DNA from: Myxococcota bacterium
GTDB lineage: Bacteria > Myxococcota_A > SURF-8
Length of the DNA stretch: 64,000 bases
Assembly (NCBI GenBank): GCA_963674735.2
Contig: CAXXQS010000003.1
Span: 32,001 to 96,000, forward strand
Direction of reading: 5' to 3'
Positions 1 through 64,000 of the stretch are shown one piece after another. The position numbers and the translations under genes are program-made. The notes beneath the pieces were generated by a model that was not told the DNA's origin, did not search any database, and saw only the letters and a list, made by a program, of their open reading frames with translations. Positions within the stretch are counted from its first letter, which is position 1, and each line of letters begins with the position of its first letter.

Positions 1-1
1 G

Positions 2-691
2 GGCCGTTTCTCGCACTTCGTAAAGGGATATGGCTTCCATGTTTTACATGGGCGTGTGCTTCCCGTTTGTCAGGGTATTGCCGCCTCAACGCAAGGATTG
101 CTCGTTTGCGGTATCTCAGGCGATGGCGATGCGTTGGCGATCGGTGGCGGTCATTTACCCCATGCCGCGCGGCGAAATCCGAATATGGTGTACATGATTC
201 TGGACAACTCGATTTACGGTCTGACGAAAGGCCAATTCTCGCCTACGACCTTCCAGGGAGCCAAAACCGTGACGTCGCCCTATGGGGTCACGGAAGCTCG
301 TCTCGATCCTCTCAGCCTGCTTCTCGGGTATAACGTTTCATTTGTGGCGCGCGGATTTTCAGCCGATAACAAGATGCTGCGTGAAATCATGTCGGCAGCC
401 ATCCAGCACCGTGGATTTTCCGTCGTGCATGTCTTGTCGCCTTGTGTGTCCTTCAATAAGGAAGTTACCTACGATTATCTTTCCGAACGGGTGACGGCTT
501 TACCGGAGGATTTCGATTCCACCAACAAGGTTTCGGCTTTTCGCTATGCACAGGACCCCGAAAAGATTTATGCCGGAATCTTTTACCAGGAAGAACGTCC
601 GACACTGCAGGACTATCATTCCCAGGCCATTGAAAGCGCCTGCCGCGATTCCCAAGCGGGTGATTTGGAAGCCGTGCTCAATCGCTACTGA
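2..691 (+). CDS. 2-oxoacid:ferredoxin oxidoreductase beta subunit (TPP-binding), 5' end lies outside the window
   Basis: Frame is open from base 2 (GRFSHFVKGYGFHVLHGRVLP); TPP motif GDGD...GG...LDNSIYGLTKGQFSPT; SPCVSFN. Confidence 0.9.
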   Translation, partial: GRFSHFVKGYGFHVLHGRVLPVCQGIAASTQGLLVCGISGDGDALAIGGGHLPHAARRNPNMVYMILDNSIYGLTKGQFSPTTFQGAKTVTSPYGVTEARLDPLSLLLGYNVSFVARGFSADNKMLREIMSAAIQHRGFSVVHVLSPCVSFNKEVTYDYLSERVTALPEDFDSTNKVSAFRYAQDPEKIYAGIFYQEERPTLQDYHSQAIESACRDSQAGDLEAVLNRY

Positions 692-738
692 CATCCTGAA
701 TCACAACTGGAAAAATGACCGGTGAAGGGGTGCCGGAG

Positions 739-1257
739 CTAATGCAGCATGTAGGCATCGTCACGAGAGGTGGCAAGTGCTCGATTGTGGAGATGTTGTA
801 AAATCCACAAAAAAACCGGGGATACCAGGGCCGTCGCTGCTGCGATGACCAGGATGCGTGTTCCATAGCCCGGCGCATCCAAGACGGTTTGGTGATGAAT
901 CAATTGAGTTAGAAGAACGTAAAAATGTTGAATCCCCAGGACCGTTGCAAAACAGTAAAGGGCGGCGAAGACCGGGTGCGTGAGGTTGATCAGGCGCATC
1001 AGAAAACGCGTGCTCCCGGTTAGGATGAGTGCCAGCAAGATATACAAAAAAGTTGCGCCGAAGGTAAAAGCCGAAAACAGGCAAGCCAGGAGAATCGCCA
1101 GTAGCGACGCAAAGGGTCCGCGCCAGGTCCGTGCCGCGAAAAAAACCCAGATCACCATGAAATCCGGTCGCCAAAGCTCGATATCCATTAGTTGGTAGAG
1201 ATTTCCAGCCAATGTGAAGGTGAGAAAAGCCGTGGCGAACAAGACGAGAACGCTCAT
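739..1257 (-). CDS. mreD: rod shape-determining protein MreD (putative)
   Basis: Hydrophobic protein of about 170 aa with RPDF motif; its ATG (1257) overlaps the mreC stop as ATGA. Confidence 0.75.
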   Translation of the reverse strand: MSVLVLFATAFLTFTLAGNLYQLMDIELWRPDFMVIWVFFAARTWRGPFASLLAILLACLFSAFTFGATFLYILLALILTGSTRFLMRLINLTHPVFAALYCFATVLGIQHFYVLLTQLIHHQTVLDAPGYGTRILVIAAATALVSPVFLWILQHLHNRALATSRDDAYMLH

Positions 1258-2078
1258 CGCCGCCACCCGCCACCTGTGACTAATAGAACTTCGTTGAGAC
1301 GGCTGAAGTCCACAGCCGGTTCGATTTTGGCTTCCTGGAAAATCCCGAAATCGTTGCGACTCACTTCAACCACGCGACCTAACAAAAGGCCGGCCGGGAA
1401 TTGCTGATCGAGTCCTGATGTGATGATTTCGTCTCCCGCCCGCACATCCTCCGTTCTTAAAGAGAAGGCGAACTGGCAGATCAGTTGGTCACGTTCGGAT
1501 ACGCCCTGAATGATGCCGCGAGCTCCGGTGCGTCGCACCAACCCATCGATGGAACTGTTGGAGTCGATCATGAGCAAGACTCGTGCACTGCGGTCGTGCA
1601 ACTCGATGACGCGACCCACGACGCCCGCTTCCGTCACGACGGCCGGATTCCCGCTGAGTCCATCCGCACGTCCGGTGTTGATGGTGATGCTGCGGAATTG
1701 GCTTAGGATGTTGGTGGCAATGACACGGGCGGGGCTGTATTGCAGCGGGACCCGTCGAGTAAAGCCAAGTAGGCGGCGCAACCGTGCATTCTCTTGTTCG
1801 ATAAGGCTCTGATCGGCAATCTGGCGACTCAAACGACGGTTGATGTCCCGCAGATCTTCGGCTTCTCTTTCGGTGTTCCACAGGGCGATATAACCATTCC
1901 ATAGGCTCGCCACGCCGTCAACGACCGCTACCACGGCTTCCTGGATCGGTCCGGCGATACCAACGACGACACGTCGCGAACCGCTGATTTTATCAGGTGG
2001 ATCGTAGAGAGCCTTCCCGGCGATCAGAATCAGAGCCAGTGCCAGGATGATCACGAAATGACGGCGGAGGAATCCCAT
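1254..2078 (-). CDS. mreC: rod shape-determining protein MreC
   Basis: N-terminal TM helix, coiled coil ENARLRRLL, G-V-V-G-R-V, GDEIITSGL..FPAGL, PAVDFSRL; follows mreB. Confidence 0.95.
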   Translation of the reverse strand: MGFLRRHFVIILALALILIAGKALYDPPDKISGSRRVVVGIAGPIQEAVVAVVDGVASLWNGYIALWNTEREAEDLRDINRRLSRQIADQSLIEQENARLRRLLGFTRRVPLQYSPARVIATNILSQFRSITINTGRADGLSGNPAVVTEAGVVGRVIELHDRSARVLLMIDSNSSIDGLVRRTGARGIIQGVSERDQLICQFAFSLRTEDVRAGDEIITSGLDQQFPAGLLLGRVVEVSRNDFGIFQEAKIEPAVDFSRLNEVLLVTGGGWRR

Positions 2079-2093
2079 GCGGAAACGGTCCGT

Positions 2094-3170
<1,077 letters not shown>

Positions 3171-3280
3171 TTACCCATCGTGTCCCTTGTTTACCAGATT
3201 CATCGATTGGCCGCAAGCGGCTTTTGCGCTTGGATTGTAGATACTTGGAGGTTGTTGTTCTCGTTTTGGCGAATTAGGCC

Positions 3281-4456
3281 TTATTTTCTTTTCGTGCCGG
3301 ACCGCTCAAGCCATGGGAAAATCCGTTTGCGGGCTGCACGCAGCTGGCTACGTTTGTATTCGGCATGGCTGGCGCGACCGCGGCGGCTTTCGATATAGGA
3401 GCTTTTATCCAGGATTTGCAGCTCGTAGGGGAAGAAGAAACGATATTCCACAAGTCCATCTTTCACATCAGGACTGAAGGAACTGATGGGAGGACCTTGT
3501 ACCCGGATAAGCTGGCGGCAGGTCATCTGCAAAGACGTGTATTCGGTACTGGAATAGACATTTCGTTCGCGAAGTTCGGCTTTATCGATTTGTGGGTGGA
3601 ACTCATTGGATTCTGCCAAGTTAATGGCCAATTGACGGACATCTTCGGCACTCATAAGCCCCTGTTTATGCTGTTCAAGGAGTTTGTTGAGGGCTTGATG
3701 GTAGCGTGGGATGTCGATCAAAGTGTTGCGGGTGCGTGATGTTTTGATGTTCGGGAAAGCGAAAATGTGTTTGCGGAGATATTTTAGTGCCTGTAACGCT
3801 TCGAATTTACTGAAGGTTACGAAGCGAAAGCCGATGCGGTCGAAGATGTCGGCACCCACATTGTCCGACTTGTGCAAGAGCTTGAGAAGCAGACTGTCGA
3901 AACTTTTTTGTGTTTTAATATCCAACATATACAGCCGGATTCCGTTTTCATCGGTTCCGAGGTAGACATCTCCGGCCGGATCGGTATGGACAAAGTCCAA
4001 CACGCGATCGAGAATGATTTTCTGAATCGACGGAAAAAAGTTCGTCGATAAATCATTGCTGATGTGGGTTAGGGTATGCATGATGCGCAGAATGGCGCAG
4101 GCCCATCGACCATGTCCGTTTTCGTTCGTCGAGGCCATCACCATGAGACGCGTGACGTCACGTTCAAAACGGATATACTCTGGAATTTCCATGCGTTCCG
4201 ACGGATTATCCGGATCTTGGAGGAGCCGTTTTTCGATGAAATGGACGGCATCGAAGCGAAGTTTTTCAAGGGCGCGGTGTTGGTCCGATATTTCTGGGTC
4301 GAAGCCGTAGTTTACGAGAAGGTTTCGGGCTGATTCCTGATCCGTGGTATTCAGTTTCGGTAGATCGACCGCATTGAGACCCCCCAGAACGATGTTGAGG
4401 GTTTCTTCATCGGCGTACAAGTCCTCGAAATTGTACATCTCGTCATGCGTTATCAC
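3281..4456 (-). CDS. TIGR04552/TIGR04562-like protein with a RelA/SpoT synthetase-like nucleotidyltransferase domain
   Basis: KSFDSLLLKL, DIFDRIGFRFV, YTSLQMT, FFFPYELQI, ASHAEYK; family name recalled, not searched. Confidence 0.7.
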   Translation of the reverse strand: MITHDEMYNFEDLYADEETLNIVLGGLNAVDLPKLNTTDQESARNLLVNYGFDPEISDQHRALEKLRFDAVHFIEKRLLQDPDNPSERMEIPEYIRFERDVTRLMVMASTNENGHGRWACAILRIMHTLTHISNDLSTNFFPSIQKIILDRVLDFVHTDPAGDVYLGTDENGIRLYMLDIKTQKSFDSLLLKLLHKSDNVGADIFDRIGFRFVTFSKFEALQALKYLRKHIFAFPNIKTSRTRNTLIDIPRYHQALNKLLEQHKQGLMSAEDVRQLAINLAESNEFHPQIDKAELRERNVYSSTEYTSLQMTCRQLIRVQGPPISSFSPDVKDGLVEYRFFFPYELQILDKSSYIESRRGRASHAEYKRSQLRAARKRIFPWLERSGTKRK

Positions 4457-4600
4457 AATCTCAACTCCCTTGGTGGCGGAGTATTGTCATACGAAACATC
4501 ATTTGGCAAGTGTTTTTTTGCCCGTTTTACCTCGATGAAAAGATCCGTATCATTATCCGTGAACTTGCCCCAACGATCTGTTTTCTGGTAGCTTGGAAAC

Positions 4601-5392
4601 ATGAATGACACGACAATCTCAAACCCGATTACCCCGCAAACAATTCAATTGTCGGCGGTGGTGATTTGTCAGAATGAGGCGGCGCGACTTGCGGCCTGCC
4701 TGGAATCGCTGGCCTTTTGCGATGAAATCGTTGTTGTGGACGGCGGCAGCCGAGATGAAACCGTCGCCATCGCACGGCGGTTTACAGATCGCGTATTTGA
4801 GCGACCTTATCGCGGTACAAACGACCAGAAAGAGCATGCACGGCGGCTGGCGACCGGTGTTTGGGTTTTGAACCTCGACGCCGATGAAACAGTCCCACCC
4901 GCATTGGCAGACGAAATTCGTGTCGCTATCCGCTTGAACCGTTCAACAGGCTATCGCATTCCGGTAAAAACCTACCTGGGTGGACATTGGCTGCGCCATA
5001 ACGGCTATTTTCCCAATCTTCAACGCCGGTTGTTTATACGGGAGCGGGCTGTTTGGGATCGAAGCCGAGAACCGCATGACCGAGTTTGCCTGGAAGGCCG
5101 CTGGGGAAAGTTGACGACCCCAATCGAACATGCGACCGCCGACTCTTTCGGCGAATTGGAAGCGAAAGCATGCCGTTACGGAGCACAAGCGGCCGAACGC
5201 ATGGCGGAGACCGGGCGAAAGGTGAGCACCTTGGATGCGTGGTTTCGACCTCGCTGGCGTTTCGTACGCAGTTATTTGTTTAAAGGCGGGTTTCTCGATC
5301 GTGAATTCGGATGGAAATTAGCCCGTTTACAGATGTTGGAGGGAAAAATTAAATATTCGCGGGATTCCCTGAAATCGCCGCAACGAACTTGA
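4601..5392 (+). CDS. glycosyltransferase family 2 (WaaE/KdtX-like LPS beta-glucosyltransferase)
   Basis: NEAARL, DEIVVVDGGSRDET, LNLDADE, PHD, FLKGGFLD-like C-terminal motif (YLFKGGFLD). Confidence 0.9.
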   Translation: MNDTTISNPITPQTIQLSAVVICQNEAARLAACLESLAFCDEIVVVDGGSRDETVAIARRFTDRVFERPYRGTNDQKEHARRLATGVWVLNLDADETVPPALADEIRVAIRLNRSTGYRIPVKTYLGGHWLRHNGYFPNLQRRLFIRERAVWDRSREPHDRVCLEGRWGKLTTPIEHATADSFGELEAKACRYGAQAAERMAETGRKVSTLDAWFRPRWRFVRSYLFKGGFLDREFGWKLARLQMLEGKIKYSRDSLKSPQRT

Positions 5393-5477
5393 TCGTTTGC
5401 CTCGAAATATGATAGTTTCCAAAGGGTTGAGAGTTCCTCGAAAAGCAAACGCAAATGCAGGGATAAAAGGACCAAGG

Positions 5478-6608
5478 ATGAAAACGCGTGATCCGTTTTA
5501 TGGGAGCAGACCGTACAACCTGCTGATATTACGTATGAGCGCTTTGGGGGATATCATACACACCCTGCCTGCCGTGCAGGCGTTGTACGAACGCTACCCA
5601 AAAACCAAGTTGGTTTGGACGGTGGATGAACCCTACAAAGACCTGCTGAAAGATCTTCCGATGCTGAGCGGGATTGAATCTTTCGATCGCTCGAAAGTCA
5701 CCCGCAAACTGAGAACGCTGGAAGGTTTCTGGTATGCGGTTGGAACGATCTGGGCTTTTATCAAGCGTCTACGTTTCATCAACTTCACCGGGTCGATCAC
5801 TTTTCAACCGCTGATACGCGCTTCGATTCTAGCCTGGCTTTCAGGCGCGCGCGTTCGCCTCGGTTTTCGGCGTTGGGCTGAAGGCGGCTGGTTTTGCCAG
5901 ACGAATCGGGTGCGAGTGAAGAAAAACCGACATGCCATTATTCAAAATCTTGAATTGTTGAGACCTTTGGGGGTCGATCCCGTTCCCAAACGTGTTCCCA
6001 TTGCGATTACGGATGTTGAACGTCAAGCGGTGGAGGTGTTTCTTCGACAAGAGGGGATCAACGCCGAGCGCTTGGCGATCCTGTCCCCCGGTTCGTCGAA
6101 AGCGGTCAAGCAGTGGACGATCGAGGGTTATGCCGGGCTAGCGGATGGTTTGGTAAATGACATGGACTTCACGCCGTTGATTGTCTGGGGCCCGGGGGAG
6201 GAACCGCTGGCGCGACGGATTATGGATGCGATGGAAGAACCCGCCGTCTTGGCTCCTGCCTTGAAATTGCGCGAGTTGGCGGCGTTGTGTGAGAAAGCTC
6301 GGCTGTTTATCGCCCCCGATTCAGGACCGCTTCATCTCGCGGCTGCTATGGGAACTCCCGTTGTGGGCATTTTCGGACCCACCGACCCGCAGATCACCGG
6401 CCCATTTTGGGAACCCAACCGGGTGGTGCGTTTCAATGCCGATTGCTCACGCAAATGTCACCGGCGGCGGAACAATCCCGATGCGCGTTGTCAATGCCTG
6501 CAGGAACTGAACGTCCGTGAAGTTTTAACGGCTTGTCAGTCTCTGGAACGCCAAATAGCCACTGAACGTTGGCCGGCCCCATCGGCTACTCATGCGGATG
6601 TTGAATGA
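5478..6608 (+). CDS. glycosyltransferase family 9 (LPS heptosyltransferase-like)
   Basis: RMSALGDIIHTLP, PGSS..KQW, DSGPLHLAAAMGTPVVGIFGPT; ATG 5478 follows an AGGA RBS. Confidence 0.92.
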   Translation: MKTRDPFYGSRPYNLLILRMSALGDIIHTLPAVQALYERYPKTKLVWTVDEPYKDLLKDLPMLSGIESFDRSKVTRKLRTLEGFWYAVGTIWAFIKRLRFINFTGSITFQPLIRASILAWLSGARVRLGFRRWAEGGWFCQTNRVRVKKNRHAIIQNLELLRPLGVDPVPKRVPIAITDVERQAVEVFLRQEGINAERLAILSPGSSKAVKQWTIEGYAGLADGLVNDMDFTPLIVWGPGEEPLARRIMDAMEEPAVLAPALKLRELAALCEKARLFIAPDSGPLHLAAAMGTPVVGIFGPTDPQITGPFWEPNRVVRFNADCSRKCHRRRNNPDARCQCLQELNVREVLTACQSLERQIATERWPAPSATHADVE

Positions 6609-6620
6609 AAGGACTGAAAT

Positions 6621-7172
6621 ATGCATTTCGACCAGATCGGAAAAGTGAATACGGATGCTTGTCTGAAGGCGGCCTATGAAAAAGCCCAGGAACTTGGTAT
6701 CGATGAACTGGTGTTGGCCACCACCACGGGCGAGACGGCGCGTCGTGCTCTTGAATTATGTCCAGGGATGAAAATCGTGGCGGTAAGTTATCATGCCGGA
6801 TTCAAAGAACCCTTCAAGCTGACTCTGACGGATGATGTACGGCGGGAACTTGAGGACCGAGGCGTTCGAGTTGTGTGTGCCACCCACGCCCTTTCGGGAG
6901 TGGAACGCGGGTTGGTGAAAAAACATCCGGGCGTGTATCCCGTGTTGTTGGTGGCGGACACACTCAAGCTTTTCGGTCAGGGAACGAAGGTCGCGGTAGA
7001 GGTGTCCATTATGGCGGCCGATGCCGGAGCGCTCAGCGGACGCCGGATCGTGGCCGTGGGTGGGTCGGGAAAAGGTTGCGACGCGGCACTGGTACTGACT
7101 CCGGCCAACATGAACGACTTCTTTTCACTCAAAATCCACGAGGTCATCTGCAAGCCGGGTTTGTATGCTTAA
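6621..7172 (+). CDS. standalone pyruvate kinase C-terminal (alpha/beta) domain protein, MTH1675-like
   Basis: NTDACL, VLATTTGETA, THALSGVER, FGQGTKVAVE, MAADAG, EVICKP. Confidence 0.85.
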   Translation: MHFDQIGKVNTDACLKAAYEKAQELGIDELVLATTTGETARRALELCPGMKIVAVSYHAGFKEPFKLTLTDDVRRELEDRGVRVVCATHALSGVERGLVKKHPGVYPVLLVADTLKLFGQGTKVAVEVSIMAADAGALSGRRIVAVGGSGKGCDAALVLTPANMNDFFSLKIHEVICKPGLYA

Positions 7173-7212
7173 AAAATCGGGACCGCCCCTTTGGAGGACG
7201 GTCCCGGTTTTT
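7173..7212. terminator. bidirectional intrinsic terminator
   Basis: aaaaatCGGGACCG...CGGTCCCGgttttt between convergent genes. Confidence 0.8.
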
Positions 7213-7229
7213 CGTTCAGTAAATGGCGT

Positions 7230-8639
7230 TTATTCCACGATCTCCGGGTCGCAAGGAATTGCGTCCGGTTGATGCAGCAATTCCGTCAACGAGAAGCAGG
7301 TATAGGGTTCGGACGGGATCGGAACGTGTCCGGCGGCCACCCAGAAGAGAAGTTTCTCGGGGTCGAAAACCACCATGTGCATCGGTCCGTTGGTGGCCAG
7401 GCCTGCGTCGTTGTCGATTTCTTCCGGTCCGGCTTCAACTCCCGTGCGTGGATTGACTCGATCGCGCATGACCGTAATCAGACCGTTCAGATCCAATTGG
7501 CCATATAAACTGTCTTGACCATCCGGTTCGACCAGTTGCTCCAGGCGTTCGCTACGCATGATACTGGAGTCGGGATTGGCGTCGTCCTGGGGCAGATCGT
7601 AGTCGACCATGTCGGGATGCATGAAGTGATTGACGGCGTAAATCAAGCCGTTTTCGATCATCCGTACGGCCATGTACTTACCGGTCATTTCAAATACGCC
7701 CGCCTGCCCCGTTTCGCCGTCGGCCAACGCGATGATTTCGGACGACATGTGCGGCTCGCCTTCCAGGAACGTTTGGGCTTCATCGAATGATTCGGCGGTT
7801 TTGAGGATCTTCGCCATCATTTGCACATGGCTGCGTCCCGTGGCTGACTGCACGCTGTTGTCCAGCGGATCGATTTCGTTCGAACAGGCCGAAATACCCG
7901 CAACGTTCATACCCGTGTAAGGGCTCATATTCAGCGGGAAGCCGACGAATACATGGGGAATCCCATCATCGGGCTGGCGCACGAAGATCACCGGATTTTG
8001 GTGAATGATGTCGATATTGAACGATCCCCAGTCGAGATTGCGTGCGTGGTAGAGTCGGCCGTCGGGTGTGGCGTCGCCACTGGTGAATACCTGTGTGCAG
8101 CCGGGGCCTTTGACCGCCTCTTCATCCGGAATACCGGAGGAGAGGAATTCAAGCAAGACGTCGCCGAAATTCAGAATCAGGCAGAATTCCATGGTGAAAC
8201 CGGTATCTCCGGCTGTATCGACAATACCTTCGCACTCATCGAGCAGGTCCTGGTAGGAATTTTCTTCGGCTACCGTAATCAGTCCCATACCCTCCGCCAA
8301 CACGGGAATGTTGGATAAAATGGGGTCGTTGTCGACAAATTCCATGGCATCGGCGATGACGTCGTGAAACAATTCACCGTGCTGTTGTCCCATTTCATAA
8401 GGTGTTCCGCGCAGATAGGCAATCGTGTAAAGACCTTGAGTTTCAAGATGCGGGGCAAGCAGGTCTTCCGCATCATCGTCGCTATCGCCATCACTGTCGT
8501 CGTCACTCTCACTATCGATGTCGCCGTCCGTATCCGCTTCATTTTCATCGCTGCCGCAACCGGCGATGGTCAGAGCCAACACCAGGACCAGCAGGATTCC
8601 CAGCATCCAGTTTACCGATTGCTTCATGTCGTACTGCAT
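7230..8639 (-). CDS. peptidase C45 / Ntn-hydrolase family lipoprotein
   Basis: Lipobox IAGC, acidic DGD linker, GTPYEMGQQHG, nucleophile motif GCT, HARNLDW, GMN..G, NHF. Confidence 0.85.
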   Translation of the reverse strand: MQYDMKQSVNWMLGILLVLVLALTIAGCGSDENEADTDGDIDSESDDDSDGDSDDDAEDLLAPHLETQGLYTIAYLRGTPYEMGQQHGELFHDVIADAMEFVDNDPILSNIPVLAEGMGLITVAEENSYQDLLDECEGIVDTAGDTGFTMEFCLILNFGDVLLEFLSSGIPDEEAVKGPGCTQVFTSGDATPDGRLYHARNLDWGSFNIDIIHQNPVIFVRQPDDGIPHVFVGFPLNMSPYTGMNVAGISACSNEIDPLDNSVQSATGRSHVQMMAKILKTAESFDEAQTFLEGEPHMSSEIIALADGETGQAGVFEMTGKYMAVRMIENGLIYAVNHFMHPDMVDYDLPQDDANPDSSIMRSERLEQLVEPDGQDSLYGQLDLNGLITVMRDRVNPRTGVEAGPEEIDNDAGLATNGPMHMVVFDPEKLLFWVAAGHVPIPSEPYTCFSLTELLHQPDAIPCDPEIVE

Positions 8640-8744
8640 GACGTGTACCTGTCCTTTCCAAATTCAGTAGCGATTCATCATTGATCAGCCGCGCTATTAT
8701 GGGACCGTAGCTTGTATTCGTCAAGGCGCCCGAACTTCCAGTCA

Positions 8745-11708
8745 CTATTTGCCCATCAGCCCCATGCAGGAGTTGAAGACTCCCATGCAGTCGACATAGC
8801 GACCTTCGACCTGATCTTCGATACAGGTTTCCAGGTCCGCCATGTTTTCATCGGAACTATCCGATAACATCAGCCCGCAGATGCTGTCACAGGCAATCGC
8901 CAGACCATCGGGGAGGCAGACTTTGTGACCGGGATGCACAGCGCCGTAACGGTAGCTGGGGGTCAGGCAGCGCAGGTCGTAGATTCCCATCGTTCCGCAT
9001 TCATCATGGCTGGTGCATTCCGTCATGCAACGATGAGCCAGACAGTGGCGAGGGGTTCCATCTTCAAGATCGGCGCAGTCGCTGTCTTCGTGACAATATT
9101 GGCCATCGTTAGGGCATACTCCCGGACCATCCACCACGCCGTCGCAATCATCATCCACGCCGTTACAGGTCTCTTGCGCGTCACACAGGTCGCAGGCGGC
9201 TCGGGTGGGAACGCAGTAGTGATTGACGCAGGTAAAGTTTTCCTCACAGCTTTCCACCGGCTCTGTTTCTATTTCGCTTTCGTTTTCTTCTTCGCCCGAA
9301 ATCTCCTCATCGCCATCCACCCGTGTTTCCGCGTCTTCCTGATCGCCATCGGTGGGGAGTTCGGTTTCTCCCTCATCATCGATGTCGCCATCCGGTTCCA
9401 CCGAGCTTTGTTCACAAGGCGTCAGGCATACGTGACGCCCCAATGCCGGGACCGCCTGGCAAATACCCGACGCACATTGGCTGTTGTCGGCGCATTCGTC
9501 ACAGGCTCCGCGTTCGCAGGCTCCGCCCCGTTCCGTGCCACAGGAATCGGTGGCTCCCAGACAAGCGGCGCGCGTGCCACATTCCACCGGGTTTTGGGCC
9601 ATTCGCACGGCTACGTAAGCGTCTACCATGCCGTATCCGTAATAGGGACTGTGACCTTGCTCGTCGTACTGACCGTTCAACCGATCGATTTTACGGGCCG
9701 ATTGGGCCAGAATGTCGCGTACTTGTGTGGCGGTTAGGTCCGGATTGGCCGATAGAATCAGACCGATTACACCAGTAACGAACGGTGCCGATGCACTGGT
9801 GCCGTTGAAGTGGTTGCTATAAGCGGCTTCACCACTTTCGCTCCCGAGAGCAGTTGTGACGATGCCAAGTTCGCTGATTCCACCCCATGTTGGAGCGGCA
9901 ACGAGAATCTGCTCGCCGAAGGTAGAGTAGTACACTTTGAGACCCTTCTCATCCACTCCGGCGACTGCGATGTTGGTAGGATAACTGGCAAATTCATCCT
10001 GGGAGACGTCCTGGTTGCTGTTTCCGGCCGCAAAGACGATCAGCATGCCTTTGCCGCCACGCCCGTTTGTTTCGGCATAGTCGAAGGAGTCGGTAACCAC
10101 ACTCCCCAAGGAGGGAAGGTTAGGGGTGTCGCCCCAGCGCTCCGGCTCGCCTCCATCAGGGCCCCAACTGTTGTTGACTACTGCGGTTCCGGCGTCGGCG
10201 TGATTGACGAATCGCTCCGCCACCATGCTGTCGGGTAACCCGATCGGGCTTGATTGGCTGTAACCCTGAGTGTCGTCGAGGGCCCAGGAACAGCGGATAT
10301 GGCAACCCGGACACACGCCCGCAACGCCGGTGGTGTTGTCGCCGACGGCGGCAGCCACACCGGCAACCATCGTGCCATGACTACCGAAGCCCGAACCGAG
10401 CAGATTCTGCCAGTTTGCCGGGAAATTGACGGTGGTTTCCATGTTGGCGGCCAGGTCGGGATGATTGATATCGCAGCCGTCATCGTTGATGCCCACCACG
10501 ATGTTGCTCGATCCTTTGGTGATGTCCCAAGCTTCCCACACGCGAGATCCGTTGAACGGCGTCGTACCGCCTTGTCCTTCCGCTTTCAAGTGCCATTGTT
10601 GAGGGAAAAGCGGATCATCCGCCACCGCGCGGTGGGAGTAGAAGCGTATCCAGTCGATTTCGGCTTTGGCAGTTCCCGAGTTATTCAACTGCTTGGCCAG
10701 ACGTAGAGCTGTGAGCGGAGATGCCGCAGTCGCCAGCATTCGACCCTGGGTCCAGTGCAGCGGTTTGATTGAACCCAATCCAAGATCGGTCAGGTGTTGG
10801 GTGGCTGTCGTCGTGTTTTTCTGCCTCGGGGTGACAATCAACCGGTCGCTGGTCGCCCAGATCCGTCCGGCTTCGTCCTTGAATGTCGGTAGAGGCTCCA
10901 GCTCTCGATAAAGTTGTTGCACCAACGCCTGATCGATGGCTCCCTGGGCCTGTAAACGGATAAAGCGTCCACTGCCTTCCACCGTTAGTGGAGCCTGATA
11001 ACGAGTCGCCAGATTCGCAAAATCGAGAGACTGACGGCGTTCGACCACCCAAGTGTCCTCTGCGAGTGTCAGGCCTGCCGGAGCCAGTTCGGTCAACTCG
11101 TCGGCAACCGGCCCCTGACGTAGCATGCCTTCGGCGCATATGCAGATGACTTCGCAGGTGAAATCGAGGCGCGGATCGTAAAGCCAGTCTGCGCAGTAGC
11201 GAATGGCGTCGCAGTCATCCTCGACAGAAGTACAGCGGCGGAAATTGTCGTCACTTTGCGAGGGACCACTGTAGGGGAGTTGATCGGCCGATTCGCAACG
11301 CATGATGCAGTCATCCACATCCGTGATGGCTTGCCAGGGAAGATTAAACCATCCACAGTCGGCCAGTTTGTTGCACCCTTCCTCACAAGTCACCTCCGCA
11401 TCCGGCAGATCGTCAGCGGACCCGCGACGCGGCGGGGAGATTTCCTCTTCCAGATCTTCATCCACATCGCCATCGGTGTCTCCATCCGGATCATCCCCGT
11501 CTGGATCGTCACCGTCGGGATCGTCGCCATCGGGATCGTCGCCATCCGGATCGTCCCCGTCCGGGTCGTCGCCATCAGGATCGTCGCCGTCGGATGTATC
11601 GCCATCCGGTGATGTATCGCCATCAATGGTCTGATTGAAATCGCTTCCGGTACAGGAAGTCAACATCAGAATGAGGAGTGCAAAAACGGGCAAATGTCGA
11701 ATTTTCAT
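8745..11708 (-). CDS. S8 subtilisin-family serine peptidase lipoprotein with DGDDP repeats and Cys-rich domains
   Basis: Lipobox LTSC; catalytic triad NDDG / HGTMVAG / FNGTSASAP; oxyanion FAAGN; DPLFPQQWHL; ETCNGVDDDCDG motif. Confidence 0.93.
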   Translation of the reverse strand: MKIRHLPVFALLILMLTSCTGSDFNQTIDGDTSPDGDTSDGDDPDGDDPDGDDPDGDDPDGDDPDGDDPDGDDPDGDTDGDVDEDLEEEISPPRRGSADDLPDAEVTCEEGCNKLADCGWFNLPWQAITDVDDCIMRCESADQLPYSGPSQSDDNFRRCTSVEDDCDAIRYCADWLYDPRLDFTCEVICICAEGMLRQGPVADELTELAPAGLTLAEDTWVVERRQSLDFANLATRYQAPLTVEGSGRFIRLQAQGAIDQALVQQLYRELEPLPTFKDEAGRIWATSDRLIVTPRQKNTTTATQHLTDLGLGSIKPLHWTQGRMLATAASPLTALRLAKQLNNSGTAKAEIDWIRFYSHRAVADDPLFPQQWHLKAEGQGGTTPFNGSRVWEAWDITKGSSNIVVGINDDGCDINHPDLAANMETTVNFPANWQNLLGSGFGSHGTMVAGVAAAVGDNTTGVAGVCPGCHIRCSWALDDTQGYSQSSPIGLPDSMVAERFVNHADAGTAVVNNSWGPDGGEPERWGDTPNLPSLGSVVTDSFDYAETNGRGGKGMLIVFAAGNSNQDVSQDEFASYPTNIAVAGVDEKGLKVYYSTFGEQILVAAPTWGGISELGIVTTALGSESGEAAYSNHFNGTSASAPFVTGVIGLILSANPDLTATQVRDILAQSARKIDRLNGQYDEQGHSPYYGYGMVDAYVAVRMAQNPVECGTRAACLGATDSCGTERGGACERGACDECADNSQCASGICQAVPALGRHVCLTPCEQSSVEPDGDIDDEGETELPTDGDQEDAETRVDGDEEISGEEENESEIETEPVESCEENFTCVNHYCVPTRAACDLCDAQETCNGVDDDCDGVVDGPGVCPNDGQYCHEDSDCADLEDGTPRHCLAHRCMTECTSHDECGTMGIYDLRCLTPSYRYGAVHPGHKVCLPDGLAIACDSICGLMLSDSSDENMADLETCIEDQVEGRYVDCMGVFNSCMGLMGK
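11487..11591 (-). repeat. 7 x 15-bp coding tandem repeat (DGDDP)
   Basis: Seven consecutive 15-nt units on the ggatcgtcgccatc pattern, all encoding DGDDP, with synonymous variation. Confidence 0.95.
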
Positions 11709-11890
11709 GAATGAATCCTCTTTGCGATGTGGAATGAGAACAAATTAGGACGCGACGTTTATACCATAATCCATATGTACTCCGTAGCCTTTTCTAACAT
11801 TCGTTTAAACACGTCGTCCATGGCAATTGACAGTCAAACCTGTGCGGGGTAGGCTGCGTTATTGAACATGAATAGCGGGTGAGGTGTGCA

Positions 11891-12391
11891 ATGGGACTGT
11901 GGGAGCGGTTGAAAGAGAAGGAGATTGGCTTTTCGATCACGGAAACCATGCGCGGCACGCATGAATTCGAAACGGGTTGTGGACCGAGCGGTTCCTTGCC
12001 TTTTGAGTTTACGGTTGAATGGGGTACGGAAGACCTCACCGACTGGCTCTCGCCGAAAAGCGGACGGTTTATGGTCAACAATCTGGCCGGAACGGTTCGG
12101 GTCGATGGCCTCTGTGACGAAGCTTCTTGTTCCGGGACTTTAGAGTTGCGTTATTTTGGCGAGCACAAAATTCGTTATCAGTTCGACTTCAACTCCGATG
12201 GTCGGGACTACCGTTTCGTCGGCGAAAAAGTCAATATTCGCCCCTGGAATCTGGCTACATCGCATACCACCTGTTTTGGAGTCATTACGGAGCTTGACGG
12301 CGGGCGACTGATTTCACGATCCGTGAGCCATTTCGAGTTTTCAAGCACGCCGGCTTTTTTAAGCAGTTTGCGGCTTTCAATGGCAAAATAG
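11891..12391 (+). CDS. hypothetical protein (beta-rich; GF.ETMRG motif, similar to small domains associated with GMC/cholesterol oxidases)
   Basis: GAGG RBS before ATG 11891; GFSITETMRG, GTLEL, YRFVGEK, SHTT. Confidence 0.65.
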   Translation: MGLWERLKEKEIGFSITETMRGTHEFETGCGPSGSLPFEFTVEWGTEDLTDWLSPKSGRFMVNNLAGTVRVDGLCDEASCSGTLELRYFGEHKIRYQFDFNSDGRDYRFVGEKVNIRPWNLATSHTTCFGVITELDGGRLISRSVSHFEFSSTPAFLSSLRLSMAK

Positions 12392-12544
12392 ACTCTTCTT
12401 TCACCGAATTCCGACTATCCTGGCGGATATCATGTTTTAGTTGATTTTCCCATAAAACGGCGGTAAGACCGTTGCATCGATATAACCGATACGCGTTTTT
12501 ATAACACGCATCGCGCATTGCATTCAGACGCAAAGGAGGAAGTC

Positions 12545-13393
12545 ATGACGGAAATCAAGAAGGTTGGAATTTTAGGCGCGGGTATGATGGGTGCGGAAAT
12601 TGCGCTGTGCTGCGCGCGAGTCGGATTGCCGGTGGTGCTGAAAGAAATCAGCCAGGAACTCGCCGACAAAGGCAAAGGCCGCATCGAGAAAATCCTGACC
12701 AAACAGGTCGATAAAGGGAAGCTGGAAGCAGCCGATAAAGACAAACTGCTCGCTCTCATCACTCCCACCGCCACGCTCGACGGTTTTGCGGATGTCGATA
12801 TCGTTGTCGAGGCGATCTTGGAAGTGCTCGACATTAAACATAGCGCTTACAAAGAGCTGGATGCCGTGTGCAAGCCTTCTTGCATCTTCGCCTCCAACAC
12901 CTCTTCCATTTCCATTACCAAGCTGGCCGCAGCAGCCCGTTCCGATCGTTTTGTCGGTCTGCATTTCTTCAGCCCCGCTTCGATCATGAAGCTGGTTGAA
13001 GTGATTCCGGGCCTCTTGAGCAGCCCCGAGACGATTGAAGCCGGTAAGGCTTTCTGCGAGCAGATCGGGAAAGTTCCGGTGAAGGTCGGTAATGTCGAGG
13101 GATTCGTGGTCAACCGTATTTTGTGTGCTCTGATGAACGAAGCCTATCGCTTGGTCGATGAAGGCGTTGCCAGCATGGAAGACATCGATACCGCTTGCAA
13201 ACTGGGCTTGGGTCATCCGGTCGGCCCCTTCCGGCTCTCCGATAACATCAGCTTGGACTTGCTCAATAACGTGCACAATATTCTGACGGATGCCTACGGA
13301 GATCGTTTCAAAGTCCCCAACGCCTTCCGTGAACGCCTTGACGCCGGTCGGGTGGGACGTAAAGTCGGCAAAGGTTGGTACGACTACGACTAA
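12545..13393 (+). CDS. 3-hydroxyacyl-CoA (3-hydroxybutyryl-CoA) dehydrogenase
   Basis: GAGMMG, VEAILE, ASNTSSISI, GLHFFSP, GFVVNR, LGLGHPVGP, GRKVGKGWY; AGGAGG RBS. Confidence 0.95.
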   Translation: MTEIKKVGILGAGMMGAEIALCCARVGLPVVLKEISQELADKGKGRIEKILTKQVDKGKLEAADKDKLLALITPTATLDGFADVDIVVEAILEVLDIKHSAYKELDAVCKPSCIFASNTSSISITKLAAAARSDRFVGLHFFSPASIMKLVEVIPGLLSSPETIEAGKAFCEQIGKVPVKVGNVEGFVVNRILCALMNEAYRLVDEGVASMEDIDTACKLGLGHPVGPFRLSDNISLDLLNNVHNILTDAYGDRFKVPNAFRERLDAGRVGRKVGKGWYDYD

Positions 13394-13413
13394 ATTATAA
13401 AGCTCGTTGTCCT

Positions 13414-13441
13414 ACGGGGCGTTTCGGCGCCCCGTTTTTTA
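13414..13441 (+). terminator. intrinsic terminator of the 3-hydroxyacyl-CoA dehydrogenase gene
   Basis: ACGGGGCG-tttcgg-CGCCCCGT followed by a T tract. Confidence 0.85.
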
Positions 13442-13484
13442 TTGGCACAGATGACCGAATGGTCTTTCTCGTGGAAGTCTGAAT

Positions 13485-13509
13485 AAAAAAGCCGGGCTGA
13501 ACCCGGCTT
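13485..13509 (-). terminator. intrinsic terminator of htpG
   Basis: On the minus strand AAGCCGGG-ttcag-CCCGGCTT followed by a T tract. Confidence 0.8.
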
Positions 13510-13531
13510 GTCAGTGATGGTTGTTTTTGCG

Positions 13532-15415
13532 CTAACCCAGATCGCGTGCCATGAGGGTGTTGAGTCGCTGGGCGAAGGCTTGCGGATCTTTGATCTTCGA
13601 TCCCTCAGCCAATACGGCCTGATCGTAGAGCAGGTAACCCAGATCTTTCAAGCGTGCATCGTCCTTGTCCTTGGCGAAGGTGTCGAGCAGCCCTTTGACT
13701 ACCGTGTGTTCGGGGTTGAGTTCGAGGATGCGCGGCGATTCACCGAGGTCGTCTCCGTGACCGAGGCGTTTCATCAGATTTTCCATGTAAGCGCCCATCT
13801 GACCGTCTTCCGTCACGAGGCAGGACGCGCTGTCTTTAAGGCGTGACGAAAGTCGCACGTCCTTGATTTCCTCGATGTTGTCTTTGAGATAACTCATCAG
13901 GTCTTTGTAGCTTTCTTCGTGTTGCTTTTTGGTCTCTTCATCCACGTCATCTTCCAGGTCACCCTTATCGACGGCTTTAAGCGGCTTTTCCTGGTAATTC
14001 GGGAGTGATTGTGCGACCCATTCATCCACCGGGTCGGTCATCAGCAGGACGTCGTAGCCTTTGGCTCGTACGGATTCCAGATAAGGCGAGCGCGCCAGCA
14101 TCGAGCGCTTTTCACCCACGATGTAATAGATTTCTTTCTGGTCGTCGGGCATTTTCTCGACGTAGTCTTTCAGGCTGATCCGCAGGCCCGGTTCACCGGC
14201 GGCCGTTTCGTACATCAGCAGGTCGGCCAATTTTTCGCGGTTGGCATAGTCGTGCGATAATCCTTCCTTCAGAACCGCGCCGAAGGCATCGTAGAAGGTT
14301 TTATAATCTTCGGGTTTATCCTTCTGCAAGCTCGCCAATTTACCCAGAATTTTGCTGACCAGGTTGGTCTTGATCTTGCCGACCTGCGCGTTTTGCTGCA
14401 GGATTTCACGCGAAACATTCAACGGCAGATCGGAGGCATCCACCACGCCTTGGACAAAACGCAAGTAAGGGGGCAGCAGGTCTTGGCAGTCGTCCATGAT
14501 GAACACGCGTTTGATGTAAAGATTGAGCCCGCTTTTACGCTCCGGGTATAACCAGTCCATTGGTTGGTGCGAGGGGATATAGAGCAACGACTTGAACTCG
14601 AAGGCTCCTTCCGCGTAGTAGTGGATCCATGTCAGCGGGTCTTGGAAGTCACGCGAGATGTGCTTGTAAAAGCTCTTGTAGTCCTCATCCTTCACTTGCG
14701 ATTTCGGTTTTTGCCAGACGGCCTGACGCGAATTGAGGGTCTCGTCTTTGGTGACCGGCTTGTCATCCTTGTCCTTTTCCTCGACTTCCATCTTGATCGG
14801 ATGTTCGATGAAATCGCTGAAACTGCGCACCAACTGACGCAACTTCCACTCGTTGAGGTAGTCTTTGAAATCGTCTTTCAGCGTGACGATGATGTCGGTT
14901 CCGCGTGTGGCTTTTTCGGCGGTTTCGACGGAATAAGACCCTTTACCGTCGGATTCCCAGCGTACGCCGTCTTCAGGCTTGCCCGCCATGCGAGACAAAA
15001 CGGTTACCTTCTCGGCCACCATGAACGACGCATAGAAACCGAGGCCGAATTGCCCGATCAGTTCGGGCCGATCTTCGGCTTTGGCTTCCTGCAATTTCTG
15101 GATGAACTCGCGGGTGCCCGAGCGGGCGATCGTGCCCAGATCTTCCACGATCCGCGCTTCATCCATACCGATGCCATTGTCGCGAATCGTTAATGTTTTC
15201 GAGTCGTTGTCGGGAATGAGACGAATCGTCCAATCGCTATCATCTTCCAGTATGCTTGAATCGGTGATGGAGTGGAAACGGGCTTTATCGATCGCGTCGG
15301 AGGCGTTTGAGATCAGCTCGCGCAGGAAGATGTCGGGGTTGGAATAGAGCGAGTGGATGATGATATCCATCAGCTGGGTCATTTCGGTTTTGAAAGAGTG
15401 GGTTTTCGCCGTCAT
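13532..15415 (-). CDS. htpG: molecular chaperone HtpG (Hsp90)
   Basis: HSLYSN..IFLRELISNASDA, DNGIGM, LGTIARSGT, IGQFGLGFY, DLPLNVSREILQ, LELNPEH. Confidence 0.99.
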   Translation of the reverse strand: MTAKTHSFKTEMTQLMDIIIHSLYSNPDIFLRELISNASDAIDKARFHSITDSSILEDDSDWTIRLIPDNDSKTLTIRDNGIGMDEARIVEDLGTIARSGTREFIQKLQEAKAEDRPELIGQFGLGFYASFMVAEKVTVLSRMAGKPEDGVRWESDGKGSYSVETAEKATRGTDIIVTLKDDFKDYLNEWKLRQLVRSFSDFIEHPIKMEVEEKDKDDKPVTKDETLNSRQAVWQKPKSQVKDEDYKSFYKHISRDFQDPLTWIHYYAEGAFEFKSLLYIPSHQPMDWLYPERKSGLNLYIKRVFIMDDCQDLLPPYLRFVQGVVDASDLPLNVSREILQQNAQVGKIKTNLVSKILGKLASLQKDKPEDYKTFYDAFGAVLKEGLSHDYANREKLADLLMYETAAGEPGLRISLKDYVEKMPDDQKEIYYIVGEKRSMLARSPYLESVRAKGYDVLLMTDPVDEWVAQSLPNYQEKPLKAVDKGDLEDDVDEETKKQHEESYKDLMSYLKDNIEEIKDVRLSSRLKDSASCLVTEDGQMGAYMENLMKRLGHGDDLGESPRILELNPEHTVVKGLLDTFAKDKDDARLKDLGYLLYDQAVLAEGSKIKDPQAFAQRLNTLMARDLG

Positions 15416-15483
15416 GGCCGGAATCTCCTTTAGCTGTGCTTTCTAAAAATATCGAATCAAATGCATTGTATCTATGCGCAGAA

Positions 15484-15511
15484 AACATAAGACCGAAGGC
15501 GGGAATGTCAA
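15484..15511 (-). promoter_or_regulatory. putative -35/-10 promoter for htpG
   Basis: Minus strand TTGACA-N16-TATGTT about 70 nt upstream of the start. Confidence 0.45.
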
Positions 15512-15678
15512 GGCGCGACAGGCAGGAAATTACGACCGGAAACGCCAGCTTGCCGTAGTCGGTTTCGTGGAGACAAGCGGAGCGGTTCCACAGTAGATTC
15601 GGTGGTATTCCAGTCGAAAAGACGTTCCGGCTTAAGGGCTTGGCAATTTCATCGTTTACGTATACTGCGCGACAGCAG

Positions 15679-15713
15679 AAAAAACGCGGTCACAACCGAG
15701 GGTCGCGCCGCGT
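15679..15713 (-). terminator. putative terminator after the iron-containing ADH gene
   Basis: GC-rich imperfect hairpin (acgcgg...ccgcg) followed by T6 on the minus strand. Confidence 0.6.
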
Positions 15714-15750
15714 CTTTCGAAAGGCGTTTCGTTTTGTCACACATTCAGCG

Positions 15751-16923
15751 CTAAAAAGCCTGTTTCAAGACAGCCAATGCTTCCTGATAGTCCATTTCTT
15801 CGGGATTATAAGTCAGCGAACCGTCATTGATACTCAGTTTGGCAATGCTTTCAAGCTGTTCGGCCTTTACTCCTGCGTCAGACAGCTTGAGCGGCAGGCC
15901 ACACAGGGCATTGAGCGTCGCCGTCAGTGAACGCACGGCTTCTACACCTTTGCGGGCCATTTCGGTTTTATCGAGTTGTGGCGTAACGCCCAGCATGCCG
16001 GCGATTTCAGCCAGAGAATCCGGCACCTTAGCGACGTTGTATTCCATGCCGTAAGGCAGAAGGATCGCATTGGCTACACCGTGCGGTACATGCGCCGTCG
16101 CGCCCGCCGAGTGGGCCAGGGCGTGTACCATGCCGACCATCGAATTGGAAAAGGCGATACCGGCCAGGAGCGCCGCATTGGCCATGCCCACCCGCGCATC
16201 TTCATGGTCGCCATGCTCGACGGCTTCGGCGAGATACTGGTGGATAAGCTTGATGGCAGCGGCGGCGAAAGCGTCGGAGACGGGGTTTTTTTGCAAGCCG
16301 TAATAGGCTTCGCAGGCATGGGTCAAGGCATCCATGCCGGTTGCGGCCGTGATACGCGGCGGCATGGTGATCATCATGGCCGGATCGACGATGGCCACAT
16401 GAGGATAGAGGCGCGTGGAAACCATCGCCATTTTTGCGCCTAGGTCTACGTTTTTGATAACCGCAGCGGCGGTGACTTCCGAACCGGTTCCGGCGGTGGT
16501 CGGAATGGCGATAAACGGTTGCATGGTGGCCGTAATTCGATCGACGCCCTGGAACTTCAGCAGGTCGTCGGTTTGTTCGGACAGCACGATGTTGACGCCT
16601 TTGGCGGTGTCGAGCACGCTGCCGCCACCCACGGCGACCAAGGCATCGCAGCCTTTGTCGCGGTAGAGCTTGGCAACCTGGTTGACCACGTGGTTCGATG
16701 AATCCACCGGGGTGTCTTCGAACAGGTAGCCGATACTCATCTCGGCATCGGCGAAGGCGGCTTCCACCGGTCCCATCAGTTTGGCGGCAACGACTCCTTT
16801 GTCGGTGATAACCAGCGGCTTGGATGCACCGAGTTGCGACAATTCGTGGGGCAGGTTGGCGACGGCTTTGCGTCCGCTCAGAATTTTAACCGGGCAACTG
16901 AATTCGTAATATTTCGGTAGCAT
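15751..16923 (-). CDS. iron-containing alcohol dehydrogenase
   Basis: GGGSVLDTAK, PTTAGTGSE, GMDALTHACE, HALAH, HGVANA. Confidence 0.95.
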   Translation of the reverse strand: MLPKYYEFSCPVKILSGRKAVANLPHELSQLGASKPLVITDKGVVAAKLMGPVEAAFADAEMSIGYLFEDTPVDSSNHVVNQVAKLYRDKGCDALVAVGGGSVLDTAKGVNIVLSEQTDDLLKFQGVDRITATMQPFIAIPTTAGTGSEVTAAAVIKNVDLGAKMAMVSTRLYPHVAIVDPAMMITMPPRITAATGMDALTHACEAYYGLQKNPVSDAFAAAAIKLIHQYLAEAVEHGDHEDARVGMANAALLAGIAFSNSMVGMVHALAHSAGATAHVPHGVANAILLPYGMEYNVAKVPDSLAEIAGMLGVTPQLDKTEMARKGVEAVRSLTATLNALCGLPLKLSDAGVKAEQLESIAKLSINDGSLTYNPEEMDYQEALAVLKQAF

Positions 16924-16971
16924 GGCGTTCTCCTTTCGGCAATGCCGTGCGGGCTTTGTGTGGGTGAGGAT

Positions 16972-17514
16972 CTATTTCATTCCCTTGGCTACGAGCATCG
17001 GCGTCAATAGCCCCATGATCTTGGCTTTGGTTGCCAACTGGCTCGATGTCAACTTGGGGGGGCGTTTGAAGGTTTTGTTGAGAATGAGTCCCGGGAACAG
17101 GTAGGTTTGCACGATGGCCATGGCCCGCGTGACTTCCATGGCTTTGGCGTTATCACCGTGAATACAGACGCGATTCTCGGCGACGGCCGCCGGTGCTCCC
17201 AGCATGCCGGTGAAGATCATGACGGCCGAGTCGAGGTTTTTAAACAAAATCGACAGGTGCGGTTCGTGTTTTCCGATACCCAGGTAATCGATGCGGTCGC
17301 CGTTTTTCTGGATGGTCATGTAGGGTCCGTTGGGCAGGACTCCGATGGTGACACGGCGACCCTCTTCCCAGTCGGCGATCTCCTGCTGCATTTCGGGTAC
17401 GTAGCGGCTGGTCAGTTCAAACGTGATACCAAGAGCCAAAAGTGAGATATGGCTGGTTGTGCGTTTCAAACCGGTAGCGGCTTTGAGCTTCATTGCTTTA
17501 AGGTCCATCGTCAT
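16972..17514 (-). CDS. hypothetical protein, possibly SCP2 sterol/lipid-binding fold
   Basis: VLPNGP, ILFKNLDSA, F.G......A.AENR..I.GD pattern; directly upstream of the ADH; GAGGGG RBS. Confidence 0.6.
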   Translation of the reverse strand: MTMDLKAMKLKAATGLKRTTSHISLLALGITFELTSRYVPEMQQEIADWEEGRRVTIGVLPNGPYMTIQKNGDRIDYLGIGKHEPHLSILFKNLDSAVMIFTGMLGAPAAVAENRVCIHGDNAKAMEVTRAMAIVQTYLFPGLILNKTFKRPPKLTSSQLATKAKIMGLLTPMLVAKGMK

Positions 17515-17693
17515 GGCCTTACCCCTCATCCAAGTAAATCATTTATCCCAAACGTCGGTACGCATGCTAGCATATCTTATTCGTAAATGCACAAGCAAGT
17601 CGCAAATTTTCCGGCGCTGGGCGTTCATGGATGATCGTTATGCCGGAGACCATCCTCCCGATTACGGCAACTTTTACTCGATGTTAGTTCTGA

Positions 17694-18371
17694 TCATTTC
17701 CTTGTTTCGACCGCCTTTCGCACTGCCTCGATGACGTCCGGCATGGAACTTTTGGTCAAAAGATCGATGATAAACTGCGGGATGGGTAGTCCCGGATCGG
17801 TATAGACATGGTAGACAATCAAGGTCCGTTTACCCTTGGCATAGGGGAAAAACTTGTAGTAGCCGGTCGTTTCGCGGATGTCGCCTTGCAGGTATTCCCA
17901 CTCGATGACGTTGTCGCCGTAGTGCATGATGTGGAGGCGATACCAGATCGTGGTGAAGGCCACCTTGAGTGTCTGTTCCACCGTGGCTAGCGCCCCGTCC
18001 CAGGAATACGTGACTTTTTCCAGGTGCGGCATCGGACCCACGTGGCGGTCGAAGCTTTTCAGAAACGCCATGACCTTGGCGGGCGGTGCGTCGATGGTGG
18101 CGATAGCTTCATATCGTTTGGCTTCACCTTCACTGGGCAGAGCACGCGTCACCACTTTGCGTTTGGCTATTTGCTTTTTCTCGTCGCCGCTAAGCTTGGG
18201 TGCTTTACCGAGACGCGCCTTGCTAAGCTTGGCAGCCGCCTCGACGGTCAACGGCTTGAAGGTTGGGCTGGGATTTTTGTATTTCGGTTCGTTTTCGGTG
18301 GCCATCAATCCTGTGTTCAAGCAACTCAGCAGGAAGAATAGCCCTATGAAATGGCAGGCCAAACGCTTCAT
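17694..18371 (-). CDS. SRPBCC/START-domain protein with signal peptide
   Basis: IDAPPAKV, MPHL, IEWEYLQGDI, YTDPGLPIPQF; GGAG RBS before MKRLAC. Confidence 0.75.
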   Translation of the reverse strand: MKRLACHFIGLFFLLSCLNTGLMATENEPKYKNPSPTFKPLTVEAAAKLSKARLGKAPKLSGDEKKQIAKRKVVTRALPSEGEAKRYEAIATIDAPPAKVMAFLKSFDRHVGPMPHLEKVTYSWDGALATVEQTLKVAFTTIWYRLHIMHYGDNVIEWEYLQGDIRETTGYYKFFPYAKGKRTLIVYHVYTDPGLPIPQFIIDLLTKSSMPDVIEAVRKAVETRK

Positions 18372-18525
18372 ATCCGCTCCTTTTTCACCGAGATTCGTGA
18401 ACTCAAACCAAACTTGTCGAGGAAAAGACGGTCCGTGGATGTGCGGGCGGGATGGTCGTCCGTTACGTTTTAGCGTAGTTTGCTGCGAAACACAAGCGAG
18501 ACCGGTTCGGGAACGGTTCAGCAAC

Positions 18526-19227
18526 TCAGATCGTTGCCGCTAGTTCCGCATTGGGAATGACCAGCGGCAAGGCAGCTTTGACGATGGCTACCCCGCGTGC
18601 AACATCCAGATGCTCGGTGTTGAGTATCAAGTCGTATTGATTGGGATCGGCAATATCTGCGTTGAAGTAGTGGCGCACAAATTCCGTTCGTTCGCTCTCC
18701 AGACGTTCGATGCGTTGGCGGGCCGCATCGGCGTCCTGGCCGGTTGCACGCACGACATTTTTAATGCGGGTGGCGAGTGGGGCGATGATGCGCACACGGA
18801 AGCAGCGCTCATGAGGCAGGATGAAATTGGCCCCGCGACCGACGATCACCGCTCGTCCGACTTTTCCGGCGGCCCCGACCATCTTGGCGAGATGAGCCAG
18901 GTATTCGTCGGAAGTGAGATTGAAGCGCTTTTCCAGCATGGCGAACAGATCGTCGAGCCAACTGCGCGGGTGCTCGTCGAAACTGCGGATAACCATCGTC
19001 CGTAACTGGCTATCGCGTGCCACGTCGTGAATGATCGCCCCGGAGTAGAACTCGAAACCGAGATCTTTGGCCAACTCGCGGGCGATGAAGAAGCCCATGG
19101 AGCCCGGTTCACGCGAAATAGTGATGACGGGTCGGCGCGGGGTTTCGGCGATTGTTTGGGCGGCATTCTGCCAGCGACGGCACTGCTGTTCGACCAACTC
19201 GCTGATGGAGCGGTTACGAAGTGTCAT
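18526..19227 (-). CDS. cytidylate kinase-like family protein
   Basis: ITISREPGSMG, VIVGRGANFIL, APLATR, YDLILNT; AGGAGG RBS. Confidence 0.88.
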   Translation of the reverse strand: MTLRNRSISELVEQQCRRWQNAAQTIAETPRRPVITISREPGSMGFFIARELAKDLGFEFYSGAIIHDVARDSQLRTMVIRSFDEHPRSWLDDLFAMLEKRFNLTSDEYLAHLAKMVGAAGKVGRAVIVGRGANFILPHERCFRVRIIAPLATRIKNVVRATGQDADAARQRIERLESERTEFVRHYFNADIADPNQYDLILNTEHLDVARGVAIVKAALPLVIPNAELAATI

Positions 19228-19396
19228 GGCCTCCTCCTTTCCGCCGGATGCGGACCGACGGTGGCGGCGATCTGTCCCAATGATTCCCACTTCCATTTTA
19301 GTGTCCCCGACTGGCAGATGCCAGCGAAAAAGGCAGAAGCGGGGTAGGAATAAACAGGTTGAATCGAGTTTGGAGGACTGTCTCCCCTGCCTCTAT

Positions 19397-19416
19397 CTGT
19401 CAAGTCTGCTTGACAG
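19397..19416. promoter_or_regulatory. perfect inverted repeat (back-to-back TTGACA) between divergent genes
   Basis: CTGTCAAG-tctg-CTTGACAG. Confidence 0.5.
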
Positions 19417-19531
19417 TCTGCCGCTTCGTGCGCCCGAATTTCTTAGTAATATTCGGGGATTGATCCTGGATCGCAATTTGCATATGATCTATGCCATGTC
19501 GAATGCTTGAACACTGACAAAGGAGAGCGCC

Positions 19532-22222
19532 ATGCAAAAGGGATGGCTGAATATCGTGTGGATGGGAAGCTTGCTGCTGGTGTTGCTTGTCGGCCTTGTG
19601 GGCTGTCTGGGAGATGAAATGAGCACAACACCCGTGGATGGCGACGACCCCGACGAGTCGGACGGCGATGATCCTGACGGTGACAGTCCCGATGGTGACA
19701 ACCCTGATGGCGACAGCCCCGACGGTGACAACCCTGACGGCGATACGCAAGCCTGTGACCATCTGTGCGATTGTCCGCAAGGATGGTTCTGCAATGATGC
19801 CGGCCAGTGTGAAGATGGAACCGGGATGCTCGGGACACCCTTCTGTTGCGTCAATCCCGAATGTCCGTATGACGCGCCTTGCGTCTACCCCGACGACAGT
19901 CCGAGCCGCTGTGCGCCGATTGATAGCTGTCCCTTCAGTGATACCGTGGTCGGTCGCTACTGCCCCGATTCCGAAAATGTCTGCGAAGCCGTGGCGGAAG
20001 TCGTGGTCGGCCAGGATGATTACTGTCTGTTCATGCTGACCTTCACTTTGGACGATGGATCCACCCTGCGTGTTTATATCGATGGCTACGATTACGATAC
20101 GATTTTCAATTTGGAAGAGGCGGGTTGCAGCGTCAGTTTCGACGCTGATGCGCCGTCTTTCGAGATCGCCTGCAACTGGTGCGGGACAACCACCTTCAGT
20201 AAGGATAATTGCCAAGCCGACCAATGTACGAGCGATTCGGATTGTCCCGATTGTGAGCTCTGCGAGACGCTCAACGGTGTCAAGCAATGCCTCGCGACTC
20301 CGGGAGCTCTGGGCTGTGTCAGCGACGATGACTGTGAAACGGGTTTCATCTGTGCTCCCTTCTCCAGCGATAAACCGCAATGCGGGGGGCAGTGTGTGCT
20401 CGATGACGATGGCAAATATATCTTGCACGAGTGGGGGGTCAATCGTCCGATGTCCGATGGCTCTTCCCTCATCAGTTCGGGACCACCCCGTTTTTGGGGC
20501 GCTGTTCCCGCCAAGCCGGTTTTATACGTGTATGCCGATAATCCCCTGCTGTTGGACGTCGGCGTCACCTTTGCCTCGGGTCACACAACCGACACCTGGC
20601 CACCGTTGCCCAACGGTGCGTCCATCGAATGGCAGGATGTTCTGGTTACGCAACCGGCTACCTGCAATCTTTCGCCGACGCCGATTCCACCTTACGATCA
20701 GATGGAGCCGGAGGACCGCGAGATCTACCAGTTGCCGGAATGGATCGTTCCCGATGCCGATTGCCTGAAAACCGATGGTGTGACGTCGAAATTATTATTT
20801 TATACCGGTGAGTTGAGCGACTACGAGCCACCGGTCAGCGGGTCGGTGGATGTCGATGCGAGTGCGGCTGAGGTGACCTTCAACTTGACCAACAGCGGTG
20901 ATGTCGATGTGGAGTCGGTTCTGTTATTATATCGCACGGCCACGGGTGAGTGCATCGATCCTTCGGGTTGCTCGGTCAATGCCGCCAGTCTGGCCTGGGG
21001 CAAATTGCGCGGTTTGGCAGCGGGGGCTTCCAGTAGTACGACGCTGGAACTTCACACCTTGGCTACCGATGGTAGCGAACCGTATCAGAACGTCACGATC
21101 CCCGAAGGCTGGAAAGCGATGGCGGATGATATGGAATCCATGCTGTCGTCCAAGGGCCTCTATGCGGACGAGATCGATGTCTTTATGGATGCCTGGGAAA
21201 CCATGTTTTTCGGCGTTCATTCGGGTGGCATGGAATGGTATTTGCCGGGTTACCAGAATGGGGCGTTCGTACTCTATTTATGGCCGGATTCCTTGACGGA
21301 AGAACAGTTGGCGCTAAGCCTCGATCCCCAGCCGCGCGAACTCAAACGGGCGATGGTCGAGTTCAATCGGCTGGCGCCACCGGACACGGAGGGCGCGTTG
21401 GCGGGTGAGGTGACTTTGGTGGAATACGATATCGATCCCGATTCGCCCACCTGGACCGGGCCAGCCGTGGGCGCGACTGTTACGGCGACGGAGAGCACCT
21501 ATCGCAACACCTATTCGGCTACCACCGGCGACGACGGAACCTATCGCATGAGTCTGCCGACGGGCGTCTATACCGTTACCGTGACGCGCAACGATTGGGA
21601 ACATGGCGATCGCATTGATCGTGTCGCGGTGCTGTCGGGACAAACCACTACCGTCAACCTCAATCTTTTCTCCGAGGCCATGGTTGATAAGCCCAACCTC
21701 TACCTTTATCCTACCCAAACAACTCAGGTGGGTGTGACGCTGGCTTTGTGCGGCGATTGCGTCGTGACGGAGTCGATCCCCGAATATGGAAGCGGTTGGG
21801 ATGTGACGGTGGAACCCTCCGGTTTGATTGACGATACTTATACCTACCTCTATTATGAAGCCGAAATCGCACGAAATTTTCCGATGCACGAAGGATGGAG
21901 CATTCCGGCGGCCGATGTCCCGCGTTTCTTTAACGAAACTTTGGCGGCCTACGGATTGACGGCGGCCGAGACGGCGGATTTCGTGGATTACTGGAGCACG
22001 CATCTGCCCGACGCACCCTTCTACGGCATTTACCCCTTGACGGAAGCGTCGGTCATTGAACCATTGGTCGGACTTCGTATCGATCCGCAGCCCGATTCGC
22101 TCTTCCGCCTATGGTTTGTCGTTTCCCCTGAAGTGACTCCACCTGCGTTGTCGCCTCCTGTTATCGACTCGCCTCCGCGTATCGGGTTTACAGCCGTCGA
22201 GTGGGGTGTGATTCTCGACTGA
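19532..22222 (+). CDS. large Cys-rich lipoprotein: DGD repeats, two KPx(L/I)Y/EWG uncharacterised domains, carboxypeptidase-regulatory-like Ig domain
   Basis: Lipobox LVGC; DGDxP repeats; KPVLYVY and KPNLYLYP; GATVT...TTGDDGTY...LPTGVYTVTV; AAGGAG RBS. Confidence 0.85.
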   Translation: MQKGWLNIVWMGSLLLVLLVGLVGCLGDEMSTTPVDGDDPDESDGDDPDGDSPDGDNPDGDSPDGDNPDGDTQACDHLCDCPQGWFCNDAGQCEDGTGMLGTPFCCVNPECPYDAPCVYPDDSPSRCAPIDSCPFSDTVVGRYCPDSENVCEAVAEVVVGQDDYCLFMLTFTLDDGSTLRVYIDGYDYDTIFNLEEAGCSVSFDADAPSFEIACNWCGTTTFSKDNCQADQCTSDSDCPDCELCETLNGVKQCLATPGALGCVSDDDCETGFICAPFSSDKPQCGGQCVLDDDGKYILHEWGVNRPMSDGSSLISSGPPRFWGAVPAKPVLYVYADNPLLLDVGVTFASGHTTDTWPPLPNGASIEWQDVLVTQPATCNLSPTPIPPYDQMEPEDREIYQLPEWIVPDADCLKTDGVTSKLLFYTGELSDYEPPVSGSVDVDASAAEVTFNLTNSGDVDVESVLLLYRTATGECIDPSGCSVNAASLAWGKLRGLAAGASSSTTLELHTLATDGSEPYQNVTIPEGWKAMADDMESMLSSKGLYADEIDVFMDAWETMFFGVHSGGMEWYLPGYQNGAFVLYLWPDSLTEEQLALSLDPQPRELKRAMVEFNRLAPPDTEGALAGEVTLVEYDIDPDSPTWTGPAVGATVTATESTYRNTYSATTGDDGTYRMSLPTGVYTVTVTRNDWEHGDRIDRVAVLSGQTTTVNLNLFSEAMVDKPNLYLYPTQTTQVGVTLALCGDCVVTESIPEYGSGWDVTVEPSGLIDDTYTYLYYEAEIARNFPMHEGWSIPAADVPRFFNETLAAYGLTAAETADFVDYWSTHLPDAPFYGIYPLTEASVIEPLVGLRIDPQPDSLFRLWFVVSPEVTPPALSPPVIDSPPRIGFTAVEWGVILD
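19637..19744 (+). repeat. coding tandem repeat DGD(D/S/N)P
   Basis: DGDDP-DES-DGDDP-DGDSP-DGDNP-DGDSP-DGDNP-DGD, mostly 15-nt units. Confidence 0.9.
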
Positions 22223-22251
22223 TTTCATAATCCGAACGGACTCATTTCTTT

Positions 22252-22289
22252 AAACGGACGCGCTTTCAGGTGCGTCCGTTTCGTTTATT
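22252..22289 (+). terminator. intrinsic terminator
   Basis: AAACGGACGC...GCGTCCGTTT followed by a T-rich tail. Confidence 0.75.
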
Positions 22290-22454
22290 GCGCCGTTGGG
22301 TCGATTGGCCAATCCCAGGATCGAAAGTTGAAAGAAAGTTTCAGAGCGTGCTATGGTTTGATCATCGATAAGCAGACCAAAGAGGGAATCAAAAAGTGAC
22401 AGATGCTCTCCATCAAGCGAATGTGGATCAGTCGGCAATATAGAAGGGGCAGGC

Positions 22455-23609
22455 ATGCGACCGATTGTGAAAATCTTGATCATCAACGGTATTTTTATGC
22501 TGGTCATTCTGGCTATTGCCGAATGGGCGGCGCGTAAGCTTTTCGATAATGCCTTTTTGCTTGAAGGCAACCAGTACGTTTTTTTCGAGTTCGACGAGCA
22601 ACTTGGTTGGCGGGGGAAAGCCAATACTAAGGGGATGTTTACTCGTGGCGAAGAATTTTCCACTCAGGTGAACACCAATCGTTTCGGAATGCGGGAACGG
22701 GAGGTCAGAAAAAAGAAAGAAGACGGTGTGATCCGGATTGCCGTACTCGGTGATTCCTTTACCTGGGGTTTCGGCGTCGAAACCGACGAAATCTATACCG
22801 CCGTTATGCAGCGTGAACTCGGTTCCCGTTTCGAAGTGCTGAACTTCGGGGTCAGTGGTTATGGACGTGGCCAACAGTGGCTACAATTGGAAAGCCAGGT
22901 GGCCGATTTTTCAGCGGATCTCGTGCTGATTATGGCTTATCCGGGCAACGATCTCTACGACAACCTGGCCGATGATCTCGCCTACGAAGTCTACCCGCGT
23001 CCGCGCTTTTCCCTCGACGACAAGGGACAGCTGGTTGTTTTGGGGCAGCCGGTGAAACCGCCATTGGGAGATTTTTCCGAGCGCTTGTTCATGCGACACA
23101 CGGGAGAATGGATGGGTGTCTATATGCGTTCTTATCTGTTTCGGGTGCTTTATCAAGTTTTTGCCTCGATGCAAAAATCCTGGGAGCAGAATCCGGCTGA
23201 TTACCTCAATCCCATTTATCAGCAGCACAATCGCCAAAAACTCAAAGAAGCGGCGAGGGTGGAAACCGCAATTCTTAAAAAAATCCGATCTTTTTGCCGC
23301 GCACAAGGGTGCAAGGTATTAGAGGCAATCGCCACAACTTCCGAACAGGTGCGACCGGCTTTGCAGGATGAATTGAGGAAACGTTTTCCCGATATCCCGG
23401 TTGACTGGGAGCAGCCTGCGCGGATTTTGACGGAAGCGGCTACGCGGGCAGGTGTCGATATCTACGATCTGGCTCCGGTTCTAAAAGCTGCCGAGGAGCG
23501 TGGGGAGCGCACGCATCGTGAAAAGGATTTCCACTGGACGCCGTTGGGCAATCGTCTTGTAGGGGAAACGCTGGCTCCGGTTGTGCGGAACATGATGGAA
23601 CGACGCTAG
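22455..23609 (+). CDS. SGNH/GDSL hydrolase family protein (AlgX/AlgJ-like, membrane anchored)
   Basis: LGDSFTWG, NFGVSGYG, GND, DFHWT..GN; N-terminal TM helix. Confidence 0.88.
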   Translation: MRPIVKILIINGIFMLVILAIAEWAARKLFDNAFLLEGNQYVFFEFDEQLGWRGKANTKGMFTRGEEFSTQVNTNRFGMREREVRKKKEDGVIRIAVLGDSFTWGFGVETDEIYTAVMQRELGSRFEVLNFGVSGYGRGQQWLQLESQVADFSADLVLIMAYPGNDLYDNLADDLAYEVYPRPRFSLDDKGQLVVLGQPVKPPLGDFSERLFMRHTGEWMGVYMRSYLFRVLYQVFASMQKSWEQNPADYLNPIYQQHNRQKLKEAARVETAILKKIRSFCRAQGCKVLEAIATTSEQVRPALQDELRKRFPDIPVDWEQPARILTEAATRAGVDIYDLAPVLKAAEERGERTHREKDFHWTPLGNRLVGETLAPVVRNMMERR

Positions 23610-23729
23610 CAGCGATCCTTCAATTCCAATAATATGTTGCGATTTTCATTTCTCCAGGTTTAGAATACCTCCTTGCGCAGATTTATTTTTTGTCCTTCAC
23701 CCAACGATACGCATGTTTAATACCAATCG

Positions 23730-25478
23730 ATGACGTCTAATTTGCCGAAACGCTACATCGCGATTCCCCTGGTGGTCCTGGCGGCCTACCTGTCGCCCTA
23801 CTTGATTTTGGGGCAGGATCATTACGTTCGTATTCACGACTATCTGGATAGCGTACTGGTTTTCTATAAAATACTCGCGCAAAGCGGCTTGATTTTCGCA
23901 CCCAACCAGGCCATCGTACCGAATTTGATGGGTGGGTTGGAACGTGCTTGGTGGCCCAGTGAGGTGAACGTATTTTTATGGTTTAACGTGTGGTTCGGAC
24001 CCTTCGGCGCGACAGCCGCCAACGAAGTCATCAGCCGGTTGGTGGCTTTTTTCGGCATGTTTTTATTCGTGCGGCGCTTCATCTTGTCCGATGAGCGTCC
24101 TCCGCTTGTGGCGGTGCTGGCCGGATTGTGTTTTGCCCTCGTCCCGCACTTTCCCGGGTCGCGCCTTTCCATCGTCGCCCAGCCGCTGGTTTTGTATGTC
24201 TTTCTCACGATCCGCGCCCGCCAAGATAAATGGCGTCACTGGCTGGTGCTGATTTTCGTTCCTTTCTATTCAAGTTTCGTTGTTTATTATTTTTTCTTTC
24301 TTGCATCCATGGGGACTCTCTGGTTGATCGACACCCTTCGCAAGCGACGTCCGGATTGGCGGTTTGTGGCCAGTATCGCGTTGATGACGGCTGTGTTTCT
24401 AGGCCTCGAATTCCGGTTGGTACAGACCATGCTGCTGGATGCCCAAGTGGTATCACATCGGGCGGAATTCACATATTACCAGGATCGCAACCTGGTCGAT
24501 GCGGCCTCTCGTTTCGTTGACAATCTGAAAAACGCCCACCATCATGGGTATAGCTTCCATTGGCCGGTGGTGGTGTTCACGGTTCTCCTGGCGGGCATCT
24601 GGGGTGGTATCCAGCGCCGTCGTCTACGAATCTATATGTTGCTGGTGGCGGGCATCGTTTTTTGCAGCCTCGCCAATGGGTTGTATTACTCGCCGGTAGT
24701 CGAGGCGTTATATCGGGTTGCCCCCATCACACGGCATTTCAACATTTCGCGCTTCAACCTGTTGCACCCGCTATTATGGTATCTGCTGTTTGCCGTGTCT
24801 TTGGCGATGATCGAAAAGTTGTCGAAAAACGGGCGCATACTTGTTTTGCTTCTGGCTGGATTGCAGGTGGCCTATTTATTTTATAACAGCGATTTTAGTC
24901 GTGAATATCGCGAACATGGAATCAGCTACCGACAATTCTATGCCGAGGAGTTGTTTGATGAGGTCGAGGCGGCCATTGGGGAACCGAAAGAAAGCTATCG
25001 GGTGGCCGTGATCGGTATGCACCCGGCGATCCCCCTGTATAACGGTTTTCATACCGTCGGCGGCTATTTTTACAATTATCCGCTAGCGTACAAACATGCC
25101 TTTTACCGGATTATTCGCCACGAATTGGCGAAAAGCCCGCATTGGAAGGGCTTGTTTGTTAACTGGGGCAGTATGGCTTACGTTTACTCGGCTGAGCTTA
25201 GCGAGGCCGACTATCTGATACCCCGCCTGCATCGGAATATCAACCACCTGGAACTTGATCCCAAAGCCTTGTGGAACCTTGGCGGACGTTATGTGATTTC
25301 GGCGTTGCCCATTGCCAATCCTGCCGATAACCGACTCACACCATTGCGTGCTTTTACCCACCCGGACAGCGCCTGGAATGTTTTTCTTTACCGGTTGGAA
25401 AAACCTGCTACGAAAGAAGAAGAGCAGAGTCCGGCAACGAATTCAATCGAGCCCGATCGCCTTCCACCTTCCGAGTAG
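23730..25478 (+). CDS. DUF6044/YkoS-like multi-pass membrane protein (putative GT-C glycosyltransferase)
   Basis: RIHDYLDS loop after TM1, many TM helices, IGMHPAI..YNGF...GY..YPL.YK..F..II..EL. Confidence 0.72.
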   Translation: MTSNLPKRYIAIPLVVLAAYLSPYLILGQDHYVRIHDYLDSVLVFYKILAQSGLIFAPNQAIVPNLMGGLERAWWPSEVNVFLWFNVWFGPFGATAANEVISRLVAFFGMFLFVRRFILSDERPPLVAVLAGLCFALVPHFPGSRLSIVAQPLVLYVFLTIRARQDKWRHWLVLIFVPFYSSFVVYYFFFLASMGTLWLIDTLRKRRPDWRFVASIALMTAVFLGLEFRLVQTMLLDAQVVSHRAEFTYYQDRNLVDAASRFVDNLKNAHHHGYSFHWPVVVFTVLLAGIWGGIQRRRLRIYMLLVAGIVFCSLANGLYYSPVVEALYRVAPITRHFNISRFNLLHPLLWYLLFAVSLAMIEKLSKNGRILVLLLAGLQVAYLFYNSDFSREYREHGISYRQFYAEELFDEVEAAIGEPKESYRVAVIGMHPAIPLYNGFHTVGGYFYNYPLAYKHAFYRIIRHELAKSPHWKGLFVNWGSMAYVYSAELSEADYLIPRLHRNINHLELDPKALWNLGGRYVISALPIANPADNRLTPLRAFTHPDSAWNVFLYRLEKPATKEEEQSPATNSIEPDRLPPSE

Positions 25479-25540
25479 CGCATCCCTAAACCGACTGTGG
25501 TATAATCCCGCCGAATTTGAACCCCGTGTAAGGAGAAGCG

Positions 25541-26677
25541 ATGTCCGGCCACATTCCTTTCAACCGGCCTTCGATGACGGGTCGTGAGATGGATTACATT
25601 CTGGATGCCATTCAGCGCGGCCATATTGCCGCCGGTGGACACTATACCTCCCGGTGCGAGCGCCTGCTTGAAGAGTCGTTGGGTGTGAAAAAAGCCCTGA
25701 TTACCCCGTCTTGTACGCATGCCCTTGAAATGGCGGCGCTGCTGCTCGATCTCAAGCCCGGCGACGAGTTTATTTGCCCGTCTTTTACCTTCGTTTCTAC
25801 CGCCAATGCTTTTGTCTTGCGCGGAGCCAAACCGCAGTTTGTGGATATTCGCCCTGATACACTTAATCTCGATGAGACGAAAATCGAAGCCGCCATTACC
25901 GAGCGGACCCGTGCCATCGTGCCGGTGCATTATGCCGGAGTAGGTTGCGAAATGGACCGCATTCGCGACATCGCCGACCGCCATGGGCTCCAGGTGGTGG
26001 AAGATAACGCTCAGGGACTCTACGGCACATATCGGGAGCGCCCTTTGGGCGGTTTCGGCGAGCTGGCGACAGTGAGTTTTCACGAAACCAAGAACTTCAC
26101 CTGCGGAGAGGGCGGGGTGCTGCTGGTGAACGATCCACGCTATATCGAACGTGCGGAAATTATTCGCGAAAAAGGTACCAACCGCAACCGCTTCCGTCGT
26201 GGTCAGGTGGACAAATATACCTGGGTGGATATTGGATCCAGTTATCTTCTTTCCGATCTGTGTGCGGCGTTCTTGCTGGCCCAGCTTGAAAATCGACAAA
26301 CCATACAAGAAACGCGTCGTGCCTTGTGGGAGCAATACGCGAAGGGTCTTGCCGACTGGGCGGGTGCCAACGAAGTCGGCCTGCCACAGTGCCCGGAGCA
26401 TTGCCAGCATACTTCTCATTTATTCTACCTGCTGATGCCGTCCATCGATAGTCGTCAGGCACTCATCGATCATTTGAAGGCGCATGAAATCATGGCTGTT
26501 TTTCATTATATCCCGCTGCACGATTCGGATATGGGGTTGCGTTACGGGTATCATCATGGCGATCTCCCGGTAACTGAGGATATCTCCGACCGACTTTTAA
26601 GGTTACCGCTTTATAACGGCATGACAGCGGAAGAACAGAATCGTGTGATGGCGGCGGTCAGGGGTTTTGTGGTTTGA
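25541..26677 (+). CDS. wecE: dTDP-4-amino-4,6-dideoxygalactose transaminase
   Basis: IPFNRP, TPSCTHALEMAA, PSFTFVSTANAF, SFHETKN, GEGG, EKGTNR..F.RGQVDKYTW, FHYIPLH. Confidence 0.95.
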   Translation: MSGHIPFNRPSMTGREMDYILDAIQRGHIAAGGHYTSRCERLLEESLGVKKALITPSCTHALEMAALLLDLKPGDEFICPSFTFVSTANAFVLRGAKPQFVDIRPDTLNLDETKIEAAITERTRAIVPVHYAGVGCEMDRIRDIADRHGLQVVEDNAQGLYGTYRERPLGGFGELATVSFHETKNFTCGEGGVLLVNDPRYIERAEIIREKGTNRNRFRRGQVDKYTWVDIGSSYLLSDLCAAFLLAQLENRQTIQETRRALWEQYAKGLADWAGANEVGLPQCPEHCQHTSHLFYLLMPSIDSRQALIDHLKAHEIMAVFHYIPLHDSDMGLRYGYHHGDLPVTEDISDRLLRLPLYNGMTAEEQNRVMAAVRGFVV

Positions 26678-27686
26678 GATGCGGACCCTGGGTCGCGTGC
26701 ACAATGCCACCGGTGAGATACACGACCAGACGCGCCAGAAAGATCAGGAAACACAGCATCAAGGCGTCGGAGAGCGGCACTCCGAGTTGAACCAACAAGA
26801 AGGTAAGCGTTCCTTCGCGGATTCCTACCCCACCGAGCGAAATAGGAAGAATGGTGATCAGGTTGGCCAGAGGCATGACTAACAGCATCTGCAGCAAGCC
26901 GATTTCCAGCCCTAAAGCCTGAGCTAGGCAAAAGGCTCCCAAGAAGTCACAGAATTGATAGCCGCTGCTGAGAATGAGAGCTTTTGGCCAAGTCCCGGAT
27001 GGAGCCTCGCTTAGCGTGTGTGCGAGCATGAAAGTTCGGTTCCATAAAGCGCTCCACCCATGATGGGTATTGTGTGGTCGAGGCAACCGGCTTGACAGAA
27101 AAAGCAGAGAAGCCAGTGCAAGCAACCCGACTCCCGCGGCAAGAGGAAGGAATATCCGCAAAGAGACTCCGGCCGCTTCAATGGCGGGAATGGGAGTGAA
27201 AAACGACATACAGGCGGCAAGAATCAACAAGCCCGTAAAACCCATAGTGCGTTCGGCAAGAACGGTCATTCCGGCTTTCACGGCCAATTTGGTGCGTGTT
27301 CGCGCGTAGAGCAAGATGCGCAGAGCGTCACTGCCGAACCAGCCCGGCAGGATGATGGCATAGTAACTGGCAGAAAGATATAGGATAAAAGGTTCCAGCC
27401 AGCCTATCGGCAGGCCGAAGGCTTTGAGTAACAAACGCCAGCGTTGCCCCGCGATGAAAAGACCGGTAATGGATAAAAGGGGGGCGATCCAAGCGATGCG
27501 CCAGTTGGTGCGTGCCAACACGTCGCGAGCACGTTCCCAGTCGGTGACATAGATCAAGTACGATACGATCCCGAGCGATACCGCTAGCTTGAGTGCGAAT
27601 AGCAAACGGCCGCGCCAGGGCTTGGGAGCCGGTGCGATGGATGAGGTGGAGGGTTCGATCATCGATGTCTGTTTTTGCGTACTCAA
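26658..27686 (-). CDS. lysylphosphatidylglycerol synthase TM region / UPF0104 flippase-like membrane protein
   Basis: LKLAVSLG, RWRLLL, LPGWFGSD..R, ER, LPISLGGVGIRE; start may be 27662. Confidence 0.85.
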   Translation of the reverse strand: MSTQKQTSMIEPSTSSIAPAPKPWRGRLLFALKLAVSLGIVSYLIYVTDWERARDVLARTNWRIAWIAPLLSITGLFIAGQRWRLLLKAFGLPIGWLEPFILYLSASYYAIILPGWFGSDALRILLYARTRTKLAVKAGMTVLAERTMGFTGLLILAACMSFFTPIPAIEAAGVSLRIFLPLAAGVGLLALASLLFLSSRLPRPHNTHHGWSALWNRTFMLAHTLSEAPSGTWPKALILSSGYQFCDFLGAFCLAQALGLEIGLLQMLLVMPLANLITILPISLGGVGIREGTLTFLLVQLGVPLSDALMLCFLIFLARLVVYLTGGIVHATQGPHLKPQNP

Positions 27687-27689
27687 ATC

Positions 27690-28913
27690 TTAATCCTGGC
27701 TCTTGTCGCTTTCGGCAGGAGTTACTCGAATCGTCACCTCATCGACGAAGTCGAGAAGCTGACGTCGTGCCGAGTCGTAGCTGTCGGTTTCGGTCGTGAT
27801 CATCATCAGGCGCGCTCCGTCGTGCTCGACTCCTTCCAATTGCACGCCATTGGGACGCAAACGGCGTGAGCTGGTAATGCAATGGCGCTCGAAAGCACCT
27901 TCCGGGATCTCCATATCCGAAAGTGTTCCCCGCTGGTCGGTTGTCAGGAAATAACTGCCATAATAGCTGTTATTACAAGCTTTTGGCGGGTCAGGAAGCT
28001 CTCCCAGAGCAAGGCGAATCGTTGCACCGTACACGTCGTAGTTCCATTTCGAGGGAACGAGTCGGGCCATAATGGCGCCGCCTGCCAGCCGGGGGCCGAT
28101 GTCGATGATACGAGGTTCCCCTTCTTTGTCGATGGCCATGTCGATATGGGTGGGACCCCATTGAATACCCAAACGCCGAATGGCTTCGGCATTGGCTTTG
28201 AGGACGCGCTGCTGGATTTCCGTCGGCAGAGCTGAAGGAAAAAGGACTCCGAGAGTTACGTTTCGGGCAGCCGGGTGGATGAGTTTATCGGCGATCGTCA
28301 TGACATGAACGTGACCGTCGAATACCATCGATTCAACACCCAATATAGGACCATCGATGAATTCCTCGATGACCACTTCCGTCGTGCGGCTATGTCGCCG
28401 GGCACATGAAAACGCTTCGCGAATAAGTGAATGGTCATCGGTGTTTACACGGGATATTCCTTTGCCTCCGCCTCCGTCGGCAGGTTTGAAAGCCAGCGGA
28501 TAAGTTAACGGCGATTGTTTTGCGAGCGCGTCTTCGAAGCTTGTGGCGATCACTCCTTTGGGAGTCAGATCGCCTAATAGACGCCGAAAACGGTCTTTGT
28601 AGACTGCGTTGAGGGAGGCGGCATAGGAAATGAAATGGCGACTGAGAGACAGCTTCTCGGTGACATAGGCGCAGGTGCAAATTGCGGTGCTGGTGCCGCA
28701 GGTGACGAGTCCCCGGATGTCCTCGCGTTTTGCCAGATCAAGTACCGTGTCGTGATCGGCCGTATCGATGGGCAGGAAGAGATCGGCCGCTTCGGCTGCT
28801 GCCGGTTTGGCTTCTCCGGCACCGATTACAATCGCCCGATAGCCCAACTCCTGGGCTTTTTCAACCAGCGGAATCTGATTGTAGGTCGCTCCGAGAATGC
28901 AGATCGATTTCAT
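27690..28913 (-). CDS. ATP-grasp domain ligase
   Basis: ILGA...Q, NAVYKDRFR, KPADGGGGKGI, IEEFIDG, GPTHID, IIDIGPRLAGG. Confidence 0.9.
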   Translation of the reverse strand: MKSICILGATYNQIPLVEKAQELGYRAIVIGAGEAKPAAAEAADLFLPIDTADHDTVLDLAKREDIRGLVTCGTSTAICTCAYVTEKLSLSRHFISYAASLNAVYKDRFRRLLGDLTPKGVIATSFEDALAKQSPLTYPLAFKPADGGGGKGISRVNTDDHSLIREAFSCARRHSRTTEVVIEEFIDGPILGVESMVFDGHVHVMTIADKLIHPAARNVTLGVLFPSALPTEIQQRVLKANAEAIRRLGIQWGPTHIDMAIDKEGEPRIIDIGPRLAGGAIMARLVPSKWNYDVYGATIRLALGELPDPPKACNNSYYGSYFLTTDQRGTLSDMEIPEGAFERHCITSSRRLRPNGVQLEGVEHDGARLMMITTETDSYDSARRQLLDFVDEVTIRVTPAESDKSQD

Positions 28914-30034
28914 GGGTGATTACCGTTCAAGCCGGATTCGTTAACAATTTCCATGATTTTATCGGCAGAACAGTCTGCTAAACCGAGGTGTTCAAGCGTG
29001 CGGCCGTCGGCTCGGTAGTCGCGGTTGTGGATACGCCCGGCCAGACGTATCAGCATATCCGCCATCGGAGTCGGGACTCCGAGTTTGCGGCCCAATGAAT
29101 CAATCGGGACAAGTCCTGTCGGCACATCATCGGTGATGTAGCGGTGATCCAGCGTACGTGGGGCCTCGATCGTCCGGTAGTAATCGGTATCCTGCAAGGC
29201 GGTGAAGAGGTCGTTGCCCCGGCTTCCGTAGTTTTCATTCAGCCATTGGCAGGTGGAAATCATCGACAATCCGAGTTTCCGACCCACGGCCATGCGCTCT
29301 CCATCGAGTTCTTCAAGGAGTTGCGCGACGGAGGGTGTGATTCCGTCGTAGTAATACATGAATTGAGTTCGATCGGTCTCGATCCAGCCCATGTTGAGGA
29401 GAGTCGGCAACGGGTGAAGAATGGCTCCCACGCTATTCAAACCGGTTTCCAGGATGTTGGAGGCTTTCTGAAATACCGGTAACAACTCATTCAACGTTGT
29501 CAACACCTCGTCGCTACGAGTGGCCGGGAATGCGGCGAGACGAACAGCCGGTTTGACGCAGATAATGTCTACGATTTCGGCTTCAATGTTGCGGCAGGTG
29601 TGTACGAGCGTATTGGTTTCCGCCAAGGTGATATCGGCGCATAAGCCCGCCGTTAAAAGGGCTCTGTAGAATTCGATCGAGCCGAACAACCTGCCGGGAT
29701 TGAGGAGAAGGATCTGTCCGTCGACGAGATGCGGGGCGCATAACTCGGCAAGCTCCGCATGGGCGTTCGCGGTTACCGTAAGCATGACCAATTCCGCACT
29801 TTCCAGTGCTTTGCGAATATCGCTGGTAACGGTTGCGATACGACCCGTACCCGATACGACACCGGTAAGTTTCAGTTCAGGGTTTTGGTGCAAGCCCGCG
29901 AGACGGGCTTCGCTGCGGTTGTAGAGGGTTATCCGGTGTCCGAGAAGTGCGAGATGACCGGCGAGAGCTTTTCCCCCGTTGCCCCCTCCGATAACGGTAA
30001 TTCTGCGGGTAGAAGTGGAAGTCATGTTGCACAT
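28910..30034 (-). CDS. NAD/NADP octopine/nopaline (opine) dehydrogenase
   Basis: VIGGGNGG.A.A, LNPGR..G, AETNTL, N.GAILHP, FMYYYDG.T, LDGER, HRYITDDVPTGLVP, GVPTP, GRTL. Confidence 0.92.
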   Translation of the reverse strand: MCNMTSTSTRRITVIGGGNGGKALAGHLALLGHRITLYNRSEARLAGLHQNPELKLTGVVSGTGRIATVTSDIRKALESAELVMLTVTANAHAELAELCAPHLVDGQILLLNPGRLFGSIEFYRALLTAGLCADITLAETNTLVHTCRNIEAEIVDIICVKPAVRLAAFPATRSDEVLTTLNELLPVFQKASNILETGLNSVGAILHPLPTLLNMGWIETDRTQFMYYYDGITPSVAQLLEELDGERMAVGRKLGLSMISTCQWLNENYGSRGNDLFTALQDTDYYRTIEAPRTLDHRYITDDVPTGLVPIDSLGRKLGVPTPMADMLIRLAGRIHNRDYRADGRTLEHLGLADCSADKIMEIVNESGLNGNHP

Positions 30035-31926
30035 GTATCCTTGTCAAATGAACCGTCGTGTTCGCGCATCCTGGCCAGACGATCCAGCCGAGCGGCGACA
30101 TCGAGGGGTTGTCCACGTTCATTCACCAATTCCGTACCGCCGTTGATCAGTCGGCTGTTCCAGTCGACGGCATGTGGGAATGTTTCCCGGCAATTCCATA
30201 GATTGGGAACCGGCAGGTAGCCTTCTTCGAAGATGCGATAAAGGCCCGCTGCTGAATAAGGATCGGGAATTCGGCGCTCGATGTCGTGTAGAATTTCGTG
30301 TGCCTCGGAAAGCAGCTGCTCGCGGCGTTCGGTTACGGTTTCCCCGCTGATGAGATCCCTCAACCCAAGCCGATTCCGCAGAGTCGGATAATGTGTCAAG
30401 GCGGCTTTTGCGATTCGTACGCTTTCGTTGATCACCTTCGGCGTGGCGAGCTGGTCGCCTTCAGAATAACTGACGACATGGAGAATCGGTGGACTGCTCG
30501 GGTTGTCGGGTTCCACGTCCGTCATCAGCGCGGTTGTCGCCGCTAATTGGATTTTTGCCTTGTCGAGATCGGGAGAAAAATAATCCAAACCGGCACGTGG
30601 CTGATAGATGATATGAAAAGACGAATCCGCCAGGCTACCGACTAGAGATAAAAGGGCACGCGCCTTGGCCAGATCGTTGAGCCCCGACGAAGCTTTCGGT
30701 AGATTCAACATGTTTTGCAACACCAGATAACCGACTCCGGCTTTCTTGGCTGTCCTTGCCGCCAAGTAGGAACTTACAAGATAGGTGACATCGTCTGCAC
30801 CGCGAAAGGCGAAATGGTGCGGGACGTTGGGTTCGAAAGGACGTCCACAGCGAGCGATATAGCGGATCGCGGCAAGATGTTCGTCCAGGTTTTGTTTGAC
30901 GGAATTGGGACCCCGGCCGTCGATTTCCGAAAACCACCAGAGTGAGAGTGCGTGCCAGGCGTTATGCAGGCTACGTTCTAAAATTTTGGCCATTTCGACA
31001 ACGTGTTTCGACCCGGAATAGGCGCGCACCAGCATGGGTTGGGCGGCTTTCCAGATCGTTGCAAACTCACGTTCGTCATGGATTGGGGTGCCGCCCCCGT
31101 TGATACGTCCCGCCCAACTCTCGCCGAAGGCCGATTGAGTCAGTTGGGACGAGCCGATGGACGCGATGTCGAGCCAACCTGCTTTTGCAAGTTGTCGGAC
31201 CCAGTCGATAAGGCGTTTCACGGCCTCCAGACGGTTCGATTGATAGGGGCCGACGTGGGCACGGAACAAGGGCAGTCGTCCTGCTTTAGCTGCATGGGTG
31301 AGGCGCAGGATCAAATGGTCGTTGGGGGAGCCCATTTCCGGATAATTCAAGGGTGAAGGCGGTTGTTGGGCTAAGTGAGCCTCGCTGCCTAACAGATCGT
31401 TCCCGAAGTCCATGCGTTCGTTGTCGTATTCAGCGGTGGTTTGAATCGCCTGAGGAATTTTTTCTTCAGGAATTCCGAGCAGACGTAGGGTCTGAAGCGG
31501 AGTTTCATCTCCCATGAAGACCGGAAAACGCCTTTGGAATACCCGTTCGATCCGTCTGCATGCGTCGGGTAACCCAGCGAAATAGAGAGATTTGATTGTG
31601 CCACCCGTTCCGGTGTCCAGCAGCTTTTCGGCGGTGAGTCGCACGACGAAGTGTTCGAAAATCGTTGTTGCTTGATCCGGGTCGAGTCTGTAGCTGATAC
31701 CAAGTCGTGTGATGCCGTGTCGGCGAACCCAATCACACACTTGTGCAAAAGCGAGAGGGGATTCCATGTTTTCGGCTGCGGTAGCAATGGTATTGTCTGC
31801 ACTGTAAACCCGATAGCCGCAATCCTCCAGCAGATCGGCCACGGCACTTAGGCCCAATGTATGCGCGTCCGTGTACGGCTTGATCAGTCCGAAAACGTCC
31901 GTCTGGCCGCAATGGATGTCGGGCAT
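30022..31926 (-). CDS. cobalamin-binding protein: N-terminal B12 Rossmann domain fused to a glutamate-mutase-like TIM barrel
   Basis: DAHTLG (DxHxxG), GISYRL (SxL-like), YFAG; then RAHVGP, NGGGTPI, AKKAGV, NDLAKARAL. Confidence 0.78.
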   Translation of the reverse strand: MPDIHCGQTDVFGLIKPYTDAHTLGLSAVADLLEDCGYRVYSADNTIATAAENMESPLAFAQVCDWVRRHGITRLGISYRLDPDQATTIFEHFVVRLTAEKLLDTGTGGTIKSLYFAGLPDACRRIERVFQRRFPVFMGDETPLQTLRLLGIPEEKIPQAIQTTAEYDNERMDFGNDLLGSEAHLAQQPPSPLNYPEMGSPNDHLILRLTHAAKAGRLPLFRAHVGPYQSNRLEAVKRLIDWVRQLAKAGWLDIASIGSSQLTQSAFGESWAGRINGGGTPIHDEREFATIWKAAQPMLVRAYSGSKHVVEMAKILERSLHNAWHALSLWWFSEIDGRGPNSVKQNLDEHLAAIRYIARCGRPFEPNVPHHFAFRGADDVTYLVSSYLAARTAKKAGVGYLVLQNMLNLPKASSGLNDLAKARALLSLVGSLADSSFHIIYQPRAGLDYFSPDLDKAKIQLAATTALMTDVEPDNPSSPPILHVVSYSEGDQLATPKVINESVRIAKAALTHYPTLRNRLGLRDLISGETVTERREQLLSEAHEILHDIERRIPDPYSAAGLYRIFEEGYLPVPNLWNCRETFPHAVDWNSRLINGGTELVNERGQPLDVAARLDRLARMREHDGSFDKDTCAT

Positions 31927-31927
31927 C

Positions 31928-32890
31928 TCAATCGAGCTCTTTGGTGCGAATCGTTCCGGTGGGCATGCGGCGGACTTCGAAAAGAATTCGGATGAGATAT
32001 TCCCCGATGATTCCCATGGCGAAGAGCGAAACGCCGAAGAAGAAAAGCAGCAATAACACTAAGGTTGTCCAGCCTTGTATCGCGATACCGCCGAAGAGAT
32101 ATTCGCAAAAATAGTAGATACCGAGAATGGTGCTGAGAACGAAACAACCCAATCCGAGAAAGCTGACCAGCTGCAGGGGTAAAGCCGAGTTTCCAAGAAT
32201 GTTGTCAAGGCCGTTGGAAACGAGTCGGCGCAAGCTGTAACCGGACTGATCGTACTTGCGGGGATGATGTTCTACCTGAACGTTTTTCACCTGGGTGGTA
32301 ATCTGCATAAGCAACAATCCGATGCGTGGACTGAAGTTGCGGTATTCCAACAGGTGACGGGCGATTGTGCGTCGCATTACGCGAAAACTGGTGAGTTTGA
32401 GATTCGGATCGGTTTGTAGCATGTAGCAGGTCAAACGTTCGATCGTTTTGGTCGCCAGATTACGTATTGGGTGGTGTTGTTTGGTCTCGTAGGAACCCAC
32501 CACTGCATCCATGGATTCGTCTTCCCGAATGGCTGTAACGAGCTTGGGGATCTCTTCGGGCGGATGCTGCAGGTCATCGTCCATGGTGATGATCAATTCC
32601 CCGCGAGTGTGAGCGATTCCGGAGAGGATGGTGTTGTGCTGGCCGAAATTTCGGGTGTGTTGCAAGAGTTTGATCTGTGGATAAGTCTTCCGAATTTCCT
32701 TCATCAGTGTCCACGAGTTGTCTCGACTACCATCATCGACGAGCAAAATCTCGTATTCCTCACCGATGGCATCGAATACCCGAGTCAGTCTTTCACACAA
32801 TTCTCCAAGGCTTTTCGATGAGTTGTAAATAGGTACCACAACACTAAAGGCCAACGTGGCGGGATTGTGGATGCTGAGTCCTTCAGGCAT
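31928..32890 (-). CDS. undecaprenyl-phosphate glycosyltransferase, GT2 (ArnC/GtrB/YkoT-like)
   Basis: SVVVPIYN, VDDGSRD, RNFGQHN, TMDDDLQHPPEEIP, SFR, two C-terminal TM helices, GIIGEY. Confidence 0.93.
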   Translation of the reverse strand: MPEGLSIHNPATLAFSVVVPIYNSSKSLGELCERLTRVFDAIGEEYEILLVDDGSRDNSWTLMKEIRKTYPQIKLLQHTRNFGQHNTILSGIAHTRGELIITMDDDLQHPPEEIPKLVTAIREDESMDAVVGSYETKQHHPIRNLATKTIERLTCYMLQTDPNLKLTSFRVMRRTIARHLLEYRNFSPRIGLLLMQITTQVKNVQVEHHPRKYDQSGYSLRRLVSNGLDNILGNSALPLQLVSFLGLGCFVLSTILGIYYFCEYLFGGIAIQGWTTLVLLLLFFFGVSLFAMGIIGEYLIRILFEVRRMPTGTIRTKELD

Positions 32891-33215
32891 GGGGACGTCC
32901 CTATCACGGCGCTTGGAAAACAGCCAGTCATTTACGGATCAATGCTTTGCCGGATAAAACGCAGACGCGTTTGGTCGGCGAAGCTTCACGGATGCGTAAC
33001 TTAGATTGAAATATACGCCTGAAGCTATTGGAAATCAAGGAGAATTCTGTGTTGCAACACTGAAGGAATCTGACGAAGGAAAGTTTGAAAAACGAGTTTT
33101 TTCCTACGCCCTTCTTTCCGATAACCAGTCCGAGATCCGGATTCCGGTCCAGTTACCGAACGGCCACCGGCTGGTTGATTGTCTCTAAGTTGTAGAAATA
33201 ACACCAAAAATTGTT

Positions 33216-33231
33216 TGGTACAAAAATTGCT
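33216..33231 (+). promoter_or_regulatory. sigma54 (-24/-12) promoter
   Basis: TGGTAC-AAAAA-TTGCT matches TGGCAC-N5-TTGC(A/T) with one mismatch, 48 nt before ATG 33280. Confidence 0.7.
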
Positions 33232-33279
33232 GTTTAAGCTGGGTGAAGTTGAAATCCGCCTTTAGACGGAGGAACTCTC

Positions 33280-34020
33280 ATGCCGGTACCGGAATTCGTT
33301 TCGCTTGCGCGGTTGGCGGGCCGTTATTTACGGCAATTGTTGGATGAGCTGGAGGAGCCCATGCAAGAGAATGGATCCAATGACCACTTCCGGCGATCGC
33401 GTCGATTGCCGTCAGGTTTTAAAAAACTAGATGATGCGCTTGGGTTAGGCGGCGTTCCCGAAGGGGCGACTGTCGAGCTTTGGAGCGCGTTTTCCCGTGA
33501 GTTGTTCTGGTTTTCGTCTCACTGGGTGGATGTGTTGCATTTACGTGGGCGCAATATTGTGTTGGTGGATCCTTTCTCTGAGTTTGATCCGACTCAGTTC
33601 CGTTGTAACCGTTCGGATTCCGGGCAAATTATGGTGGTCAACGTTGTGGAACGGGATGCATTGACTCGTCTTGTTAGTCGCTTGATGGAAGAAAAAAATA
33701 CTGATTTGGTAGTGCTGCCGCCAGGGATTATGGCTCAGCAGTATCTCAGCTATGGAGCGATCACCAGTGACGCAACCAAGCCGATCGAAGCCGCTTTCGA
33801 GCAGGCCATTCAACACTTGGCTTGGCTCGGACGACGTACCGGCGTCAGCTTGCTGCTGATGCGTCACGTATCGGAGGATCGCTATCCTCCTTCGCTGGCT
33901 TCGGCACAGGTGCATTTACGGATTTTGGAGCGCTCCCCCTATAGTGGACGCCGTTTGCGAATCGAGCATAATGTGTTGGCTCCCGAAACGATGGGCAAAC
34001 TCATCACGTTGCCTGACTGA
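33280..34020 (+). CDS. RecA-fold protein lacking Walker motifs (ImuA-like)
   Basis: LPSGFKKLDDALGLGGVPEGATVEL resembles the RecA N-terminus; LVDP..EFDP; P-loop replaced by WSAFSREL; GGAGG RBS. Confidence 0.7.
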   Translation: MPVPEFVSLARLAGRYLRQLLDELEEPMQENGSNDHFRRSRRLPSGFKKLDDALGLGGVPEGATVELWSAFSRELFWFSSHWVDVLHLRGRNIVLVDPFSEFDPTQFRCNRSDSGQIMVVNVVERDALTRLVSRLMEEKNTDLVVLPPGIMAQQYLSYGAITSDATKPIEAAFEQAIQHLAWLGRRTGVSLLLMRHVSEDRYPPSLASAQVHLRILERSPYSGRRLRIEHNVLAPETMGKLITLPD

Positions 34021-34090
34021 TTGTTTGGCGATCTCGTCCTTCCCCATTGAAATGCTGTGGATATAAGGATAAGTTTCGAAAATTCCACAT

Positions 34091-34130
34091 AAAAAACAGA
34101 CCGCCCCGTGAGGAACGGGGCGGCTGTTTG
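34091..34130. terminator. intrinsic terminator of acs (probably bidirectional)
   Basis: aaaaaACAG-aCCGCCCCG-tgaggaa-CGGGGCGG-CTGTtt. Confidence 0.85.
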
Positions 34131-34147
34131 GGGATGCTGAACCGAGC

Positions 34148-36115
<1,968 letters not shown>

Positions 36116-36237
36116 GCTTACCTCCTGGTCATGCGGCATTGGGGTTGGTATTGCCTATCGTAAATAAAAAACCTAGCCTGTTATTCTCGATTCATTTTTC
36201 AACGTGTCGCGATGATGCAAAGCGTGATGTGATCCGG

Positions 36238-36267
36238 AGTATAGAGAAGGGCCTCCGTGTCTGTCAA
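36238..36267 (-). promoter_or_regulatory. sigma70-type promoter for acs
   Basis: Minus strand TTGACA-N18-TATACT with an AT-rich tract upstream. Confidence 0.65.
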
Positions 36268-36330
36268 GGAAAAATTTTACAAAAACACAAATATAATTTT
36301 AAAACATATTGAAAAATCTGTAAGTACATA

Positions 36331-36360
36331 AAAATAAAGGGGTAATACTTTGTTACCCCG
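36331..36360 (-). terminator. putative terminator after the GNAT gene
   Basis: GGGGTAA-caaagta-TTACCCC followed by tttatttt on the minus strand. Confidence 0.6.
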
Positions 36361-36398
36361 AAAGTGAAGGCCATCTGTAAAGCTGTAAAGTTGTGAAA

Positions 36399-36851
36399 CT
36401 AGGCAGGGAGTTGTACTTGTTTACGCAGCTTGATTTGGTAGGTTTCGAAACCAGCCGATTCGAAAAAAGACAACAATTCCTTATTGGTAACATCCACGTC
36501 GACCACCACCCAGTCGACTCCGTTACCGGCAAACCAAAAACCGGCGCTTTCGATTAGGCGTGAGGCGATTTGTCGGCGTTGAAATTCAGGATCTATATAC
36601 AACGTGTGAATCACCCCGCGGTCGATACCGCCGGTAAGGATGTTGTATTGCAAAATGGAGCATTCCACGAGTCCGATCGCCCGACTACCTGCTTTGGCCA
36701 GCAGCATCAGGTGGCGGTTTGAATCAATGCGTTCTTCGAGTAACTTGAATGTTTTGATTTCATTGATATCAAGCACGTTTTTTAGCAAGTCCACTACTTG
36801 GCGGATTTGCTTGGTTCCAACTTTTTGAATTTGAACGGCTTCGTTTGACAC
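36399..36851 (-). CDS. GNAT family N-acetyltransferase
   Basis: LYIDPEFQRRQIASRLI (acetyl-CoA motif A), N.....FFESAGF. Confidence 0.85.
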   Translation of the reverse strand: MSNEAVQIQKVGTKQIRQVVDLLKNVLDINEIKTFKLLEERIDSNRHLMLLAKAGSRAIGLVECSILQYNILTGGIDRGVIHTLYIDPEFQRRQIASRLIESAGFWFAGNGVDWVVVDVDVTNKELLSFFESAGFETYQIKLRKQVQLPA

Positions 36852-36868
36852 CAGAGTTCTCCTCTAAA

Positions 36869-38089
36869 TTATGTAGGGGCGAAAAAATCATCATGCAAAG
36901 TTTGCGCGGCTTTTTGGAGAGAAGGCCGAAGCATGCGAAACGTGATCCGGTCGCGTGTCATCAGCAGATCTTGCCAAGCCAATCCCTGACTTGCCAACCT
37001 GGTGGTTGCCTGATGCAAGGTTTGTGGACTGTTGGCCAGTCCGGCCCCTACCAAACTGATCGAGCCCAAGTTTGCGTGAAAAGATGCCGCGTCGCCGATT
37101 TCTTTATACAGGTTTTTTTGCAAGGATAACCAGTCTTCGATACCATCGGCGTTCATTGTTAGAAAGCCGCTTCCCCGTTCCGATCCTTCCATGCGCATGT
37201 CGATCACCGGCACGTCGTATTTTTCTAAAAAACGCAACAATGATAGGAGCGTGTTCGGTGAATCGTAAGAGACGTGAATGTGGTATTCTTCATGTCGCAG
37301 CACGACGGCACGGACTTGCCCGTGGACGGGGACTTCTTCCGGTTTAAGCAGCAGGGTGCCTTGACCGTCCTTGAAGGTCGATGTGAGCATCACTTTAAGT
37401 CCATGTGATCGGGCAAAATCGATCGCGTCCGGATTGAGGACCTTCGCTCCCGCCGCACCCATTTCCTGCATTTCGTCGTAACTAAGGGCTTCGATCGGAA
37501 TGGTGCCGTCGATCTCATGCGGATCCGAAGAATACACGCCCGCTACATCCGAGCAGATTTCGCAATAACGTGCGTTTAGGGTTGCAGCCAAGGCGACCGC
37601 CGTCGTATCGCTCCCCCCACGTCCCAGTGTGGTGATTTCGCGCTTGTAACTCATTCCCTGAAAACCGGCCACGATGACAATTCGATCCCGCTCCAGTTCA
37701 TCCTGAATCCGGATCGGTCTGACATCGATGATGCGGGCACGCGAGTGGCTGTCCGAAGTGATGATGCCGCACTGGCTGCCGGTGAAACTGATGGCGTCGA
37801 GACCGAGATCCTGAATGGCCATCGTTAAAAGCGACATGGCCATGCGTTCTCCGGTTGTCAACAGCATGTCCATTTCACGTTTTTGTGGGGCTTTGCTTAC
37901 CTCATGGGCCATTTTCAGCAGACTATCGGTAGAGGACCCCATCGCTGAGACAACCGCTACGACGTGATAGCCTTTCTTTTTTGTGGCCACGATACGTTGT
38001 GCCACCTGCCGGATTTTGCCAGCATCGGCCACCGACGATCCGCCATATTTCTGTACCACGATGGGAAGCATGTTCGGTTTCCTGCTCAT
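36869..38089 (-). CDS. lysC: aspartate kinase
   Basis: [48 protein letters not shown]. Confidence 0.93.
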
Positions 38090-38184
38090 TGTAAGATAGC
38101 CTCAATTTCTATCCGGGCATCGGAGGAAAGTCAAGTCTGCAGGGCTTGGTCCGTCAGAATAAGACCTCTCGATCCAGATTCAGT

Positions 38185-38589
38185 TCAAGGCGCTTTGTTC
38201 GATGGAGTAAGAACGAGATACCGGCGTAGACGTGTTACGAGTTTCGGTCCGATGCCGGAGACACGCTCCAGATCTTCCACCCGTCGGAAGGGTCCGCCGG
38301 TCTCGCGTTCAGTCACGATGCGCTTGGCCAAGACCGGTCCTACTCCGGGTAGGGTTGTCAACGTCGCGACATCGGCTGAATTGGGATCGATCAGCGAAAC
38401 GGGAGAGTCGGGCGGAGGTGGCTTCGTGTCGATGGTTGTCAAGTCGGGTAATGGATTTGTTACTTCCGTTAATGTTGTTACAGCCGGAGGATCAGGCGAG
38501 GTAAGTTGACGGCTCCCTTGCATGAGGCCCAAGAAGTACGCGCCCACCCCAACACAGATAATGAGCAACAACCATAGACGGTCATGCAT
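38185..38589 (-). CDS. ComEA family helix-hairpin-helix DNA-binding protein
   Basis: N-terminal TM helix; IDPNSAD...LTTLPGVGPVLAKRIV..RE.GGPF..VEDL.RVSGIGPK. Confidence 0.88.
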   Translation of the reverse strand: MHDRLWLLLIICVGVGAYFLGLMQGSRQLTSPDPPAVTTLTEVTNPLPDLTTIDTKPPPPDSPVSLIDPNSADVATLTTLPGVGPVLAKRIVTERETGGPFRRVEDLERVSGIGPKLVTRLRRYLVLTPSNKAP

Positions 38590-39082
38590 GTCGGTTCTGC
38601 TTTTCCACATCCATGGGCTGGACGCGTTTCCAACCGTTCAAACGATCTTGCCAGCGAAGCCCCTGGGGACTGAACTGAAGTTCGCGACCACTTGGGGTTT
38701 CATGGATCGTCAGCTGCAGGTAGTCGCGTGGGTGGGCTTCCGTGAACAGGTCGAACCATTCCACCACGCACACACCTTCCTCCCCGCGAGCCGCGTCTTC
38801 ATAGCCCGTTTCCTCTAATTCGTCCGCACTCGACAGACGATAGAAATCGAAGTGGGTCAAGTGGGGGGTGGTGGGGTAATCGTTGACAATGGTGAAAGTG
38901 GGAGAGTTGACGTATACGCCTGCCGGCAAGCCCAGCCCATCGGCCAAGCCCTGGATGAAGGTCGTTTTCCCGGCACCCAAATCGCCAACCAGGCCGATGA
39001 CGTCGCCCGGAACAAGAAAGGCCGCCAGTTCGTATCCCAAACGTCGGGTAGTAGTGGCACTCGCGCTCTTACACGACCACAT
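38582..39082 (-). CDS. tsaE: tRNA threonylcarbamoyladenosine biosynthesis ATPase TsaE
   Basis: GDLGAGKTT, NSPTFTIVN.Y, HFDFYRL, VVEW. Confidence 0.96.
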   Translation of the reverse strand: MWSCKSASATTTRRLGYELAAFLVPGDVIGLVGDLGAGKTTFIQGLADGLGLPAGVYVNSPTFTIVNDYPTTPHLTHFDFYRLSSADELEETGYEDAARGEEGVCVVEWFDLFTEAHPRDYLQLTIHETPSGRELQFSPQGLRWQDRLNGWKRVQPMDVEKQNRHA

Positions 39083-40643
39083 CTAGATTTTGCTCCCATG
39101 CTTGCCATACATTCCCGATGGCAACGGCCGCATCTCCGGCGGTTAGTCCATGCTGGCCATATTGCGTGGCGGCCAGGTCACCCGCCAGTCCATGTGAGGA
39201 AACCCCACACAAGAGTGCTTCCGTTGTATTCAACCGCATCGCAAGAAGTCCGCCGAGCAGGCCGGTGAGGACATCTCCCATGCCGCCTGTCGCCATGCCC
39301 GGATTGCCGAAGGGGCAAACGTACAAGAAACCGGCCGGGCTTTTAATGAGACTACGAGCCCCTTTCAAGACCACATGGGCGTCGGTTTCTTTGGCTAGCT
39401 TTCGTGCTGCCGCCGGACGATTGGCCTGTACGTCGGCCGTTTCACAATTCAACAGCCGAGCCGCTTCACCCGGATGAGGGGTGAGGATCGTCACCCCCCC
39501 CGCTTTGGCTCGGGTTTTCAATGCTTTCAGTCCCAGTTGCGCGACCAGCGTCAAAGCGTCGGCGTCGAGCAGCATGGGCAGGTCGGGACGCGCGTCGAGC
39601 AGGTGTTGCAGGATTTCGGTCTGTTCGTCACCCAATCCCCAGCCGGGTCCGATGGCCAAGGCGGTTTTTCCCTTTGTTATTTCCAGGAGTTGTTCCGTCT
39701 TGCCGTTCATGGTTTCTGCATCGAGTACGGCGCTCATAGCTTCTGGATGTTGGGACAACATCGCTAATCGTGTCGCCGGGTCTGTAACGCAGGTAATCAG
39801 TCCGACCCCTGAGCGCAACGCCCCATGAGCGGCCAATACGGCCGCCCCACCTTTGCCGGGTGCACCTGCGACGAGCAACAGGTGGCCATAGGTTCCTTTG
39901 TGCGTGTCGTTGACGCGTGGAGAGAGGCTCTGGCGTGCGCGTGACTGCGTCAGCCATTCCCCCGCCGCACCGACGCGTTCGACGGTTTCGGCCCGGATAC
40001 CGATATCTATCCGATGTAGTTCGCCGCACAGTTCCGTTCCCGGATGGATCACCTGGCCGATTTTGCGCAAACCATAGGTGTAGGTGTGATGAGCGCGGAA
40101 GGCCGTACCCAAAATTTGTCCGGTATCGGATGAAAGACCCGAGGGAATATCGAGGGCGATCCGTAGCGCTTGAGCTGTATTGCAGGCCCGGATGAGTTCG
40201 GCGTAGAGGCCGGTTACGTCGCGTTGCAGGCCCGTGCCGAGTAAACCGTCCACCAACGTGTCGGCTCCGGCAATGACGGCAAGGGCGGGGCTCGTCTCCT
40301 GCTGATCCGCCCGGGTGATATCGATTCCGTTGGGCAAACGGTCAAAGTTCGTCTTTGCGTCGCCCCTTAGTTTGTCGGGGGAAATCGTCAAAACGACACC
40401 CACCGATAATCCCGCACGTCGCAGATGCCGGGCGACGACAAACCCGTCGCCGCCATTGTTGCCCGGACCGCACAAAATCGCGACTCGATTGAGGGGCTGG
40501 GGCAGCTTTTGCATGGCGCAAGCGGTCCCGGTTCCGGCAGCTTCCATCAGGTGCAAACCCGGAACGCCATCTTCCTCGATCGTGATCCGATCCATCTCGC
40601 GCATCTGGACGGCTTCGACCAGTAATCGCGAGTTGCCAGCCAT
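39069..40643 (-). CDS. nnr: bifunctional NAD(P)H-hydrate epimerase/dehydratase
   Basis: LMEAAG, CGPGNNGGDG, DIPSG, HKGTYG, AIGPG, DADAL, TPHPGEAARLL, LKG, MATGGMGDVLTG; ATG overlaps the pdxJ stop. Confidence 0.96.
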   Translation of the reverse strand: MAGNSRLLVEAVQMREMDRITIEEDGVPGLHLMEAAGTGTACAMQKLPQPLNRVAILCGPGNNGGDGFVVARHLRRAGLSVGVVLTISPDKLRGDAKTNFDRLPNGIDITRADQQETSPALAVIAGADTLVDGLLGTGLQRDVTGLYAELIRACNTAQALRIALDIPSGLSSDTGQILGTAFRAHHTYTYGLRKIGQVIHPGTELCGELHRIDIGIRAETVERVGAAGEWLTQSRARQSLSPRVNDTHKGTYGHLLLVAGAPGKGGAAVLAAHGALRSGVGLITCVTDPATRLAMLSQHPEAMSAVLDAETMNGKTEQLLEITKGKTALAIGPGWGLGDEQTEILQHLLDARPDLPMLLDADALTLVAQLGLKALKTRAKAGGVTILTPHPGEAARLLNCETADVQANRPAAARKLAKETDAHVVLKGARSLIKSPAGFLYVCPFGNPGMATGGMGDVLTGLLGGLLAMRLNTTEALLCGVSSHGLAGDLAATQYGQHGLTAGDAAVAIGNVWQAWEQNLDVVV

Positions 40644-41359
40644 CAGGCCTCCTTTCCCATCGCCGCGATCAAATCGCGCACCGCTTTGGCCATGCCCACC
40701 ATCACCGCACGTGCAACCACGGCGTGGCCAACGTGGATGGAAGAGATGTTCAACTGGGCAATCTGAGAGACGTTTCTGTAGCCGAGACCGCCGCCGGCAT
40801 GAATATCCATGTTGAGTTTGCGTCCCAAGCGTACGCAATCCTGCAAGGTCTGGAACAAATCATGTTTTTCTTTGGTGGTTTTGGCGAGAGCGAAAGAACT
40901 GGTGTCCAGCATCAGGATGTCGGGACCGATACGACCGGCCCAGCGGACGGAATCGATAGACGGTTTGACGAGAAGCGAGGAGAGGATGTCGCCGTCTTTG
41001 AGGGGTTCGATGAAGGTGCTGATGGGGTCGCGATCACCCATGTCCAGCGGCCAGCGGTCAGCCCGTACATCCATCGGTTCCTTGATCAGTGTGATGCTGT
41101 CGGGACGCAGATCGAGGGCATGTTGCCGATTTTTCATGGATGGGGTCAGTTCGAGATTCAACGGGACCGAGAGGGTTTCTTTGAGAACCTGAATGTCTCG
41201 CAGGTGTACCGTGGAGCGGTCGGAGTGCAGATGGATAGTGATGCCACCCACCCCTTCCAATTCAGCCAGGCTGGCGGCCACGGCCGGTTCGGGTTCGCGC
41301 CCGCCTCCGGCCGATCGCAAACCGGCGATATGATCGAGTTTCAAGTAGAGTTGCGTCAT
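40643..41359 (-). CDS. pdxJ: pyridoxine 5'-phosphate synthase PdxJ homolog, divergent at the active site
   Basis: LDHIAGLR, EPAVAA, GITIHL, LNLE, HAGGGL.Y.NV, VGHAVVARAVMVGM..AVR. Confidence 0.8.
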   Translation of the reverse strand: MTQLYLKLDHIAGLRSAGGGREPEPAVAASLAELEGVGGITIHLHSDRSTVHLRDIQVLKETLSVPLNLELTPSMKNRQHALDLRPDSITLIKEPMDVRADRWPLDMGDRDPISTFIEPLKDGDILSSLLVKPSIDSVRWAGRIGPDILMLDTSSFALAKTTKEKHDLFQTLQDCVRLGRKLNMDIHAGGGLGYRNVSQIAQLNISSIHVGHAVVARAVMVGMAKAVRDLIAAMGKEA

Positions 41360-41431
41360 GGCATTCCTTTTCTAATCCACGAATTATTCGCCAGCAAGCG
41401 AATATCATATTTTCCCGAATCTATTCAAGTA

Positions 41432-42610
41432 TCAGCAGCGGATGACGCCGTTTTTTTGCAGCTCGGCAATCTCTTGTTCGTTCAAACCAAGTTCTCTGAG
41501 TATTTCCTGGCTATGTTCACCTAAAGAGGCTGCGGGTTTGAGATCGGGGGCGCGATCCGGTGCAAAGGGCGCAGTCGGGACCATCGGGATTCGCAACCCC
41601 TCTCCAATCTCGAGTGGGAAAAACAGTTTGCGGGCGATGAACATTTCCCGGCTGGGTGCTTCGGCGGGGCTAATCACCGGTTCACAGCAGGCATCGACAT
41701 CTTTCAGCAAGTCTATCCATTCCGCCTGAGTACGCGATTTAAACAGTTCACACATGGCAAGATAGGGTTCGCTGTTCTCCGAAACCTCGGTGAAATGGTA
41801 TTCCATCATTTCCGGCCGGTTCACGGCTTCGCAGAACGCCTGGAAAAATTTGGGCTCCAGAGCGGCAAAGCTCATGCTGCGGCCGTCTGCCGTTTCGTAG
41901 ATATGATAGCAGAGATAGCGTCCCGATAACACCGTTTCACCACGGGTCGGATGTCCGTCGGCGGCGAGCTCGGCCCAAATAAAAGGCTGTAATGACAGTA
42001 GATTATCACACATCGAAATGTCGAGTTGTGCTCCTTCGCCGGTGCGCACACGCTGAAATACGGCTGCGAGTATGGCATTAACCGCCATCAGTGAGCCCGC
42101 CAGATCGGCCATTTGAGCGCCCGGCATGCCCGGCTGTTCATGTCTTCGGCCGGTCATTTCCACGATTCCGGCCAGCGCCTGGTAGTTGAGATCGTGTCCG
42201 GCACGCAGTCGATAGGGTCCGCTTTGACCGTAGCCGCTGATCGAGCACAGAATCACTCCCGGGTTGGCGGCTTTCAGGGTTTCATAATCCAGTCCCAGTT
42301 TGTCGAGTGTTCCCGGGCGGAAACCTTCCAGCACGATATCGTAGCATTTGACGAGGTCCAGTAGGATTTGTCTTCCGCGTTCGTCTTTGAGGTTGATCGA
42401 CAAATTGCGTTTACCCCGGTTGAGCATGGTGTACACCACCCCCATTTCATTCACCACCGGGGGCAGCGTGCGCATGCTATCGCCGATTCCCGTATCTTCA
42501 ACCTTAACGACCTCGGCACCCATCTCCGCCAGCATCAGCGAGGCGTAGGGACCAGGTAAAAGTCGTGAGAGATCGAGGACGCGTAAGCCTTTGAGGTATC
42601 CGCGTTGCAT
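41432..42610 (-). CDS. CaiB/BaiF family III CoA-transferase (alpha-methylacyl-CoA racemase-like)
   Basis: VLDLSRLLPGP, NRGKR, EGFRPG, SISGYGQSGPY, GHDLNY, ALEPKF, LGEHS. Confidence 0.93.
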   Translation of the reverse strand: MQRGYLKGLRVLDLSRLLPGPYASLMLAEMGAEVVKVEDTGIGDSMRTLPPVVNEMGVVYTMLNRGKRNLSINLKDERGRQILLDLVKCYDIVLEGFRPGTLDKLGLDYETLKAANPGVILCSISGYGQSGPYRLRAGHDLNYQALAGIVEMTGRRHEQPGMPGAQMADLAGSLMAVNAILAAVFQRVRTGEGAQLDISMCDNLLSLQPFIWAELAADGHPTRGETVLSGRYLCYHIYETADGRSMSFAALEPKFFQAFCEAVNRPEMMEYHFTEVSENSEPYLAMCELFKSRTQAEWIDLLKDVDACCEPVISPAEAPSREMFIARKLFFPLEIGEGLRIPMVPTAPFAPDRAPDLKPAASLGEHSQEILRELGLNEQEIAELQKNGVIRC

Positions 42611-42644
42611 GGAATTTCCTTTCGTTCCAAATAAGACCGATCCG

Positions 42645-44522
42645 CTAATTGTGCGCTTCGGCTGTTTCGGTTTGTCGTGGCGACCAGGCAGAGTTGGTCT
42701 TAACCGCCGCTTGAATCAGTCGTTGCATGGCCGTCAATTTGGTATCGCGGGGTGGACGATACGACGTGACCCCTTGATAGCCATTCAGCAGATCTCCCCC
42801 TTTATATTCGAACGTTCGGGTTTTCCCGAATAATTGATTGGGGGTTCGCAACCACATATCTTGCAACGATGACCAGACCGCTTCGCCTCCATTGGGTCCG
42901 AACAGGTCGTGACCCAGGAAACTATTCGGGGTTTTCAACTTGAGCAGGTTCAGCAGAGTCGGGGCGATGTCGATCTGAGATACGATTTTATCGTAGCGCC
43001 CGGCCGGAATCAAGCCCGGTGCGTAAATTACCAAAGGAACACGGTTGTGTTGGTCGTGAAAATCGCCCAGCGTGGCCGGTTTTTTGTCGAAAAGATCGTG
43101 TCCGTGATCGCCGGTTATCACGAAAATGGTATTCGAAAACCAGGCTTCTCCACGGATGGCCTCGAAGAATTCACCCAGTGCTTTATCCGAATATGTTACC
43201 GCTTGTCGGTAGCGTCCGATAGCCGTTTCGGCGCGCTTAGCTTCTTCGGGTGGCACATTAAACGGGAAATGGCTGCTGAGCGTCATAATGTGTGCGAAAA
43301 ACGGTTCCGGCTTGCGATTCAGGATCTCGTGCACTTTCGCATAGAGGACAAAATCGTTGGCTCCGTAGATGGAGATATCGTCGGGAGGACCGAAGGTTTC
43401 GAGATCGTAAAAATGCCGGATACCGTGGACACTCTGAAAATCGAAGGTGCCTTGGAAGGTCTTTTTCGTTCCGCACATCCAATTGGTGTTGTAACCCGCG
43501 TCCGCCAAAATGGAAGGTAAGCAGCGTAAAGGTAAGTCGGCATGTTCCATGTAAATGGACGGTCCGGGGGGTTCGATAAACGAGCATAAGCTTGAAAATT
43601 CACCGAAAACGGTTTGGGAACCCGAGGCGTAGGTGTTTGTGAACAAGGCTCCGTTTTGGGCGAGTCGGGCCAGATTGGGAGCATAGCTCTTATTGCCGAG
43701 TAGCCCGCTTTCAAGCATTCGGAATGATTCGAGAAAGAGCGTAACCACGTTGTATCTCAGCGGTTTGTCGGGGGTGTTGACCGCTTCCGGAATCATGCGA
43801 AAGATGGAGCCCGGCTGCGGGTCGCGTTGCCATCCTTTGTCGACGGGACCGAACAGTCGTGTGAGGTGATCGTTACAGCGGTCGGAGTGGAACGATTGGG
43901 GATCGTTACCGAGTCCGCAGTCGATCAGGGCTTGTTCGCCACTATCGCCGTGTCCGACATCTTCGATCAAACGGGCGTTGGCGGAAAGTCCCAAAGTCGG
44001 AAAAATAATCCAGAACAAGCCGAAAGTCATCCAGAGCGAAATCAACGGCGGACGGGGGAAAGCGATCCCCTCGCGCCTGATGATATAGCACAGCACGCCC
44101 AAAGCCAGTGGGACGCCAAAGGCCAATCCCAGAGCGGCCGGTTCAACCAAGGTGATAGCGGATCCGGCAAATTCGGTGGCGTCGGACGCATAGGCCAGGA
44201 TCAGGCGGAGGTCGAGATGGTGGCCATAGAACGTGTAAAAGGCTTCGTCGGAGAAAAAGAGAATCGCTGATAGGAGTGTGAGCAGAATCAGCAGACCGTT
44301 TCCGAGCCGTTTCACCCCATATTCTAAAACCCACGCGCCGGTTATAGCCAAGGCTATCCACAATAACCAGTTTTGCAGGGCTCCGAGATGGGCGGCGGCT
44401 TCCGACCATTCGCTTCGAAAGGCACTCACAAACACGAGCAGTCCGATCTGGTGCAGAATGAACGCCGGGTAAAACCAAAGATCGGGCTTTGGACGAGGGG
44501 GGGTCAGGGCTGTGTTCGCCAT
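42645..44522 (-). CDS. LTA synthase / OpgB-like phosphoglycerol transferase family protein
   Basis: About 5 N-terminal TM helices, NVV..FLESF, Thr nucleophile in SQTVFGE, TLSSHFPF, YSD..LG.F, GDHG. Confidence 0.85.
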   Translation of the reverse strand: MANTALTPPRPKPDLWFYPAFILHQIGLLVFVSAFRSEWSEAAAHLGALQNWLLWIALAITGAWVLEYGVKRLGNGLLILLTLLSAILFFSDEAFYTFYGHHLDLRLILAYASDATEFAGSAITLVEPAALGLAFGVPLALGVLCYIIRREGIAFPRPPLISLWMTFGLFWIIFPTLGLSANARLIEDVGHGDSGEQALIDCGLGNDPQSFHSDRCNDHLTRLFGPVDKGWQRDPQPGSIFRMIPEAVNTPDKPLRYNVVTLFLESFRMLESGLLGNKSYAPNLARLAQNGALFTNTYASGSQTVFGEFSSLCSFIEPPGPSIYMEHADLPLRCLPSILADAGYNTNWMCGTKKTFQGTFDFQSVHGIRHFYDLETFGPPDDISIYGANDFVLYAKVHEILNRKPEPFFAHIMTLSSHFPFNVPPEEAKRAETAIGRYRQAVTYSDKALGEFFEAIRGEAWFSNTIFVITGDHGHDLFDKKPATLGDFHDQHNRVPLVIYAPGLIPAGRYDKIVSQIDIAPTLLNLLKLKTPNSFLGHDLFGPNGGEAVWSSLQDMWLRTPNQLFGKTRTFEYKGGDLLNGYQGVTSYRPPRDTKLTAMQRLIQAAVKTNSAWSPRQTETAEAHN

Positions 44523-45445
44523 GCCTGCTCCAATTCCATACCATAGGACGGATCGTCGAAAAGGACGGCCGATAGAATACCGGCTTTGACCATGCGCCGA
44601 AGCTGGTCGAGGTTTTGTTCGCGGGATTCCACCGTATAGGCAACTACCTGCAAAGTGGAACCTTTCAACAAATTGATGAGGGCTGTTGTTTTTTCGGGTG
44701 TCAGGCGACGAAAATCAACCATTGATACAGGCAGTTCGAGGTCGAGTGCCCGTTTAATCGCATAGAAATTGAAAGAATCGAACGTGGCTGGAATTCCACG
44801 TGAAATCAGTGCCTCAACGACCGGGATGCGGTAGCTGGTGTAAATGAGATTGGGAGGGCGGGGTAAATCTTTGATTGCATTCAAGATTAGATCGATTGGG
44901 ATGGCCGTTTTGATTTCGGCCATCACGAATCCATAGGCTGCACTCACCTCATTGATGAAGGCCTCGTCATACAGGGCGATTGGGTGCCCGCTTTTGAGGC
45001 GGCAACGGGTGTGCAACTCATGCCAATTGAGTGATAAGGGAGCCCAGTCGTCATCATCGTTGTGTTGGTTGCATGTGCTGACGCGGCTAAGATTCGTGTC
45101 GTGTAAGAGGACGAAACGGCCGTCTTTTGTTAAGGTCAGATCGAACTCGGCTCCCTTGGCGAAGCGAGCGGCGGCCAAAATCCCCTCTCGAGAGTTTTCT
45201 GTGTAGGGCTCGCCCGGCAATACTCCCCGGTGGCTGACCACCTGAAAGAGACGTTCTCCTTTTTCGATAGAGAAAACAAAAGGCTTGACGACAATGTCAG
45301 ACTCTTTGTTGAGGGGACGGTGTCGAAAACGGGGAAGGTCATTTGTGTTGCTACCCTTTTCACAGCTACTCAGCATAAGGATACAAAGCAGGATCACGGC
45401 GATCAGGTTTTGTGTCGATTCAGCTTGTTTTGCAGATCCTGTCAC
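44504..45445 (-). CDS. glycerophosphodiester phosphodiesterase lipoprotein
   Basis: Lipobox LSSC; SHRG...EN, EFDL.LTKDG..VLLHD..L.R, EIK, YTV. Confidence 0.85.
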   Translation of the reverse strand: MTGSAKQAESTQNLIAVILLCILMLSSCEKGSNTNDLPRFRHRPLNKESDIVVKPFVFSIEKGERLFQVVSHRGVLPGEPYTENSREGILAAARFAKGAEFDLTLTKDGRFVLLHDTNLSRVSTCNQHNDDDDWAPLSLNWHELHTRCRLKSGHPIALYDEAFINEVSAAYGFVMAEIKTAIPIDLILNAIKDLPRPPNLIYTSYRIPVVEALISRGIPATFDSFNFYAIKRALDLELPVSMVDFRRLTPEKTTALINLLKGSTLQVVAYTVESREQNLDQLRRMVKAGILSAVLFDDPSYGMELEQAWRTQP

Positions 45446-45496
45446 GCTTGTAGCCTCTCGGAAATCAACTTGGCGAGTATAGTCAAAAGCTCGGAT

Positions 45497-46960
45497 TTAT
45501 TCCAGTTTTTCTTGTTGCTGTGGTGCCGGACATCCTAGGCGGCTGCGAGTTTGTCTAATAAGCTGTTTTACGGCTGCCGGTGGCAAGCGCATCCAGAACA
45601 AGGGGGGAGGCGTATCGAAAACCGCATTCTCGGGCCATTCCAATTGAATGGCGCCAGCCACCGGGCTTACCCAGCGGGCGGTGGCTTCGAAGGAACTGTC
45701 CGGCAGGTCGGGGATGGCAAGGGTGAAAACGGCACGACCACCCGGATTCAACTCGACAGCCGAGATACGGAATTCCGTTTCCACCTCGCCCAGTTGCAGG
45801 AATAATGTTTCATCAGATCTGAATTGCAATTCAGCCGGGATTTGGTTGCAGGGTAGCCGGGTCAAAACTGGGGCGACTTGCGTGATCGGTCCGCTATTGG
45901 GGTTGACATAGGGAACCGGATACCAGGATCCGGCGAGGTAATCATTGACCGCTTCCTTATCCATCAGCAATTGCTCGATCGGAGTGATGGAATTAAACTC
46001 CGCGGCCAGGAGGTACAAGCTGATTTCCTGGCTTTTCAGGAAACCGTATAGCTTTTTGAGGGTGTTTTTACGAAGTATTGAATTCTTTTTAGAGGTTACG
46101 TCCAGGTCTGTTTCTACTTGAGGACGATCGGTATAGAAAGGAATCAGCAGTCGCTTTTTCGGGTGGATCAGCCAGATATCGGCGAGTTTTTTATCCCCAG
46201 GCAGATTGTTGTACAGCATGCCCGCCGATTTGTTTTCGATGTATGCCCAGCCCGGATCCACTCCGACCATGATGTGTCTGGCGCTGATCCAGCCGCTATG
46301 CTGACCGGCGTCGACGAGGTATTGAGTTTCTTCGGCTTGTCCACGTCGGTCCAAAACGTCGAGGACCTGCCAGGGATGGACTTCATAGGAGGACAGGTCC
46401 GAATTGGAGGGATTTTTCGATATGAGTTGCGTTTTCTGCAGAACCACACCTAGATCGGGTGTCTTCTTCCAGATTTTCATACAGGCCGAATAAACACCGC
46501 GGGCTTGCTGAACGTCTTTGGCGGAAAGGTGCCCCATTCCGCGTTTGCGATCGAAGGCAAGGAGCCCGAAATTGGTGGCGCAGGAATCGATTTCCCCGAC
46601 GATTCCCTGTTTGATGCGAACGATCAATTTATCCCCACGCGTGCGAAGAATATTCAGCTTTTCGCCGAGCTTCAGTGTGAGCTTTTTTTTGTTTTCGACA
46701 TTTTCCGTTTCCAGTGTTGCTTTGGAGGTCCACACTCGCACCGTCATACCGTATGTGTCGGGGCGTGTGATCGGCAGGCCAAGACGTAAGGGTTCCTCCT
46801 TGACTTCCGGAGTATCGGACACTTCTGGGTTGGGGATGAGTAGCGTAGGCTTTTCCGGTTGTTTGTCCGATGAGCAGCGTGAACACGACACGATCCCGAT
46901 CGTCGTAAGAAGTACAAACACGGCGGCGAGGATCGGCATGTGGAAGTAAGAGCGAATCAT
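45497..46960 (-). CDS. hypothetical exported lipoprotein, possibly with SH3b-like segments
   Basis: Signal with IVSC; L.LGEKL.IL....D...VR....VGEI and DVLD.......YLVD.....GWI patterns; start uncertain (46960, 46939 or 47017). Confidence 0.6.
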   Translation of the reverse strand: MIRSYFHMPILAAVFVLLTTIGIVSCSRCSSDKQPEKPTLLIPNPEVSDTPEVKEEPLRLGLPITRPDTYGMTVRVWTSKATLETENVENKKKLTLKLGEKLNILRTRGDKLIVRIKQGIVGEIDSCATNFGLLAFDRKRGMGHLSAKDVQQARGVYSACMKIWKKTPDLGVVLQKTQLISKNPSNSDLSSYEVHPWQVLDVLDRRGQAEETQYLVDAGQHSGWISARHIMVGVDPGWAYIENKSAGMLYNNLPGDKKLADIWLIHPKKRLLIPFYTDRPQVETDLDVTSKKNSILRKNTLKKLYGFLKSQEISLYLLAAEFNSITPIEQLLMDKEAVNDYLAGSWYPVPYVNPNSGPITQVAPVLTRLPCNQIPAELQFRSDETLFLQLGEVETEFRISAVELNPGGRAVFTLAIPDLPDSSFEATARWVSPVAGAIQLEWPENAVFDTPPPLFWMRLPPAAVKQLIRQTRSRLGCPAPQQQEKLE

Positions 46961-47088
46961 GAGTTTCTTTTCTCCTTCCCAAATGGGTATCCCCCATGAT
47001 AAAAAGCCTTTCGACACAAGTCAAACACCGCTTTTAAATCCGCATGCCGATTCGGGGGCGGAAACGTGACCAAGCAGGCCGTACAAGG

Positions 47089-48684
47089 ATGGATGTCATG
47101 ACAGCCGATGGGACCAGAAGTGGTCTTGTAAAGGCCGTTGCGGTTATGGGGGGACTGACCATCGTCAGCCGCGTATTGGGGCTGATACGGGAGATTGTGC
47201 GCGCGCATTTTCTTGGCACCAGTATCATGGCCGACGCCTTTACCGTCGCCTTTATGATTCCGAACTTGTTCCGCCGTCTGGTGGGCGAAGGGGCGATGAC
47301 GGTCGCGGCGGTGCCGGTGCTGGTTGAGGAACAACGGCGCGGTGGCGCTCAACGTCTGCGCGAAGTGGCGAATAGTTTCTTTACTCTGTTCACCTTTATC
47401 CTCACAACCTTTGCGGTTATTTTCATCGCTTTTGCCGGTATTTTAGTCGAAGAGGTCTTTGCTCGTGGTTTTGCTGACAACCCGGAAAAGTTGGCACTGA
47501 CTGTCGAGTTGACCCGCTACATGTTCTTTTATATCGCCTTTATCGGGCTGGCGGCCGTTTGTCAGGCTATTTTAAACAGTGGGAAGGTGTTTGGGCCCTC
47601 CGCATTCACTCCCATTCTATTGAACCTGAGTGTTATTCTAAGCGCCCTGTTTTTATCGCGCTATTTCGATCTTCCGGTTTACGCATTTGCCGTGGGTGTT
47701 TTACTGGGCGGCTTTTTGCAACTGATTTTTCAAATCCCCTATTTGCGCAAAGTCGGCGTTTCCCTGACCCCGGCCTTCAATTGGCGTGATCCAGCCGTGC
47801 AGCGCATTCTGAAACTGATGCTTCCCGGTATTGTCGGGGCGGGTGTTTATCAGATCAACGTGTTGATTTCACAAATGATCGCAACCTATCTTGCAGACGG
47901 CGCGGTGTCGTCTCTGCAATACTCGGCCCGGTTGACCGAATTCACCTTGGGTGTATTTATCGTATCGGTTAGTACCGCAATTTTACCCACGTTATCAGCT
48001 TTTTTCAGTGATAACAAGATGGATGAGTTTCGCTCGACTTTACGGTTTGCACTTCGACTGGTGGCTTTTGTTACGATCCCCGCCATGGTCGGGATGATCG
48101 TCATTCGTTATCCGCTCATCAATCTGCTTTTTCGTAGCGGCCGTTTCGACCAGGTTTCCACGGATTTGACCGCCTACGCGTTCTTTTTTCACATTCTGGG
48201 ACTGTATTTCATCGGGGCTGAACGGATGCTGGCTCCGGTGTTCTTTTCCATGAAAGATACGGTGACTCCGGTCAAGGCGGCTGCCGTTTCCACCGTTGCG
48301 AACATCGTCGCCTGTTTGGTTTTGGCCGGACCGCTTTCCCAAGGTGGCATTGCGTTGGCTAACAGCATTTCGGCTTTGGTGCAGGCTGCTGTGCTGGCCT
48401 ATTACCTGCGGTCGCGAATCGGACCATTGGGGTGGAGTAAGTTGTTTCGATCGTTGTTGCGTGTTGTCCTTGCGGCGCTCCTTATGGGGGTGGGCTGTTG
48501 GTGGCTGACCGACAAACTCAACCTTGTTGAAACCACCTCGCGTGTGGTTTTATTGCCGGGCTTGTTACTGGTTATCGGGGTTTCCACTGTGTTGTTTGCC
48601 TTGTTTGCCTGGCTTTTACGTTGTGATGAATTTCAAGAGTTGTGGGGCCTTCTGCGCCGACGCTTCTCGGGACGGTCCGGGTAG
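47089..48684 (+). CDS. murJ: lipid II flippase MurJ
   Basis: SRVLGLIRE, DAF.VAF.IPNLFRRL.GEGA, P.LLN, QIN, Y..RL.E, LP.LS, KDT.TP; start could be 47044 or 47098. Confidence 0.96.
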   Translation: MDVMTADGTRSGLVKAVAVMGGLTIVSRVLGLIREIVRAHFLGTSIMADAFTVAFMIPNLFRRLVGEGAMTVAAVPVLVEEQRRGGAQRLREVANSFFTLFTFILTTFAVIFIAFAGILVEEVFARGFADNPEKLALTVELTRYMFFYIAFIGLAAVCQAILNSGKVFGPSAFTPILLNLSVILSALFLSRYFDLPVYAFAVGVLLGGFLQLIFQIPYLRKVGVSLTPAFNWRDPAVQRILKLMLPGIVGAGVYQINVLISQMIATYLADGAVSSLQYSARLTEFTLGVFIVSVSTAILPTLSAFFSDNKMDEFRSTLRFALRLVAFVTIPAMVGMIVIRYPLINLLFRSGRFDQVSTDLTAYAFFFHILGLYFIGAERMLAPVFFSMKDTVTPVKAAAVSTVANIVACLVLAGPLSQGGIALANSISALVQAAVLAYYLRSRIGPLGWSKLFRSLLRVVLAALLMGVGCWWLTDKLNLVETTSRVVLLPGLLLVIGVSTVLFALFAWLLRCDEFQELWGLLRRRFSGRSG

Positions 48685-48788
48685 GTCGGTTGGGAAGGTC
48701 TAAAAGCGGGAAAATGCTTTACATTTCAATGCTCATGGTGTATTGAAATGAGGCCATTAGACGTTAGCGATACCCTAGGGATGGAGGC

Positions 48789-50741
48789 GTGATGTTGCGT
48801 GCTGGAGCCCATCGTTTGGTCGTTTTGATGGTGCTGCTGGCGCTTCTGGGATGGAGCGTATCGGCAAGCGCCCAGAGCCGGGAGTTTGATATAAGCCAGT
48901 TTTCACCTCCGGTGGATAATTATGGTTTGATCACTCTGGACACCAGCCAAATTTACCATACCTATCGTCTGGGCACCGCTCTTTCATTTAGTTATTACCA
49001 CCATCCCCTGGAGATGGACGTCCTGGCCGCTGACGGCTCGCGTGACAGTGTGGCCCTGGTCAGTGATCGGCTGAAGATGGATCTCGATTTCGCGATTGCT
49101 CTCTGTCCGTATTACGAGATCGGCTTCGACCTTCCGTTTTTGCTTTACGATGATAGCATCAGCTTGATTACCGGAGTTGGATCCACGGGCGCGGCCGTGG
49201 GGGATATTCGCATTCACAACAAAATCCGGGCACTTGATCGCGAGGAATGGCCGGTGGGTTTGGGTGTGATCGCTACCGTGGTGGCTCCCTCCGGCGATAC
49301 TACGCGTTATTTCGGTAATGACGGTGTCGGGGCCGAATTCAAACTGGTGCTCGACGCCGAATTGGGGCCTGTCGTGCTGGCGACCAATTTGGGATATCGT
49401 TTGCGACCGTCGCTGGATGTCTTTGTGATTCGAGATCCGGCGGGCGACGTTGCCTTTACCCAGACGATCGATGATGAGTTGCTTTTCGGATTGGGTGTGC
49501 AGGTCAACACGCCTGTAGACGGTTTGTCTGTTTTGTCCGAAATTCGGGGTGTTACCCAGGCCGAGAATCCGTTCGATCAGCGTTTCAATACACCCGTGAT
49601 GGCAGCGGCTGCGGTGAAATACCTGCTTCCGCTCGGGTTCCTCATTCAAGCCGGTATCGAAGTGGGAATCAGCCCCGGCTATGGCGTTCCGCCCGCATCC
49701 GGTTTTATGACGATTGGCTACACCTGGGATCAGAAAGACCAAGATCGAGATGGCTTGCCGGATGAAGACGATCAATGTCCCGAAGCTGTAGAAGATGAGG
49801 ACGGCTTTGAGGATGAGGATGGTTGTCCGGACCCGGACAACGATCAAGATGGTGTGCTCGATGTCGCGGATGAGTGTCCCGATGATCCCGAGGATGTGGA
49901 CGACTATCGTGAGGAAGACGGTTGTCCCGACCCGGATAACGATCAGGACGGCATTTTGGATGGCGAGGACCAGTGTCCTTTGGCGGCTGAAGATATGGAC
50001 GAAGATCGCGACCAGGACGGCTGTCCGGACTTGGATACCGATCGTGATGGATTCGACGATCTCGACGATAAATGTCCGACCGAGCCAGAAGACAAAGACG
50101 GCTTTGAGGATGAGGATGGTTGCCCGGAACCCGACAACGACCAAGATGGTGTGCTGGACGCGTCTGATCGCTGTCCACTCGATCCCGAAGATCGTGATAA
50201 TTTCAAGGATGAGGATGGCTGTCCCGATCCCGATAATGATCGTGATGGCGTACTGGATAGCCTCGATAATTGTCCGACAACCCCCGAGACGATCAACGGC
50301 AACGCGGACGCCGATGGATGTCCGGACGCCGGTGAAGTGCTCGTTATCGATCGCGGAAATCGGTTGGAACTGAAACAGGACGTCAAGTTCGAAGCCAAGG
50401 CGGCCTTGCTGAAACGCAGCAGCTTCAGTTTGCTGAATCAAGTGGCTCAGACGATCCGGGCGCGTGGTGACCGGTCGCGGGTGTTGATCGAAGTCCACAC
50501 GGCTGCCCAGGGGCGATCGGTAGAAGAAAAAGACCTGGCCCGCTCACGTGGACGCATGATTCGCACCTATCTCGAAAACCGAGGAATTGATAAAGAACGA
50601 TTGGAAATTCGTGCGATTGGCGGCTCCCAGCCGATTGCGAGCAATAAGACGAAAGTGGGGCGCGAAAAGAACGAGCGCATCGAATTCAAGTTGTTGCCTG
50701 AACCCCAAAATAAGGGGTCGGTTTCGAAACCAGGAAAGTAA
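48789..50741 (+). CDS. OmpA family protein: N-terminal beta-barrel, thrombospondin type-3 repeats, OmpA C-terminal domain (TraB-like architecture)
   Basis: Signal peptide (ASA), GDIRI, NLGYR.R, six DxDxDG..D..D.CP...ED.DG..D.DGCP units, F.......S..LLNQVA, G...PIASN. Confidence 0.9.
   Translation: MMLRAGAHRLVVLMVLLALLGWSVSASAQSREFDISQFSPPVDNYGLITLDTSQIYHTYRLGTALSFSYYHHPLEMDVLAADGSRDSVALVSDRLKMDLDFAIALCPYYEIGFDLPFLLYDDSISLITGVGSTGAAVGDIRIHNKIRALDREEWPVGLGVIATVVAPSGDTTRYFGNDGVGAEFKLVLDAELGPVVLATNLGYRLRPSLDVFVIRDPAGDVAFTQTIDDELLFGLGVQVNTPVDGLSVLSEIRGVTQAENPFDQRFNTPVMAAAAVKYLLPLGFLIQAGIEVGISPGYGVPPASGFMTIGYTWDQKDQDRDGLPDEDDQCPEAVEDEDGFEDEDGCPDPDNDQDGVLDVADECPDDPEDVDDYREEDGCPDPDNDQDGILDGEDQCPLAAEDMDEDRDQDGCPDLDTDRDGFDDLDDKCPTEPEDKDGFEDEDGCPEPDNDQDGVLDASDRCPLDPEDRDNFKDEDGCPDPDNDRDGVLDSLDNCPTTPETINGNADADGCPDAGEVLVIDRGNRLELKQDVKFEAKAALLKRSSFSLLNQVAQTIRARGDRSRVLIEVHTAAQGRSVEEKDLARSRGRMIRTYLENRGIDKERLEIRAIGGSQPIASNKTKVGREKNERIEFKLLPEPQNKGSVSKPGK
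49728..50327 (+). repeat. 6 x 33-aa thrombospondin type-3 Ca-binding repeats
   Basis: Six consecutive units, each ending DGCP(D/E), counted in the translation. Confidence 0.9.
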
Positions 50742-50822
50742 GATTTTCATCCGCTTCTTGACGAATTCCGGGGATTTTGCTAGGTTCGCGGTATCTCCGG
50801 TGAAACCCGTATAGCAATCGAG

Positions 50823-51722
50823 GTGCTGATGATTCGCAAAGGCGTTTTTTGGATGGCCCTGATGGGCGTCTGGTTGTGTTTCATCCCGGACAGCTATGCA
50901 GCCAAGTACGATCTTACGCTCTGGCGTTTCTGTGAGCGTGGTCAGGATGGTTGGTGCCTCCCGGATCCGTCCAATAGCACCCAGGTGCTGCCCGACAACG
51001 AGAAATTCAAGTCTTTCGCCAAGCAGTTCGCGGCGGTGCTGGCACCTAAATTCCATGCTCCCGCCGAAACCTTGGGTTGGAACGGTTGGAATCTAGACTT
51101 CGAATTTTCGCTCAATTCCATTCCAGGCGGCGATCACTGGGACGACGCACTTCAGGGAGTCGAACGTATCAATGCCCTTGATGCGCAAAACCAGAAAAGC
51201 AGCTCTTCACCCGGCTTGCTCAATACCGTGCAGTTTCAAGCCCGTAAGGGTCTTCCGTATTCCCTCGAACTCGGCTTGGTCGTGACGTATCTGCTGAGTT
51301 CGGAAATGGTCATGACGGGGGTGGAGGCCAAGTTCGCTTTCGTGGAAGGACTTACTTACGTGCCGGACATGGCCGTGCATATGAACTACAACCATCTGTT
51401 CGGTTCGCCGGATATGGATTTGGATGTTTGGAACTGGGATCTGAGCCTTTCCTACAATTGGGGTGTGGGTGGTTTCATCATGTTTGCGCCGTACACGGGG
51501 TATTCGTTGGTGTACGCGATAGCCGCCCCACATGCCGTGAATTCCAGTTTCGATCCCGATAACAATGATCGCTATCTTATGCTGGATACTCAGCGGCCTC
51601 TGATTCACCGCTGGTTTTTAGGGCTTCGTATGATTGCGGCCCATATCAATTTCACCCCGGAAATTATCATCAGCAGCGCAAAAGTCTATACCTATAGCTT
51701 CAGTTTGGGTGCGAATTTCTAG
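50823..51722 (+). CDS. conserved hypothetical outer-membrane beta-barrel protein
   Basis: Signal peptide (SYA), PAETLG..G, RKGLP.SLE.G, amphipathic strands, C-terminal YSFSLGANF (BAM-type terminal Phe). Confidence 0.75.
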   Translation: MLMIRKGVFWMALMGVWLCFIPDSYAAKYDLTLWRFCERGQDGWCLPDPSNSTQVLPDNEKFKSFAKQFAAVLAPKFHAPAETLGWNGWNLDFEFSLNSIPGGDHWDDALQGVERINALDAQNQKSSSSPGLLNTVQFQARKGLPYSLELGLVVTYLLSSEMVMTGVEAKFAFVEGLTYVPDMAVHMNYNHLFGSPDMDLDVWNWDLSLSYNWGVGGFIMFAPYTGYSLVYAIAAPHAVNSSFDPDNNDRYLMLDTQRPLIHRWFLGLRMIAAHINFTPEIIISSAKVYTYSFSLGANF

Positions 51723-51761
51723 AGTCTTGCCTGTCGGCGAATAAAGATCCGGAAAGGGTTC

Positions 51762-51790
51762 TTGACAAGTCGCTGAAAACAGGACATAGT
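51762..51790 (+). promoter_or_regulatory. sigma70-type promoter for infA
   Basis: TTGACA-N17-CATAGT. Confidence 0.55.
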
Positions 51791-51844
51791 TCAGACCGTT
51801 TTAGACCTCAGCCTGTTGAAAATGATAGACAAGGTTCGATACAC

Positions 51845-52117
51845 ATGGCGCGTGACGACTTAATTCAGTTGGAAGGAACGGTGAGTGAAGTTCTGACAGA
51901 TGGGAACTTCCGCATCGAAACCGAAACCGGGCAGTCTCTTTTGGCACGCCTGGCCGGTAAACTCCGCAAATTCCGTATTCGTGTGATTCTGGGAGACCGG
52001 GTCACCGTTGGAGTTTCACCCTACGATCCTTCGCATGGACTCATTCTCCATCGTCATCGGGATGATTCTCGCGGATTCGGTCCCAATCCGAGGCGGGGCG
52101 GTGGCAGACGCCGCTAG
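51845..52117 (+). CDS. infA: translation initiation factor IF-1
   Basis: MARDDLIQLEG.V.EVL, GKLRKFRIRVILGDRV.V..SPYD...G.I..R. Confidence 0.95.
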   Translation: MARDDLIQLEGTVSEVLTDGNFRIETETGQSLLARLAGKLRKFRIRVILGDRVTVGVSPYDPSHGLILHRHRDDSRGFGPNPRRGGGRRR

Positions 52118-52159
52118 CTTCTTTTCTCGACAAAATCCCCTTGTAGCTTGCTCTTGCCC

Positions 52160-54421
52160 TTACTGGGCCATGGTGGCCATTTGGTACCAGCCGGTATCGT
52201 GCGTCAGTGTGTGCAACCTGAAGGTTGAGAGCTGCATTTGCATCTGAGCGGTCTTTTCCGGCAATTGATCCGACAAGTCGCGTTTTTCTCCCGGGTCGTT
52301 TTCCAGGTCATATAGCTCGAAACGTTGTTCGTTGGCGAATTGGATCAATTTCCAGCGGCCATCGACCAGGGCCTGCAACGACCAGGGGAAAGTCGGAGCC
52401 TTGAGCTTTTCGATATAAACCGGTCCATGTTCCCAGCCATTCAAAATCATCGGCAATAGCGATTGACCTTGCATTGAGTCACGCCCGGATTTTTCTCCGA
52501 CGAGGTCGAGCAGAGTGGGGGCGATATCCACTAGAGCGACGGGATCCGATATCCGTTGCGGCGGCAACATGGAACTGTGGATGATAAGGGGCACGCGAAC
52601 GGATTCTTCATAAATCTGGCTACCGTGGTATTTGCGGCCATGTTCTTTGAATTCTTCCCCATGATCGGCCGTTATGACGATTACGCTGTTTTCGTAAAAC
52701 GGGGTTGTTTTTAGATAATCGATGAATCGTCCAACCTCACGGCTCGATACCCGCACTTCGCCGTCATAAAGATCGATTTGCCGATGTCCGAAATCGGCAT
52801 CTGAGTGACGCAAGTAGAGAAAATGTGGATCGAAATAGTGTAACCACATGAAAAGCGGTTTAGTGGTCTGGTCGAGTTGCTCCAGATGTTCGATGGCGAA
52901 ATCAGTCACCAGGTCGCTTGTCATGTGGCTTTCGGCGTGGCCGCGCTGGCGGAAGGCGCGGTTATCCCACCAATCGGCATTGCGTTGCAGATTGCGTTTT
53001 CTGAAATACCAGTAAGAGAAAATCCCCGCGACATGATAGTCACGGCCTTTGAGATGATCCATAACCGTTGGTGTGCGGGATTTGATTTTTGGGAAGTTGG
53101 CATAGCTACCCCAATGAATTTGGCTGGGGTACAGGCCTGTGATTAGAGATGGAATCGACTGCGGAGTGTTAGGGGCTTGAGCGTAAGTGCTTGTAAAAAC
53201 AACGCTTTGTGTGGCCAGCTCGTCGAGCTCCGGTGTCGTGGGACGTTCATATCCAAGATCTCCCACATGATCGGCACGCAGGGCGTCGATGGTGATCAGG
53301 AAAATGTTGTAAGGTTGGCGAATACTCTCGATACGTAAGGCCAGCATCGGGTCTTTTTCTTGTCGGATTGTCAACGGACGCGCGGAATCGCCACCCATAC
53401 AGTCGTCGTCGATGCCGTTCTCGGGAATTTCCTGGGCCATTGGATGAACGAGTGGATTGTCGTCGTTGCAATCTCCCCCCCGCAAAATAGCGGCGAATCC
53501 ATCCCCGTCTTTATCCGCGATTTTCTGTGTCGCGATAATAAGGGGTTTAGAAAAAAGGGAATGATTACGTAGAATTCCCGCTACTCGAGTTTGCGATGGA
53601 TAAGCGGCTAATGTCGTTGCCAGCATAAAACCGACAATCAGTAACCAAGCCCCGGCCGAGACAAGATTGCTGGTCATGGCCAACGCTTCCTCGCCGGGGG
53701 GAGTCAGGAAGAAAAAGTATAGGGCAAGCTGTGAGAGGAAAAAGAGACCAACCACCATGAATGGGAAAGGGTCGAGGATCTCGAACAGATAACTATTGGC
53801 CAGAACGAGTTGAACGATGATCCCGCTGAGCGTGGTCAGAACCAACAGCACGGCGAGTGGAAAGAGTCGATTCGGAAGCCAGCGTTCGAGTGGTACGGCC
53901 AATCTGGCGACGGAGCGGCTGACTGCCATATAGACGGCTAGGGCGATGGGGAAGAGAAGAAAGAGACACCCGGTGAACACGAAGGCTGCCAGGGGTTTGT
54001 TGTTGTACGCGGTGGAGAAGTGCAGCTGGAGTACGAAAACGGTTACGGTTCCCGATCCGACGGCTACCAGCGTTCCGATCAACCATGCGGCGAACATGCG
54101 GTCGGCTCGTGCGTCGCGGTGACTTAGATATAACAGGGCCAGCAGACGATCGGACGGTCGCACGAGGGCGACCAGAGCCTGCCAGCATGCGCCACCGGCA
54201 AAGCCATAGAGGGTGACGATAGTCCAAAGGAACGAAGTGGACACAAACAGATTCCATATCCATTCTCCAATATGCTGAAAATAAACCGGTGAGCGCAGGG
54301 CAATACTGGCCTGCTCCCCGAGAATGATCACGATGGACGCGATTAGTGCCGATAAGGCAAACCGCCGCCCAGCGAGGCGACTGGCTTTCATCTTCTTGAT
54401 TCTGTGTTTCATGGTCGCCAC
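52160..54421 (-). CDS. membrane-anchored sulfatase-like (alkaline phosphatase superfamily) protein with MopE-like metal-binding motif
   Basis: About 7 TM helices; GGDCND...HP.A.EIP.NGIDDDC; LITIDALRADH, HYFDPH, YDGE, ADHGEEF.EHG..YHG, RVPLI. Confidence 0.85.
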   Translation of the reverse strand: MATMKHRIKKMKASRLAGRRFALSALIASIVIILGEQASIALRSPVYFQHIGEWIWNLFVSTSFLWTIVTLYGFAGGACWQALVALVRPSDRLLALLYLSHRDARADRMFAAWLIGTLVAVGSGTVTVFVLQLHFSTAYNNKPLAAFVFTGCLFLLFPIALAVYMAVSRSVARLAVPLERWLPNRLFPLAVLLVLTTLSGIIVQLVLANSYLFEILDPFPFMVVGLFFLSQLALYFFFLTPPGEEALAMTSNLVSAGAWLLIVGFMLATTLAAYPSQTRVAGILRNHSLFSKPLIIATQKIADKDGDGFAAILRGGDCNDDNPLVHPMAQEIPENGIDDDCMGGDSARPLTIRQEKDPMLALRIESIRQPYNIFLITIDALRADHVGDLGYERPTTPELDELATQSVVFTSTYAQAPNTPQSIPSLITGLYPSQIHWGSYANFPKIKSRTPTVMDHLKGRDYHVAGIFSYWYFRKRNLQRNADWWDNRAFRQRGHAESHMTSDLVTDFAIEHLEQLDQTTKPLFMWLHYFDPHFLYLRHSDADFGHRQIDLYDGEVRVSSREVGRFIDYLKTTPFYENSVIVITADHGEEFKEHGRKYHGSQIYEESVRVPLIIHSSMLPPQRISDPVALVDIAPTLLDLVGEKSGRDSMQGQSLLPMILNGWEHGPVYIEKLKAPTFPWSLQALVDGRWKLIQFANEQRFELYDLENDPGEKRDLSDQLPEKTAQMQMQLSTFRLHTLTHDTGWYQMATMAQ

Positions 54422-54739
54422 ATAATTTTTATAAATTATATTTAATTAATTAAAATTTAGCAAATTAATATTAAAAACAAGTGGTTTGCTGATTCTAAGG
54501 CTCCATTTCTCATTATCCCTAAGGACTTGTTTCATTGTCCATCTCCACAAATCCGGTCTAAATTCCTGAAAATATACATAAATATAGGCTGGAATTGAAA
54601 TCCATATGGTGTGCGCATAACCCTAACCGATGCAGTTTCAACATAAGAGATTTGTTTTTGTTTGATTTGATGGTTCATGATCGGTAAATTGAGTTCATAC
54701 TTTTTTCCCGCGAATTGTTCTTTTGGAAAAGGGGGCACG

Positions 54740-57577
54740 ATGCCGTCATGGAGAGTCACGGGTTGGTTCGGTATGGTTGTCAGCGTGCTGCTAAGCCTAG
54801 GGGCGATTTCCTGCTCCGATGGGGGCCAGGCTGACTCGGCCGATGGCGATCTGCTCGTCGATGGCGACGGCGAAGTGAGCGATCGGGACCAGGATGCTGC
54901 GAGTTACCCCGCAGTCCAGCTCAGACGTGGTAGCGAAGCCGTCGTGACCGCGCTTTTAGGAGAGGAAGCCGGTCCATTTTCGGTTCGCGTACTTACGGAG
55001 GAGGGGGATGCGGTTGTGGACCGGAATGTTGTTTTCGAAATTCTCCGAGGACCGGGACGTTCGAAAGTTACAGGGGCAAGTTTAACGGATAGGCAGGTGC
55101 CGGTGGATTCGACAGGCCTTGCGCAGACCACGCTTCAATTGGAGGCCTCGGGCGAGCCCGGCACGATCGTCATTCAGGCTCGTGACGAGTACAACCTAGC
55201 GACTCCACTCATTTTCCGAGTCATGGCTTTTCGTGAACCCACTCCCGACCGCCGGGCTTTGTGCGTTTTGTCGATCAACGATTTCCACATGCGAATATTG
55301 CCTCAGGAAGGCCCCGGCTTCGATCTGGGGGGCCTGGCTCGCATTGCGGCGCTTTTCAAGTCGATCCGTTCTCAAAACGAGGCGAAAGGGATTGCGACCT
55401 TAATTGTCAATGCGGGTGACGATTTTGAAAACACGCTCTTTCACAATGTTGAGGGAACCATTCCAAAACTATACCAGTTATACGATGCGATGGGCGTGGA
55501 TGTGGTGCAGGTTGGGAATCACGATTATCATTTCGGGGTTCCTTTTTTGGACAAGCAGGTGGCGGAAGCTGAACCGAACTTTACGGGTGACCTTCAAGGA
55601 CATCCGATGGTGTTTTTGTGGGGGAATGTCGATCCGACGACCCTCAAGCCTGAATATGCGGAGTATCGCGACTTATTCGAGCAAGCATTTGATACGGTCG
55701 ATTTCGATGTCAAACGTTACAATCAGACGATTGTCATGGACTTAGATGGCCTGAGCGTGGGGATGCTCGGCGTGACAACCGATGCGTCCATCTATACCCA
55801 GGTAGCGGGCGATCCCACTTTTTATACCTTCGTTGGAGCCCCGACCGAGCATAGTCAGGGAATGACTTTCTTCAATCCGGATCCACGAGAGCATCCCTAC
55901 ATCAATCAAGCCATCGACAGTTTGGATGAAGAGGGTGCCGACTTGATTTTAGTTGCCAGCCACGCCGGATTGGGTTTCGGTGATCGGGTAAATATCCCTC
56001 CGGGAAAAGACGAGCATATTGCGCGCAACGCTCAAGGGATAGAATCCGGCCGTGTCGTGGATGCTATTATCTCGGCGCATTCGCATGTTCAACTTAACCA
56101 CGCGATACAAATCGAAAATCCGGCAGGCGGGATTACTCCGGTTCTACAGGCAGGTGAAGCCGGCCACTATGTTGGTGCCATGATGTTTGAGGTCGATACC
56201 GTTGCCGGTATGGGGGAATGGGTTGACTCCTGCCTGATCCAGGTCGATGCCACCTTACCTGAGGATCCGGAGACGGCCGAGGCGGTAGCTGAGATGACGG
56301 ATGAGGTTGTTTCCACATTCGGTGACGTATTTTCAAATGAAGTGGGTGAGATACCGATCGATCTGGGGAGTCGAGAACGGGCTTTCTGTGCGCTGGGTCA
56401 AGTTGTGGCAGAGAGCTTTTTGTGGAAGCTCGAACAAGATGGGGTTGCCTGTGATGTGGCAATGTCCGTTCCATCAATCTATCGAGCCGATCTGCGCGGA
56501 CCGACTCTCACCGAGAGCGAAATCTATGATGTTGTGCCCTTGCATGTTTTGGATGAGCGCGGGCTAGCCGATGAACCTATTTTGATTCTAGAAATGGTTC
56601 CCGGTATTTACGATTGGTCCGTGTTGAATCTGAGTGCCATGAGCAAAGATCAGGTGAGTGCGGTGGAATTTGTTTTAGAACTGGTGTATTCCATCGAAAT
56701 GCTGGATCAACTCTATCCGTCTGCCAGCACCGAGTTCAATTTGGAAGTCATGCATCTGGCGGGGATGAATTATATGGTCGACTATACCGCTGAACCTTTC
56801 CGGCGGGTTGTGTCGGAATCGTTGCGTATTGCGGATCAACCCATCCAGTTGGATCGCGCTTACCGGCTTGCCATGGTGCATAGCTTGGGGATGAATCTGT
56901 CGTACATTTTCAACTTCCTGGTCACGGCGCGCGACACGGAAGGCAATGCCGTGCAACCGCTGCGGGTATTCGATGTCGAGGGAGAGGAAATCCCGTATCA
57001 AGAGACGACAACTCTTGGCTGGGAAGCGCTGAGAGATTATCTGGAGGCTAAACCGTATGAGATGTTGAATGGTATCCCTGCGGGAGCCGTCGTTCTTGGC
57101 GATTGGTTACGCAGTCGTCAACCGGACCCGGGTTTGAGCCCAAGCGATATTCGCTGGGAGCCGACCAACCCACGTCGGGGTGATTCCGTGGAGATTACGA
57201 TTACCCTTCACAATTTCGGAGAAACGCCTGTCGGATCTGCGGAAGTGGATTTATTCGTGGAATCGACTCCCTGGGATCTGACGGATAATGACGATGCTCA
57301 TCTTTCGGATGAAGGATTTGAAGATAGTTTTTCAGGTTCGCTGATTAACATTGGTAGCCAGACTGTATCACTACCCGCATATCCCGAACTGCGGAATGTG
57401 GTTTTTGGCTGGGAGATTCCGAGTGATTGGCCGCCTTCTGAATATCCGCTGCAGGTACGCATCCATGATGTTGTTGGAGCGGATGAAGATCCCAATACCG
57501 GTGTCTCATATCAAGAGGTGATAACGGGCAATAACGACGGACAGGATCAATCTCGCAGGATTTCAATTAAACCTTGA
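54740..57577 (+). CDS. bifunctional metallophosphatase/5'-nucleotidase family lipoprotein with Ig-like and CARDB-like domains
   Basis: Lipobox AISC; NDFH, NAGD, GNHDY, SHAG, SAHSH, QAG; C-terminal P.P..G..V.I.ITLHNFG and E....NN. Confidence 0.88.
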   Translation: MPSWRVTGWFGMVVSVLLSLGAISCSDGGQADSADGDLLVDGDGEVSDRDQDAASYPAVQLRRGSEAVVTALLGEEAGPFSVRVLTEEGDAVVDRNVVFEILRGPGRSKVTGASLTDRQVPVDSTGLAQTTLQLEASGEPGTIVIQARDEYNLATPLIFRVMAFREPTPDRRALCVLSINDFHMRILPQEGPGFDLGGLARIAALFKSIRSQNEAKGIATLIVNAGDDFENTLFHNVEGTIPKLYQLYDAMGVDVVQVGNHDYHFGVPFLDKQVAEAEPNFTGDLQGHPMVFLWGNVDPTTLKPEYAEYRDLFEQAFDTVDFDVKRYNQTIVMDLDGLSVGMLGVTTDASIYTQVAGDPTFYTFVGAPTEHSQGMTFFNPDPREHPYINQAIDSLDEEGADLILVASHAGLGFGDRVNIPPGKDEHIARNAQGIESGRVVDAIISAHSHVQLNHAIQIENPAGGITPVLQAGEAGHYVGAMMFEVDTVAGMGEWVDSCLIQVDATLPEDPETAEAVAEMTDEVVSTFGDVFSNEVGEIPIDLGSRERAFCALGQVVAESFLWKLEQDGVACDVAMSVPSIYRADLRGPTLTESEIYDVVPLHVLDERGLADEPILILEMVPGIYDWSVLNLSAMSKDQVSAVEFVLELVYSIEMLDQLYPSASTEFNLEVMHLAGMNYMVDYTAEPFRRVVSESLRIADQPIQLDRAYRLAMVHSLGMNLSYIFNFLVTARDTEGNAVQPLRVFDVEGEEIPYQETTTLGWEALRDYLEAKPYEMLNGIPAGAVVLGDWLRSRQPDPGLSPSDIRWEPTNPRRGDSVEITITLHNFGETPVGSAEVDLFVESTPWDLTDNDDAHLSDEGFEDSFSGSLINIGSQTVSLPAYPELRNVVFGWEIPSDWPPSEYPLQVRIHDVVGADEDPNTGVSYQEVITGNNDGQDQSRRISIKP

Positions 57578-57591
57578 TCTGCGAGTTCAAT

Positions 57592-60500
57592 TCAATCCTG
57601 TTCATCAAGAACGGCGCGGACCTTCTCGGCCAGGCTTTTCGGTGTATAGGGTTTAGCGATGAAGTTCACATTTTCATCCAGAACGCCGTGGTGAGCGATG
57701 GCGTCTTCCGTATAACCGGATGTAAACAGAATTTTCATGTCGGGGAACTGTGGGGACAGACGCTCGGCCAGTTCTCGACCGTTCATTCTCGGCATGACGA
57801 CGTCACTTAGCAGCATATCGATTCCTTCGGGAATCGTTGGGGCTGTTTCAATGGCTGCTGCGGCCGATGCCGCCGGGAATACTTTATATCCCAAGCGCTT
57901 GAGAGCTTTAACTGCTACGTTCCGGACCATATCTTCATCTTCCACCAGCAGAATTGTTTCATGACCGCCCGGATCATTTTGGCGAGAGTGATGTCTCTGT
58001 TTATGGCTAAGAGTTTCTAAAACCATAGGAAGATAAATGTCGAAGGTCGTTCCTTTGTTTTTATGTGACGTGACGGATATCAGACCATTATGTTGCTGAA
58101 TGATCCCGTAAACCATTGACAAACCTAGGCCGGTTCCCTGGCCTTGGGGTTTGGTGGTGAAGAAAGGCTCAAACATGTGCGACTGTATTTCCGGGCTCAT
58201 TCCCGTGCCGCTATCCTTGAGTGATAAGCGAACATAGTTCCCGGGCTGCAATTCCGGGTAAGAATGACAGAAACTTTCCGATAGTTCGACGTTGGCCGTT
58301 ACGATGGATAACACCCCGCCGCCAAGCATGGCATCCCGGGCGTTGATAACCAGATTCAGAATCACCTGCTCAATCTGGCTTTTGTCGGCCTTGATTTTCG
58401 CAAGCTGTTTGTCTAGTGTGACTCGTAACTCGATGTCTTCACCGATTAGGCGTGCAAGCATTTTCTGAAGGGCCTCAACTGTTTCGTTCAAGTTGAGAAC
58501 TCGTGGTGAAATTAATTGTTTCCGGCTGAATGCCAATAATTGACGTGTTAGTCCGGCTGCTCGCTCGGCGGCCTCGTCGATTTCTTTAAGGGTTGCGTAA
58601 AAAGGATGAGAATCGTCGATATCGAGCATGGCAAGTGAAATGTTGCCGGAAATACTGGTGAGCAAATTATTGAAGTCGTGTGCGATACCGCCAGCCAATT
58701 TTCCAATGGCTTCGAGTTTTTGCGACTGGTGAAGCTGTTCTTCCAACATTTCCCGTTCTTTTTCGGCGGCCTTCCTTTCGCTGATGTCACGTATGATGGC
58801 GATAACCATACGTTCTCCCCCGAAAGTCGCGTTTGAAAGTGCGAGCTCGATTGGGAACAGTTCATTGGAGTGACGTACTGCGCTGAGCTCGACTACTTTG
58901 CCGATGGCCGCATTGGGGCGTCCTTGAGAAAAGTAGCTATGAATATTGATACTATGACTCTTGCGGAGGTGACCGGGAATCAATTTTTCGAGTGTATGAT
59001 CGAGCATTTCGGATTTGGAAAATCCAAACATACATTCTGCCGCTTTGTTGAATATGACGATGTTTCCATCGGAATTGATGGCGATGATCGCGTCTTTGCT
59101 GGAGTCGACGACAGTGCGAAATTGTTCCTCACTTTGTTTCAAACTGTTGAGAGCTTCTTTGAGTGCTGAGATATCACGAGAGGAACTCACAACTGCCGAA
59201 ACTTGTCCATCGGGTCCGAACTCAGGAAAAAGCAGCCAATCGATCCAGATCCCACTCGGTAGCTGGAACTCGATTCGATTGCCTTTCTTCGTCAGGAAAA
59301 CCTTCTCGATCGCCTCTTCCCATAAGTCGCACAGATTCGATGGGAAACCAAGATCGCGGTGGGACTTTCCAATGATGTCTTCCGGATCGATGTTGATTAC
59401 CGATTTTACGACTGGATTAACATACAAATGATGATGGGAATGATTGAATCTCATGATCACATCAGGTGAATTTTCGGTTAGTGCTCGGAAGTGTTCTTTA
59501 CTTTCCCGCAAGCTCTTTTCAGTTTCTTCTCTTCGCTGGATATCTTTTTCCAGGTTATCGAGAGATTGTTTCAGACGCTGCGTGAGATTGTTGAATGTAG
59601 AGGCCAACTGCTCGATTTCATCTCCGTCAACCGTGGTCGTGATGAAGTCGGAACCGCCAGGGAAACTTCCTCGGACTGTTTGTGTGAGTCGCTCGATCGG
59701 CCGGATGATATTGTGGTATACGATCAATAGCGAGAATGCGAATAGCGAAAGAATGACGGCCAACCCACCGAAGATGAAATGAGTTTGGAAACTGGGTAAC
59801 TCTTGTAAAATTTCCTTTTTGGGCACTGCAATTGCGAAGTACCAGTTCAGTATTTCTAATTTTTGCGTAACCAGAATGTAGGCTGTTCCATTTTCTTCAA
59901 ATTCCATTTGGTGAAAGGGAACCGAATTCTTATTCGATTTAATGATTTGATCGAGTTGGTTTTTCAGGGGAGAATCGGGAATTTCGGTCGAGCCGAGTGT
60001 GAGGCCCATTTCAGCATCCCGGGGTAGTTTATGCTTGAAATTGGGATGGATGATTAGATGTTTGGAAGAGTCGAAGATGAAGCCGTACCCAGTTATAAAA
60101 TAAGCGGTGTTCAGGATTCTGTTGTAAATTTCATCCAGAATAACATCGTGCCCGATAATGCCGCAAAATCGGTTTTCAACATATACCGGAGTGATGATGC
60201 TTGTCATCCAGTGTTTCCAAATCGAATCGTAATAGGGTGGTGTCCAGACCGGACGGCGGTTTGGGTTCGCAGATGGAGTCGCGATCGAATAGAAAATATC
60301 TTGCGAAAAATCATGGTTCGGTTCAACGCCTAAAGCCCAGTCCTTGGGAAAAATACGAATGAACTGATCTTGGCTGATGAAGTATGTGTTAAAGACAAGC
60401 GAACTGACACCCTGAGCATAATCATCGAATCCTTTGGCGGAAACAAGGAGACGTTCTCGAATGCTGTCTGTCAGGGGTTGGCGGCTGGAAAGGAAGGCTC

Positions 60501-60840
60501 CGGATTTATTGGTGTTATTGCCGGAATAAAGCCGACTGCGCCACGCACCGTCCACCCTTTCAAACTGTTTGTCGAACTCTTCTTGTGAATGGGAATCGAT
60601 AGATTGTTGAAGACGCATAGTCATAAAGTCTGCAGATTGACTTCCAATGCGGACCAAGGAATCGAAATGATCGGAAATACGCTTGCTTTCGCTTTTGACG
60701 AGTTCATTCAGTGATTTTTCTGCATTTAAAACTAAGTGCTCCTTAATATGAAACTGGTAAAAAAAACCGAGAATGGCAAAGATAAGAAGAAATGCCAGTG
60801 TTAATTGGCCTACGGTCTTTTTTAAGAGGTTCAGTCGCAT
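57592..60840 (-). CDS. hybrid sensor histidine kinase (Cache-HAMP-PAS-PAS-HisKA-HATPase-REC)
   Basis: WTPPYYD Cache motif, DEIEQL HAMP, two PAS domains, GGIAHDFNNLL, NLVINARDAM, FEPFFTTK, GTGLGL, LLSDVVMP..NG, KPY. Confidence 0.96.
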   Translation of the reverse strand: MRLNLLKKTVGQLTLAFLLIFAILGFFYQFHIKEHLVLNAEKSLNELVKSESKRISDHFDSLVRIGSQSADFMTMRLQQSIDSHSQEEFDKQFERVDGAWRSRLYSGNNTNKSGAFLSSRQPLTDSIRERLLVSAKGFDDYAQGVSSLVFNTYFISQDQFIRIFPKDWALGVEPNHDFSQDIFYSIATPSANPNRRPVWTPPYYDSIWKHWMTSIITPVYVENRFCGIIGHDVILDEIYNRILNTAYFITGYGFIFDSSKHLIIHPNFKHKLPRDAEMGLTLGSTEIPDSPLKNQLDQIIKSNKNSVPFHQMEFEENGTAYILVTQKLEILNWYFAIAVPKKEILQELPSFQTHFIFGGLAVILSLFAFSLLIVYHNIIRPIERLTQTVRGSFPGGSDFITTTVDGDEIEQLASTFNNLTQRLKQSLDNLEKDIQRREETEKSLRESKEHFRALTENSPDVIMRFNHSHHHLYVNPVVKSVINIDPEDIIGKSHRDLGFPSNLCDLWEEAIEKVFLTKKGNRIEFQLPSGIWIDWLLFPEFGPDGQVSAVVSSSRDISALKEALNSLKQSEEQFRTVVDSSKDAIIAINSDGNIVIFNKAAECMFGFSKSEMLDHTLEKLIPGHLRKSHSINIHSYFSQGRPNAAIGKVVELSAVRHSNELFPIELALSNATFGGERMVIAIIRDISERKAAEKEREMLEEQLHQSQKLEAIGKLAGGIAHDFNNLLTSISGNISLAMLDIDDSHPFYATLKEIDEAAERAAGLTRQLLAFSRKQLISPRVLNLNETVEALQKMLARLIGEDIELRVTLDKQLAKIKADKSQIEQVILNLVINARDAMLGGGVLSIVTANVELSESFCHSYPELQPGNYVRLSLKDSGTGMSPEIQSHMFEPFFTTKPQGQGTGLGLSMVYGIIQQHNGLISVTSHKNKGTTFDIYLPMVLETLSHKQRHHSRQNDPGGHETILLVEDEDMVRNVAVKALKRLGYKVFPAASAAAAIETAPTIPEGIDMLLSDVVMPRMNGRELAERLSPQFPDMKILFTSGYTEDAIAHHGVLDENVNFIAKPYTPKSLAEKVRAVLDEQD

Positions 60841-61137
60841 ATCATGGAAATCCCAGGTGTTTTTACGAGTTTTGGCGGTTTTAATATCGACTCAAAATGA
60901 TTAGCCCATTTCATTACGAATCACGCGAAACCACATTTACAACAACGGCGTGAAGACCGTGGTGGACCGTATATGCCACCACGTAAAATCTATGTGCACT
61001 TTCAACGTGCCTCATATCTATTAATCGGATAATTTTGCCATAAAGTGAGATTTTTCACTGGTCATAAAAGACTGCGACTTAGCTTTGTAAAGTCCTCAGA
61101 CAGACTCGTAGTATTTTTTAAAAACAACCGGTTACCC

Positions 61138-63063
61138 TCATCTTTTTAAGATGAGAGGGAGTAGAACGTGTGAAGCATGGTCGGGTTCCCGATAGAATGT
61201 CAGATCGGGAGGCTCGGGGAGTATGGGGGCAAAGTGGTCAACATCGGCACCAGCGATCGAAATGCGGATGCGGTGGCCTTGCTTGAAAAGGTAAGAAGTC
61301 GGATAAAGGTCGAATATCAATTCGGATTTTTCGCCGGGGACAAGCGGTTCGCCGTCTTTGCGTAGAAAGCTGCGATACGGAACCGGGGTTCGGTAAGGCG
61401 GGGGAGCTTCACTCAGCTTCCGGTGCAGGGCGCGTAACATGCCCTCTGTTACATAGTGAACGCGCCCCTTTTCGTCGATATCTTCTAAGTATACGAAAAC
61501 AGAGGCGTCATCGGCTGAAGAGGCCATGATCAGCTTAACGATGGGGTGTCCGGTAACTTCCATATCAGTTTGCAGAATATCGGACGTATAACATAATAAT
61601 TTTGCATCGGCCTTTTTACGGTGTGGGTATTGGATGGGTTTATGATCGAGGTTGACCAGCGAGACCCAGCGGGATCGGGAACCGGTCGCGGCGCTCGGGT
61701 CCACTGTGTATTTGTCGAATCCGGACTCTTCGGGAGGATTTTGGCTCAGGGTGTTATTGGCACGCAAGTAGAAGGCGGTTGGTTTGGCTTCCGGAGGTGG
61801 CCAGGTATCGGCGGACTTCCAGCGTTCTTCGCCCATGGTAAAGTAGTGGACGGCTTTTTCTTCGGTGATGCCGGTTTCCAATCCTTTCAGATAATGATCG
61901 AAAAATCTTAAGATTTCGCGGCTTTCTTTGAAGAGAGGCTTACGCTTTCGGGCATAAGGGCTGATGTTGGTGTAGTTCCCATGATCCCAGGGACCGATGG
62001 TCAATTTTTTTTGTGGATCGTCGATGTTCATGAAAAGGTGAATTTCCGAACGCACGAATGACGCGTCGAACCAGCCGGTGTAAAAATAGTATGGAAGACC
62101 GGGTTGGTTGAGTTGGGCCAGACGGGTATGAGGGCTGATGGTATCGACGGTCAGTCCTGGAGCATGGGCCGATTCATCGTCCCGATAGACAATGCCGTCG
62201 GCTATGGTGGTGATGTCGCCGTTATGAGCATGCTCCTCGACGGCTTTTTCGAGTTGTTGGTGATTTTTATCGTCATCCACGGGACTTGTGCCGATAATTG
62301 CCAGGGTGGCTTTGGGGCCGACAAATTCTTCCGCACGATTTTTATCGATCGCTTTTGCCAATCTTCCCCATACATCCGATAACCAACTGAGGTGCAGACC
62401 ACCTGGAAATAAAACCTCGGGATAGACATCGAACATCGCATAGCGCGGCATAACTGCTTTGACGGCGGGATGTCCGGTTGTGGCAAGGAAGAGGGCGCTT
62501 CCGCCTGTGTAAGAGTTCCCAAAGGCACCCACACTGCCATCGGACCAAGTTTGCTCGGTGATCCAGTCGACGATCTCGTAGCCGTCTTGAGTTTCTTCTT
62601 TCGAGTAGGGATGGGGGCGTGTTCCAAAGCTAGCTCCGGAGCCGCGAGCATCGACATAAACCCAGGCGTAACCGTGACGGACCACTTCTTGGATCAGTTT
62701 ATGAAAGCGGCCTTTTACCAAGTGGTTGAAGGGCCAACGAAACTGCATGCGGCGGACGTAGCGGGTTTGCATGAGGATCGTCGGAACGTGTTCTCCAGCC
62801 TTCAACCCTTCCGGTAGGTACACATCCACCGCGATTTTAACACCATCGCGCATCGTGATGTAGCGTGAGCTCAGAGTTACGGCCTTGTATTCACGTTTGC
62901 TGCATTGGCACTCGGGATCATTCTGCCACCAGATGCGGTCTCCCTGCCAATGGGCACAAGCCGGGATGAACAGGATCGCCATCAGTAAAAAACCGGCTAG
63001 ATAAGCCGAACCACGATGTTTGGAAACGGCATGGTACATAGAGTGAAGCATGTTGGTTCTCAT
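61138..63063 (-). CDS. CocE/NonD family hydrolase
   Basis: ITMRDGVKIAVD, VDARGSGASFG, QTWSDG.VG..GNSYTG, TGWFD, IGPWDH, PTSY.F..GHRIR. Confidence 0.93.
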   Translation of the reverse strand: MRTNMLHSMYHAVSKHRGSAYLAGFLLMAILFIPACAHWQGDRIWWQNDPECQCSKREYKAVTLSSRYITMRDGVKIAVDVYLPEGLKAGEHVPTILMQTRYVRRMQFRWPFNHLVKGRFHKLIQEVVRHGYAWVYVDARGSGASFGTRPHPYSKEETQDGYEIVDWITEQTWSDGSVGAFGNSYTGGSALFLATTGHPAVKAVMPRYAMFDVYPEVLFPGGLHLSWLSDVWGRLAKAIDKNRAEEFVGPKATLAIIGTSPVDDDKNHQQLEKAVEEHAHNGDITTIADGIVYRDDESAHAPGLTVDTISPHTRLAQLNQPGLPYYFYTGWFDASFVRSEIHLFMNIDDPQKKLTIGPWDHGNYTNISPYARKRKPLFKESREILRFFDHYLKGLETGITEEKAVHYFTMGEERWKSADTWPPPEAKPTAFYLRANNTLSQNPPEESGFDKYTVDPSAATGSRSRWVSLVNLDHKPIQYPHRKKADAKLLCYTSDILQTDMEVTGHPIVKLIMASSADDASVFVYLEDIDEKGRVHYVTEGMLRALHRKLSEAPPPYRTPVPYRSFLRKDGEPLVPGEKSELIFDLYPTSYLFKQGHRIRISIAGADVDHFAPILPEPPDLTFYREPDHASHVLLPLILKR

Positions 63064-64000
63064 GTTTCTACCTGTAGGTCAATGGCGCAGACTTTGTCGC
63101 AATCCGAGGCGTAAAAACGCGATCCGATCAAAAACAGAAATCCACCGATCAACGAAAAGATGGGAAGGATGGTCAGGGCTGTCTGAAGGTCGCTTGCATC
63201 GGAGATGGCTCCGACAAAAATCGGGCCGATCGAACTGCCCAGTATATGCATGACGATGACGTTCAGGCTGTATGAAGTGGCACGGAGTCCCGGATGGACC
63301 ACATCCTGCGTTACGGCGGCAATGCCGGGAACGAACATGGAGGCGAAAATTCCGGCCAGGAGTGCAACCAGGTATTGCGCGGTCCCGGAGAACAAGGCGA
63401 AGGCGGCGAACAAGAAAAAGCCGGTCAACGCCGAGGTAATGGCTCCGAACACCATGCGAGCATTACGCCGTTTTCGTCCCCAGCGGTCGGCCAGATAACC
63501 TCCCAAGGGCGCTCCGATAATGGCCATAGCCATCACCGCTCCACCTTTGATTCCGGCTTGGCTCATCGGGATGCCTTCTGTACGACAGTAGAAAGTCGGG
63601 AGCCAACTCATAAAGGCAGAGGTGACGAACATGTTGGCGGCGAAACCGAAGTAGGCAAACAGAAGGGAATATGTTCCGAGGAATTGCCGTGCAATTTGTT
63701 TGTAATTGGATTGTGTGCAGCTTCCGGTTGCTTCTGCCTTTTGAACGGGAGCCAACTCTACGGTTTTATAATCGCGAACGAAGAAAAATAGAATGGCAAC
63801 GAGCATGCCGGGGATGGCGACGATCCCGAAAGCGTGGCGCCACCCCCATGTCTCGGCAATAAATCCGCCAAGGGCGATGCCGAGGGCCGAGCCGAGCGGG
63901 ATCGAGGCGTTCCAGAATCCCATGATCTGAGCGCGAGTTTCTTTGGGAAACAAGGCGCTGATCATGGCGGTGCCGCCTGGGGCATAGCCGGCTTCACCTA
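63060..64000 (-). CDS. MFS transporter (spinster-like), 5' end lies outside the window
   Basis: GEAGYAPGG.AMIS.LFP...R...MG.W, WGWR.AF, GGYLADRW; stop overlaps the CocE ATG. Confidence 0.9.
   Translation of the reverse strand, partial: GEAGYAPGGTAMISALFPKETRAQIMGFWNASIPLGSALGIALGGFIAETWGWRHAFGIVAIPGMLVAILFFFVRDYKTVELAPVQKAEATGSCTQSNYKQIARQFLGTYSLLFAYFGFAANMFVTSAFMSWLPTFYCRTEGIPMSQAGIKGGAVMAMAIIGAPLGGYLADRWGRKRRNARMVFGAITSALTGFFLFAAFALFSGTAQYLVALLAGIFASMFVPGIAAVTQDVVHPGLRATSYSLNVIVMHILGSSIGPIFVGAISDASDLQTALTILPIFSLIGGFLFLIGSRFYASDCDKVCAIDLQVET

Follow-up and report, generated by a model that had tools for sequence, protein, structure and literature searches.

A B12 mutase-like protein and its opine dehydrogenase partner in a candidate Arn-like glycosylation cassette

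The closest printed description of the enzyme pair considered here is a predicted B12-dependent family with a distant N-terminal B12-binding domain (Zhang, Rodionov, Gelfand and Gladyshev, 2009; PMC2667541). According to the passages of that paper that describe the family, its gene is "always adjacent" to a PF02317 octopine/nopaline dehydrogenase gene, genes for D-Ala:D-Ala ligase and asparagine synthase lie near it, and it was found in 11 genomes from four phyla; the same passages give no glycan context, no assignment to the glutamate-mutase fold and no experiment. Going by them, the pair itself is not new, the B12 family having been predicted in print in 2009. Among opine dehydrogenases (ODHs), an Arg/Gly residue pair has been experimentally shown to select acidic amino acids in the mODHs, in a paper in which the words "cobalamin" and "B12" do not occur (PMC10787698). 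A glycan precedent comes from Providencia alcalifaciens O35, where the portion of the source that treats this O-antigen describes Qui4N acylated with alanopine; as in the proposal made here, the surface glycan carries an opine in amide linkage to a 4-amino-4,6-dideoxyhexose (PMC10609480). Three-component glycosylation arrangements are known from the Gtr, CsbB-YfhO and YkoT-YkoS systems, and YkoS has been described as an UndP-sugar ligase (PMC11081497).

The window analysed here is a stretch of 64,000 nt (positions 32,001-96,000 of CAXXQS010000003.1, assembly GCA_963674735.2), and all coordinates are window positions. ORF coordinates and family scans recovered the eight genes of the cassette (Table 1) with the order, gaps and overlaps that an earlier note on this DNA had claimed. 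The minus-strand unit is a densely packed run of five genes, from the GT2 gene to the flippase-like gene, with a 1-nt gap between GT2 and P0001, a 13-nt overlap between P0001 and ODH, a 4-nt overlap between ODH and ATP-grasp, and a 3-nt gap between ATP-grasp and the flippase-like gene. The plus-strand unit converges on it, so that wecE and the flippase-like gene share 20 nt at their 3' ends. The family scans found no acetyltransferase inside the cassette, which agrees with the earlier claim of a wecE without a WecD-type partner; the closest GNAT gene lies outside, at 36399-36851, with ImuA-like and acetyl-CoA synthetase genes in between.

Table 1. Genes of the cassette in window coordinates, with supporting matches
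Feature	Position	Strand	Evidence
SGNH/GDSL hydrolase-like protein	22455-23609	+	PF13472 3.9e-12; PF16822 1.7e-07
DUF6044 multi-pass membrane protein	23730-25478	+	PF19510 564 bits, 3.8e-169
WecE, dTDP-4-amino-4,6-dideoxyhexose transaminase	25541-26677	+	NF008687 583.8 bits (NCBIfam cut-off 375 bits); TIGR02379 554 bits (NCBIfam cut-off 434.85 bits)
Flippase-like protein, LPG_synthase_TM	26658-27686	-	PF03706 3.5e-37, 128.9 bits; TIGR00374 1.6e-14
ATP-grasp amide ligase	27690-28913	-	several ATP-grasp Pfam models over cut-off
Opine dehydrogenase (ODH), Octopine_DH	28910-30034	-	PF02317 166 bits, 6.5e-49
P0001, 634-aa B12 mutase-like protein	30022-31926	-	DAHTLG (DxHxxG) at residues 20-25; fold
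GT2, ArnC/GtrB/PgfS type	31928-32890	-	PF00535 5.4e-31; best NCBIfam match NF007986 ArnC 1.1e-51; PgfS 8.5e-47 (ArnC and PgfS both under own cut-offs)

The sugar-handling genes resemble the Arn system (ArnB, ArnA, ArnC, ArnE/F, ArnT) in combining a DegT-family 4-aminotransferase, an ArnC-like GT2, a flippase and a multi-pass transferase. By family, WecE is predicted to make dTDP-4-amino-4,6-dideoxyhexose, and an RmlB gene is present elsewhere in the host genome; the cassette sugar would thus be a dTDP-6-deoxyhexose instead of the UDP-Ara4N of Arn. The GT2 carries two C-terminal TM segments and appears to be of the polyprenyl-phosphate sugar synthase type. The DUF6044 protein has at least 8 hydrophobic segments in its first 360 aa, followed by a soluble C-terminal part of ~220 aa, and among 14 control genomes PF19510 was found in B. 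subtilis only. YkoS is presumably a DUF6044 member, and the cassette protein is a candidate GT-C-like transferase that would move a lipid-linked sugar to an acceptor. The SGNH protein, with one N-terminal TM segment (residues 4-22) and an AlgX-like C-terminal part (PF16822), is probably an extracytoplasmic enzyme (de)acylating the glycan. The three-component Arn/Gtr logic put forward earlier therefore fits the GT2, the flippase-like protein and the multi-pass DUF6044 protein, with the difference that the flippase candidate is a PF03706 protein and not ArnE/F or GtrA, and that the transferase is DUF6044.

The PF03706 protein, which has six hydrophobic segments, belongs to the family of the MprF TM region, and in L129 an ODH gene adjoins a PF03706 gene. 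Both facts would suit an MprF-like process in which an amino-acid derivative is placed on a membrane lipid head group and not on an Und-P sugar. We regard such a process as improbable, since the protein has no aminoacyl-PG synthase domain, the GT2 is of a polyprenyl-phosphate type (its best matches are ArnC and PgfS), and WecE and a multi-pass protein resembling GT-C enzymes are also encoded in the cassette.

No Pfam or NCBIfam model matched P0001 at threshold; it falls under the Pfam thresholds of both PF02310 (E 0.01, 16.1 bits, cut-off 32.1) and PF06368, and sub-threshold PF02310 matches occur in 15 of 20 family members. Because PF02310 is below its cut-off, the label "B12-binding protein" given in the earlier note needed evidence from the fold. 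In an AF2 model (pLDDT 85.5), P0001 consists of an N-terminal cobalamin-binding domain (~1-160) and a GlmE-like TIM barrel (~199-616). The best structural match of the barrel is GlmE (1cb7_B; Z 25.7, rmsd 3.6, 378 aa), followed by lysine 5,6-aminomutase (Z 24.9) and ornithine 4,5-aminomutase (Z 22.9), with the next tier at Z 16.8; Foldseek also ranks GlmE first (6.3e-12). For the N-domain model, each of the ten highest-ranking structural hits is a cobalamin-binding domain, led by 4r3u_D at Z 13.3; the B12 domain of ornithine 4,5-aminomutase scores Z 10.9. The His of the xHxxG / DxHxxG motif is kept in all 74 N-terminally complete relatives. The label was thus upheld as B12-mutase-like by fold and motif, and not by Pfam score.

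It is possible that P0001 is no B12-dependent catalyst at all, and that it is a barrel enzyme or sensor whose flavodoxin-like N-domain has a lost or altered cofactor. The low PF02310 score would fit such a protein, and CheY-like domains follow the cobalamin domains at Z 10.4, near the best of them. Canonical cobalamin domains have SxL and GG motifs downstream of DxHxxG, and in P0001 these look altered by eye (SYRL, AG). The invariant His, the exclusively cobalamin-binding top matches and the specific grouping of the barrel with adenosylcobalamin mutases argue against this explanation, as do MutL fusions in paralogs, and we give it little credence. Among 17 superfamily members scanned, three are fused to MutL (PF13941) and one, P0163, to an ATP-grasp; P0163 shares 29% identity with P0001 over 574 aa (E 1e-66) and clears the PF06368 cut-off (27.5 vs 26.6 bits). 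The host genome uses B12, with two cobalamin riboswitches and seven PF02310 proteins, and the cassette has neither a reactivase nor an adenosyltransferase gene.

Judged by its predicted fold, P0001 is related to adenosylcobalamin glutamate mutase and is built as a single chain. Like GlmS/GlmE (1cb7, 6h9e; PF02310, PF06368), it combines a cobalamin-binding Rossmann domain carrying DxHxxG with a TIM barrel, and the MutL-fused paralogs recall glutamate mutase with its reactivase GlmL/MutL. Unlike in GlmS/GlmE, the two domains share one chain, the B12 domain coming first. P0001 is only 13-14% identical to GlmE, and profile alignment with true GlmE did not reach significance (probability 0.44). It is paired with an opine dehydrogenase instead of methylaspartase, in a glycan cassette instead of a fermentation operon. 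The barrel is nearly as similar to lysine 5,6-aminomutase (8t0v, 1xrs) and ornithine 4,5-aminomutase (3kow) as to GlmE. The PLP-binding lysine of these aminomutases lies in the domain that corresponds to the P0001 N-domain; across 25 aligned P0001 family members, the N-domain shows no invariant lysine. The 2009 family is likened to P0001 by its description in the passages cited above, and its members may be orthologues of P0001 or of a 544-aa paralog type.

The dehydrogenase aligns over its whole length with Arthrobacter CENDH/ArODH (1bg6; E 8.7e-74), in keeping with its earlier identification. In this alignment, R115 corresponds to ArODH A111, G203 to ArODH N198, and Arg40 lies at the NADPH position (ArODH 35). 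Each of the 43 partner ODHs has this Arg/Gly pair, which matches the mODH signature (PMC10787698). By family, the cassette enzyme is a true opine dehydrogenase with the acidic-amino-acid residue pair; its coupling to a B12 mutase-like enzyme sets it apart from the characterised ODHs.

A neighbourhood survey covered 80 related loci, 54 of them with full flanks. An ODH gene was found at 42 of the 80 loci, adjacent to the mutase gene in 35 of the 54, and directly upstream of it in 33 of 61 cases; where it was not adjacent, the ODH was encoded elsewhere in the genome (5/5 tested). Both genes were absent from all 40 relatives examined and from 120 of 120 other Bacteroidia. The conserved core is this dehydrogenase-mutase pair, ODH being the constant partner of the mutase. 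An ATP-grasp gene is near the mutase in 12 of the 80 loci, and 11 of these 12 also have a sugar 4-aminotransferase (DegT), which in L036 and L040 scores above the WecE cut-off and in six others has DesI as best match. The earlier note took the trio of mutase, ODH and ATP-grasp as a unit expected beside sugar aminotransferases or glycosyltransferases. It does recur there, in a Bacteroides CPS locus, an Azoarcus flagellin/GT41 glycosylation island and the Arn-like L036 and L040, which share the set GT2, PF03706, ODH, mutase, ATP-grasp and WecE. The core is nevertheless the pair, and because it has no glycan context in ~68 of the 80 loci, its product is not glycan-specific. DUF6044 and SGNH genes were found in none of the 80. 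The glycan contexts with ATP-grasp and mutase include Bacteroidales capsule loci.

The non-glycan majority, whose neighbours include MscS channels, AsnB-like genes, amino-acid ABC transporters and housekeeping genes, invites another explanation. The product of the mutase, ODH and ATP-grasp may be a small acidic molecule that stays free, either a solute or a dipeptide-like stress metabolite, with the PF03706 protein as its exporter and the sugar genes as a separate system next to it. In loci from Planctomycetota, PVC bacteria and delta-proteobacteria, the pair has AsnB-like amidating enzymes, MscS channels and EIIA-ODH fusions beside it, which points this way, as do two nhaA-I Li+/Na+ riboswitches upstream of an EIIA-ODH gene in one of seven such loci scanned (L029), an Aminicenantes ODH directly after a PF03706 gene in a 4-kb locus where sugar genes are absent, and the L-amino-acid ligase that is the nearest solved relative of the cassette ATP-grasp. 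Against a free solute stand the GT2 gene 1 nt from the mutase gene within the packed unit, the recurrence of the same gene mixture including WecE in L036 and L040, and the aminotransferases of the ATP-grasp loci, and we consider it unlikely. Much less probable still is a catabolic pair for an imported opine or acidic amino acid with glycan neighbours by chance. Di/tricarboxylate and amino-acid transporter, peptidase M20 and 2-oxoacid oxidoreductase genes do lie beside the mutase in Clostridium ultunense and an Armatimonadetes locus, but the pair in the window is translationally coupled with ATP-grasp and GT2, is repeatedly placed within CPS and flagellin-glycosylation operons elsewhere, and has ligase or amidating enzymes as neighbours and fusions.

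The cassette ATP-grasp resembles L-amino-acid ligases, with BL00235 as its best PDB match (3vot, 5e-20), which suits the ligase role assigned to it before. BL00235 joins amino acids, not sugars. The cassette enzyme is 48% identical to the L013 ATP-grasp, and its 23-29% identity to the ATP-grasps of other glycan loci indicates that it is not their orthologue.

From these enzyme families, the probable job of the mutase, ODH and amide ligase is to furnish a 4-amino sugar with an unusual acidic derivative of an amino acid. The full proposal, which we hold at about even odds (roughly 0.5), is that the cassette serves accessory, Arn-like glycosylation on a lipid carrier and brings its own acyl-donor module. 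WecE would supply the dTDP-4-amino-4,6-dideoxyhexose. The substrate rearranged by the mutase would be a glutamate- or aspartate-type acidic amino acid or the opine formed from it, and ODH would reductively condense the acidic amino acid with pyruvate and NADPH to an N-(1-carboxyethyl) polycarboxylate. The ATP-grasp would activate one carboxylate and amidate the 4-amino group of the sugar nucleotide, replacing Arn formylation; as in Arn, the sugar would be N-acylated ahead of lipid loading, with an opine-type acid instead of formate. The ArnC-like GT2 would then transfer the acylated sugar to undecaprenyl phosphate, the PF03706 protein would flip it, DUF6044 would pass it to an envelope acceptor, and the SGNH protein would trim or acylate the glycan outside the membrane. 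The acyl group reported for P. alcalifaciens O35 in the portion cited above is alanine-derived, and the acid proposed here differs from it. We know of no B12 enzyme in the O35 alanopine case.

Of the pathway reading in the earlier note, the enzyme families and the co-occurrence with glycan genes held up, which supports it in part; the substrate, the order of the steps and the final acceptor are inferences. No paper linking the ODH-mutase pair to glycans was found in the literature. If true, a glycan-linked B12 mutase would put B12 chemistry to a new use.

An earlier note had proposed that a B12 mutase-like enzyme, an opine dehydrogenase (ODH) and an ATP-grasp enzyme in the window build a modified amino sugar for undecaprenyl phosphate-dependent surface glycosylation. 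The ORF list and the Pfam and NCBIfam scans bore out the eight genes of this cassette and all their junctions, and family scans of the window agreed that the cassette contains no acetyltransferase. Read from the GT2 gene to the flippase-like gene, successive genes of the minus-strand unit are 1 nt apart, overlap by 13 nt, overlap by 4 nt and are 3 nt apart. The GT2 protein also matches the ArnC model with 175.7 bits, under its cut-off of 529. The DUF6044 protein is a candidate GT-C-like transferase, judging from its family membership and its layout of multiple membrane passes with a soluble part. An Rfam scan of the whole window gave no match at gathering scores, and therefore no riboswitch appears to control the cassette. 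Consensus scans for transcription signals counted 14 promoter-like sites, where shuffles gave 8.2 ± 3.1, and 15 terminator-like sites, where shuffles gave 13.7 ± 3.3; all are matches to a consensus and no more. Two of these sites, together with a second envelope cluster in the window, are included in the table.

Coordinates of the cassette genes, of other features in the window and of features in related loci
Feature	Location	Strand	Support or remark
GT2	window 31928-32890	minus	PF00535, 108 bits; TM segments 241-259 and 277-295
B12 mutase-like protein P0001, 634 aa	window 30022-31926	minus	ORF list
Octopine_DH (ODH)	window 28910-30034	minus	PF02317, 166.2 bits vs cut-off 30
ATP-grasp	window 27690-28913	minus	PF02786, 39.4 bits vs 19.8; PF13535, 37.6 vs 27; PF02655, 38.1 vs 23.2
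LPG_synthase_TM flippase-like protein (PF03706)	window 26658-27686	minus	Pfam and NCBIfam scans
WecE	window 25541-26677	convergent with minus unit	NF008687, 583.8 bits vs cut-off 375
DUF6044	window 23730-25478	convergent with minus unit	PF19510; at least 8 hydrophobic segments and a soluble C-terminal part
SGNH	window 22455-23609	convergent with minus unit	one N-terminal TM segment (hydrophobicity scan)
Promoter-like site, extended -10	window 22328-22357		5' of the SGNH gene; consensus match only
Terminator-like hairpin, 13 pairs	window 22252-22281	plus	directly 3' of an 896-aa CarboxypepD_reg-domain gene; consensus match only
Second envelope cluster	window 42645-48684		sulfatase-domain membrane protein, GDPD phosphodiesterase, 506-aa Pfam-less protein, divergent MurJ
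MutL-family gene, genome of the window	G000:C1:1451736-1453166; locus L135:5359-7239	minus	406 bits; another contig
ODH, then directly P0121 (544 aa), Clostridium ultunense	L083:373-2007	plus	
PF03706 flippase-like gene with ODH directly downstream, Aminicenantes	L129:2769-3785 and 1456-2616	minus	apart from the mutase
Class I SAM methyltransferase	L013:1805-2587		beside mutase/ATP-grasp
Class I SAM methyltransferase	L040:13069-13914		beside mutase/ATP-grasp
Class I SAM methyltransferase	L024:11865-12671		beside mutase/ATP-grasp
nhaA-I (Li+/Na+) riboswitch matches, Planctomycetales MAG	L029:5535-5588 and 6378-6431	plus	48 and 49.3 bits, gathering score 37

The mutase-like protein, P0001, had no Pfam or NCBIfam match at E ≤ 0.01, and both the protein and its 20-member profile found only chance matches among PDB sequences (E ≥ 0.36). 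An AF2 model was built from the 20-member alignment, with a mean pLDDT of 85.5. In this model, residues 199-616 are matched best by GlmE (1cb7_B; Z 25.7, rmsd 3.6, 378 aa), then by lysine 5,6-aminomutase (Z 24.9) and ornithine 4,5-aminomutase (Z 22.9), and the following non-mutase tier stands at Z 16.8 or lower. Foldseek concurs on GlmE (E 6.3e-12). A methyltransferase-type reading (MetH/corrinoid-protein) was rejected, since the mutases reach Z 23-26 and folate/pterin-binding barrels Z ~13-15. For a separate model of the N-terminal 165 residues (pLDDT 90.0), the ten top matches are all cobalamin-binding domains, the best being HcmB (4r3u_D; Z 13.3, rmsd 2.2, 123 aa); CheY-like receivers begin at Z 10.4. 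The DxHxxG motif reads DAHTLG at residues 20-25. Among 77 relatives from the 80 best-matching loci, three were cut at the N-terminus and left out, and the remaining 74 all keep xHxxG with its His, the first position being D in 70, E in 3 and G in 1.

P0001 resembles GlmS/GlmE in its cobalamin-binding Rossmann domain, which carries this base-off/His-on motif, and in the GlmE-type TIM barrel of the model. It differs from them in being a single chain instead of two subunits, in scoring under the PF02310 gathering threshold (16.1 vs 32.1 bits), in having no PF06368 match, and in that the window holds no MutL/GlmL reactivase gene. Sub-threshold matches among 20 family members occur in 15 for PF02310 and in one for PF06368. 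When the P0001 family alignment was compared with two true GlmE sequences by hhalign, the C-terminal part alone aligned, at a non-significant probability of 0.44. Both GlmE sequences contain Arg66, Arg100, Arg149, Glu171 and Tyr181, which we take to be the glutamate-binding residues of GlmE. In lysine 5,6-aminomutase and ornithine 4,5-aminomutase the PLP-binding lysine is presumably located in the B12-binding domain; the P0001 family differs, with no invariant or near-invariant Lys among the conserved columns of a 25-member N-domain alignment.

Further superfamily members were compared with P0001. P0163, which is fused to an ATP-grasp, lies over the PF06368 cut-off (27.5 vs 26.6 bits) and aligns with P0001 across 574 residues (E 1e-66). 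Fusions to MutL, the glutamate-mutase reactivase family, were found in 3 of the 17 superfamily members scanned, and a fusion to ATP-grasp in one. These fusion proteins (P0163, P0168, P0198 and P0227) measure 863 aa for mutase-like plus RimK/GshB-type ATP-grasp and 826-1266 aa for mutase-like plus MutL.

A scan of species genomes had found 468 with a relative of P0001, and neighbours of the family were counted in the best 80 of these loci; the window's proteins served as phmmer queries (E < 1e-5). ODH was detected in 42 of the 80 loci, DegT/WecE in 13, ATP-grasp in 12, GT2 in 4 and PF03706 in 3, while DUF6044 and SGNH were each detected in none (0 of 80). Where at least 1300 nt were available on each side of the mutase gene, ODH was present in 35 of 54 loci, and among the 61 loci with upstream sequence, 33 have it as the next upstream gene in the same orientation. 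In each of five genomes tested in which it is not adjacent (5/5), an orthologous ODH was found elsewhere.

The window's dehydrogenase, which is over the PF02317 threshold, shows full-length similarity to the characterised Arthrobacter enzyme CENDH/ArODH (1bg6; E 8.7e-74, residues 10-360), and all partner ODHs (43/43) keep the His that corresponds to ArODH H202. According to PMC10787698, Arg at ArODH position 111 combined with Gly at position 198 shifts preference to L-Asp and L-Glu, as established by mutagenesis, and Arg at position 35 is a mark of NADPH use. The 1bg6 alignment places R115, G203 and R40 of the window ODH at positions 111, 198 and 35; across the partner ODHs, the first two are Arg and Gly in 43/43 and the NADPH-position Arg is present in 39/43. 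The window ODH thus carries, at the positions of ArODH 111 and 198, the Arg/Gly signature of the acid-preferring mODH subclass described in that source. In Clostridium ultunense, the ODH does not adjoin the P0001-type gene; the next gene after this ODH encodes a paralog, P0121, with 35% identity to the P0001 barrel (E 8e-55), a PF02310 score of 29.9 bits and CVHVAG replacing DxHxxG. The genome therefore has two superfamily members. An Aminicenantes ODH stands directly downstream of a flippase-like gene.

The link to sugar loci is carried by the ATP-grasp loci. A DegT-family aminotransferase is present in 11 of 12 of them, the remaining one (L013) being an incomplete locus. The aminotransferase is WecE over cut-off in L036 and L040, and for six others scanned the best match is DesI (dTDP-4-keto-6-deoxyglucose aminotransferase), below cut-off. 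L036 and L040 also share the window's set of ArnC-like GT2, PF03706 protein, ODH, mutase, ATP-grasp and WecE. A Bacteroides capsule locus (L062) has an initiating GT4, Wzx, a Wzy-like gene and more glycosyltransferases. In Azoarcus indigens DSM 12121 (L031), the genes after flagellin encode two GT41/TPR proteins, ODH and mutase, and convergent to them lie those for an ATP-grasp, a DegT protein and a large glycosyltransferase. The ATP-grasps of nine other loci form one group with 29-60% identity, and the window enzyme shares 48% identity with that of L013 and 23-29% with those of the remaining loci. The window enzyme resembles ATP-grasp amide ligases, its ATP-grasp domain being over Pfam thresholds, and among solved structures an L-amino-acid ligase is closest to it (3vot, 5e-20). 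The SAM methyltransferase genes that recur beside mutase/ATP-grasp in three loci are a hint that the product or the sugar may be methylated.

The pair of ODH and mutase also occurs outside glycan loci. Planctomycetota, PVC and delta-proteobacterial loci have an ODH fused to PTS EIIA, and there the pair has MscS channels and AsnB-like enzymes as neighbours. In one of these, from a Planctomycetales MAG, two nhaA-I riboswitch matches lie upstream of the EIIA-ODH, mutase and AsnB-like genes; the riboswitch was absent from the six other EIIA-ODH-type loci scanned (present in 1/7). Firmicutes loci have amino-acid ABC transporters near the pair, and Aminicenantes copies sit amid housekeeping genes. 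These varied loci suggest that the metabolite of the module has several uses, glycan decoration among them.

At least 2852 relatives of P0001 were found at E ≤ 0.001 among 7999 scored candidates; their identity across phyla is ~50%, and in NCBI they bear the name 'cobalamin-binding protein' or are called hypothetical. When 1.84 billion representatives were searched with the profile, 566 proteins matched at E ≤ 0.001, and the 17 members scanned for fusions are among these. A pattern scan located a relative in at least 468 of 185,579 species genomes, and a tblastn search of 72,556 plasmids with P0001 found none. A search of sequencing runs gave 3 carriers from a single study, none of them recorded as RNA. 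Neither the mutase nor the ODH was found in 40 relatives of the window's genome, two of which have DUF6044, or in 120 other Bacteroidia sampled around one carrier. The cassette is therefore accessory in its lineage, and the mutase and ODH share one phyletic pattern. In a search for true GlmE, 2 of 121 Bacteroidia were over cut-off. A weak PF06368 match (E 9.5e-6 to 9.6e-4, model positions ~204-375) was seen in 30 of the 121 (L085-L102 and further), in frames mostly ~520-550 aa that are not P0001-like at E 1e-20.

Beyond the window, its genome has 2 cobalamin riboswitches, 7 PF02310 proteins over cut-off, RmlB and one MutL-family gene, and no PF06368 gene was found in it. The MutL-family gene adjoins an acyl-CoA dehydrogenase-like gene and unknown genes. 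In a genome without a PF06368 GlmE, it could serve as a helper of the P0001 enzyme.

From the pathway first proposed, the B12-mutase-like fold, the ODH and the co-occurrence with sugar loci held up; the chemical steps themselves we infer. An Arn-like pathway is the most likely mechanism. The WecE-made 4-amino sugar would be the acceptor of an acyl group, the mutase and dehydrogenase would turn an acidic amino acid into an opine-type acid, and the ATP-grasp would N-acylate the sugar with it. The acylated sugar would be loaded onto undecaprenyl phosphate, then flipped and then transferred. In its full form, which we hold tentatively at a probability of roughly 0.35, this reading has an AdoCbl radical carbon-skeleton rearrangement giving a branched acidic amino acid (e.g., 3-methylaspartate-type), which ODH would convert to an N-(1-carboxyethyl) polycarboxylate for attachment by the ATP-grasp to a surface 4-amino-4,6-dideoxyhexose. 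The same two-enzyme module would elsewhere make a free stress solute.

In 2009, PMC2667541 predicted, with no experiment, a B12-dependent family that is 'always adjacent' to PF02317 and has D-Ala:D-Ala ligase and asparagine synthase genes in its vicinity; matched by description, the P0001 family may be this predicted family. An O-antigen with alanopine-acylated Qui4N is on record in PMC10609480, and PMC11081497 regards YkoT as a UndP-sugar synthase and YkoS as a UndP-sugar ligase. Literature searches found nothing relevant on the trio of mutase, ODH and ATP-grasp or on a glycan link of B12 mutase and opine dehydrogenase, no paper on glutamate mutase together with opine dehydrogenase, and none on DUF6044.

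Few adenosylcobalamin isomerases are known and their number has risen slowly, and we know of no reaction assigned to the P0001 family since the 2009 prediction. The glycan-locus setting, with its ligase and 4-aminotransferase, names test substrates, namely acidic amino acids, pyruvate and dTDP-Fuc4N/dTDP-Qui4N, and cultured carriers include Azoarcus indigens DSM 12121, Bacteroides fluxus and Clostridium ultunense. If true, the pathway would contain the first B12-dependent step in surface-glycan biosynthesis. Its confirmation would extend the known B12 reactions by one, introduce a new class of glycan substituent and make surface decoration dependent on vitamin B12 supply.

Follow-up and report, generated by a model that had tools for sequence, protein, structure and literature searches.

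The 64,000-nucleotide stretch analysed here (the window) carries a gene, P0001, whose product combines a cobalamin-binding domain and a TIM barrel resembling the E subunit of glutamate mutase (GlmE) on a single polypeptide. On balance, we favour the view that P0001 is an adenosylcobalamin (AdoCbl) radical mutase whose product, a branched acidic amino acid or an opine, would be attached to a lipid-linked amino sugar as a decoration, although the form of the cofactor and the substrate are parts of this assignment that we infer. The family is large and unstudied. Scoring of 7999 candidates gave 2852 homologs at E ≤ 1e-3, members occur in 476 stretches from many phyla (contigs, one genome per species), and 59 of 301 sampled Bacillota genomes carry the family; full-text and broader literature searches found no report of its reaction. 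To our knowledge, only about a dozen AdoCbl isomerase reactions have been described, and the P0001 family could add one more.

A single-chain protein with a rebuilt pocket

The original prediction of an open reading frame at this position proved correct; it had not given the strand, which was found to be minus. The gene and its parts are as follows.

30022..31926, minus strand: single-chain B12-binding/GlmE-like putative mutase gene P0001 (634 aa, ATG start; open reading frame and translation)
31462..31905, minus strand: predicted cobalamin-binding Rossmann-like domain, residues 8-155 (VIA-align fold search and profile matches)
31852..31869, minus strand: DAHTLG (DxHxxG), including His22, which is predicted to be the lower ligand of the cobalt (conservation and alignment with solved B12 domains)
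31330..31461, minus strand: helical linker, residues 156-199 (secondary structure, AF2 model)
30091..31329, minus strand: GlmE-like TIM barrel and C-terminal extension, residues 200-612 (fold match to 1cb7_B and hhalign)
30910..30921, minus strand: DGRG, residues 336-339; Asp336 aligns with GlmE Glu171, and Arg338 is specific to the family

The motifs on which the assignment had been built were all located in the translation, namely DAHTLG (residues 20-25), GISYRL (76), YFAG (115), INGGGTP (275), PMLVRAYSG (297), AARTAKKAGV (389) and NDLAKARAL (417). A cobalamin-dependent radical SAM enzyme was rejected, as it had been from the outset: CxxxCxxC is absent, and none of the only seven cysteines are spaced in this way. 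The AF2 models have a pLDDT of 88.7 for the full-length protein and 89 for the N-terminal 196 residues modelled alone.

A Rossmann-like B12 domain of ~150 residues had been proposed at the N terminus, and this is borne out by profile alignment to solved domains as well as by the fold. An unbiased search of 48,161 PDB representatives with the N-terminal domain returned B12 domains at ranks 1-13 (Z 14.1 to 10.9), led by 4r3u_D (Z 14.1, rmsd 2.1, 123 aligned; VIA-align), and CheY-like receiver domains ranked next (best Z 10.8 at rank 14). A family profile built from 42 members matched the solved B12-binding domains 4jgi_A (E 3.3e-5) and 2yxb_A (E 1.3e-4), and aligned the DxHxxG of P0001 on those of 4jgi, 2yxb and 4r3u_C. 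The SYRL segment (Ser78 to Leu81) falls on the SxL region of solved domains as the variant SxxL, and FAGLP (Phe116-Ala-Gly118) falls on the GG motif, where it reads AG; position 117 is a glycine in 17 of 40 distant full-length homologs. His22 is conserved in 120/120 close and 35/40 distant full-length homologs (155/160 together). P0001 scores below the Pfam cut-off for B12-binding (PF02310; 16.1 vs 32.1 bits), and weak matches to this family are found in 23 of 30 close homologs (best E 2.2e-5). The sequence comparisons and the model support assignment of the N-terminal domain as a cobalamin-binding domain of the base-off/His-on type.

The barrel is closest to GlmE, with 1cb7_B as the top match (Z 27.3, rmsd 3.2, 373 aligned, model residues 200-612 on chain residues 42-440; Foldseek E 1.4e-11). 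Generic TIM barrels and the pterin-binding/DHPS barrels both score Z ~16, which favours a mutase barrel in the choice, posed earlier, between a mutase and a methyltransferase. Profile-profile alignment (hhalign) of the family against seven GlmE sequences gave a probability of 90.4% (E 1.4e-6, 362 columns), and the four motif pairings with GlmE in the original prediction all fall in the same columns of this alignment. The identity between P0001 and GlmE is ~14%, and Pfam Met_asp_mut_E (PF06368) gave no match to P0001 even at E 10; it matched one of 30 close homologs (E 0.0089), and some distant family members exceed its cut-off.

Arg66, Arg100, Arg149, Glu171, Tyr177 and Tyr181, which we take to be the substrate-binding residues of GlmE, are invariant in the seven GlmE sequences. 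In the hhalign columns of the three arginines P0001 has His224, a gap and Tyr303, with no arginine kept, while Glu171 is replaced by Asp336 (120/120 close and 39/40 distant homologs) and the 175-183 loop carrying both tyrosines is deleted. GlmE Lys326 is replaced by Val485, and Glu330 is kept as Glu489. The P0001 family has invariant residues that are new relative to GlmE: Arg338 (120/120 close and 37/40 distant homologs), Lys421 and Arg444. As judged from these alignments, the substrate pocket is rebuilt relative to GlmE, in agreement with the remodelled active site claimed earlier. Since the three GlmE arginines have no counterpart in column, the reaction may differ in kind and not only in substrate. 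Arg222 and Arg301 of P0001 lie two residues upstream of the Arg66 and Arg149 columns on the same strands, and a structure-based register could for this reason differ from that of hhalign.

Genomic context and cobalamin metabolism of the host

P0001 is the second of five minus-strand genes that are separated by overlaps or by gaps of ≤3 nt, and that converge with a sugar transaminase gene.

31928..32890, minus strand: ArnC/GtrB-type (polyprenyl-phosphate) GT2 glycosyltransferase, 320 aa, first operon gene (Pfam Glycos_transf_2, E 5.4e-31)
28910..30034, minus strand: opine dehydrogenase (ODH), 374 aa (Pfam Octopine_DH, E 6.5e-49)
27690..28913, minus strand: ATP-grasp ligase of the L-amino-acid-ligase type, 407 aa (Pfam ATP-grasp families; PDB 3vot L-amino acid ligase, E 5e-20)
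26658..27686, minus strand: MprF-type flippase-like membrane protein, 342 aa (Pfam LPG_synthase_TM, E 3.5e-37; TIGR00374 flippase-like domain)
25541..26677, plus strand: WecE-type dTDP-4-amino-4,6-dideoxyhexose transaminase, transcribed towards the operon (NF008687, 583.8 bits, cut-off 375)
23730..25478, plus strand: DUF6044 polytopic membrane protein, candidate periplasmic transferase (Pfam DUF6044, E 3.8e-169)
22455..23609, plus strand: SGNH/AlgX-like protein, esterase or acyltransferase, anchored in the membrane at its N terminus (Pfam Lipase_GDSL_2 and ALGX)

The best NCBIfam matches of the GT2 enzyme, ArnC (E 1.1e-51) and PgfS (E 8.5e-47), are both below the equivalog cut-offs, and its two hydrophobic segments are C-terminal. 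The ODH matches N-(1-D-carboxyethyl)-L-norvaline dehydrogenase (PDB 1bg6, E 8.7e-74), and its gene overlaps that of the mutase by 13 nt and that of the ATP-grasp ligase by 4 nt. Six hydrophobic segments are found in the flippase-like protein, eight in the first 360 residues of the DUF6044 protein and one, N-terminal, in the SGNH/AlgX-like protein; the WecE-type transaminase also matches Pfam DegT_DnrJ_EryC1 (E 4.9e-100). No homolog of the DUF6044 protein was found in 80 loci related to that of P0001.

The partnership of the mutase family with ODH is near-obligate. In 43 of the 80 related loci an ODH gene lies ≤300 bp from the mutase gene, and where the mutase locus lacks one an ODH was found elsewhere in the genome (5/5 genomes, vs 0/14 control genomes). 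Among the sampled Bacillota, all 59 family-carrying genomes have an ODH gene within 5 kb of the mutase gene, compared with an ODH in 33 of 242 genomes without the family (Fisher p 4e-39, kinship ignored). The link of the mutase with the GT2 enzyme and the flippase is rare: tblastn gave strong matches to both in two of the 80 loci (L048 and L055), L029 matched the flippase only and L038 gave no more than a weak match to the GT2 enzyme, and the mutases linked in this way are not a single clade on the tree. WecE-like genes are found in 17/80 loci, frequently arranged as WecE, then ATP-grasp, then ODH and mutase, and the set of six (GT2, mutase, ODH, ATP-grasp, flippase and WecE) also occurs, in other gene orders, in one locus from Bacteroidales and one from Gracilibacteria.

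The host genome encodes a PduO-type adenosyltransferase and two MCM-type mutases and has two cobalamin riboswitches; it thus uses AdoCbl. A GlmL-family gene is also present, and a whole-genome search with Met_asp_mut_E gave no match at E ≤ 1, in keeping with absence of a canonical GlmE. The earlier observation that no GlmL or MeaB chaperone lies nearby was confirmed by the absence of MutL/GlmL (PF13941) and MeaB (PF03308) from the 40 window open reading frames scanned against Pfam. The P0001 gene cluster lacks a reactivase, a G-protein chaperone and an adenosyltransferase, MutL was not found in the 80 related loci, and no riboswitch of any Rfam family was detected within the 64-kb window. Among 32 distant family members scanned, three are fused to a GlmL/MutL reactivase, one to an ATP-grasp domain and one to an opine dehydrogenase; these fused forms belong to a distant subfamily with CxHxxG. 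From the fold and these MutL-fused relatives we infer that the cofactor is AdoCbl rather than methylcobalamin.

Proposed pathway and alternatives

The data suggest a model in which a GlmS-like B12-binding subunit has been fused ahead of a GlmE-like barrel, and His22 would take the place of the dimethylbenzimidazole base beneath the cobalt. Substrate binding would set off homolysis of the Co-C bond, followed by hydrogen abstraction by the 5'-deoxyadenosyl radical and a 1,2-shift in the carbon skeleton like that which turns glutamate into 3-methylaspartate. The substrate would not be free glutamate but probably a polycarboxylate made by, or passed to, the translationally coupled ODH, the candidates being acidic amino acids and the N-(1-carboxyalkyl) opines derived from them. 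The ATP-grasp ligase may then join the rearranged acid through an amide bond to the 4-amino group of the dTDP-4-amino-4,6-dideoxyhexose made by the WecE-type enzyme, and the acylated sugar could be loaded onto polyprenyl phosphate by the ArnC-like GT2 enzyme and transferred across the membrane by the MprF-like protein. The likely end point is an envelope glycoconjugate of the diderm host, the order of the steps and the final acceptor being putative. An opine as the mutase substrate fits the near-obligate ODH partnership. In its most specific and more tentative form, the model would make P0001 an 'opine mutase' with an obligate ODH partner, and N-(carboxyalkyl) amino acids would be a substrate class new to AdoCbl radical enzymes. 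In this host P0001 would also be the source of the first envelope-glycoconjugate building block known to depend on B12, carried on a polyprenyl-phosphate sugar and moved by the MprF-like flippase. The ODH partnership narrows the search for the substrate to opines and their precursors, and the question is therefore directly testable at the bench.

The alternative that touches the pathway rather than the enzyme is that the mutase and ODH, with or without the ligase, form a module whose small-molecule product stays free, for example as a fermentation intermediate or compatible solute; the location of the module between the GT2 and flippase genes in the window would in that case be uninformative about the fate of the product. 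The majority of the related loci are in line with this, as 28/80 have ODH only and 31/80 have none of the window's neighbours, and the ODH-less loci have variable neighbours that include a Na:alanine symporter. We nevertheless regard it as unlikely, given the tight packing of the five minus-strand genes, the recurrence of the six-gene set in two unrelated lineages with differing gene orders, and the WecE-like genes in the related loci.

With regard to the enzyme itself, the barrel is nearly as close to lysine 5,6-aminomutase (8t0v_A, Z 26.1, 333 aligned) and ornithine 4,5-aminomutase (3kow_A, Z 23.6) as to GlmE, a likeness at the level of fold only, and the ornithine enzyme is likewise a fused barrel and Rossmann chain. 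In an aminomutase of this kind, possibly with pyridoxal phosphate (PLP), the migrating group would be an amino group and not a carbon fragment. Known aminomutases bind PLP through a conserved lysine in the Rossmann/B12 domain, but no invariant or 90%-conserved lysine was found in this domain among 30 homologs; the cofactor may be bound elsewhere, because Lys421 of the barrel is conserved. The sequence signal also favours GlmE (Met_asp_mut_E in distant members, hhalign at 90%), which covers the C-terminal extension better, to residue 612 vs 582, and an aminomutase appears rather improbable. A non-radical corrinoid protein, whether methylcobalamin methyltransferase, B12 sensor or carrier, is suggested by the best PDB sequence match of the family profile, the corrinoid protein 4jgi_A, and by MetH and corrinoid-protein domains at Z 11-12. 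Methyltransferase corrinoid modules require a helical cap domain, however, and the DxHxxG of P0001 starts at residue 20, leaving 19 residues ahead and no space for such a cap, nor does P0001 match PF02607 (B12-binding_2). The top fold match of the B12 domain is an AdoCbl mutase subunit, the barrel is far closer to GlmE than to the pterin-binding type, and MutL-fused relatives are known among the distant members scanned, all of which makes a corrinoid protein of this type highly improbable. The AdoCbl mutase thus remains our preferred assignment.

Relation to known enzymes and glycan systems

Glutamate mutase (GlmS/MutS and GlmE/MutE; EC 5.4.99.1; PDB 1cb7, 1ccw, 1i9c, 6h9e; PF02310 and PF06368) has the DxHxxG B12 domain, the barrel and the C-terminal extension in common with P0001, and its Asp89, Asn123-Gly124-x-Pro126, Gly244-Val245, Asp261 and Glu330 columns are shared or conservatively kept according to hhalign. 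Whereas glutamate mutase consists of two subunits, has GlmL in its operon and is partnered by methylaspartase, P0001 is one fused chain in a cluster without GlmL and is partnered by opine dehydrogenase. Lysine 5,6-aminomutase (1xrs, 8t0v, 9q1a) and ornithine 4,5-aminomutase (3kow, 3kp1) have similar barrels (Z 23-26), and the B12 domain of the latter matches that of P0001 at Z 11.7, but their domain order is reversed, with the B12 domain coming first in P0001, and no sequence-level match of P0001 to either was found. The best structural matches of residues 8-152 are 2-hydroxyisobutyryl-CoA mutase (4r3u), IcmF (4xc6) and methylmalonyl-CoA mutase (2xij, 1req), at Z 14.1, 12.9 and 12.0, and IcmF also has an N-terminal B12 domain. 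The barrels of these acyl-CoA mutases are farther from that of P0001 (Z ~18), which, unlike them, has no CoA-binding architecture, MeaB-type G-protein domain or MeaB neighbour.

The claim of a new AdoCbl-dependent isomerase holds for the fold and the altered pocket and only in part for its novelty, as a family of like description was predicted in 2009 (Zhang, Rodionov, Gelfand and Gladyshev, BMC Genomics; PMC2667541). The section of that paper on the family describes 11 sequences of predicted function with a distant N-terminal B12-binding domain, always next to octopine/nopaline dehydrogenase (pfam02317) and with D-Ala-D-Ala-ligase-type or asparagine-synthase genes close by. P0001, with its B12 domain, pfam02317 neighbour and nearby ATP-grasp gene, fits this description, the match being one of description; recognition of a GlmE-like barrel or of a link to sugar genes does not appear in that section. 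The co-occurrence with ODH in Bacillota, the window operon with its adjoining WecE gene and the recurrence of the six-gene set in two distant lineages are new here.

The window cluster further resembles the Arn (ArnB/ArnC/ArnE-F/ArnT) and Gtr-type systems, in which a sugar 4-aminotransferase, an ArnC-like GT2 enzyme and a small flippase-type protein are also clustered. Such three-component systems decorate envelope glycans via a polyprenyl-phosphate sugar. The flippase is ArnE/F or GtrA in these systems and MprF-type in the window, and the window cluster has no recognised GT-C transferase, for which the DUF6044 protein is a candidate only. By analogy, the N-acyl group, which derives from a formyltransferase in Arn, would here be supplied jointly by ODH, mutase and ATP-grasp ligase. 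A review lists, for the Providencia alcalifaciens O35 O-antigen, 4-amino-4,6-dideoxyglucose that carries alanopine in amide linkage (PMC10609480). This sugar is the type of product that would be expected of an ODH, ligase and WecE cassette. The window copy suggests that a B12-made acid reaches the cell envelope, in which case B12 supply would be tied to surface chemistry; we know of no B12 step for the Providencia sugar. A single-chain AdoCbl carbon-skeleton mutase with a C5/C6 dicarboxylate substrate has a precedent in the 2-methyleneglutarate mutase of Eubacterium barkeri, where the B12 domain is C-terminal.

A predicted cobalamin-binding domain joined to a mutase-type barrel

The mutase-like protein of the window is encoded by a single ORF (30022-31926, minus strand, 634 aa), and every motif quoted in the original prediction was located in it where it had been placed. 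The protein had no Pfam or NCBIfam assignment at E 0.01, and its sole Pfam match at E 10 was to the B12-binding family (residues 14-52, 16.1 bits versus a cut-off of 32.1). In a 90%-clustered protein collection, where it forms a singleton cluster, 2852 of 7999 scored candidates were homologs at E ≤ 1e-3; an exhaustive search of the 50% representatives gave 439 matches at the same threshold. The top homologs (50-55% identity, ~620 aa) are annotated as 'cobalamin-binding protein' or 'hypothetical', and an alignment of 30 of the 120 listed close homologs (A1) has a mean column identity of 60%, with long stretches of invariant polar residues. The host genome (5.26 Mb, three contigs) holds a single copy.

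Searches of PDB sequences with the single sequence and with the A1 profile returned chance matches only. Solved B12-binding domains were reached solely with the profile of a broader alignment, A2 (42 of 270 collected proteins), which matched 4jgi_A (E 3.3e-5), 2yxb_A ('coenzyme B12-dependent mutase', E 1.3e-4) and 4r3u_C (E 3.1e-3), placing DxHxxG onto DxHxxG, SYRL onto the SxL region and FAGLP onto the GG motif; the glutamate mutase barrel subunit, GlmE, was reached by none of the three queries. Residues 1-196, modelled alone from 30 sequences (pLDDT 89.0), were compared with 48,161 PDB representatives without a Foldseek pre-filter. Ranks 1-13 were cobalamin-binding domains, led by the small subunit of 2-hydroxyisobutyryl-CoA mutase (Z 14.1, rmsd 2.1, 123 of 129 residues), with IcmF (Z 12.9), MetH (12.3), corrinoid proteins, methylmalonyl-CoA mutase (MCM, 12.0) and ornithine 4,5-aminomutase (OAM, 11.7) at lower ranks; CheY-like receiver domains ranked behind the B12 domains (best Z 10.8). 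Conservation was scored over 160 full-length homologs (540-700 aa, from the 270 collected, the others being left out for length). All 120 close homologs and 35 of the 40 distant ones have His22. Asp20 is found in 119 of the 120 close ones; in the distant set of 40, position 20 is occupied by Asp in 19 proteins and by Cys in 17. The same domain contains two cysteines that are conserved in close homologs: in 30 sequences Cys123 (window 31558-31560) is invariant and Cys36 (window 31819-31821) is conserved to 90% or more.

The full-length AF2 model (pLDDT 88.7, pTM 0.89) was compared with solved folds.

Fold comparisons with the model of the mutase-like protein
Glutamate mutase E, 1cb7_B: Foldseek E 1.4e-11
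Glutamate mutase E, 1cb7_B: VIA-align Z 27.3, rmsd 3.2, 373 aligned, model 200-612 on chain 42-440
Lysine 5,6-aminomutase, 8t0v_A: Z 26.1
Ornithine 4,5-aminomutase: Z 23.6
Methylmalonyl-CoA mutase: Z ~18
Generic barrels (ThiC, GcpE, dihydropteroate synthase): Z ~16

Whether the barrel is that of a mutase or of a methyltransferase had been named as one refuting check, and in the model it is of the mutase type (GlmE Z 27.3). A methyltransferase reading was dropped on this comparison, dihydropteroate synthase-type barrels reaching only Z ~16, and a radical SAM reading was dropped since CxxxCxxC is absent from the sequence, as had been claimed. A sensor reading was likewise dropped. With a predicted B12 domain followed by a probable GlmE-like barrel, the mutase assignment of the original prediction is supported as far as computation goes. 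Glutamate mutase proper was ruled out as the identity of the protein because the GlmE substrate-binding features, compared below, are not found in it. The description that suits it best is a GlmS-GlmE-like fusion acting as an adenosylcobalamin mutase, from a family that is uncharacterised; its cofactor form, substrate and product rest on inference.

Fused domains were sought in 32 distant representatives. A GlmL/MutL reactivase domain is attached in three (P0185, P0206 and P0210), a glutathione-synthetase-type ATP-grasp in one (P0157) and the C-terminal part of an opine dehydrogenase (ODH) in another (P0239), both halves of which were confirmed by BLASTP against the window ODH and mutase; the Pfam Met_asp_mut_E cut-off was passed by two of the 32 (P0157 and P0164). 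CxHxxG is present in four of the five fused forms and DxHxxG in none, neither motif being found in the N-terminal part of P0210. These fusions are evidence for the superfamily and not directly for the subfamily of the window protein. The distant CxHxxG subfamily (P0157, P0185, P0206, P0190 and P0239) retains SYRL and DGRG, with HVVSYSE in two of the five; for a B12 domain it is unusual to have Cys at the Asp position of the ligand triad.

A putative active site distinct from that of glutamate mutase

Seven GlmE sequences (alignment A3) were taken from 301 sampled Bacillota genomes, 76 of which encode GlmE; the first matches the numbering of 1cb7_B/6h9e_B one to one. The hhalign comparison of A2 with A3 (probability 90.4%, E 1.4e-6, 362 columns) placed residues 205-611 of the window protein on GlmE 48-441, and all four GlmE motif pairs given in the original prediction fall in shared columns.

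GlmE residues and the corresponding columns of the mutase-like protein
Arg66: His224, with Arg222 two residues earlier
Asp89: Asp253, kept
Arg100: gap, inside SQLT-QS
Asn123-Gly124-x-Pro126: Gly278-Gly279-x-Pro281, kept
Arg149: Tyr303, with Arg301 two residues earlier
Glu171: Asp336, conservative change
Gly173: Arg338, new arginine
Loop 175-183 (Tyr177, Tyr181): deleted
Lys326: Val485
Glu330: Glu489, kept

The register near Arg222 and Arg301 is that of the hhalign columns, and a structure-based one could differ. Arg66, Arg100, Arg149, Glu171 and the other GlmE residues are taken to have the functional roles known for glutamate mutase, A3 itself showing invariance only. Arg222, Asp253, Tyr303, Asp336, Arg338 and Glu365 occur in every one of the 120 close homologs and in 35-40 of the 40 distant ones, as do Asp379, Lys421, Arg444, His483 and Glu489. 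Together with the substituted GlmE columns, this conservation argues for a remodelled pocket rich in basic residues; the remodelling had been predicted, and the substitutions, gap and loop deletion in the aligned columns agree with it. Such a pocket would, we infer, suit a polycarboxylate, and one that is not free glutamate, as the substrate.

Partnership with opine dehydrogenase and host cobalamin use

The mutase and ODH genes of the window overlap by 13 nt, and the ODH is closely related to the N-(1-D-carboxyethyl)-L-norvaline dehydrogenase of Arthrobacter (1bg6, E 8.7e-74). Among the best 80 of 476 confirmed related loci, an ODH homolog occurs within the locus sequence available in 48, lying ≤300 bp from the mutase in 43; when only loci that extend 1.5 kb or more in both directions are counted, ODH adjoins the mutase in 36 of 59. 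Nine loci without ODH, with 27 neighbouring proteins scanned, showed no conserved mutase neighbours, and ODH was found elsewhere in the genome in all five genomes whose mutase locus is without it. The ODH family occurs in 0 of 14 control genomes. In the 301 sampled Bacillota genomes, which were searched for the mutase family (E ≤ 1e-20) and for ODH, the former is present in 59 and the latter in 92: ODH lies ≤5 kb from a mutase-family match in all 59 carriers and is present in 33 of the 242 other genomes (Fisher p 4e-39, with kinship ignored, a value that overstates independence because relatedness is uncorrected). The partnership of mutase and ODH is near-obligate and, together with the Arn-like lipid-linked sugar context of the window copy, is the most useful new fact to emerge. 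A complex prediction for mutase residues 8-625 with ODH, run without controls, scored 0.00 against a mark of 0.32 and counts neither way. One Bacillota genome (G001, of locus L043) has two paralogs (C3:37228-39060 and C1:81689-83877), a close homolog without adjoining ODH and a 549-aa distant paralog (35% identity over the barrel) directly after ODH.

A B12-dependent family of matching description was predicted by Zhang et al. in 2009 (PMC2667541). Its members always adjoin a pfam02317 dehydrogenase and have genes for a D-Ala-D-Ala ligase or an asparagine synthase in their vicinity, and the authors called for experiments on it. Full-text literature searches gave no later characterisation, and broader ones listed no item that was relevant by its title or the start of its abstract.

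The host uses adenosylcobalamin: its genome encodes a PduO-type adenosyltransferase and two MCM-type mutases and contains two cobalamin riboswitches. No canonical GlmE was found in it at E ≤ 1 (94% complete). A canonical GlmE that might act as a bridge was not found in five mutase-carrier genomes, the one weak match being a distant paralog beside ODH. A single, divergent gene of the GlmL/MutL reactivase family lies on another contig (G000:C1:1451736-1453166; L091 8359-10239, minus strand) and encodes a 626-aa protein (PF13941, E 1.8e-121) that falls under the NCBIfam GlmL cut-offs. Neither neighbour (377 and 217 aa) has a Pfam or NCBIfam family or a B12 domain, and whether this gene works for the mutase in trans or is part of something else is a matter of guesswork.

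A probable lipid-linked sugar context of the window copy

The mutase lies in a run of five minus-strand genes with overlaps or gaps of ≤3 nt throughout, opposed by plus-strand genes.

Genes of the window cluster
First operon gene, minus: GT2 resembling ArnC and PgfS, two hydrophobic segments at its C terminus
Second and third operon genes, minus: mutase, then ODH
Fourth operon gene, minus: ATP-grasp nearest L-amino-acid ligases (3vot, E 5e-20)
Fifth operon gene, minus: LPG_synthase_TM flippase-like protein
Convergent gene, plus: WecE-type dTDP-4-amino-4,6-dideoxyhexose transaminase (583.8 bits versus a cut-off of 375)
Convergent genes 22455-25478, plus, preceding the WecE gene: SGNH/AlgX-like protein with membrane anchor; DUF6044 protein with ~8 membrane segments

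The cluster is flanked by diderm housekeeping genes (heptosyltransferase, OmpA, MurJ, MreBC). DUF6044, for which an ESM Atlas look-up yielded nothing beyond its own family and clusters of membrane proteins with loose similarity, could be a missing periplasmic transferase; a homolog occurs in 0 of the 80 related loci. No RNA family was matched by Rfam at gathering scores in the entire window, and hence no riboswitch precedes the mutase operon. Promoter and terminator scans of 22000-34200 gave counts not clearly over those of shuffles; a site resembling a promoter lies upstream of GT2 on the minus strand (33038-33010). Long ORFs antisense to the acetyl-CoA synthetase gene (34154-36163, plus) and to the WecE gene (25388-26419, minus) match no Pfam or NCBIfam family and most likely are not genes. 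Upstream of the cluster, an 896-aa protein (19532-22222, plus) has only a carboxypeptidase-regulatory-like domain recognised.

An O-antigen in which alanopine, an opine, is amide-linked to 4-amino-4,6-dideoxyglucose is among the entries of a review (PMC10609480). It provides a chemical precedent for the combination of ODH, ligase and WecE. To our knowledge, no B12 step has been described for the alanopine O-antigen. Of the 80 related loci, 20 have an ATP-grasp homolog and 17 a WecE homolog, a frequent order being WecE, ATP-grasp, ODH, mutase. Locus L029 combines a mutase, methyltransferase, ATP-grasp (48% identity to that of the window) and flippase, and in L038 the module is embedded in a polysaccharide cluster. 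In a tree of 77 rows, from which four of the 80 loci were omitted (L063 and L081, in-frame stops; L032 and L035, truncated), the window protein has a long branch (0.83), and the loci with GT2/flippase context are not united in a single clade. Two MAGs, one of Bacteroidales (L048) and one of Gracilibacteria (L055), also carry the full set of six genes (GT2, mutase, ODH, ATP-grasp, flippase and WecE), in gene orders that differ from that of the window.

In L048 (11938-15554), the ODH, mutase, ATP-grasp, flippase and GT2 genes are followed by two hexapeptide acyltransferases, two HpcH/HpaI genes (citrate-lyase-beta/methylmalyl-CoA-lyase type) and a mesaconyl-CoA-hydratase-like gene, a set that hints at branched C5-dicarboxylate (methylaspartate/mesaconate-type) chemistry. 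L055 (154-8132) comprises GNAT, GT2, ODH, mutase, ATP-grasp, flippase and WecE (50% identity to that of the window); it stems from Candidatus Gracilibacteria, a small-genome candidate-phyla-radiation bacterium in which a B12 enzyme is unexpected.
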